A stretch of 26,311 nt of DNA, taken from IMG/VR virus record IMGVR_UViG_3300017912_002925, positions 1 to 26,311 of that record; one strand, given 5' to 3'. The notes under the pieces were generated by a model, which saw only the letters and a list, made by a program, of their open reading frames with translations, did not search any database and was not told the DNA's origin. The position numbers were made by a program, and so were the translations under genes. Below, in pieces: positions 1 to 26,311 of this stretch (its first letter is position 1; each line of letters begins with the position of its first letter). The DNA is from a virus. Its lineage: Duplodnaviria > Caudoviricetes.

Positions 1-17
1 AATGGTTGTAGATCACG

Positions 18-1718
18 TTGAGTGAAGAAATTGAAGCTCCAAAACGCAAACGGGGCCGTCCGAAGAAAGACCCAAATGCGCCCAAAGCCCGCTATAACCT
101 CTCTACTGCGGAAAAAGCGCGTAGAGCGACGCAAGCTAGCATAAACCGCTCAAAAAAAGAGGCGGCAAAGAAGCAAGCCGCCGCAAAGAAGCAAAATCAG
201 CGGGCGAACCAGCGTATTCGTGCCGCACAGAAAGTTGAAACAGCCTTAAAAGGCGAAAAGTCCCGTCTTGTAGACATGGGAGATGTTGACCAATTACCTT
301 CACACGTAAAGGAGCTAATTGGTGAATCTGATGTTGTATTTCAACCTAATGCGGGGCCTCAAGAAGAGTTCTTGTCCGCCCCAGAACAAGATGTATTGTA
401 CGGTGGAGCGGCTGGAGGCGGAAAAAGTTTCGCTCTGCTTGCTGATCCTCTCCGCTATTGTCACAACCCTAACCATCGGGGGCTTCTTCTACGCCGCACT
501 CTCGATGAGTTGACTGAACTCATATCAAAGTCGAAACAACTGTATCCCAAAGCGTTTCCCGGCGCCACATTCCGTGAAAGTAAGTCGACGTGGGTCTTTC
601 CATCCGGAGCTACTATATGGTTCTCATACCTCGACAAGGACAACGACGTCACTCGATATCAAGGGCAGGCATTCAATTGGATAGCTATCGATGAAATCAC
701 CCAGTATCCCACACCCTATGTATGGGAATACCTCCGGTCACGTCTACGGACTACAGACCCAGAACTCTCGGCAAACTTATCCATGCGTTGCACAGCAAAC
801 CCCGGCGGTGTCGGCGGCTGGTGGGTCAAAAAGATGTACATCGACCAAGGAGAGCCCGGTGAGCGTTACGTTCCATCCGACATGGAATCGGGAAAGCCAT
901 ACGTATACCCGGATGGACATGCAAAGGCAGGTCAACCGCTCTACTGGCGAAAGTTCGTCCCCGCAAGACTCACAGACAACCCGTACCTCATGCGGGACGG
1001 ACAATACGAGGCAATGCTCCTCTCACTACCAGAGGTTGAAAGAAAACGCCTGCTCGATGGTGACTGGGACGTCGCAGAAGGCTGTGCATTCCCAGAGTTT
1101 AACAAGCTCAAACACTGCGTTGAACCAATTGAATTACCGACAAATTGGCCGCGCATACGAGCCTGCGACTACGGCTACGCAAGCCCTTCGTGCGTACTAT
1201 GGGGCGCAATCGACTGGGACAACAACATATGGGTATATAGAGAATTATACGTAAAACACTTTACAGCAGAACAACTTGCCGCTAAAATATTAGAAATGGA
1301 GGAGTGGGACCCACAACCTCACTACACTGTTCTCGATAAATCGTGCTGGAATAGAACTGGATACGGCCCGTCTATTGCTGAAACCATGATGCGGATGGGA
1401 TGTCGTTGGGCACCCTCGGATAGCAACCGTATTGCAGGAAAGATGGAAGTACATCGCCGTTTAGGTGATAATGAGTTCACACAAGAACCTACGGTTAAAT
1501 TTTTCAACACATGCACCAATATAATAAAGCAGTTAGCGGGAATTCCTCTTTCAAAAACAAATTCTGAAGATGTTGATACAAAAGCAGAGGACCATGCGTA
1601 TGATGCGCTACGTTACATGCTAATGACTCGAACATCAGGGTATGTCTCCATACATAAGTCTTTGAACGATATTAAGAATAGCACGTTTCAACCACAAGAC
1701 GCAACCTTCGGATACTAA
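18..1718 (+). CDS. terL: Terminase large subunit with a basic N-terminal extension carrying an AT-hook-like motif
   Basis: Walker A YGGAAGGGKS, Walker B WIAIDE, motif III TANPGG, RNase H-like nuclease motifs RACDYG and EDHAYDALRY. The TTG start is uncertain because it lies at the window edge. Confidence 0.95.
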   Translation: MSEEIEAPKRKRGRPKKDPNAPKARYNLSTAEKARRATQASINRSKKEAAKKQAAAKKQNQRANQRIRAAQKVETALKGEKSRLVDMGDVDQLPSHVKELIGESDVVFQPNAGPQEEFLSAPEQDVLYGGAAGGGKSFALLADPLRYCHNPNHRGLLLRRTLDELTELISKSKQLYPKAFPGATFRESKSTWVFPSGATIWFSYLDKDNDVTRYQGQAFNWIAIDEITQYPTPYVWEYLRSRLRTTDPELSANLSMRCTANPGGVGGWWVKKMYIDQGEPGERYVPSDMESGKPYVYPDGHAKAGQPLYWRKFVPARLTDNPYLMRDGQYEAMLLSLPEVERKRLLDGDWDVAEGCAFPEFNKLKHCVEPIELPTNWPRIRACDYGYASPSCVLWGAIDWDNNIWVYRELYVKHFTAEQLAAKILEMEEWDPQPHYTVLDKSCWNRTGYGPSIAETMMRMGCRWAPSDSNRIAGKMEVHRRLGDNEFTQEPTVKFFNTCTNIIKQLAGIPLSKTNSEDVDTKAEDHAYDALRYMLMTRTSGYVSIHKSLNDIKNSTFQPQDATFGY

Positions 1719-3695
1719 ATGGCTCAACAACGCTTTACCCCTAAAGAACTACAGCAACTTACTCTCGGGCAATCTCTTGCGCTTAAAGCACAGCGTGAGA
1801 AAAATTTGGCAACAGAAATTGCATCTGTAATGGGGAAGCTCTCTGGTTTTGAGTATAATGGGCAAGAGATTCTCGATACCAAACTAGCCGAACTTGCTGA
1901 CGGAAAGGCTATTGCGGAGTGGAACGTATCGAGCCCGTACTCTGTTGGGCAAGTTGAACGTGAAAAGAAAGCAGGTCGTGTGTCTGTACAAGGCGGCGTT
2001 CTTGAAGTAAATAACCGATTGAACAACATTTTTACTGAGGCTGGTCTAAACGATAAGTCAGGACCGCAGTCTAGTATCAATAACAGACTTAAACAGCTTC
2101 TAAGTACAGAAGAGTGGACAGTATACACGGGTTATAAGTACTTTCGAGGACGAGCTAAAAAGAAATTTAACGAAAACGTACACGCGGGAACAAAAGCCGT
2201 ACTCGCTCGTTTAAATGCCCAAGGAAAAAAGGCTGAACGAGATTTCCTAGGTTTTAAATACTTCAGCGGTATTCGTATGTCGGATATGGGAGATTTTGAA
2301 GTCTCCGGCTACGATCCGGTTATGGGCACCTTGACTTTTATTGAAGGAAAATCCAAAGGAAAACCAACTGAAGAAAAGACTGTTATTTTGCGCCCTGCTT
2401 CAAGACCGTTTCTTGAGTCAGCAATTGCAGGGCGGGAAAAGGGAACGATCTTTGTAGATTACAAAAAGTTAACTTCACGTGTAAACGCTGAACTCAAAGA
2501 CGATCTGCCGACTGTTACCGGAAAAGATAGCGCCGGTAACCCGAAAGAAAAAAACTTTACTATGGGGGATTATCGGGACCTTGAGGAAGGGATTCTTTTA
2601 GAAGCAGGTCTCGACAAAGATGAACGTTTATTTGCGGCGGGCCGTGTTGGTTCAGACGAAGCATCTAAGTACATTGAAGATGAAATGTACTACGAAGTTG
2701 TCTCCCCCAAACTATTAAAAGCTGACGCAAAACTCGTTGCATATTCTGAGACTAAAAACGCTGTTCAGTACTTTAAAGAAATTGGGTTTGACGAGGGTCA
2801 ACTCCCTGATGAGTTGAAGTCAGTAATTATTGCAAAAGATTTAGTCACTAGCCCTCGCTATAAGAAGATGCTAGGTAAAGAGTTTTTGGACGGTTTGCCG
2901 ACACAAGGTGGCGGTCTTAAAGCTACCAACGAAGATGGGACAACATTTGTATTTAAATCAGACCCTGTGCTTGAGGCGGGATATACCGAATTTGCTGTCG
3001 GTGACTACGCGAAAAAAACCGTAGAAAATAAGGAAGCAGAAGCACTCGGTACGATTCGACTAGCTAAAATACTACAAAGTGATGAGTTTGCAGAAGCTAC
3101 AAAAGTACTAGATTCTAAAAAAACAACCACAACAAAACAAGAAACACGAGCACCCATTCCTCTCGAACTTGCTGACGATGATCTTGATGACGATATTGTA
3201 GAAGCTTTAAAGGAACTCGGAGATCGTTTTAAAAAAGTTCGACAAGCCACCCCTTCTCTGCCTCAAGGACTAGAAGCACTGGATATAGCTGTTGAAGCGG
3301 CTTCCACAAAAACAACTCCCGGTTCTGAAGAGACACAAATGGATAAACTCTTTAAATACGGAAGGCAGGGATATAAAGTTGGACGCGGCTTATACGGGCT
3401 ATACCAACTTCGTAAAGGAATTCAGCAACAGCTTGCCCCGTCAGAGGAGGGCCAGCCGAAGACACTATATGACTTCGGGAACACTCTTTACGATCAAGTT
3501 CAAGATGCTTTTTCGAGTCCAAAAAAGGACGAACCACAGCCTACGGTCCAAGGACCTTCTATGAGTCCAGTATACGACAAAACTTCTGAAGTTCCTGTTG
3601 ATACTAGACCACTTAATGAAAGACTAACTGAGTACCAACAATTTATGCGAGGTCTTCGAGAGAAGTCTCAAGATAAAGGAAATGAAATGCCATGA
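1719..3695 (+). CDS. 658-aa protein with a divergent tyrosine recombinase (integrase/Xer-like) catalytic domain at about aa 170-320 and a long charged C-terminal region
   Basis: FSGIRMSDM (R186), GTLTFIEGKSK (K211), KTVILRP, GTIF, FTMGDYRD (R286) and LLEAGLD...AAGR(309)...KY318 align with the box I, box II and Tyr motifs. The ATG directly follows the terL stop. Confidence 0.7.
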   Translation: MAQQRFTPKELQQLTLGQSLALKAQREKNLATEIASVMGKLSGFEYNGQEILDTKLAELADGKAIAEWNVSSPYSVGQVEREKKAGRVSVQGGVLEVNNRLNNIFTEAGLNDKSGPQSSINNRLKQLLSTEEWTVYTGYKYFRGRAKKKFNENVHAGTKAVLARLNAQGKKAERDFLGFKYFSGIRMSDMGDFEVSGYDPVMGTLTFIEGKSKGKPTEEKTVILRPASRPFLESAIAGREKGTIFVDYKKLTSRVNAELKDDLPTVTGKDSAGNPKEKNFTMGDYRDLEEGILLEAGLDKDERLFAAGRVGSDEASKYIEDEMYYEVVSPKLLKADAKLVAYSETKNAVQYFKEIGFDEGQLPDELKSVIIAKDLVTSPRYKKMLGKEFLDGLPTQGGGLKATNEDGTTFVFKSDPVLEAGYTEFAVGDYAKKTVENKEAEALGTIRLAKILQSDEFAEATKVLDSKKTTTTKQETRAPIPLELADDDLDDDIVEALKELGDRFKKVRQATPSLPQGLEALDIAVEAASTKTTPGSEETQMDKLFKYGRQGYKVGRGLYGLYQLRKGIQQQLAPSEEGQPKTLYDFGNTLYDQVQDAFSSPKKDEPQPTVQGPSMSPVYDKTSEVPVDTRPLNERLTEYQQFMRGLREKSQDKGNEMP

Positions 3696-3883
3696 AAAAT
3701 ATTATGGAAGCTGATACATACGGTATCGATTACAACTGCGGAGAAAACAACCTAGTTCGTGAATCTGCTGACTTTACAACAGAAGCAAACACAGAAGAGT
3801 TAATTGTTGACGCAGGTAGCGTTAATAAAGGACAGCTTGACGCTTCAATCTTAAATGCTGACAAAGAAAATCCTCTTTCTTAA
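3692..3883 (+). CDS. Small acidic hypothetical protein (63 aa)
   Basis: ATGA overlap with the upstream stop, AAAGGA upstream, and it fills the gap before the portal gene. Confidence 0.65.
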   Translation: MKNIMEADTYGIDYNCGENNLVRESADFTTEANTEELIVDAGSVNKGQLDASILNADKENPLS

Positions 3884-3899
3884 TAAAAGGTAACTTAGG

Positions 3900-5996
3900 A
3901 TGGCTGATGAGGGCTTCTTGCAAGCCCCGGATGACTCTCAGGTCGAATTTGTAGACGCTGAAGATAAAATGCCGGGTCTGGCCGGACACATTAGAGCTAA
4001 ATTTGACGATTCTGAAAATGGTCGTAGAACGTTTGAACAACGTTGGTTACAGGCGTATAAAAACTATCGTGGAGTTTACGATAGTACGACGCAGTACCGA
4101 GATTCAGAGCGCTCTAAAGTATTTATCAAAATAACAAAGACAAAAGTCTTAGCGGCTTACGGTCAGATTATTGATATTCTTTTTGCGAACAAAAAGTTTC
4201 CAATAGTTGTTGAGCCTAGCCCCGTTCCAGAAGGTATAGTTGAGTTTGCTCACGTAAAGGGACCCGGAGATGAAGTTCAAAGTCCATTTGGATTTCCCGG
4301 AGATGGCATGGATCTTGCTCCCGGAGAAACACAACTAAACTTCGGTAAGTACCAAGAGATGGCCGATCAATTAGCAGAAGGCCCATCTAAGCTCGGAGAA
4401 CCCCAGCTTGAACCAGCACGAGAAGCGGCAAATGCCCTTGAAAAGGTTATTCACGATCAGCTTTTAGATACTGATGCCGTAAACGTAATGCGGTACGCAG
4501 TCTTTGAGGCGTCTCTTCTTGGCACTGGTATTGTAAAGGGCCCATTTAATTTTTACGATAAAGTTCACCGATGGACTCGTGGCGAAAACGGAGAAAGAGA
4601 ATACACCCCCGAAGAAAAGATTGTACCTCGTTTAGAGCACGTATCTTTATGGGATTTTCATCCTGATCCCTCGGCAACAAGTATTGACGACTGTGAATAT
4701 GTTATTCAACGTCACCGCATGAATCGTCAGCAGTTGCGCTCTCTAATGAACCGCCCGTATTTTAACGCCGAAGCTATTGAAACAGCTATTGTAAAGGGAC
4801 CAAACTACGAAGACAAGTATTACGAAGATACAATTCGTGAAGATGATACTGAACCATACTATCAAGAAAACCGCTTTGAAGTCCTTGAGTATTGGGGCGT
4901 TTTAGATTCTAAGTTTGCTAATGAAGTAGGGCTCGATATTCCCGATGATTTGTCGCCCCTCGATCAAGTACAAGTAAATGTGTGGGTGTGCGGTTCAAAC
5001 GTATTACGTTGTGTTCTAAACCCATTTACACCCGCACGTCTTCCGTACTACGCTTTTCCATTTGAAATCAACCCTTACCAGATTTGGGGTGTTGGTGTAG
5101 CCGAAAACATGGAAGACGCACAGATGCTCATGAACGGTCACGTTCGTATGGCGATTGATAACCTAGCACTCGCAGGTAATCTCGTATTCGATGTAGACGA
5201 AGCATCACTTGTTCCCGGCCAGAACTTTGACATTTTTCCCGGAAAAGTGTTTAGACGTCAGTCGGGAGTTACCGGCACTGCAATTAACGGTCTGAAGTTT
5301 CCGAATACTGCGCCGGAAAATATACAGATGTATCAGATCTCACGTCAACTTGCAGACGAAGAGACAGGTATTCCATCAGTTATGCACGGGCAAACAGGCG
5401 TTACAGGAACTGGACGTACGTCGTCCGGCCTTTCAATGCTCCTATCACAAGGTAGCATGTCAATAAAGACGGTTGTTAAGAACATTGACGACTTTTTACT
5501 GAGGCCTCTTGGACTTGCGTATTTTCAGTGGAATATGCAATACAATGACAGTAGCCCTGACATTATCGGTGACCTTAGTATTAAGCCCCGTGGTACCGCC
5601 GCTGTCATGCAAAAAGAAGTACGCTCACAGAGGCTTACGACACTTCTTCAGACAGTTTCTAACCCGATGCTTGCCCCGTTTATCAAACTACCAAACTTGA
5701 TGAAGGAGCTAGCTATTTCACAAGATATTGACCCAGAAGAACTGGTTAATGATCTTGATGAAGCACAACTCTACGCAAAGGTACTACAAGGACTCGCAAA
5801 TGCTCAACAAGGAACAGGCCCAGAAGGTGGGCCCGTTGGTCAACCACCCGCAGGCATGGGAGGCCCTGACCAATTATCTGGCGGACCTTCACCAGTTGAC
5901 GCTTCGGGGACTGGTGACGGCACAATCGGAACGGGAAATGTTCCAGTTGCAGGGGAAGATGGTTTTACTGGAAACGCTCCTGAACCTCAAATCTAA
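3900..5996 (+). CDS. Portal protein (head-tail connector)
   Basis: 698 aa, located after the terminase. Podovirus portal-like motifs: LLGTGIVKGP, WDFHPDP, PYQIWGVGV, ADEETGIP, TGRTSSGLSML. G/P-rich C-terminal tail. Confidence 0.92.
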   Translation: MADEGFLQAPDDSQVEFVDAEDKMPGLAGHIRAKFDDSENGRRTFEQRWLQAYKNYRGVYDSTTQYRDSERSKVFIKITKTKVLAAYGQIIDILFANKKFPIVVEPSPVPEGIVEFAHVKGPGDEVQSPFGFPGDGMDLAPGETQLNFGKYQEMADQLAEGPSKLGEPQLEPAREAANALEKVIHDQLLDTDAVNVMRYAVFEASLLGTGIVKGPFNFYDKVHRWTRGENGEREYTPEEKIVPRLEHVSLWDFHPDPSATSIDDCEYVIQRHRMNRQQLRSLMNRPYFNAEAIETAIVKGPNYEDKYYEDTIREDDTEPYYQENRFEVLEYWGVLDSKFANEVGLDIPDDLSPLDQVQVNVWVCGSNVLRCVLNPFTPARLPYYAFPFEINPYQIWGVGVAENMEDAQMLMNGHVRMAIDNLALAGNLVFDVDEASLVPGQNFDIFPGKVFRRQSGVTGTAINGLKFPNTAPENIQMYQISRQLADEETGIPSVMHGQTGVTGTGRTSSGLSMLLSQGSMSIKTVVKNIDDFLLRPLGLAYFQWNMQYNDSSPDIIGDLSIKPRGTAAVMQKEVRSQRLTTLLQTVSNPMLAPFIKLPNLMKELAISQDIDPEELVNDLDEAQLYAKVLQGLANAQQGTGPEGGPVGQPPAGMGGPDQLSGGPSPVDASGTGDGTIGTGNVPVAGEDGFTGNAPEPQI

Positions 5997-6027
5997 CCAC
6001 CAGAGTGTGGTAGACGCGGAGAAATAA
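5800..6027 (+). CDS. Small helical protein (75 aa, MLNKEQAQKV...) overlapping the portal 3' end; portal-adjacent small protein, possibly Bbp19-like
   Basis: ATG at 5800 with AAGGA at 5788-5792. Amphipathic helical sequence with FQLQGK. It ends 6 nt before the next ATG. The ORF-track start at 5728 is probably too early. Confidence 0.75.
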   Translation: MLNKEQAQKVGPLVNHPQAWEALTNYLADLHQLTLRGLVTAQSEREMFQLQGKMVLLETLLNLKSNHQSVVDAEK

Positions 6028-6033
6028 TAAGAA

Positions 6034-7974
6034 ATGGGAAATTGGAATCAAGGCGGTGGAGGTGGCCGTGGAGGATCTGGTGCTGAAGTTGATGCTAATA
6101 TGGGGATTACTGGCAGAGGTGCCGATAGAAACGACGACGTAATGGACCAGTTAAATGAGGTCAGTAATGTCTTCGACCAAATGGATAAGATCTTAGATAC
6201 AGGAAATAATTTTAACCGTCCGGTTACAGTGCTAAACGCTGAAAATGAAATGAGAGGGTTTGATCCTAGAGGCGGTCGGTACAACGCAGATGATACAGCA
6301 TTTTTTGCAGGTGCCATAGGAGAATATGGGCTTGCGTCTCAGATTGCGCCGCCGGAACAGGACAATTCTTTTTTTGGAGGAATTGAACGTGGAGTTACTA
6401 AGGCGCTTAACGCAGTTCACGAACGTTTTGGCACGTCTATCAACAGAGAATACGCAATTCTTCCGTCCGAAAAATACATCGGAAAAATCACAGAAGACTA
6501 CGGGTTTACTGATTTTATCGGAAATGTCATCGGCACCGTAACTCCGGGCGGAGCAAGAGTAGATCGATACCGGTCGGAAGAGCTAACTAAAACCGGGCGT
6601 GGCACTAGGCAGTTTGGAGAGGCAAAAGCTTTTTACGGTTCAATTGATACGCGCTACGCGGTTACGCCTGAAAAAGAACAAGAGATGTTGGCCGAACAAC
6701 GTCGAGCGCAAGAAGAAAGAAGAAAATACGGGGGTGATCAACCCCCACGACCTACAGTAGCAACAAGTGTAACTGGCACTGTAACCCGACCGCGTTCTGC
6801 AATTTTGGGTGGTTTATTAGGTAATATGACAGATCCTCTGTATAACATAGCCGCACCATATACCAGTGATGCCCTAGACGCTGTCAATCCGTTTAGTTAC
6901 TTTGGTGGCGGAAGTACTACAAACGCATTTAATTTTGTAAAGGGGGGACCTGTACAAAAAGCTCAGATGGGCGGGGTTCAAGAAAGTATTGAAGGTCCTG
7001 TTGGATTTGTTGGCGGTCCCCCTGAACAAATGACAGAGGCGGAAACTGTTGCCGATGATGTTCCAGTTGAAGTCGCAGAAGGTAGTTATGTACTAAACGC
7101 GGCGGCTGTTGAATACATGGGAAGTGCTGATGTTAAAAAAATGATTCTTAGTGCTTTACAAGAGTTAAAAACACAAGGTGTTGATAAGGCGCAAAACATC
7201 GATGCAGTAGAACTAGATACGCAAGTTTCTTTGTTGGTATCAAAGGGTGAGGTTTTAATTCCACCAGCCGTTGCACAAGTTATCGGGTATGATCGTTTAG
7301 AAAAGATAAACAAACGCGGCTTGAAAGAGACAGAGAAACGAGTTCAAGAAAATGGTCAGAGTCCAGAGGCTGAAGCACTAGACCAACAACCTGCTAATCC
7401 TTCTGAAGGTATGAGCATGTCTGAAGGCGGTTTTACTGGCGTAGTAGACACAGTTGCTTCATTTGGCGCGGGACTCGTCGGTTTAGGTGATGCATATGCT
7501 ATTAAACAAGAAGCCGGTGAGTACGCAAAGCAGGCCGCTAAACTAGAAAACACAAACGCTTTAGAAAATAAATTTGATGCCATTCGCCACCTCGGTGGGA
7601 CGATGGCACTTTACAATAAATACCCCGAAATTGTAGCAAGTAGTTTACTCACAGTAAATGAGTTTTTAGGCGAAGGCGGAGCGTCTCAAAAAATGGACGA
7701 GACAAACAACGTCGTTGCACTAGAAGTGTACAGAAATATTCCTTTAGACAAGCGTTCTAAAATGTCGACTTTAGATTTTATGAAGTATGCAGAAACGTTT
7801 GTTGATCAGTACGAGCAAGCTGTAGAAGAAGGCAGGGACGTGCCCGAAAAATTTCGACCTGTATTGAGTTCACAGCCTAAAAAGAAAAGTACAAAGAAAG
7901 AGGTACAACTTTATATTATAGGTCCGGAAGGAACATGGGTACCTAACCCTAAACATCCGGACAATAAATCCTAG
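6034..7974 (+). CDS. Modular 646-aa putative internal virion/ejection protein with xxGG motifs, a 'DDVP...EGSYV/SKGEV' domain and a C-terminal DAxRH...MDxxNN domain
   Basis: Lies between portal and scaffold. Motifs FVKGG, AQMGG and MSEGG. ADDVPVEVAEGSYVLNAAAVE and VSKGEVLIP...GYDRLEKIN resemble a motif seen in tape-measure/ejection proteins. Confidence 0.6.
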   Translation: MGNWNQGGGGGRGGSGAEVDANMGITGRGADRNDDVMDQLNEVSNVFDQMDKILDTGNNFNRPVTVLNAENEMRGFDPRGGRYNADDTAFFAGAIGEYGLASQIAPPEQDNSFFGGIERGVTKALNAVHERFGTSINREYAILPSEKYIGKITEDYGFTDFIGNVIGTVTPGGARVDRYRSEELTKTGRGTRQFGEAKAFYGSIDTRYAVTPEKEQEMLAEQRRAQEERRKYGGDQPPRPTVATSVTGTVTRPRSAILGGLLGNMTDPLYNIAAPYTSDALDAVNPFSYFGGGSTTNAFNFVKGGPVQKAQMGGVQESIEGPVGFVGGPPEQMTEAETVADDVPVEVAEGSYVLNAAAVEYMGSADVKKMILSALQELKTQGVDKAQNIDAVELDTQVSLLVSKGEVLIPPAVAQVIGYDRLEKINKRGLKETEKRVQENGQSPEAEALDQQPANPSEGMSMSEGGFTGVVDTVASFGAGLVGLGDAYAIKQEAGEYAKQAAKLENTNALENKFDAIRHLGGTMALYNKYPEIVASSLLTVNEFLGEGGASQKMDETNNVVALEVYRNIPLDKRSKMSTLDFMKYAETFVDQYEQAVEEGRDVPEKFRPVLSSQPKKKSTKKEVQLYIIGPEGTWVPNPKHPDNKS

Positions 7975-7980
7975 ATTTAA

Positions 7981-8044
7981 ACGGCTACCCTGCAATCCCG
8001 CAGGCCCCGAAACCTACGGCTACCCTCATGCCATGAGGCCCCGT
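7981..8044 (+). promoter_or_regulatory. Tandem structured RNA elements (two hairpins with an identical CUAC/CC internal loop) upstream of the scaffold RBS
   Basis: CGG-CTAC-CCTGC-aatccc-GCAGG-CC-CCG (7982-8009) and ACGG-CTAC-CCTCAT-gcc-ATGAGG-CC-CCGT (8016-8044). RBS AGGAGA at 8050-8055. Confidence 0.7.
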
Positions 8045-8061
8045 GAGATAGGAGACTAAAA

Positions 8062-8958
8062 ATGGCAAAACCAAAAGGGCATCGCGCCAACAAAGCAAAC
8101 GATTCTTTCGGAACGATCAATAACGATCAAATCTATAAAGGAAAATACCGAGAGGACGTTTACAAAGATGACGACGACGAAGTAGTAGAAGCGACGGACC
8201 CCTCACAAGAAGAAGAAGAGGCTACTCCCGAAACAAATGAATCTACTTCATTTGCAGAACCTGCAAAGGGATCAGATACCGACTATAAAAAACGGTATGA
8301 TGATCTTAAACGACACTATGACTCCAAACTCGAAGAATGGAAACAAGAGAAAGAACAGATTACTAATGCACAACAGATAGGAGCTAAAGAAGGCGTTCCA
8401 ATGGGTGACCTTCCAAAAACTCCCGAAGAACTTGCTGAGTTTAAAGAAAAATATCCGGATGTGTATCATGTTGTTGAAACAATCTCGACCATTCAAGCAG
8501 AGAACCGGCTAAAGGAACTGAAATCAGAGGTAGAAAGTTTAAAAAACCGCGAGCAAAAAGCTCAATCACAAGCGGCGTATCAAGAACTTTTAAATTTACA
8601 TCCTGATTTTCCAGAGCTTAAAGGTAGCACAGAATTTATATCATGGTTGGATGAACAGCCTGATAGTATAGCCGACGGCATATACAAAAATAATTCTGAT
8701 GTTAGATGGGCAAGTAGAGTCCTCGACTTATACAAAGCCGATACAGGTATTGTAAAGAAACGTCAAAAGAAGAGCGATGCTGATGCGGCCTTAGCCGTAA
8801 GCAAAGCCACAGCAAAAGACGTGGTTAAAGAAGCTTCTCCTGACAAAAAAATCTGGAAAGCATCTGAAATCGGTAAAATGAAGCCGTGGCAATTCGAGAA
8901 GCTTGAAGCTGAACTCGATGCCGCACGTGCTGAAGGCCGAATAGACTATACAACTTAA
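8062..8958 (+). CDS. Capsid scaffolding protein
   Basis: Immediately before the major capsid gene. Acidic N-terminus, coiled coil DYKKRYDDLKRHYD, HPDF motif, and a C-terminal helical motif WKASEIGKM...FEKLEAELDAARAEGRI. Strong RBS. Confidence 0.85.
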   Translation: MAKPKGHRANKANDSFGTINNDQIYKGKYREDVYKDDDDEVVEATDPSQEEEEATPETNESTSFAEPAKGSDTDYKKRYDDLKRHYDSKLEEWKQEKEQITNAQQIGAKEGVPMGDLPKTPEELAEFKEKYPDVYHVVETISTIQAENRLKELKSEVESLKNREQKAQSQAAYQELLNLHPDFPELKGSTEFISWLDEQPDSIADGIYKNNSDVRWASRVLDLYKADTGIVKKRQKKSDADAALAVSKATAKDVVKEASPDKKIWKASEIGKMKPWQFEKLEAELDAARAEGRIDYTT

Positions 8959-8991
8959 TAACCTAACTATCTCATAAGGAAGGGTAATAAC

Positions 8992-9936
8992 ATGGCTTTT
9001 AATAGCGCATCAGGTCATAACAACCTGCCTTCAGGGAACTTTACTCCTGAGATTTTTTCTCAGAAAGTCCTGAAGTTTTTCCGTCGTGCGTCGGTAGCCG
9101 AAGATATCACCAACACCGATTACGCTGGTGAAATCGAAAACTACGGCGACACAGTTCGTATCATCAAAGAACCTACAATCACTGTATCTTCTTACTCACG
9201 TGGTGCTGTGGTCAACCCACAAGACCTCGCTGACGATCAGATCACAATGGTTGTTGATCAAGCGAATGCTTTCGCGTTCAAGATTGACGACATCGAAGAG
9301 CGTCAGTCACACGTCAATTTTGAGGCGTTGGCTACATCTTCTGGTGCGTTCTCTTTGAAGCGTAAGTATGATGCTAGCGTTCTTCAAGCAATGGCCGATG
9401 GTGCTGGTAATACTAGCACATCATACGGTACAGCGGCATCCCCAATTAACATCTACACTGCGGCTACTAAAGGTGACAGTGCTGTTAATGCGATGCTTGC
9501 TATGGCACGTGATCTGGATGATGAATCTATTCCAGAAGAGAACCGCTGGTTCGTTGCACCTCCTGCTTTCTACGAAGCATTGTTTGGTGCCGGTGCTAAG
9601 TTGGCAGAAGTACAGGTAACTGGCGACGCAACTTCACCGCTACGTAACGGTCTTGTTATGCAAGGTAACATTGCTGGCTTTAACTGCTACAAGTCAACCG
9701 CGCTTAACAACTCTGGTACAGATGTTGTAACTGTAACCTCACAGGATACTACGAATGATTTCGTAATTCTTGCTGGTCACATGTCTTCTACAGCGACTGC
9801 ATCGCACATCGCTAAGACAGAGGTTGTCCGTTCAACTGAAACATTCAGCGACATCGTTCGTGGCTTGCACGTATTTGGCCGTAAGGTCCTACGTCCAGAA
9901 GCTCTCGTACAGGGTGTTGTTGCAACTGCCGCATAA
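8992..9936 (+). CDS. Major capsid protein (HK97 fold, P22-coat/T7-like)
   Basis: FTPEIFSQKVL, TNTDYAGEI, GDTVRI, IPEENRWFV and DIVRGLHVFGRKVLRPEAL motifs. RBS AAGGAAGG. Codon usage typical of a highly expressed gene. Confidence 0.93.
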   Translation: MAFNSASGHNNLPSGNFTPEIFSQKVLKFFRRASVAEDITNTDYAGEIENYGDTVRIIKEPTITVSSYSRGAVVNPQDLADDQITMVVDQANAFAFKIDDIEERQSHVNFEALATSSGAFSLKRKYDASVLQAMADGAGNTSTSYGTAASPINIYTAATKGDSAVNAMLAMARDLDDESIPEENRWFVAPPAFYEALFGAGAKLAEVQVTGDATSPLRNGLVMQGNIAGFNCYKSTALNNSGTDVVTVTSQDTTNDFVILAGHMSSTATASHIAKTEVVRSTETFSDIVRGLHVFGRKVLRPEALVQGVVATAA

Positions 9937-9948
9937 GGAGACTAAACA

Positions 9949-10371
9949 ATGGCTACATATACTGTTACTGGTGCCGTTGCGGGCGTCCCCCTCGGCATTA
10001 AACCTCAAATCGTCGAAGTCGTTTTAGACTTCTCTTCAACCAACTTAACTACTTCCGACTCAGTCGAAGTAATTGAGATGAAAGCTAATACACTCGTATT
10101 AGCGGCAGGCGTTGAAGTTATCACAGCGGCATCAACTGGTTCACCAGTTCTTGATCTCGGTGATGATTCTGACGATGATCTATACGTCGCGGCTCTCTCA
10201 GGTTCAGCTACTGGACATGAGATCAACGTTGCGGCAGGCACAATGAAGCTGTACACAGCGGCTGACACCATCGATTTGATTGCTAACACAGCAACTTTCG
10301 ACGGTAAAGTCCGTGTGTTCGCTGTTATCGCGGAACTCGGCACTGCTGAGACTGCGGCAACATTTGCCTAA
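9949..10371 (+). CDS. Putative capsid decoration/minor capsid protein
   Basis: Follows the capsid gene with a strong RBS (TAAGGAG) and precedes the terminator. 140 aa, beta-rich, A/T/V-rich. Confidence 0.7.
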   Translation: MATYTVTGAVAGVPLGIKPQIVEVVLDFSSTNLTTSDSVEVIEMKANTLVLAAGVEVITAASTGSPVLDLGDDSDDDLYVAALSGSATGHEINVAAGTMKLYTAADTIDLIANTATFDGKVRVFAVIAELGTAETAATFA

Positions 10372-10375
10372 ATAT

Positions 10376-10412
10376 GTCAGGGGCCTTCGGGCCCCTTGAC
10401 TCTTTTTATTTT
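10376..10412 (+). terminator. Rho-independent terminator after the capsid genes
   Basis: GTCAGGGGCC-TTCG-GGCCCCTTGAC stem with a C(UUCG)G loop, followed by TCTTTTTATTTT. Confidence 0.9.
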
Positions 10413-10424
10413 ATCCTTTAAACT
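10396..10424 (+). promoter_or_regulatory. Putative sigma70-type promoter overlapping the terminator
   Basis: TTGACT (10396-10401), a 17-nt spacer, then TAAACT (10419-10424). Confidence 0.6.
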
Positions 10425-10453
10425 CAAGACAGGCCCTCCGGGGGTATACCTAC

Positions 10454-10669
10454 ATGAAACCAATGGGATACACAGAAAGGTTTGCAACAGCCCGTGCTAA
10501 AATGGCAAAGGGCGGCAAAGCTAAGAAGAAAGGTAACAAGATATGTCCGGCGGGTATTGCATGGGCAAAACGTACCTTTGATAAATACCCGAGTGCGTAT
10601 GCTAATCTTGCCGCATCAAAATACTGTAAAGATCCCAACTACGCAAAGAAGTCTAAAGGCAAGAAGTAA
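10454..10669 (+). CDS. Small basic protein (71 aa) with a YTERF...MAKGG leader and a YPSAYAN motif
   Basis: Lys-rich. CPAG...FDKYPSAYANLAASKYC resembles a family of small marine phage proteins (DUF5872-like, from memory). TAATG coupling to the next gene. Confidence 0.8.
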   Translation: MKPMGYTERFATARAKMAKGGKAKKKGNKICPAGIAWAKRTFDKYPSAYANLAASKYCKDPNYAKKSKGKK

Positions 10670-10923
10670 TGGGTGAACTTAAAAAGTGGGTCAAACAAGA
10701 TTGGGTACGTATCGGCACCGATGGAAAAATTAAAGGTAAGTGCGGTACATCCAAAAACAAAAAGAACCCTGACCGCTGTTTACCACGAAGTAAGGCTCAA
10801 AGTTTAAGTCAAAAAGACCGAGCCGCAACTGCACGTAAAAAGAAAGCAGGCGGAGCAAAAGGTAAGCAATTTGTTGCAAACACCAAAAAAGCAAAGGTAA
10901 GATCAAGTGGACGAAAAAAATAA
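10669..10923 (+). CDS. Small basic protein (84 aa)
   Basis: LKKWVKQDWV...KCG...RCLP...KGKQFV pattern, very Lys-rich, coupled start. Confidence 0.8.
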   Translation: MGELKKWVKQDWVRIGTDGKIKGKCGTSKNKKNPDRCLPRSKAQSLSQKDRAATARKKKAGGAKGKQFVANTKKAKVRSSGRKK

Positions 10924-11206
10924 GTACACTGAACGTTGGGAAATGGCTCGTGGTGGTCGCACAAAAAAGAATGTAAATTTATCTGTGGGACGAGGCGAAA
11001 AACGCTCCGTAAAAGAAGGCGGGGGTTTGACAGCTAAAGGTCGCGCAAAGTATAATAGGGCTACGGGATCAAATCTTAAAGCTCCTGTAACTGGTAAAGT
11101 AAAGCCCGGAAGTAAAGCGGCAAAGAGACGCAAGAGTTTTTGCGCTAGATCAAAGGGATGGACAGGCGAACGCGGTAGGGCCGCTCGTCGTAGGTGGAAG
11201 TGCTAG
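10907..11206 (+). CDS. Small basic protein (99 aa) with a YTERW-EMARGG leader
   Basis: GGLTAKGRAKYNRATGSNLKAPV...RRKSFCARS...RRRWKC (DUF6321-like, from memory). GTG start with AAGGT upstream; an alternative ATG lies at 10943. Confidence 0.8.
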   Translation: MDEKNKYTERWEMARGGRTKKNVNLSVGRGEKRSVKEGGGLTAKGRAKYNRATGSNLKAPVTGKVKPGSKAAKRRKSFCARSKGWTGERGRAARRRWKC

Positions 11207-11207
11207 T

Positions 11208-11636
11208 ATGATGAAGTATGACGTTACTACTCTTGAAGATCAACTGATTGATCATGAGGGTTTAGAGCTAAAACCTTACCACTGCACAGCAGACAAACTG
11301 ACTATTGGTGTAGGACGTAATATTCAGGACCGAGGCATCACAGAAGATGAAGCTCGATATCTACTCAAAAACGACATTAAGATTGTAGAAGATGAACTTC
11401 TTACGAGACAACCCGTGGTTGCTGGACTTGATTCTGTTCGTCAGCGTGTGCTTGTTGACATGGGCTTCAATCTCGGACTTCCAATTTTAATGAAGTTCCA
11501 AAACATGTGGGCCGCGATTGAGGACGAGGATTACCATGAGGCCGCACGGCAGATGATGGATTCTCGCTGGGCAGATCAGGTAGGCCGACGCGCAGAGCGT
11601 TTGGCTCAAGCAATGTCTTCAGGTGAGTGGATATAA
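11208..11636 (+). CDS. Lysozyme/endolysin, glycoside hydrolase family 24 (T4-lysozyme-like)
   Basis: HEGLELKPYHCTADKLTIGVGRN gives an E-x8-C-x5-T triad. Also VLVDMGFNLG and MMDSRWADQVGRRA. Confidence 0.92.
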   Translation: MMKYDVTTLEDQLIDHEGLELKPYHCTADKLTIGVGRNIQDRGITEDEARYLLKNDIKIVEDELLTRQPVVAGLDSVRQRVLVDMGFNLGLPILMKFQNMWAAIEDEDYHEAARQMMDSRWADQVGRRAERLAQAMSSGEWI

Positions 11637-11990
11637 GTGTCTAAATTTGTTACGACAGGACTAAGTGTAACAGCAACTTCTGGCGGTGCTTCTGGAAATG
11701 TTTTGTACACTTGTCCTGCTCGTTTTAACGGAGAGATTACTTTCTTTCACATTAGTTCTGGTACGAGTGCAAATAAAAAAATAACAGTCGAGTTTTACCA
11801 CGCAGAAACAACAACGTATCATAAACTTTTAAACGCTCTCGATATGGCGGCGAGCTCTTCACATGAAGTTGGCGGCGCAGGCGCACATATTGCAATGCAT
11901 CCGGGGGATAAGATTGTCTGTTCTACGGATACTGCAAGTAACTTTGATGTGTTAATTTCTGTCACGGAGACACGTAGACTCGAAACATGA
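11637..11990 (+). CDS. Hypothetical beta-rich structural protein (117 aa)
   Basis: GTG directly after the lysozyme stop, AGGTGAG RBS, LYTCP motif. Confidence 0.7.
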   Translation: MSKFVTTGLSVTATSGGASGNVLYTCPARFNGEITFFHISSGTSANKKITVEFYHAETTTYHKLLNALDMAASSSHEVGGAGAHIAMHPGDKIVCSTDTASNFDVLISVTETRRLET

Positions 11991-12211
11991 TTGATTTTAA
12001 AGTATACACATCAAGTAACGGCCCTCTTTCTTCTGAACAACTTGCAGAAATGGCTGTTAACGATATTCTTTCTGTTAGTAAGGACGCTCCACAACCTGTG
12101 CGTGATCAAGCTAACATTTTTCGGGAGCAAATGAAAATAGTGATAACTAAGTACATCACACAAGGCATTAACTCTCATCTTAAGTACATGATACAGAATA
12201 AAGGAAAATAA
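11987..12211 (+). CDS. Hypothetical phage protein (74 aa)
   Basis: ATGA overlap; helical SEQLAEMAVNDILSVS...VRDQA. Confidence 0.7.
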   Translation: MIDFKVYTSSNGPLSSEQLAEMAVNDILSVSKDAPQPVRDQANIFREQMKIVITKYITQGINSHLKYMIQNKGK

Positions 12212-12213
12212 AC

Positions 12214-12672
12214 ATGGCTATTACAACTGCAATGGCAAATAACTTTAAGCGTGATATCTTAAAGGGATTGCATGATTTAACAAGTGACACAATTAAAATT
12301 GCTTTAATTGCTTCAACTCACAGCGGAACCTATGATGCATCAACAAATGCTTACGCTGATGTTACAAGCAACAGTGACGAGATTGGTAACACAGGATCAG
12401 GTAGTAATCCATATAGTGCGGGTGGAGTTACACTAGATAGTGGCACTGTTTCGTTAGATGGCAATACTGCAATATGTGATTTTGCTAATGAAACAATTAC
12501 TAATGCTACTATTTCCGAAAGTGGTGCAATTATATATAACACGACGATTAACTCCAATGATGATGCTGTTTGTGTATTAGATTTTAACGGAACCAAGACA
12601 TCTACAAACGGCGATTTTGCAATTCAGTTCCCAACGGCTGACGCTTCTAACGCTGTCATTCGTATTGCCTAA
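12214..12672 (+). CDS. Putative virion structural protein (152 aa)
   Basis: RBS AAAGGA. MAITTAM...FK...DTIKIAL...Y.AGG..L...GAIIYN...VCVLDF..TKTSTNGDF.IQFP is a pattern common in phage structural regions. Confidence 0.75.
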   Translation: MAITTAMANNFKRDILKGLHDLTSDTIKIALIASTHSGTYDASTNAYADVTSNSDEIGNTGSGSNPYSAGGVTLDSGTVSLDGNTAICDFANETITNATISESGAIIYNTTINSNDDAVCVLDFNGTKTSTNGDFAIQFPTADASNAVIRIA

Positions 12673-12685
12673 GTAGAGCAGTACT

Positions 12686-15600
12686 ATGGGGTACATCGTT
12701 GGACCGTTAATATCGGTTCCTGCCCAGAATAGTGCTACTTGGACTCAACGCACGGCGGACATTTCTGCTTATATCGGGCAGAACGTCCGTCTTGTTGTCT
12801 TATACCAGTCTGGTAGTTCTTTTACTGGAGATGTTCAACTCGATGATTTTAACATCGGGGGTAACACGTTTGACCCTGAAACGGGTACCCATAGTTTTCA
12901 GGTACAGTCTGTTGAAGACAATAGTCAACTCAGTAATGTAAATTACATACAGTCTGACTACGATTCTGTTACATGGTCTTCTCTAACAACAGACGGCAGT
13001 ACTCACGCAACAGGTAAATACGGAAAGTTCTTCCGAGATTCTGGGGGAACTCCATCTGGAGGCACCGGCAATACATCTGGTAACACAGGTAGTTTTTATT
13101 ACTTTGCTGAAACCTCCAGTACAGGCTCTAACAACGATATATGGATTCGTTCACCTGAAGTTACCGTAAACAACGGCACACTTAGTTTTTATACTGCACA
13201 AAATGGGGAGACATCTGGACCCATCTACGCCTATCTTGAAGTGACTTCTGTGCCGGTAAAGGCTGTCTATGGTCTTGGCCGATATGGCGATTCCAACTAC
13301 GGCAAACTTCCAGAAACCGTTCGTGCGCCACTTTCTGTTACCAAAGTAGGGTCCATCTACGGACAACAAAATTACGGAGGTGTTACATACGGTAGTGGTA
13401 GTATCTCTACTACTCACAGCGGTATCTCTGCTACTGGCTCTGTCACTACCGTAACTGTTAACGCAGAATCTTCCCTTACTTTACCTGCCGCAACTTCCAC
13501 AGCTTCTGCAGGTGACGCTTTCACTATTGAAGCGGACGCAAGTCATACTGTGGCCTCTGTACTTAGTACAGCTTCCGCAGGTGACGCTTTCACTATTGAA
13601 GCTGACGCAAGGCATACTGTAGCTTCTGTCCCCAGTACTTCCGCTGTTGGCGATGCTGGTGTTATTGGAATTGCAACAACATCTTTTGTAGGTGTCCAAG
13701 CCACAGGAACCGTAGACGGTAATTCAACTATTCTTGCGGACTCTGTGATTGATTTATCCCCTGTAGACTCTGGCGAAAATGATGGTGCCTTTACTATACA
13801 GGTACCAAGCCCAATAACTAACGGCTTTAGTCCTGAGTTTGGCCTTACTCAAGATTTTCTTGTTGAAAGAACCACAGAACTACTTGAAGACTTTGGCAGA
13901 TCGTCCAATGTTGTTATGGCGTGTGAGGTACAGTTACCCACAGCCGCAAGTGTTTCCGAACCAAAAGCTTTATTTGAGCATGGTGGTGGTGGTATAGGTG
14001 CTTACGTTGGCATCTCCAAAATTAACAACGTGTATCATCTGCGTATTAGAGCGGGTGAGGGCAGTACTAGTGTACAATTACTTAGCGATGACACCGATAT
14101 CGCTGTAGCGGATGTTGCTCTTTCTGAGATACCTGAGTTTGATGGCAGTACACACAATGTAGTATGGGAGTTTAAACCGGGTGCGCCGGGTCGGGTTCGC
14201 TTGTGGATTGACGGTAGGAATATCATCAGTCAAGAAACATCAGGCGGTGGGCAACTAGAATCCGCTCAATGGTCTGGTGGAGGAACGGGAGAGTTTGGTG
14301 GTTCCGCCGGTCCTCCCGGAGGAGTTTTAACCTACGATGGGGGTGCTACTCAATATCAAACAAATACTAACTGGCCTTACACTCCGGGTGATCTGCGAGT
14401 ATACGTCGGTGAACTAGCTGACTTTGGCACAACTCTTACCATAACCGCTGATGCAAATGTAACACCTGAATCTGCAACATCAACAAGTTCTGCAAACACT
14501 CCTAATTTCGTAGGAAATTGTTTGTTTACGTTGCCTAGTCGTGTTTCTGGTTCTAACACAGTTAATGATGTTACTCCAAAAGCAAGTGCAACAGCTACAA
14601 TTGACGGCGGTGCAACTGCAACGTTTACAACACCAAACTTTACTATATTTACAGGTGTATTTGTTACCTTAACTGTTGACGGCGTTTCTGCCACATCAAG
14701 AGTTGATGATAATCTAACAATAAAAGCACAAGCGGTTGCTGTTCCAGAAGCCGCTACTGCAACTTCTTCTATAAATGATAGTATTACTGTTGAGGCGGAC
14801 GTTGTCCATGTTGTTGCCTCAATTCAGGGTGTTTCTGCTAGTGGTGGCGCAGGAACAATTAAAGCCGGGGCGGTTATTGATACACTCCCAAGCGTTCAGG
14901 CAACTTCGTCTGTAAATGACGATTTAACTATTATCGGAAAAGCAGAGTTCACTTTACCTAGTGTTTCTTCAACATCTGCTATTGACGATAATCTTACACT
15001 TAACGCAAGTGCTACAACAGGAGAAGTTCCAAGTGTTTCCGCCACAAGCTCTGTAGAATCTCCTGAAAGCATTGTTGCTCAAGCAAATGTAACACCGGAA
15101 AGTGCGTCTTCTACAGGTCTTGCGAACGGTTCTGCTACTTTTGTTGGGCTTGCTGAATTCACACTTTCTTCTGTAGAGGCAACAGCGACTGCGGATGGTG
15201 ATTCCATTATTGAAGCTGACGCATCGTTTATCGTAGTTTCTGTTGATGGAGTGAGTGCTACTGGAGGCGTTTCAAGCCTTGTTGCTGAAGCAAATGTAAC
15301 ACCAGAAAGTGCGGTAGCGACAGGATCTTCTACTACCCCTACAATACAAGCGCAAGCTGTATTTACTACTGAATCCTTGTTAGCCACATCTGCGGCGAAT
15401 GATGTAACGGTTTCTGCAAAGGCTACTGTCGATCTAGATGGAGTAAGTGCTTCTTCTACCGCAGACGATGGATTAACAATAGTCGTTAATCAAACATTTA
15501 CCGTCGATGCTGTGCAAGGAACAACGGCGGCTAATGATATTGACGCAATTGGAAATTGTAACACTGTCGTCAATTCTGTTTCTGCTACATCGGCAATTGA

Positions 15601-15910
15601 TGAAGACATTACAATTACTGCCGATACGAATTTTGAAATTGCAAGTGTCGAGGCAACGGGCAGTGTTACTACTGCGACGGTTGTAGTTAAAGTTTTAGAA
15701 GTTTTGCCGTCAATTAGTTTGACGGGATCTGTAACGACTACTACAATTACTACAGAAACAAATATTTTTGATGCAAACAACCGCATTGAAAAACGAACAG
15801 TTTACGTTGCCGCAGATAAACCTCGAATTGCTTTTGTAAGCCCAGATAAAGTACGAGTCGTTGACATACCTGCTGATAAACCTAGAACAACTTATGTGGA
15901 GGCCGCTTAA
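12686..15910 (+). CDS. 1074-aa Ser/Thr/Ala/Val-rich fibre-like virion protein with an N-terminal MAM-like domain, a LamG/ConA-like insert and about 23-aa repeats
   Basis: MAM-like motifs GDVQLDDF and GGTPS...YYFAETSS...IRSP. LamG-like DGSTHNVVWEF...VRLWIDG. Repeated SATSS...I.A.A units. Confidence 0.7.
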   Translation: MGYIVGPLISVPAQNSATWTQRTADISAYIGQNVRLVVLYQSGSSFTGDVQLDDFNIGGNTFDPETGTHSFQVQSVEDNSQLSNVNYIQSDYDSVTWSSLTTDGSTHATGKYGKFFRDSGGTPSGGTGNTSGNTGSFYYFAETSSTGSNNDIWIRSPEVTVNNGTLSFYTAQNGETSGPIYAYLEVTSVPVKAVYGLGRYGDSNYGKLPETVRAPLSVTKVGSIYGQQNYGGVTYGSGSISTTHSGISATGSVTTVTVNAESSLTLPAATSTASAGDAFTIEADASHTVASVLSTASAGDAFTIEADARHTVASVPSTSAVGDAGVIGIATTSFVGVQATGTVDGNSTILADSVIDLSPVDSGENDGAFTIQVPSPITNGFSPEFGLTQDFLVERTTELLEDFGRSSNVVMACEVQLPTAASVSEPKALFEHGGGGIGAYVGISKINNVYHLRIRAGEGSTSVQLLSDDTDIAVADVALSEIPEFDGSTHNVVWEFKPGAPGRVRLWIDGRNIISQETSGGGQLESAQWSGGGTGEFGGSAGPPGGVLTYDGGATQYQTNTNWPYTPGDLRVYVGELADFGTTLTITADANVTPESATSTSSANTPNFVGNCLFTLPSRVSGSNTVNDVTPKASATATIDGGATATFTTPNFTIFTGVFVTLTVDGVSATSRVDDNLTIKAQAVAVPEAATATSSINDSITVEADVVHVVASIQGVSASGGAGTIKAGAVIDTLPSVQATSSVNDDLTIIGKAEFTLPSVSSTSAIDDNLTLNASATTGEVPSVSATSSVESPESIVAQANVTPESASSTGLANGSATFVGLAEFTLSSVEATATADGDSIIEADASFIVVSVDGVSATGGVSSLVAEANVTPESAVATGSSTTPTIQAQAVFTTESLLATSAANDVTVSAKATVDLDGVSASSTADDGLTIVVNQTFTVDAVQGTTAANDIDAIGNCNTVVNSVSATSAIDEDITITADTNFEIASVEATGSVTTATVVVKVLEVLPSISLTGSVTTTTITTETNIFDANNRIEKRTVYVAADKPRIAFVSPDKVRVVDIPADKPRTTYVEAA
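13499..13636 (+). repeat. Near-perfect 69-bp tandem duplication (23 aa)
   Basis: ACAGCTTCTGCAGGTGACGCTTTCACTATTGAAGC... at 13499 and ACAGCTTCCGCAGGTGACGCTTTCACTATTGAAGC... at 13568. Confidence 0.9.
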
Positions 15911-16227
15911 TGGCGTTAAAATGGCCGGACAAAGACCCGGATGAACAGCTTGATTTTAGTGTAGATTGGTCGCGGTATTTGGGTAGCGCAACTTTATCTT
16001 CTGTCACGTGGAAAATTGACGATGCCTCTGGCGTAAAACAAACATGGGCTAGTGCGGCCTTCGTTAATAGTCTTCAACACGTAAGTTCGTCTAATACGAA
16101 TACAGTCGCTACAATTGAGATTGGCTCGGGTGACGCAAATACAACTTACAACATTTACTGCGCCGTTACTACTTCAGCAGGAAATAGTACGGAGCGTAAA
16201 GTTATACTCAAGGTTAGGGAAAGATAA
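15910..16227 (+). CDS. Putative fibre-attachment/adaptor protein (105 aa)
   Basis: N-terminal WPDKDPDEQLDFSVDW motif, beta-rich, TAATG coupling on both sides. Confidence 0.7.
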   Translation: MALKWPDKDPDEQLDFSVDWSRYLGSATLSSVTWKIDDASGVKQTWASAAFVNSLQHVSSSNTNTVATIEIGSGDANTTYNIYCAVTTSAGNSTERKVILKVRER

Positions 16228-16907
16228 TGGCGTACAATTACTTAGGACTCGTAAATGATGCCGCCATTAGGCTGAACGAAACAGCCCTTACGTCCAGTAA
16301 CTTTACAACAGCTAAAGGATTCTACCCGACGTTAAAAGAGGCAGTTAATGCATCGATTAAACACATCAACCAAGCGCATTTCTTTTGGCCGTACAACCAC
16401 AACAAAGAAGAAGTAACGTTTGAGGCAGGCGTGTCACGCTATTCTCTTGTTGAAAACGCAAAGTTTGTTGACTTTGGTTCCTTTAGATTAAAACGTGATA
16501 CATCTCTTAATGTGGGCGAGGGACGTAGGCTACCTCAACTTACATACGCTGAATACCTCGACGTATATATTGATCAAGAATACGAGACTGACTCTACAAA
16601 AGGTGGCGTGTCACGAAATGTCGTACGTACTCCCAACGAAGAATTTATTGTTGTTCCGATGCCTGACAAAGCGTACGAGATTGAGTACGAGTACTACATG
16701 GAGCCGGTAGATCTTTCTAGTTCGACTGATGTCCCCTCAATACCGGAAAGATTTAGGCATGTGATTGTAGACGGTGTTATGTACTACGCCTATATGTTTC
16801 GTGACAATATTGAGATGGCAAACATATCACAAAGTAAGTTTGAAAACGGCATAAAGAATATGCGTACACTCCTCGTTAACGAACACGCTTACTTTAGGGC
16901 ATTCTAG
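16227..16907 (+). CDS. Tail adaptor/tail tubular protein A-like
   Basis: NYLGLVN...RLNE, PMPDKAYEIEYEYY and DVPSIPERFRHVIVDG motifs; positioned before the nozzle gene. Confidence 0.8.
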   Translation: MAYNYLGLVNDAAIRLNETALTSSNFTTAKGFYPTLKEAVNASIKHINQAHFFWPYNHNKEEVTFEAGVSRYSLVENAKFVDFGSFRLKRDTSLNVGEGRRLPQLTYAEYLDVYIDQEYETDSTKGGVSRNVVRTPNEEFIVVPMPDKAYEIEYEYYMEPVDLSSSTDVPSIPERFRHVIVDGVMYYAYMFRDNIEMANISQSKFENGIKNMRTLLVNEHAYFRAF

Positions 16908-18448
16908 TGGATAGATGGCAAACGTTTCCACTCGAGTTTGCGGGTGGTTTAATTACTAACATGGCCCCCGTACAGCAGGGCGTACAGTTTCCCGGTTCTG
17001 CGGTAACCCTACGTAACTTTGAACCTTCCGTTGAGGGCGGCTACCGCCGTATCGAAGGATTCACAAAGTGGGATAGCAACGCAATTACTGGTAGCGGAGT
17101 TATCCGTGGAGTCGTTGAGTTTGAACAGGCCGCGATTGCTACACGTGGAACACATGTGTACCGCTCTGGAGGTTCTGGGTGGACTCAATTAACTGACAAC
17201 GCTGTTTACGGATCTGGCGGCGTTAATATCTCAGGCACAGGCCGAACACGGTTTGCTAAACACCACTTTGGATCAAACGATGTCTTAATCATTACGGACG
17301 GAAACGACAAGCCTTATAAATGGGACGGCACAACGTTTGCACAAATAACTACGGCACCGGGAGATGTGGACGGGGCAACTCACGTTATCGCGCACAGAGA
17401 TCAGCTATTCTTTGGTAAGTCGACAACTTTAGCATATTCCGCACCTTTTAGCGACACCGACTTTACAGCGGCTTCTGGCGGCGGTACAATAGAATTTGAC
17501 AGAGCTATCACAGACTTAGTGTCATTTCGTGAGAGCCTTTTCATCTTCACCGAAAATTCAATATTTGAACTACAGGGTACGCCGGGGCAAGACCCTAACA
17601 CTTCAAACGCTTCGTTAAAACCGATAACTCGAGACCTCGGCGCAGTCAGGTCTGATACCGCACAAGAAATAGGCGGTGACATTATATTTTTGGCACACGA
17701 CGGATTAAGGTTGTTGTCAGCTACAGAACGCAACAATGACTTTGGACTTGCGTCTGTTACAAGAAAGATACAGCCGACGATGACGAATTTCGTCAACGCA
17801 TCTTCAAGTTTTTCGAGTATCGTTATTCGAGAAAAATCACAGTATAGATTGCTGGGATATAACCAGAGCTACACTGCTAACGCCGCTCGAGGAATACTAG
17901 GGACACAGTTTTCTGCTCAAGGCGGTACAGACATGGCGTGGGCAGAGTTACGCGGAATTAATGCATACGTAGCGTCTAGTAGCTTAAACGATAACACAGA
18001 GTACGCGCTGTTTGCGAATGCAGATGGGTATGTGTATCGACTAGAGTCTGGAAACACCTTTGACGGAACAGATATCGCGGCTACGTTTAAAACACCTTCG
18101 CTTGCGATTACAGACCCGACAACACGTAAAAATATGTACAAGGCTAAATTGTTTCTAGACCCTCAGGGCGGTTTTACTGCAAGAATGGGAACTGAATTTG
18201 ATTTTGGCGAGACAGACGTAGTACAGCCTGATGACATAGTGTTTTCAAACGAGGCCGCAGAAGTCTCTTTTTACGGTTCAGCAGAGTACGGTACAGAAAA
18301 ATTTGGCGGAAGATTACAGTACATTTTCGATACACAGCTTGTTGGGTCAGGCAACGTTGTGTCTTTTAACTTTTCAAGTGTTTCGGATGATCCGCCGTAC
18401 TCACTTGATTCAATGCTAATTCAATACGGCCAGTACGGTCGGAGGTAA
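16907..18448 (+). CDS. Tail nozzle/tail tubular protein B-like (beta-propeller)
   Basis: GGL start, NFEPSVEGGYRRIEG, and propeller-like repeats (LVSFRESLFIFT, QEIGGDIIFLAHDGLR). GTG start in a TAGTG overlap. Confidence 0.8.
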   Translation: MDRWQTFPLEFAGGLITNMAPVQQGVQFPGSAVTLRNFEPSVEGGYRRIEGFTKWDSNAITGSGVIRGVVEFEQAAIATRGTHVYRSGGSGWTQLTDNAVYGSGGVNISGTGRTRFAKHHFGSNDVLIITDGNDKPYKWDGTTFAQITTAPGDVDGATHVIAHRDQLFFGKSTTLAYSAPFSDTDFTAASGGGTIEFDRAITDLVSFRESLFIFTENSIFELQGTPGQDPNTSNASLKPITRDLGAVRSDTAQEIGGDIIFLAHDGLRLLSATERNNDFGLASVTRKIQPTMTNFVNASSSFSSIVIREKSQYRLLGYNQSYTANAARGILGTQFSAQGGTDMAWAELRGINAYVASSSLNDNTEYALFANADGYVYRLESGNTFDGTDIAATFKTPSLAITDPTTRKNMYKAKLFLDPQGGFTARMGTEFDFGETDVVQPDDIVFSNEAAEVSFYGSAEYGTEKFGGRLQYIFDTQLVGSGNVVSFNFSSVSDDPPYSLDSMLIQYGQYGRR

Positions 18449-18451
18449 AAA

Positions 18452-19843
18452 ATGGGAACTGGATACGTTCGTAACGATACTTCTAATAATATTGCGGATG
18501 GTAACGTCATTAATGCGTCAGACCTTGACGGGGAGTTCGACGCGGTCCAAGCGGCATTTAATGCTTCGACAGGCCACTCGCACGATGGAACAACAGGTGA
18601 AGGGCCACAGTTAACTACTGCTGGTCTTGCAGATGATGCTGTTACCGGGGCAAAAATTGACTCGACAACGACTGTGACGGCGGCGAGTTTTGTTGGACCG
18701 CTGACGGGAAATGCGAGTACAGCAACGACGCTACAAACAGCGCGAACTATCGCGGGGCAGTCTTTTGATGGTTCGGCTAATATATCGATAGCACCGACAG
18801 ACTTAACGAGTGTTACGTCTACAGCTAGTGAGATTAACATCCTTGATGGTGCGACTGTTACTACAGCAGAATTAAATAAACTAGACGGGTTTACGGGCGC
18901 TGTTGCTGATCTCAACTATGCAAAAGACCTAAGAGCAACAGGCGTTACAACCACAGAGTTTGATAAGCTGGACGGATTGACAGCGTCTACAGCAGAACTA
19001 AACATTCTTGATGGAGTAACAGCTACAGCGACAGAGATTAACAAGATTGACGGCTACACAGGTAGCACAGCCGAGCTAAACATTCTAGATGGTGTTACTG
19101 CTACCACTGCTGAACTCAATATTATGGATGGCGTAACAGCCACTACCGCAGAACTTAACTATGTTGACGGCGTAACATCCAATATTCAGACACAGTTAGA
19201 TGCTAAGGGTAACGTATCTGCCCTTTCTGATTTGGGTGTCACTGCGACTGCCGCTGAACTCAACAAGCTCGATAATGTAACTACGAGTGCTACTGAGTTC
19301 AATATTCTTGATGGCGATACTTCTGCTACTTCAACAACCCTTGCTGACGCAGATCGGGTGGTAGTTAACGACAGCGGTACGATGGTACAGGTTGCTATGA
19401 CAGATGTTAAGACGTACACCAACAGCGGTGTACTTCTATCTTCTGCAATTGGGTCTACCGTTCAAGCACACGATGCTGATACAGCAAAGACGGATGTTAC
19501 TCAAACCTTTTCAAAGGCACAGCGTGGTTCTACTCTAACTGACACAACAAACACAGGAAATGTTACTCTAGACTTTGCAACGTATCAGAACTTTGTACTG
19601 ACGCTTACAGGTAACGTTACGCTTGTAAACCCGACGACAGAGGCCGTAGGACAGTCTGGGTTTATTGTGTTAATTCAAGACGGCACAGGCAGTCGTACTT
19701 TGTCTTTAGGTACTGACTACGAAACAGCGGCGGGGGGTGGAATTACTTTGTCTACAGCCGCAAGCACAACTGATATTGTTCCATACATCGTTGCGGCATC
19801 AGGGCGTATTCTGCTTGGCGCACCTCAACTGGCGTTTGCATAA
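18452..19843 (+). CDS. Tail fibre protein with TAELNILDGV repeats
   Basis: N-terminal anchor (IADGNVINASDLDGEFDAV...GHSHDG), TARTIAGQSFDGSANI motif, repeats, and a C-terminal LIQDGTGSRTL domain. GGAGGT RBS. Confidence 0.85.
   Translation: MGTGYVRNDTSNNIADGNVINASDLDGEFDAVQAAFNASTGHSHDGTTGEGPQLTTAGLADDAVTGAKIDSTTTVTAASFVGPLTGNASTATTLQTARTIAGQSFDGSANISIAPTDLTSVTSTASEINILDGATVTTAELNKLDGFTGAVADLNYAKDLRATGVTTTEFDKLDGLTASTAELNILDGVTATATEINKIDGYTGSTAELNILDGVTATTAELNIMDGVTATTAELNYVDGVTSNIQTQLDAKGNVSALSDLGVTATAAELNKLDNVTTSATEFNILDGDTSATSTTLADADRVVVNDSGTMVQVAMTDVKTYTNSGVLLSSAIGSTVQAHDADTAKTDVTQTFSKAQRGSTLTDTTNTGNVTLDFATYQNFVLTLTGNVTLVNPTTEAVGQSGFIVLIQDGTGSRTLSLGTDYETAAGGGITLSTAASTTDIVPYIVAASGRILLGAPQLAFA
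18821..19315 (+). repeat. Degenerate repeats of about 13 aa (T-A-E-L-N-x-L-D-G-V-T-A-T)
   Basis: About ten copies are visible in the translation, with diverged synonymous codons. Confidence 0.85.
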
Positions 19844-22800
19844 TGTTTGATAATTCCCAGTTTTTCGGCGCAGGGGCGGATCCATTCTATCCGCACACTA
19901 TCAATGGCTCTCTTTTTATTGACGGTTCTAATTCTGCCAGCCTTTCTCGTGCGGCTGTTGCTGTTGACGATACCACAAAAGCGACATGGTCTTTTTGGTG
20001 GAAAAGGGCTAGTGGAATATATACAAACTTTTCTAGTGAGGGAGAGTTTTTCCTTCAAAACACTAACGGAACTAACCGTGGTTTTCGGCTCAGAACAAAC
20101 TCTTTAGGTGAAGGCACGTTAAGTCTGTACGTTAACCCAACGTCAGGTACTTCAGCTTACATAATAACTGATAGAGAGTTTAGGGACCAAGCGGGTTGGG
20201 TTCATGTTATATGGCATTGGGATAGTGCTAACGCTGTCGAATCTGAGCGTGTAAGGCTTTATGTTAATGGAACTAGAGTTACTGAATTTAGTCAAGAAAC
20301 TTATCCCCCATTAAATGACGCTCATGATTTTAATACTGGTTTTGGTGGTTGGAGAGTTGGGGCTCTCTCTAGCTACCAAGGAACAAGTGCGGGTAAGAGG
20401 GCATTTAGAGGGTACCTGACAGAGTTTCACTTTATGGACGGGTACAACTATGGCCCTGAATACTTTGGTGAAACAAAAAGTGGAGTTTGGGTTCCAATAG
20501 AAGTTACTGGCGTAACATATGGCACGGGCGGTTGGTACTTGCCTCTGACATCAAACGGCAATGACGCTAGCGGTAACGACAACCATTTTACTGAAAATAG
20601 TGTCGGTGCCCATGATTACAAAACAGACAGTCCAACAAATAACTTTTGCGTTTTAGATGCAAACAATTCTTATAACTTCCGCCTTTCGGAAGGAAACTTA
20701 AAGTTTGCCAATACAACTACACGCTGGGATGGCGCACTTGCTACTTTTGCTGTGCCCAAAACAGGAAAGTGGTACTGGGAAGTTTACATTAATGCAGGAA
20801 CTAACGTAGTTACAGGTCTAGCTAACGGCAGTTCAAATCTAATTAACGATACTGGGTATGATGAATACGAGAACTATTCCTATGGAATAAACCAGACAAG
20901 TGTTCGCTACGGCACAACAGTTATTTCTACCGAGTCTCCCCCAACTTCGTCTTCTGGGGATGTTTTGGGATGGTATGTTGATGATGGTGATGTGTATCTT
21001 TATAAAAATGGAACACAAATTGCGTCACCAACTTCTTGGACATCCAACATGAGCGCAGTGGATTACGATTACTTTCCGCAAATATTTGCGTATGGCAGTG
21101 GCACTGGCGCAACGTTCAATTTTGGACAAGACGGAACATTTGCAGGAGCAACAACTGCGGGAGGTAACTCAGATTCAGAGGGTATAGGGGACTTTAAATA
21201 CACGGTTCCGACAGGAGCAAAAGCATTATGTACCAGTAATTTGCCCGCTCCTGCTTTAGCAGACCCTTCAAACGAAGAAGAAGGTAGAGATTACTTTGAA
21301 ACATTTACATACACAGGTAACGGTGGAGCGTTACAGGTTGGTGATGTTACTAAGAAACCTGCTGATACAACTACGATCAGTAATTCTCTTCTTTTTGTTG
21401 ATGACAACAGTTCTTTTCTAAGCCGTACGCCCAGTACGGGCGGAAGTCAAACCACCTTTACTTTTAGTTGTTGGGTCAAAAGAGCGCAGACTAACAACCA
21501 AACATATCTATTTTCTGCTGGAGCTAGTGGTGCTACGACTGAATTGTTTTATATACAATTAAGAAACGATGCTAACAACCATATTCTTACAGTTGTTTGG
21601 CGAGATGGAAGCTCAACAACTAGGCAACTTACAGCAAGCCGTCAGTTTAAAAACCTAAGTCTTTGGGATCACTTTGTGGTTGCTGTTAAAACTGACGAGT
21701 CAACAGCCGCAGATAGGATAAAGGTTTATGTTAACGGCATACTAGAAACAAATTTCTCCTCCGATGACCGCTCTACGTTATCTGGCAGTTCTAGTTTGGC
21801 CGTAAACGCCGCATCAACGTTGCATACAATAGGTGCGTATAGCGTATCTTCTTCCGGTACTTACTTAGATGCGTATTTAGCGGAAGTTCATTTCATTGAC
21901 GGTACAGCCTACGAAGCGTCAGACTTTGGTAGTTTTGATGCAGGTGGAATCTGGATTCCTAAAGCAGTCTCTGGGCTTACTTATGGTACTAATGGTTTCC
22001 ATCTAGATTTTTCTAGTACAACCCCCGCTACCCAAAGCCTGTCCTTTACAGAATACTGGTCAGATCTTAGTAACTGGACAGGATCTGGAAGTGGTAGCAC
22101 TTCCCTTTCTAATGGTACGGTTTCTTTTGCTCCTACAAGTAGCAGTAGTTGGAATGGGCGTACTTTAACGCATACTTTATCCGCTGATTATCAGGATTTT
22201 GATATCACCTTCAACGATTGGACTATCACCAATGTTAGTAATGATTTAGTTCGGTATCAAATATGGCTAAGAGATTCAGACAACAACGTTGTTGCGGGAT
22301 ACTATTATAGTGATTCTCATGTGCAGACATCTGGTGGCACTGAAGACAATTTATGGGCTTACAATGGCAGTAATCAAATTGAGGACGTACTGTTAGAAGT
22401 AGGCACAGCGGCAAGAACGTATACGCTAGGTCCAGCAGACTTTAGGATTGCAAGAACGGGCAGAGTAGTTACGTTTGATATGCCCGGATTTACTAACATA
22501 TCTGCCATGTCTGCAAATATGAATCCAGTGGATAAGATTGTTTTAACAGTAGAGAGGCTTTCTGGCTACTCATACTCTCCGAATAGTTTAGGAACAATCT
22601 CCGCTACTGGCTCTCCTGTAATTACTACGATAGACGATCAAGAAGGGTCTAATGATTGGACCTTAAACAACATGAATTTTGCGGATTCTCAAACCACAGA
22701 TAGCCCTACAGATAATCATGCTGTCTTTAACTCAGATAGCGGAAACACCTTTACTGATGGAAACCTGTTTACTACCACAGGAACTTCCTCTAATCGCAGA

Positions 22801-24597
22801 TCCGTAGGTACGCTTGGTATGCGAACAGGAAAGCATTACTGGGAGGTAACATTAGGCTCAAGTGTAAGTTATGGCCCTGCAATAGGAATACATAGCAAAG
22901 CGATACCAGTTACAACTAATAGCTTTGTTTTAAATGATGGTGATCCCTCTGCGGGGTATTATAAGGACGGTAATAAATATGTTAACGGCACTGCATCAAG
23001 TTATGGCAGTGCAATGCAAGCGTTTGACACTGTGGGCGTTGCTTATGATGCGGATGCTAAGACTTTAGAGTTCTACTTAAACAATGTTTCTCAAGGGTCT
23101 TTTGGTGTTGGAAGTGAATTTTCAGATGTAGCTTATCCTGTTGTTGGAGACGGCTCTGGTTCGCAAGGCGTTTCTGTCTCCATAAATTTTGGTCAGCTTG
23201 GTTTTGTTTATACTCCACCAACTGGCTACACTGCTCTCTCTCAGAACAACCTATCGGTTGACGAGAACAACCTTGAATCCCCTGACTTTGTGTGGATTAA
23301 GAACCGTGATCAAGCAGATTCTCATCAGCTATACGACAGTGTTCGTGGTATACAAAAAGTTATTTTAAGTGATCCGGGTACAAATCCCTCTCAAGCAAAC
23401 GCACCTAATGGCTTGCTAGACTTTAATAAAAACGGTTTTACCATTGGTAATGACAATACGGTAAACACATTAGGGGAAGACTACGTTGCATGGAATTGGA
23501 AATCTTCTGGAACGGCGCAGTCGGCTACATATGCAGTAAAGGTTGTTTCTGATAGCGGGAATAAATACCGCTTTGACGACTTTGGAAGCAGTGCTGTAAC
23601 TTTAGAGTTATCTGAAGGTGGCACCTACACTTTTGACCAGTCTGATAGCTCAAACTCTGGACATCCTCTTCGTTTCTCAACAACATCTGATGGAACTCAT
23701 GGCGGCGGATCTGAGTACACCACGGGTGTTACAACGAACGGAACGCCCGGTTCAGCAGGGGCTTACACAAGAATTACCGTAGCCGCAGGCGCACCAACTC
23801 TTTACTACTATTGTAGCAGTCACTCTGGTATGGGTGGTCAGGCAAATACCCCGTTTACAAAGGGGTCTAGTAATTTTAAAGGGACGATACAGTCGAAAGT
23901 TCTTGCCAATACGGATAGTGGATTTAGTATTGTTGATTGGACGTATAGTACAACTAGCAACACTGTCGGGCACGGACTAAGCTCTGCGCCAGAAATGATA
24001 CTTGTAAAAGGGTACGATTCAAGCTCCAGTTTAGAATGGATTGTTTGGCACAAAGCCATTGGAACTATGGCCAATAGAAAGTACCTAAAGCTAAATGAAA
24101 ACATTACTACAGCCACAGGGACAAACGCCATATGGGGAGACTCAGATCCTACAACTACAGTGTTTGGGCAGGGATCAGGGTTAGCTTTTGATGGTGACGG
24201 ATGTATTGCCTACTGCTTCCACAGTGTCGATGGTTTCAGTAAATTCGGTAGTTTTGAAGGTAACGAAGAGGCTGGGCAATCCGACGGAGCCTTTGTATAC
24301 ACAGGGTTTGCTCCTGCTTTTGTTATGATTAAAAACTTCGACAGTGCGGCTAATTGGATTATTCTCGATAATAAGCGGCCTAATACAAGTGGGTCAGCAT
24401 TTAACCCTAAAGATACAAGTTCCGGTTTGTATCCTGACTCATCAAGCGCAGAAAGCACTGATGCTACATATCGGGGCGACTTTTTTTCAAATGGTTTTTC
24501 TGTTGCTTCAGGCTCAACAGCGTGGAACAACGGAAACAATACATTTCTTTTTATGGCATTTGGTGAGACACCATTCAAATACGGTAATGCGAGGTAA
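19843..24597 (+). CDS. Large tail/receptor-binding protein (1584 aa): two LamG+SPRY modules, a PDFVWIK-type repeat domain and a cupredoxin-like insert
   Basis: LamG motifs (TWSFWWKR, WVHVIW, RLYVNG; TFSCWVKR, KVYVNG), SPRY motifs (GKWYWEV, GKHYWEV), PDFVWIKNRD/PEMILVK/PAFVMIK repeats, and YYYCSSHSGMGG. Confidence 0.85.
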   Translation: MFDNSQFFGAGADPFYPHTINGSLFIDGSNSASLSRAAVAVDDTTKATWSFWWKRASGIYTNFSSEGEFFLQNTNGTNRGFRLRTNSLGEGTLSLYVNPTSGTSAYIITDREFRDQAGWVHVIWHWDSANAVESERVRLYVNGTRVTEFSQETYPPLNDAHDFNTGFGGWRVGALSSYQGTSAGKRAFRGYLTEFHFMDGYNYGPEYFGETKSGVWVPIEVTGVTYGTGGWYLPLTSNGNDASGNDNHFTENSVGAHDYKTDSPTNNFCVLDANNSYNFRLSEGNLKFANTTTRWDGALATFAVPKTGKWYWEVYINAGTNVVTGLANGSSNLINDTGYDEYENYSYGINQTSVRYGTTVISTESPPTSSSGDVLGWYVDDGDVYLYKNGTQIASPTSWTSNMSAVDYDYFPQIFAYGSGTGATFNFGQDGTFAGATTAGGNSDSEGIGDFKYTVPTGAKALCTSNLPAPALADPSNEEEGRDYFETFTYTGNGGALQVGDVTKKPADTTTISNSLLFVDDNSSFLSRTPSTGGSQTTFTFSCWVKRAQTNNQTYLFSAGASGATTELFYIQLRNDANNHILTVVWRDGSSTTRQLTASRQFKNLSLWDHFVVAVKTDESTAADRIKVYVNGILETNFSSDDRSTLSGSSSLAVNAASTLHTIGAYSVSSSGTYLDAYLAEVHFIDGTAYEASDFGSFDAGGIWIPKAVSGLTYGTNGFHLDFSSTTPATQSLSFTEYWSDLSNWTGSGSGSTSLSNGTVSFAPTSSSSWNGRTLTHTLSADYQDFDITFNDWTITNVSNDLVRYQIWLRDSDNNVVAGYYYSDSHVQTSGGTEDNLWAYNGSNQIEDVLLEVGTAARTYTLGPADFRIARTGRVVTFDMPGFTNISAMSANMNPVDKIVLTVERLSGYSYSPNSLGTISATGSPVITTIDDQEGSNDWTLNNMNFADSQTTDSPTDNHAVFNSDSGNTFTDGNLFTTTGTSSNRRSVGTLGMRTGKHYWEVTLGSSVSYGPAIGIHSKAIPVTTNSFVLNDGDPSAGYYKDGNKYVNGTASSYGSAMQAFDTVGVAYDADAKTLEFYLNNVSQGSFGVGSEFSDVAYPVVGDGSGSQGVSVSINFGQLGFVYTPPTGYTALSQNNLSVDENNLESPDFVWIKNRDQADSHQLYDSVRGIQKVILSDPGTNPSQANAPNGLLDFNKNGFTIGNDNTVNTLGEDYVAWNWKSSGTAQSATYAVKVVSDSGNKYRFDDFGSSAVTLELSEGGTYTFDQSDSSNSGHPLRFSTTSDGTHGGGSEYTTGVTTNGTPGSAGAYTRITVAAGAPTLYYYCSSHSGMGGQANTPFTKGSSNFKGTIQSKVLANTDSGFSIVDWTYSTTSNTVGHGLSSAPEMILVKGYDSSSSLEWIVWHKAIGTMANRKYLKLNENITTATGTNAIWGDSDPTTTVFGQGSGLAFDGDGCIAYCFHSVDGFSKFGSFEGNEEAGQSDGAFVYTGFAPAFVMIKNFDSAANWIILDNKRPNTSGSAFNPKDTSSGLYPDSSSAESTDATYRGDFFSNGFSVASGSTAWNNGNNTFLFMAFGETPFKYGNAR

Positions 24598-24603
24598 TAA
24601 ATA

Positions 24604-25056
24604 ATGTGGACTTATCAAGGTCTTAGAGTAAGAGAAGGCCGGTCATGGGCTAACAGTGACGGTGTTCAGCACCCTTCAAACTGGAACATTTGGACAAATG
24701 ATCAGAAGATAGCCGCAGGGTTAGCTTGGGTAGATGATCCGGTGGTGTCCGCTCCTGTGATTGATCTTGCAACACAAAAAGCAAATGCGATTGCTACGGT
24801 GAAAGCAAAAGCGGGGGATTTACTAGAAAAAACAGATTGGCAGGTCATAAAGGCTACAGAAGTGTCGGACTATACTGTCCCATCTGAAGTGACCACCTAT
24901 CGTGCGGCAGTGCGTACTGCAAGTAATACTATTGAGAGTGCGATTAACAATGCGGCGGATCAAGCGGCATTTAATGCTTTAAGTGATGCTCCTGTTGATG
25001 AAAACGGAGATCCTACTGGCAATGCCCCAATAGACGATTGGCCTGACGAAATCTAA
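24604..25056 (+). CDS. Putative tail fibre assembly/chaperone-like protein (150 aa)
   Basis: Follows the fibre gene. LLEKTDWQVIK...YRAAVR...WP pattern. GAGGT RBS. Confidence 0.7.
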   Translation: MWTYQGLRVREGRSWANSDGVQHPSNWNIWTNDQKIAAGLAWVDDPVVSAPVIDLATQKANAIATVKAKAGDLLEKTDWQVIKATEVSDYTVPSEVTTYRAAVRTASNTIESAINNAADQAAFNALSDAPVDENGDPTGNAPIDDWPDEI

Positions 25057-25235
25057 TGATGGACTCGACGCAAAGCCAACTAGAAAAGCACGAGGCTGAA
25101 TGCGCTATCCGCTACCAGTATGTACAGGATAGTTTGCAGTCATTGGATAAGCGTATGTGGCGTTTAGAAGCCATGATCATGGGATCTACACTAGCTATTG
25201 TAGGTACTGCTGTAGCGTTACTGGTCAATGTGTAA
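25056..25235 (+). CDS. 59-aa coiled-coil protein with a C-terminal TM helix (not in the ORF track); possibly holin- or XhlA-like
   Basis: MMDSTQSQLEKHEAECAIRYQYVQDSLQSLDKRMWRLEAMIMGSTLAIVGTAVALLVNV*. TAATG overlaps at both ends. Confidence 0.8.
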   Translation: MMDSTQSQLEKHEAECAIRYQYVQDSLQSLDKRMWRLEAMIMGSTLAIVGTAVALLVNV

Positions 25236-25876
25236 TGAAGTACACGGAGCGGTGGTCAAAGAGTCGTAGAAAAATGGCTACGGGAGGACAGGTAACTCCC
25301 GGAGAACAGGCAAGAGATCTTGCTGAAGGATGGCGTCGTGCAACTCAACAGGAACCTCCCCGTTTTATTGCTGAAGCGGACCTTCCAGAGTCTTTTCGGA
25401 CGGCACAGAAAGAAGGGCTTAAAATAGCAAAGCAACTATCCCAACAATTTAGGCAGGAATTTAGTGACGTAGACTTTAGTAACCCCACTTCTTTTTCTGA
25501 AGAAACACGACAGCGACTTAACGAAGCTCAAGATCGTTACCGTAGAATACAAGACGAGAGAACAAAAGATCAAAGAGCAGTGATGGAGGCGTTTACTCGT
25601 CAAAATCCCCGTGTTCAAATTGTTAAAGACGTTGCAAAAGCTAGAGCGGAGTACGAAAGAAACATCGCAAAAAACACTGAAGCCCTAGCTAAAGCAAGAC
25701 AAGCGTTGCCTCAACAACCAGCCCGTGCCGCAGAGATGGTTACTTACAAAATTCGAGGAACACCTTTTAGGGCTGTGGGGACTAAAGAGAAACGAGACCA
25801 GTACATTGACGACTACAACCGCAAGCAACAGATAGCCAAACTAGAACGTCAAAAAGCCGCACGGAAAAAAAGATAA
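25235..25876 (+). CDS. 213-aa helical protein with a YTERW...MATGG leader (start corrected from 25157)
   Basis: The ATG at 25235 overlaps the TAA of the 59-aa gene and is in frame with the track ORF. Begins MKYTERWSKSRRKMATGGQV. Confidence 0.75.
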   Translation: MKYTERWSKSRRKMATGGQVTPGEQARDLAEGWRRATQQEPPRFIAEADLPESFRTAQKEGLKIAKQLSQQFRQEFSDVDFSNPTSFSEETRQRLNEAQDRYRRIQDERTKDQRAVMEAFTRQNPRVQIVKDVAKARAEYERNIAKNTEALAKARQALPQQPARAAEMVTYKIRGTPFRAVGTKEKRDQYIDDYNRKQQIAKLERQKAARKKR

Positions 25877-26311
25877 TGTTCATCGAAACGATTGCCGCAA
25901 TACAACTCGCTAACGAGGCAATCAGTGGTATTAAACAACTTGCAGGCCACGTTACGTCTGTCGGTCAAATGGGCAAGCACCTCACTAAGCTTGCTGATGC
26001 AGAAGAAGAGATACAGCGTAAAGCAGACGCAGGATGTATGGACCACTTCTGGGCTTTAGAAGAGATAAAGCAAAAAAATTATGAGATAAAACAAATGTTT
26101 ATCTACGCCGGTCGCCCCGGCTTGTGGGAAGATTATCAGAAATTTATTAAGAACAGGAAACAACTGAAAGAAAATGAGAGAAAAAGAATTATCGCACAGA
26201 AGGCGCGTAGGAGCAAAAGAATTAAGGAATGGAGTCTTGGCATCACTATTGCCGTTGCCGCCCTTTCTGCTATTGGCATATGCAGTTACTTCCTATATTG
26301 GCTCATAAGTA
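25876..26311 (+). CDS. Hypothetical protein with a C-terminal TM helix, truncated by the window end
   Basis: TAATG-coupled ATG. MFIETIAAIQLANEAISGIK...MFIYAGRPGLWEDY...WSLGITIAVAALSAIGICSYFLYWLIS is open to the end of the window. Confidence 0.75.
   Translation, partial: MFIETIAAIQLANEAISGIKQLAGHVTSVGQMGKHLTKLADAEEEIQRKADAGCMDHFWALEEIKQKNYEIKQMFIYAGRPGLWEDYQKFIKNRKQLKENERKRIIAQKARRSKRIKEWSLGITIAVAALSAIGICSYFLYWLIS

Follow-up and report, generated by a model that had tools for sequence, protein, structure and literature searches.

A gene situated between the terminase large subunit gene (terL) and the portal gene of a large group of marine, HMO-2011-like podophages was found to be exchanged between phages as an ORF-precise cassette, unrelated to terL kinship. 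Its product is identified, on the basis of sequence profiles and a predicted structure, as a tyrosine recombinase composed of a core-binding and a catalytic domain. The wholesale allele exchange of a core gene is the main feature which lay beyond the sight of the initial annotation of this DNA. The window analyzed here is the complete 26,311-nt stretch of the virus IMGVR_UViG_3300017912_002925:1-26311, and all coordinates are given as window positions except where another locus is named. It represents the structural arm of a podophage and possesses lysozyme and tail genes along with the features collected in Table 1. The slot gene begins on the base after the terL stop (TAA-ATG), as the initial annotation had stated, and shows a 4-nt overlap with the next gene. 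The same annotation had placed it between terminase and portal; this order is conserved, but it is the gene for a 63-aa protein, not the portal gene, which comes directly next.

Table 1. Positions of the genes, predicted domains and catalytic residues discussed in the text.
Feature	Position	Strand	Remarks
Terminase large subunit, terL	18..1718	+	Pfam PF03237, PHROG 979; stop codon is the left cassette border
Slot gene, predicted tyrosine recombinase, 658 aa	1719..3695	+	Cys-free, long variable tail; from profile, alignment, model and fold match
Predicted core-binding (SAM-like) domain, aa ~9-141	1743..2141	+	Matches integrase core-binding domains, e.g. 3lys (Z 7.2, rmsd 3.2, 95 aligned)
Predicted catalytic domain, aa ~146-330	2154..2708	+	3nkh (Z 10.7, rmsd 3.0, 151 aligned)
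R186	2274-2276	+	Catalytic Arg
K211	2349-2351	+	Catalytic Lys
G283		+	At the HxxR His site, within G283-D-Y-R286
R286	2574-2576	+	Second catalytic Arg
R309	2643-2645	+	His/Trp site, within G308-R309
Y318	2670-2672	+	Tyr nucleophile
Folded helical extension, aa ~322-400	2682..2918	+	pLDDT ~90; subfamily-conserved, Q350 and G356 in 27/30
Variable low-confidence tail, aa ~401-658	2919..3692	+	pLDDT mostly <50; exchanged partly apart from core
63-aa conserved gene	3692..3883	+	Right cassette border; tracks phage lineage, not allele
Portal	3900..5996	+	44-51% identity to HMO-2011-type portals
Variable Cys-free protein after portal	6034..7974	+	Likely internal virion protein; outside cassette
Likely scaffold	8062-8958	+	Label from position; PHROG 13678 (unknown function)
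Major capsid protein	8992-9936	+	PHROG 267

The phage of the window is HMO-2011-like. Two CXXCXGXG repeats in the DNA polymerase mark the HMO-2011-type phages (available part of PMC9038755), and such a polymerase was found in all five near-complete relatives, the window itself being without a polymerase gene. The polymerase forms one 685-aa ORF in G001, two ORFs with the exonuclease and polymerase parts in G006, and a short ORF of 516-522 aa in G007-G009; a programmed frameshift or a split gene is possible. The available part of PMC9038755 counts HMO-2011-type phages among the most abundant marine phages and describes subgroups IV-X as having no identifiable lysogeny-related gene. The papers on CRP-822 and CRP-810 concern other phage groups. 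All carriers of the slot gene showed terL identity of at least 60%. The gene is absent between terL and portal in four of four cultured HMO-2011-type relatives and in 6 more distant contigs (terL identity 45-58%), so its function is no general need. In tblastn searches neither the window protein nor any of five other family members matched one of 50,697 phage records, and thus no cultured carrier was detected.

The window protein alone matched no recombinase in Pfam or PHROG. A profile was made from seven relatives with 48-83% identity, and 34 representatives were found among 1.84 billion proteins. Of the 40 proteins then available, 4 near-duplicates, 5 fragments and one which matched in the tail only were set aside, and the remaining 30, which share 16-68% identity with the query, were aligned. 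Among these 30 relatives 17 touched the family PF00589 at E <=0.1, with a best value of 1.5e-5. A first small profile matched nothing in the PDB, and a later profile matched IntI4 (4.3e-5) and XerA (1.1e-4). In the set of loci picked by terL alone, described below, 34 of 69 proteins touched PF00589 at E <=0.05 and a single one passed the Pfam cut-off; standard annotation mostly misses the recombinase which this whole HMO-2011-like clade carries in its head operon.

A first model from 8 sequences was poor (pLDDT 52.7) and was replaced by a model of aa 1-420 from 36 sequences (pLDDT 87.5, pTM 0.74). Compared with 48,161 chains, its best 12 rows were all tyrosine recombinases (Z 12.3-9.6). The values were Z 12.3 for Brujita Int (5vfz; rmsd 13.1, 262 aligned), Z 12.1 for Tn1549 Int (6emy; rmsd 4.7, 250 aligned), Z 10.9 for both XerA (4a8e) and lambda Int (1z1b), and Z 10.7 for the catalytic domain of an S. 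aureus integrase (rmsd 3.0, 151 aligned). Among the best 50 viral models each named row was an integrase or a tyrosine recombinase, with the Mx8 integrase in row 48; no match named VLF-1 was present among these 50 or among the PDB-chain matches, some rows of these lists carrying no name. Search of the ESM Atlas gave two unnamed viral clusters at 0.93 and integrases at 0.89, which is a lead only. The Z values are moderate, yet they agree with the sequence evidence for a tyrosine recombinase.

The predicted structure possesses the integrase catalytic fold, and the options of a topoisomerase or a telomere resolvase raised in the initial annotation fit it more poorly (Z 8.1 and 6.3 vs 12.3-10 for integrases). 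Topoisomerase IB (2b9s, 2h7f) and the protelomerases (TelA 4f43, TelK 2v6e) have a catalytic set that also lacks the first His, and share the catalytic fold with lower scores (Z 8.1-5.6): topoisomerase IB gave Z 8.1 with rmsd 3.5 over 147 aligned residues, and the protelomerases gave Z 6.3-5.6. Unlike them, the slot protein is predicted to have an integrase-type N-terminal domain, the topoisomerase IB chains aligning from aa 145 on only. In contrast to what would be expected for a protelomerase, no long palindrome marks the 5 near-complete genomes in a scan for perfect arms. No arm-binding domain precedes the core-binding domain. With the simple tyrosine recombinases and integrases (Brujita Int, Tn1549 Int, XerA, lambda Int, Cre 1kbu; PF00589) the protein has in common the core-binding and catalytic domains, box I, the R-K-R-Y residues and their spacings. 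It differs from them in lacking the HxxR His (76/76), in an Arg at the His/Trp site (41/74), in a folded extension, a tail of about 250 aa and the absence of Cys, and in its location in the late head operon with no att site found. About 340 extra charged residues had been reported at the C-terminal end. Extra residues are present there, but they do not form one tail, as aa ~322-400 are predicted to fold and aa ~400-658 are variable; nor is this part unusually charged (31% after aa 300 vs 29% before). The tail is likely the part which would load the protein into the capsid.

The residues pointed out in the initial annotation (R186, K211, G283-D-Y-R286, G308-R309 and Y318) were confirmed in the translation, and the XerD set used for comparison (R148, K172, H244, R247, H270, Y279) was confirmed on the E. 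coli K-12 gene. With this numbering, the reported spacings (+23, +9, and 97 vs 96) are correct. Both Arg, the Lys and the Tyr, reported as retained in the window protein, are kept in 29-30 of the 30 aligned relatives down to 16% identity. R186 is present in 29 (the exception is a fragment), K211, R286, E290, R309 and Y318 are present in all 30, and position 283 is free. Neither of the outcomes which the initial annotation had named as refuting, a structure lacking the integrase catalytic fold or homologs not conserving R186, R286 and Y318, was observed. In a wide set of 69 ORFs and 10 reference proteins, the first Arg was found in 78 of 79, the second Arg in 76 and the Tyr in 74, the misses being partial contigs or sequences cut by a 470-aa trim. 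The replacement of both His positions, by Gly and Arg, holds for the window allele. The HxxR His occurs in none of 76 slot proteins, and the His/Trp site in 74 slot proteins is occupied by Arg in 41 and by His in 33 (29 in the column, 4 one column off), which indicates that this is a true catalytic position at which subfamilies differ, Arg309 being one of the alternatives. The HxxR His is also missing from 4 of 15 ordinary recombinases, and the annotated integrases of HMO-2011 (L174) and CRP-207 (L173) have Met at this site. Since these integrases lack the HxxR His and 33/74 slot proteins keep the second His, the replacements count for little, and what is unusual about this system is not the loss of the His residues.

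The position of the gene was followed in two sets of loci. In 71 loci picked by the gene itself, terL was directly upstream in 66, four had no upstream sequence and one, L058, showed other sequence there; the portal was downstream in 56 of the 56 loci reaching far enough. The ORF of L058 (66-2666) opens with about 225 charged residues which have no relation to terL and continue in frame into the recombinase; this is either an N-terminal fusion or a chimeric contig. Among the 71, L059 is the only frameshifted copy. To avoid bias, a second set was picked by terL alone, taking the best 80 loci (71-99% identity) from 14 of 64 parts of the viral collection. Sequence past terL was available in 76, and in every one of them an ORF begins at the terL stop or no more than a few bases away, its start codon abutting or overlapping the stop. 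Complete ORFs numbered 61 (533-759 aa), and the portal was found 1.87-2.53 kb on in all 57 loci that reach it. The synteny of terL and portal around the slot, which the initial annotation had suggested checking in homologs, is conserved in both sets. The 69 distinct ORFs of at least 300 aa together with 10 references formed one cluster at E <1e-10 and 8 at 1e-30, and judged by this sequence clustering the slot ORFs make up a single family which divides into about 8 deep subfamilies. Five of five near-complete genomes have the gene in single copy, and no second PF00589 match was found in 10 records searched. Public contigs from three of four runs bridge terL and the gene or the gene and portal, so a chimeric assembly is not the source of this gene order. 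In four of four runs the slot gene had a lower summed contig depth than terL and portal, a measure which cannot rank genes. Promoter-like sites were no commoner than in shuffles (3 vs 4.7), which together with the abutting or overlapping start codon supports a place in the late operon.

The small neighbour of 63-75 aa shows a conserved RE-x-x-x-F motif in 56 of 57 loci, and the 63-aa version belongs to no Pfam or PHROG family. It is possibly a small head protein. It was near-identical in locus pairs with unrelated slot alleles; as it tracks lineage and not allele, it is no allele-specific immunity protein.

The exchange was analyzed in 58 distinct complete loci, giving 1,653 non-independent pairs, in which core identity was taken as the best local match over query length and kinship was judged by pairwise identity. 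Identity of terL and identity of the core were hardly correlated (Spearman 0.04). Among 283 pairs with terL at least 90% identical, cores were below 25% identity in 233 and at least 80% identical in 18, and three pairs (L112/L116, L130/L131 and L148/L149) have an identical terL stretch followed by non-alignable cores. Nine relatives which have a different allele were compared with the window at the nucleotide level; in all nine the likeness is lost at 1721-1730, at the start codon, and returns at 3675-3953, within the small gene or portal. The cassette carries no flanking non-coding DNA. Core exchange independent of terL speaks against a fixed partnership with the motor. Tails are exchanged partly on their own: in 5 pairs a shared tail is joined to unrelated cores, in 25 a shared core is joined to unrelated tails, and one tail is common to P0003/P0005, P0009 and P0013 despite their different cores. 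Tails show a weak tendency to track terL (0.19). Purifying selection acts on the core within subfamilies, with dN/dS of 0.05-0.10 in 7 of 10 pairs, 0.32 in one and saturation in two, against 0.02-0.05 for terL. Between the window and L006, which are 97% identical overall, 53 amino-acid changes were counted, mostly in the catalytic domain and crowded in window 2319-2828; a Gly to Arg change at the HxxR His site is among them, and dN/dS for aa 1-400 is 0.32.

The composition of the slot protein is virion-like. Cysteine is absent from 68 of 68 full-length slot proteins. For comparison, 15 ordinary recombinases were taken from E. coli K-12, HMO-2011 and CRP-207; 14 of them contain it (0.85% overall), XerD being the exception. 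In five genomes the other Cys-free proteins were the protein at the scaffold position and three large proteins at the end of the structural arm, and terL, primase, helicase, polymerase and RNR contain 4-13 Cys. The nozzle, the adaptor and one fibre of the window are Cys-free as well. Absence of cysteine has been linked to ejected proteins; a literature search found no paper making this link. As external virion proteins are also Cys-free, the absence points to the virion and not to ejection specifically. Of 58 proteins, 32 terminate in a short C-terminal Phe motif (<=3 in shuffles), the motif having been chosen after the data were seen. A GG motif ends 10 of 58 slot proteins and occurs in the post-portal protein of 4/5 genomes; it is given little weight because non-virion enzymes also have it. 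The slot protein of the window itself is without these C-terminal motifs. Membrane-like helices, a typical trait of ejection proteins that form channels, were in no excess in the tails (6 of 68 reach hydropathy 1.6, shuffles 1-11).

As no DNA beyond the ORF travels with the cassette, any self site specific to an allele would be confined to the ORF itself. Perfect inverted repeats numbered 5 in 108 kb of slot genes, 0 in 96 kb of terL and 2 in 87 kb of portal, giving no in-gene site. The tRNA T-arm motif was seen twice in slot genes and once each in terL and portal, and an Rfam scan found nothing credible in the slot genes. Windows of low synonymous change were not significant in 7/7 allele groups (lowest p 0.07). 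A scan of the 5 near-complete genomes for palindromes with perfect arms of at least 11 bp and a spacer of at most 10 gave one repeat with 12-bp arms, and the window has no perfect palindrome with arms of at least 9 bp. The AT-rich perfect inverted repeat at G001 54471-54501 has 12-bp arms and a 7-bp spacer and is situated about 700 bp from the contig end. Search with terL patterns found no clade member among 185,579 species genomes, and capsid patterns gave 11 loci, of which 10 were outside the clade (43-57% capsid identity) and one was a short contig. No repressor or excisionase match was present among the 34 G006 proteins scanned. These negative results on sites and prophages have modest power. 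Two readings are compatible with them: the enzyme acts on DNA of the phage itself with relaxed specificity, or its target is not in the phage. The lack of flanking DNA together with the lack of an in-gene site likewise favors a relaxed or non-self target.

Among the options listed in the initial annotation, delivery by the virion appears to have the most indirect support. We consider it somewhat probable that these proteins are injected polymorphic recombinases of tailed phages, with at least 8 deep core alleles and a separately swapped loading tail, which seal the phage genome or strike host or rival DNA at entry. A more specific version, which we put forward tentatively as plausible but short of probable, is an enzyme loaded into the virion and ejected from it, which joins the ends of the incoming genome or caps them and owes its diversity to host defence. 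The recombinase would be made late, together with the terminase; its tail would bring it into the head, and it would leave the head along with the DNA. Tyr318 would then cut near the incoming genome ends and join them or cap them covalently by phosphotyrosine chemistry, and host defences may drive allele turnover as for other ejected proteins. In their available parts, PMC8954989 describes fast divergence as typical of ejected proteins and PMC3909814 reports variable islands in marine phages which include genes for internal virion proteins and terminases. This proposal is grounded on the fold and the conserved residues of the protein, on the fixed position and single copy of its gene, on purifying selection, on exchange as a cassette and on virion-like composition; own ends as the substrate, relaxed sequence specificity and defence-driven allele turnover are its least supported parts. 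It also has to face that a housekeeping role in end-joining alone does not explain 8 deep and freely swapped subfamilies.

That polymorphism is explained better if the virion-delivered enzyme acts on non-self DNA, each allele recognising a long site of the host chromosome or of a rival phage in the same cell, which it would cut, trap or recombine while frequency-dependent selection keeps the alleles. Identical terL stretches with non-alignable cores, the absence of a self site travelling with the cassette and the 53 changes from the 97%-identical relative, mostly catalytic, agree with such attack. It lacks a target to name in host or rival phage and an allele-linked immunity gene (the 63-aa neighbour tracks lineage), and dN/dS near 0.1 within subfamilies also counts against it, so that it appears unlikely on present evidence. 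Rather improbable, too, is a packaging helper in the producer cell or on the prohead which resolves branches or concatemers or relaxes DNA during packaging. Topoisomerase IB has the same R-K-R-H-Y set without the first His. The terL-portal position in 56/56 gene-picked and 57/57 terL-picked loci reaching portal and the translational coupling to terL suit a helper, and baculovirus VLF-1, a tyrosine recombinase, has such a role according to the available parts of PMC11654684 and PMC3649998. The same sources describe VLF-1 of baculovirus and bracovirus as recruited into virion assembly and packaging, a functional precedent likened by role, not homology: it belongs to eukaryotic enveloped viruses and is a conserved core gene, not a polymorphic cassette. 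Against a helper stand the exchange of cores independent of terL, the packaging of relatives without the slot gene, the endonuclease VII-type and Holliday-junction-resolvase-type nucleases encoded in the clade (G006), and the polymorphism, which a housekeeping role does not predict.

An ordinary lysogeny integrase had already been doubted in the initial annotation, and its slot in the late head operon bears this out. A relocated integrase, possibly virion-delivered, could have attP inside its own gene so that allele swaps change the host target site; in Myxococcus phage Mx8, attP lies inside the integrase gene. The closest folds are integrases, with that of Mx8 among the best 50 viral models, the slot protein is the only recombinase in these genomes (10 records searched), and loss of the HxxR His is common to HMO-2011-type integrases. 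We nevertheless regard this origin as quite unlikely, given the late-operon position, no tRNA fragment, inverted-repeat excess or low-synonymous-change window (7/7 groups), no clade member in 185,579 species genomes by terL patterns, and no repressor or excisionase match among 34 G006 proteins. The early integrase of HMO-2011-type phages (subgroups I and III, available part of PMC9038755) occurs in the same phage group and is also without the HxxR His, but it has ~300 aa, lies upstream of primase and contains Cys. The HMO-2011 integrase was a poor match to the slot profile (E 0.022), behind the prophage integrases of E. coli; the slot gene is therefore no relocated form of this integrase gene. 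Two further explanations are very improbable. A catalytically dead DNA-binding protein with a recombinase fold, like the SPbeta repressor SroF/MrpR, would agree with the change of both His sites in the window allele and with SroF (Z 9.1) and MrpR (Z 7.0) among the fold matches. SroF is a phage recombinase fold which lost the catalytic Tyr and became a repressor (available part of bioRxiv 10.1101/2025.11.27.690993); here the Tyr is kept in 74/79 and the Arg in 78/79 and 76/79, the misses being cut-off sequences. A selfish homing gene converting the slot of co-infecting relatives would account for ORF-precise replacement between conserved flanks and for independence from terL kinship. Homing genes are usually patchy and decayed, and here 76/76 loci have no empty slot, there is almost no decay, and selection is purifying.

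The preferred reading of a virion-delivered recombinase has parallels in known phage systems. P1 Cre circularises the injected genome by the same chemistry and in the same job proposed for the slot protein, but it is made after entry and acts at a fixed lox site. The T4 internal proteins are variable injected anti-restriction cassettes with a shared capsid-targeting peptide; the proposed logic of swappable injected cargo is the same, but they are small and are not recombinases. In the open-licence literature searched, no report was found of a recombinase in the terL-portal slot or of a virion-packed role for one in tailed phages. The system is real and conserved, and it is strange in that members of a known enzyme family occupy a place, and show an exchange pattern, for which no description was found. 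If the protein is virion-borne, the VLF-1 solution would have arisen again in tailed phages, plus an arms-race polymorphism which VLF-1 lacks, and it would offer a testable route to genome protection or processing at entry. If an injected polymorphic recombinase is true, it would be a new phage effector class and a large natural library of recombinase specificities. The family would also supply many divergent recombinases, about half of them with Arg replacing the general-acid-side His, and would warn that 'integrase' need not mean 'temperate'.

The window also possesses a 1584-aa tail or structural protein (19843-24597) with repeated SPRY and DUF7483 domains. In the post-portal protein (window 6034-7974; L009 5618-8854; L006 12593-14923) the first ~470 aa are kept and the C-terminal cargo is swapped, giving versions of 646, 776, 965 and 1078 aa. 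Short x-x-G-G-x-V motifs recur between its modules, and an HExxH-type motif is present in the L009 version, whose C-terminus resembles a beta-barrel by eye. It looks like a second polymorphic internal virion protein.

Follow-up and report, generated by a model that had tools for sequence, protein, structure and literature searches.

The morphogenesis region and its three tagged genes

The window, meaning the whole 26,311-nt stretch that was analysed (IMG/VR record IMGVR_UViG_3300017912_002925), covers the morphogenesis arm in the genome of a marine podophage of the HMO-2011 type. Besides terL, the capsid gene and the gene for an SU10-like portal, Pfam and PHROGs profiles together with gene position mark out a scaffold-like gene, a lysozyme gene, tail genes and three small genes for basic proteins (Table 1). 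Over an overlap of 2,425 nt record G001 matches the window without a difference, and it reaches about 27.6 kb further. The polymerases of G001, G002 and G003 each carry two CXXCXGXG motifs, the criterion for HMO-2011-type phages in the available text of PMC9038755, and the exonuclease is encoded as its own ORF in all three. Phages of this type also share a homologous capsid, portal and TerL and a genome of about 52–56 kb, with which the window phage and its relatives agree: G002 and G005, at 52.8 and 52.7 kb, are 99–100% complete. Best capsid matches of the window phage were HTVC033P (58.9%, the best isolate), HTVC103P-type phages, CRP phages and HMO-2011.

Table 1. Features of the window considered in this study, with coordinates in the window
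Feature	Coordinates	Strand	Basis or context
Portal, SU10-like; candidate docking surface	3900..5996	+	Pfam profile match
646-aa protein in the portal-scaffold interval; predicted virion cargo, YTER core absent	6034..7974	+	sequence
Scaffold-like protein (phrog_13678; by position) and major capsid protein, directly 5' of the basic cassette	8062..9936	+	
71-aa basic protein: tag, then KIC..PSAYA body (phrog_27331)	10454..10669	+	PHROGs
Core 9-mer copy 1, YTERFATAR	10469..10495	+	MAKGG at 10502-10516
84-aa basic protein (phrog_23735), no tag in the window	10669..10923	+	PHROGs
99-aa basic protein read from a GTG, with the tag ahead of a DUF6321 body	10907..11206	+	PF19846, E=2.6e-17
Core 9-mer copy 2, YTERWEMAR, reading straight into GG; MARGG overlaps the core	10925..10957	+	
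213-aa protein, no known family (Pfam, PHROGs)	25235..25876	+	tail-fibre block / lysis-ejection block interval
Core 9-mer copy 3, YTERWSKSR	25241..25288	+	MATGG at 25274-25288

An earlier note on this DNA had described a leader of the form YTER[WF]...MAxGG on three proteins, and its peptides, coordinates and codons were all reproduced. A six-frame scan of the window detected YTER three times (10469, 10925 and 25241) and MAxGG three times (10502, 10943 and 25274), each YTER being paired with one MAxGG inside a single ORF, where composition alone predicts 0.017 YTER[WF] and 0.08 MAxGG per window. The reported spacer of 1–6 residues between the two is literally correct but conceals a 9-mer of fixed spacing (YTERFATAR, YTERWEMAR and YTERWSKSR). 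The bodies after Gly-Gly had been called unrelated, which holds for two of the three pairs, without a BLASTP match; those at 10907 and 25235 share an 18-aa match (E=0.01) between two K/R-rich sequences. The gene at 10454 has a GGGGG Shine-Dalgarno (SD) sequence, the gene at 10907 a GTG start with AAGG upstream, and the gene at 25235 overlaps the upstream stop (TAATG). A loose core pattern matched G001 exactly twice, at window copy 3 and at a site not encoding the peptide; because no encoded copy was added, the three copies are apparently the whole genome's set.

The 71-aa protein contains 20 K+R against 3 D+E, and the phrog_27331 profile covers only its residues 27–71. Homologues of the 84-aa protein in relatives carry the tag at the C-terminus. 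The 213-aa family is rare (5 proteins found). In the 646-aa protein, a conserved domain of ~160 aa lies between xxGG seams (6934, 6961 and 7417), and the payloads are variable.

Anatomy, selection and descent of the tag

From viral sequences, codon-degenerate scans returned 47, 55 and 8 loci, and from metagenomes 120; the metagenome set contained many chance hits (YTDRF in dehydrogenase-like ORFs, short closed frames), which were excluded before counting with a net-charge and flanking-G filter. Eighty-four distinct copies were obtained, in keeping with the enrichment in related phages that a working tag had been expected to show. The core in relatives is a fixed 9-mer, Y-T-[EDQSA]-R-[WF]-x-x-[AS]-R, and this 9-mer plus a Gly-Gly seam replaces the bipartite tag of variable spacer first described. 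Automatic sorting placed 38 copies at the N-terminus, 18 inside the protein and 28 at the C-terminus, with at least one contig-truncated copy (L023) probably mis-sorted as N-terminal. An N-terminal leader is thus too narrow a description, 46 of the 84 copies being internal or C-terminal; some tags lie 2–3 residues from the stop and are therefore not removable leaders. The attached bodies fall into nine clusters unlinked by BLAST, five downstream and four upstream of the tag and mostly very basic small proteins, so that the proposed swapping among unrelated bodies was borne out.

Gly-Gly precedes the core in 45/46 internal or C-terminal copies vs 12/38 N-terminal ones, and follows it in 56/56 N-terminal or internal copies vs 12/28 C-terminal ones; the counts on the joined side are partly forced by the search patterns, the decay on the free side is not. 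Where the tag meets a body Gly-Gly is retained, and at its free end it decays. Its retention at the joints is equally compatible with cutting and with a hinge.

Since copies found by pattern are circular for the pattern residues, two independent checks were used, Arg9 and the bystander cores. Arg9, which is in no search pattern, was kept in 54/55 pattern-found and 13/13 bystander cores, and Y1, T2, R4, [WF]5 and R9 were all kept in 13/13 bystander cores (≤2 mismatches allowed in scoring). Both CGN and AGR codons are used for Arg4, and pairwise codon differences between the bystander cores, which are related copies and not independent events, were 153 synonymous vs 34 non-synonymous. In the 213-aa family, MKYTERW is kept in three of four aligned homologues (the fourth record starts at MAVGG), and two of those keeping it are only 45–48% identical overall, with a drifting mid-body. 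The synonymous spread among core copies agrees with the earlier view that conservation is at the protein level, and speaks against a DNA repeat or promoter being responsible by itself, an explanation that was rejected. The codons of W-S-K-A-R-G (TGG-AG) serve in most C-terminal copies also as a GGAG SD for the next gene, and in several they form its GTG start as well; part of the conservation of C-terminal copies is for this reason translational coupling. Of 35 N-terminal copies scored, 32 have a stronger SD before the upstream start than before the Met of MAxGG. Judged by SD strength, the YTER part is probably translated there, as the earlier note assumed, and a start at the Met of MAxGG is unlikely.

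A motif-blind set was anchored on the capsid gene (80 loci fetched, 50 with a visible cassette), and the core was present in 7 of these 50. On a capsid tree that also includes pattern-found loci its distribution is patchy, with 8 changes, at least 4 of them forced. Marker trees were compared over 34 loci in which portal, scaffold, capsid and cassette are all present, 16 of them having the motif; its presence required 2 changes on the portal tree, 3 on the scaffold tree and 4 on the capsid tree, against about 11.5 after shuffling. As these trees place it, the predicted helix of the core is restricted to a single clade defined by the portal; the agreement with the portal tree may reflect only descent of the genome backbone, which is not proof of binding. 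The capsid protein is disfavoured as an allele-specific partner, the motif having persisted where the capsid was swapped (L354, L035 and L015). The 658-aa gene that separates terL from the portal gene was rejected as a co-occurring partner: by position, a large ORF stands there in 72/72 uncultured loci with or without the motif. A single-sequence search missed this gene in 5/5 motif-less records, and the terL-portal gap exceeds 1.5 kb in 73/76 rows, one being the isolate phiM6.

The body of the 71-aa protein carried the core on 6/6 distinct copies in motif-blind loci. Many tagged-body families also occur in relatives without the helix; for one body, an xxGG seam is still upstream in 14/15 helix-less copies. 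Many relatives encode pure (KSKG-MAKGG)n proteins. YT.R[WF] was not found in the stretches examined of four isolates, HMO-2011, HTVC033P, HTVC103P and phiM6; xxGG recurs in two proteins of HMO-2011 (gp25 and gp49) and in gp79 of HTVC103P. Since most relatives are without the helix and 99 phage records contain DUF6321 bodies, the family as a whole does not need it.

The xxGG seam beyond the tagged proteins

The [MFY]xxGG half is, on sequence evidence, older and wider than the helix. In homologues of the 646-aa protein (120 listed), the motif lies ≤70 residues before the conserved domain in 85/105 anchored proteins and after it in 46/105, and there are 1.87 motifs per homologue vs 0.51 after shuffling. 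A pesticin-like payload (PF16754) was found in 7 among the 120 homologues listed. With gene classes assigned by position, [MFY][AKQ]xGG occurred 6 times in the portal-scaffold gene vs 0.87 shuffled (P=3e-4, 5/7 proteins), with no enrichment in 55 shell and tail proteins (1 vs 2.8 expected) or 29 replication proteins (0 vs 1.0). The ejection block held 4 vs 1.9 expected (P=0.13), so that loading through the ejection pathway in general, as the earlier note had it, gained no support, and general tagging of the large ejection proteins was rejected as not significant.

An Atlas lead (0.84) pointed from the 646-aa domain to the crassvirus cargo C1. In crAss001 this protein (gp45) has 8 AxGG sites vs 1.46 in shuffled sequences, with 1 of 1000 shuffles as high. 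Two pieces of C1 are resolved by cryo-EM, residues 214–245 and 425–552, the latter portal-bound (PMC10172136). Both fall between AxGG sites (207/261 and 425/560), and the portal-bound piece starts at the Ala of such a site; because of this start, the Gly-Gly stays on the downstream domain and no cut follows it there. The main text of the paper mentions neither the AxGG motif nor cleavage (PMC10172136). Lambda gpH carries FATGG733 and YATGG778. Its gpH*/gpHC cut is unmapped and the cut region glycine-rich in the available text of PMC12617516, and the two motifs lie in this region.

C1 is a modular cargo protein punctuated by AxGG whose portal-bound domain has such sites on both sides, a layout like that of the 646-aa domain; in contrast to the window phage, no YTERW helix was seen. 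In lambda gpH, FATGG and YATGG flank a GEFV-type unit which by eye resembles the repeated unit of the 646-aa domain, gpH being a siphophage tail protein, unlike the 646-aa podophage protein. The crassvirus profile PF25725 (crAss_CARG1), which scores gp45 at 222 bits, gave no match to the 646-aa protein above its curated cut-off; a model of the 646-aa domain (weak: pLDDT 64, pTM 0.42) gave no clear fold match, and no significant sequence or fold link to C1 and no significant profile match to gpH (E=2.9) were found. In view of this lack of significant homology, the links to C1 and gpH are treated as analogy.

The helix is probably a clade-specific addition to an older [MFYA]xxGG module seam. A broader proposal, that [MFYA]-A-x-G-G is one ancient virion-cargo code of HMO-2011-type phages, crassviruses and lambda-like tape measures, with seams that dock at portal or tail and are cut immediately before Ala, and with YTERWxxAR as a clade-specific specificity helix, we consider quite improbable. 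If true, it would locate the lambda gpH cut, reinterpret crAss C1 as processed pieces and make YTERWxxAR usable as a portable capsid-loading tag.

Proposed cargo loading and competing explanations

Virion cargo, as first proposed, is consistent with the setting: the basic cassette directly follows the capsid gene on its 3' side and the seam is enriched in the portal-scaffold gene. T4-like cyanophages share the basic DUF6321 module, S-CREM2 in gp137 and S-CRM01 in gp34. There it is the C-terminal module of acidic proteins of ~500 aa behind an xxE seam, whereas in the window it is free-standing behind the tag. In S-CRM01 gp34 the seam reads ..VKEE, which we take to resemble the T4 gp21 xxE site consensus. 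S-CREM2 gp137 appears in the available virion proteome table with 4 peptides and 4.1% coverage, for the protein as a whole (PMC10665884).

No match to a protease or C39 family was found by Pfam or PHROGs in 92 ORFs (26 from the window and 66 chosen from G001–G003, with part of the small ORFs covered), many of which are without any family, and an NCBIfam rescan of 26 ORFs gave no protease family. Nor did the phage ORFs scanned match a C39 peptidase-ABC exporter. The 646-aa domain showed no protease fold in its weak model, and the best orphan-enzyme candidate, a 223-aa phrog_3704 protein, had no significant fold match in a weak model (pLDDT 55), its top matches being tandem-Tudor-like (E≥0.3). 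This conserved gene adjoins the basic-protein genes in G001, G003 and HTVC033P. Proteomics of the T7-related podophage phiRIO-1 found neither processing nor a protease, according to the available text of PMC4819975; this phage belongs to a different homology group from the window phage. The study in PMC9860041 is, in its available part, one without proteomics.

The T4 capsid-targeting sequence is strictly N-terminal on internal proteins and is removed by the gp21 protease at Glu. The tag is likewise a short peptide common to unrelated small basic phage proteins that are likely head cargo; unlike the T4 signal it also occurs internally or C-terminally (46/84), ends in Gly-Gly and has no protease found for it. 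By analogy it may work like the T4 signal, outside the N-terminal position that defines that family. With no protease family and no significant enrichment in ejection proteins, a cleavable T4-style N-terminal leader is not supported. Double-glycine leaders of the C39 type have an acidic amphipathic LSxxELxxIxGG-type pattern. The window copies resemble them as N-terminal segments of 17–21 residues ending in GG, a feature that 46/84 copies in relatives lack; they differ from them in K/R-rich leaders with an aromatic core instead of that acidic pattern, and the tag is basic, position-free, without an exporter or C39 match and in a phage late-gene context. The tag is probably not a bacteriocin leader, and the T4-like or bacteriocin-like cleavage suggested earlier is left without a matching enzyme in the 92 ORFs.

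The most likely reading, with a probability of roughly 0.45, is that the tag is an uncut, position-free docking handle that loads proteins into the assembling head. The 9-mer would form a short helix (Y1/R4/W5/A8/R9 spacing) on Gly-Gly hinges and bind an inner-head surface, at a first guess the portal vertex or its cargo domain. The tagged basic proteins would be recruited to the inner head during assembly and be present in the virion, where their bodies are predicted to bind the packaged DNA.

It is somewhat unlikely that the xxGG seam is instead cut during maturation, either behind GG or in front of Ala, by an unrecognised phage or host protease, which would release the fused modules and the YTERW peptide in the head, as T4 internal proteins and adenovirus core proteins are released by cutting. 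Cutting would fit the Gly-Gly kept at body joints and decaying at free ends, the gp21-like site of S-CRM01 gp34, the two C1 pieces bounded by AxGG sites and the lambda motifs in the region of the unmapped cut. Against it stand the negative protease search, including the weakly modelled 223-aa candidate, the silence of the crAss main text on cutting (PMC10172136), and the pure (KSKG-MAKGG)n proteins and 6-residue C-terminal tails, which are implausible substrates. The supply of SD and start signals to the next gene suggests another account, that the tag is a gene-building part, a basic nucleic-acid-binding peptide serving as a recombination and translation-coupling handle and shuffled among cassette genes with no specific partner. 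Tandem copies, the patchy capsid tree, the resemblance of the MAKGG repeat proteins to simple polycations and many of the same bodies working without the helix in most relatives would agree with this. It is nevertheless unlikely: Y1, T2 and R4 precede the SD and show only synonymous variation in 13/13 bystander cores, charge does not explain the aromatic and Thr residues, and the 213-aa gene, 14 kb away, keeps its tag while its body drifts.

Short position-free motifs are typical of adaptor-binding signals, and the tag is such a motif. It might bind some host or phage factor, be it a chaperone, a protease adaptor or a reader protein, within the infected cell and be unrelated to packaging; its clade restriction could then track the host, and the 223-aa gene beside the basic-protein genes could encode a Tudor-like reader. 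We regard this as very improbable, since the Tudor matches are not significant, the genes lie in a late operon next to the capsid gene and the seam is enriched in the portal-scaffold gene.

No description of the YTERW-GG motif was found in the literature searched (subscription papers lay outside its scope); in the literature found, DUF6321 was unmentioned and nothing addressed proteolytic processing of the crass gp45 cargo. New here are the helix extension of the xxGG seam and its HMO-2011 setting. To our knowledge, the small basic genes of HMO-2011-type phages have no assigned function, and internal cargo choice in phages without a recognisable head protease is poorly understood. Phages of the HMO-2011 type rank among the most abundant viruses of the sea, according to the available text of PMC9038755. 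A nine-residue, position-free tag would give a direct handle on cargo choice and, should it work, might serve as a tool for loading cargo, and the wider xxGG seam makes testable where lambda gpH is cut and why crAss C1 sits in separate virion compartments.

The 658-aa gene of the terL-portal interval

A large ORF occupied the terL-portal interval in all 72 uncultured loci, as judged by position, and no gene of this type was found there in the isolates HMO-2011, HTVC033P and HTVC103P. Aligned homologs of the 658-aa product shared just 17–19% identity, and one of them gave a weak integrase match (phrog_1, E=8.6e-4). The product resembles a degenerate version of the tyrosine-recombinase fold that is evolving rapidly within the head operon. 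Further downstream, a small ORF read in a different frame overlaps the 3′ end of the portal gene; its ATG is probably near 5803, and a small gene was present at the matching place in HMO-2011 and phiM6. Wide divergence among relatives was observed in two tail genes, those for the tail fibre and the 1,074-aa beta-repeat protein.

Features of the window and of related loci
Feature	Location	Strand	Remark
658-aa gene	window 1719-3695	+	terL/portal interval
Small ORF	window 5728-6027	+	other frame, overlaps portal 3′ end
1,074-aa beta-repeat protein	window 12686-15910	+	S/T/A/V-rich
Tail fibre	window 18452-19843	+	short internal repeats
Split DNA polymerase region	L227:2211-4900 (G001)	-	
223-aa protein	L226:13229-13897 (G001)	-	phrog_3704, labelled ferredoxin
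First ejection-block protein	L233:9460-10845 (G003)	-	N-terminal RRK-MAEGG leader
Basic repeat protein	L232:19352-19993		resembles K-S-K-G-M-A-K-G-G type; structural arm end, G001-G003

Seam motifs and basic repeats

The leader of the first ejection-block protein in the related record G003 closely resembled that of the 213-aa tagged protein at window 25235, without the YTERW core, and was absent from the G001 and G002 counterparts. AxGG motifs also fell within residues 733-782 of the lambda tape measure protein gpH (L400), in the region of its unmapped cut, and coincided with the borders of the resolved pieces of the crAss001 cargo protein gp45 (L401).

Relatives lacking the core encoded, downstream of the capsid gene, small proteins built from 3-6 tandem K-S-K-G-M-A-K-G-G-like repeats (L244, L251, L263, L288, L291, L305-L307, L313, L315, L318 and L319). 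Basic-repeat genes adjoined the strongly conserved 223-aa gene (1,173 homologs) in G001, G003 and HTVC033P. When a weak predicted model of the 223-aa protein was searched with Foldseek, the top rows were mostly tandem Tudor readers (Spindlin1, UHRF1, SAWADEE), at non-significant values (E≥0.3).

DNA polymerase organisation

A single-chain DNA polymerase has been described for the HMO-2011-type group, whereas in G001, G002 and G003 the exonuclease and polymerase domains were encoded by two separate ORFs with small genes in between.
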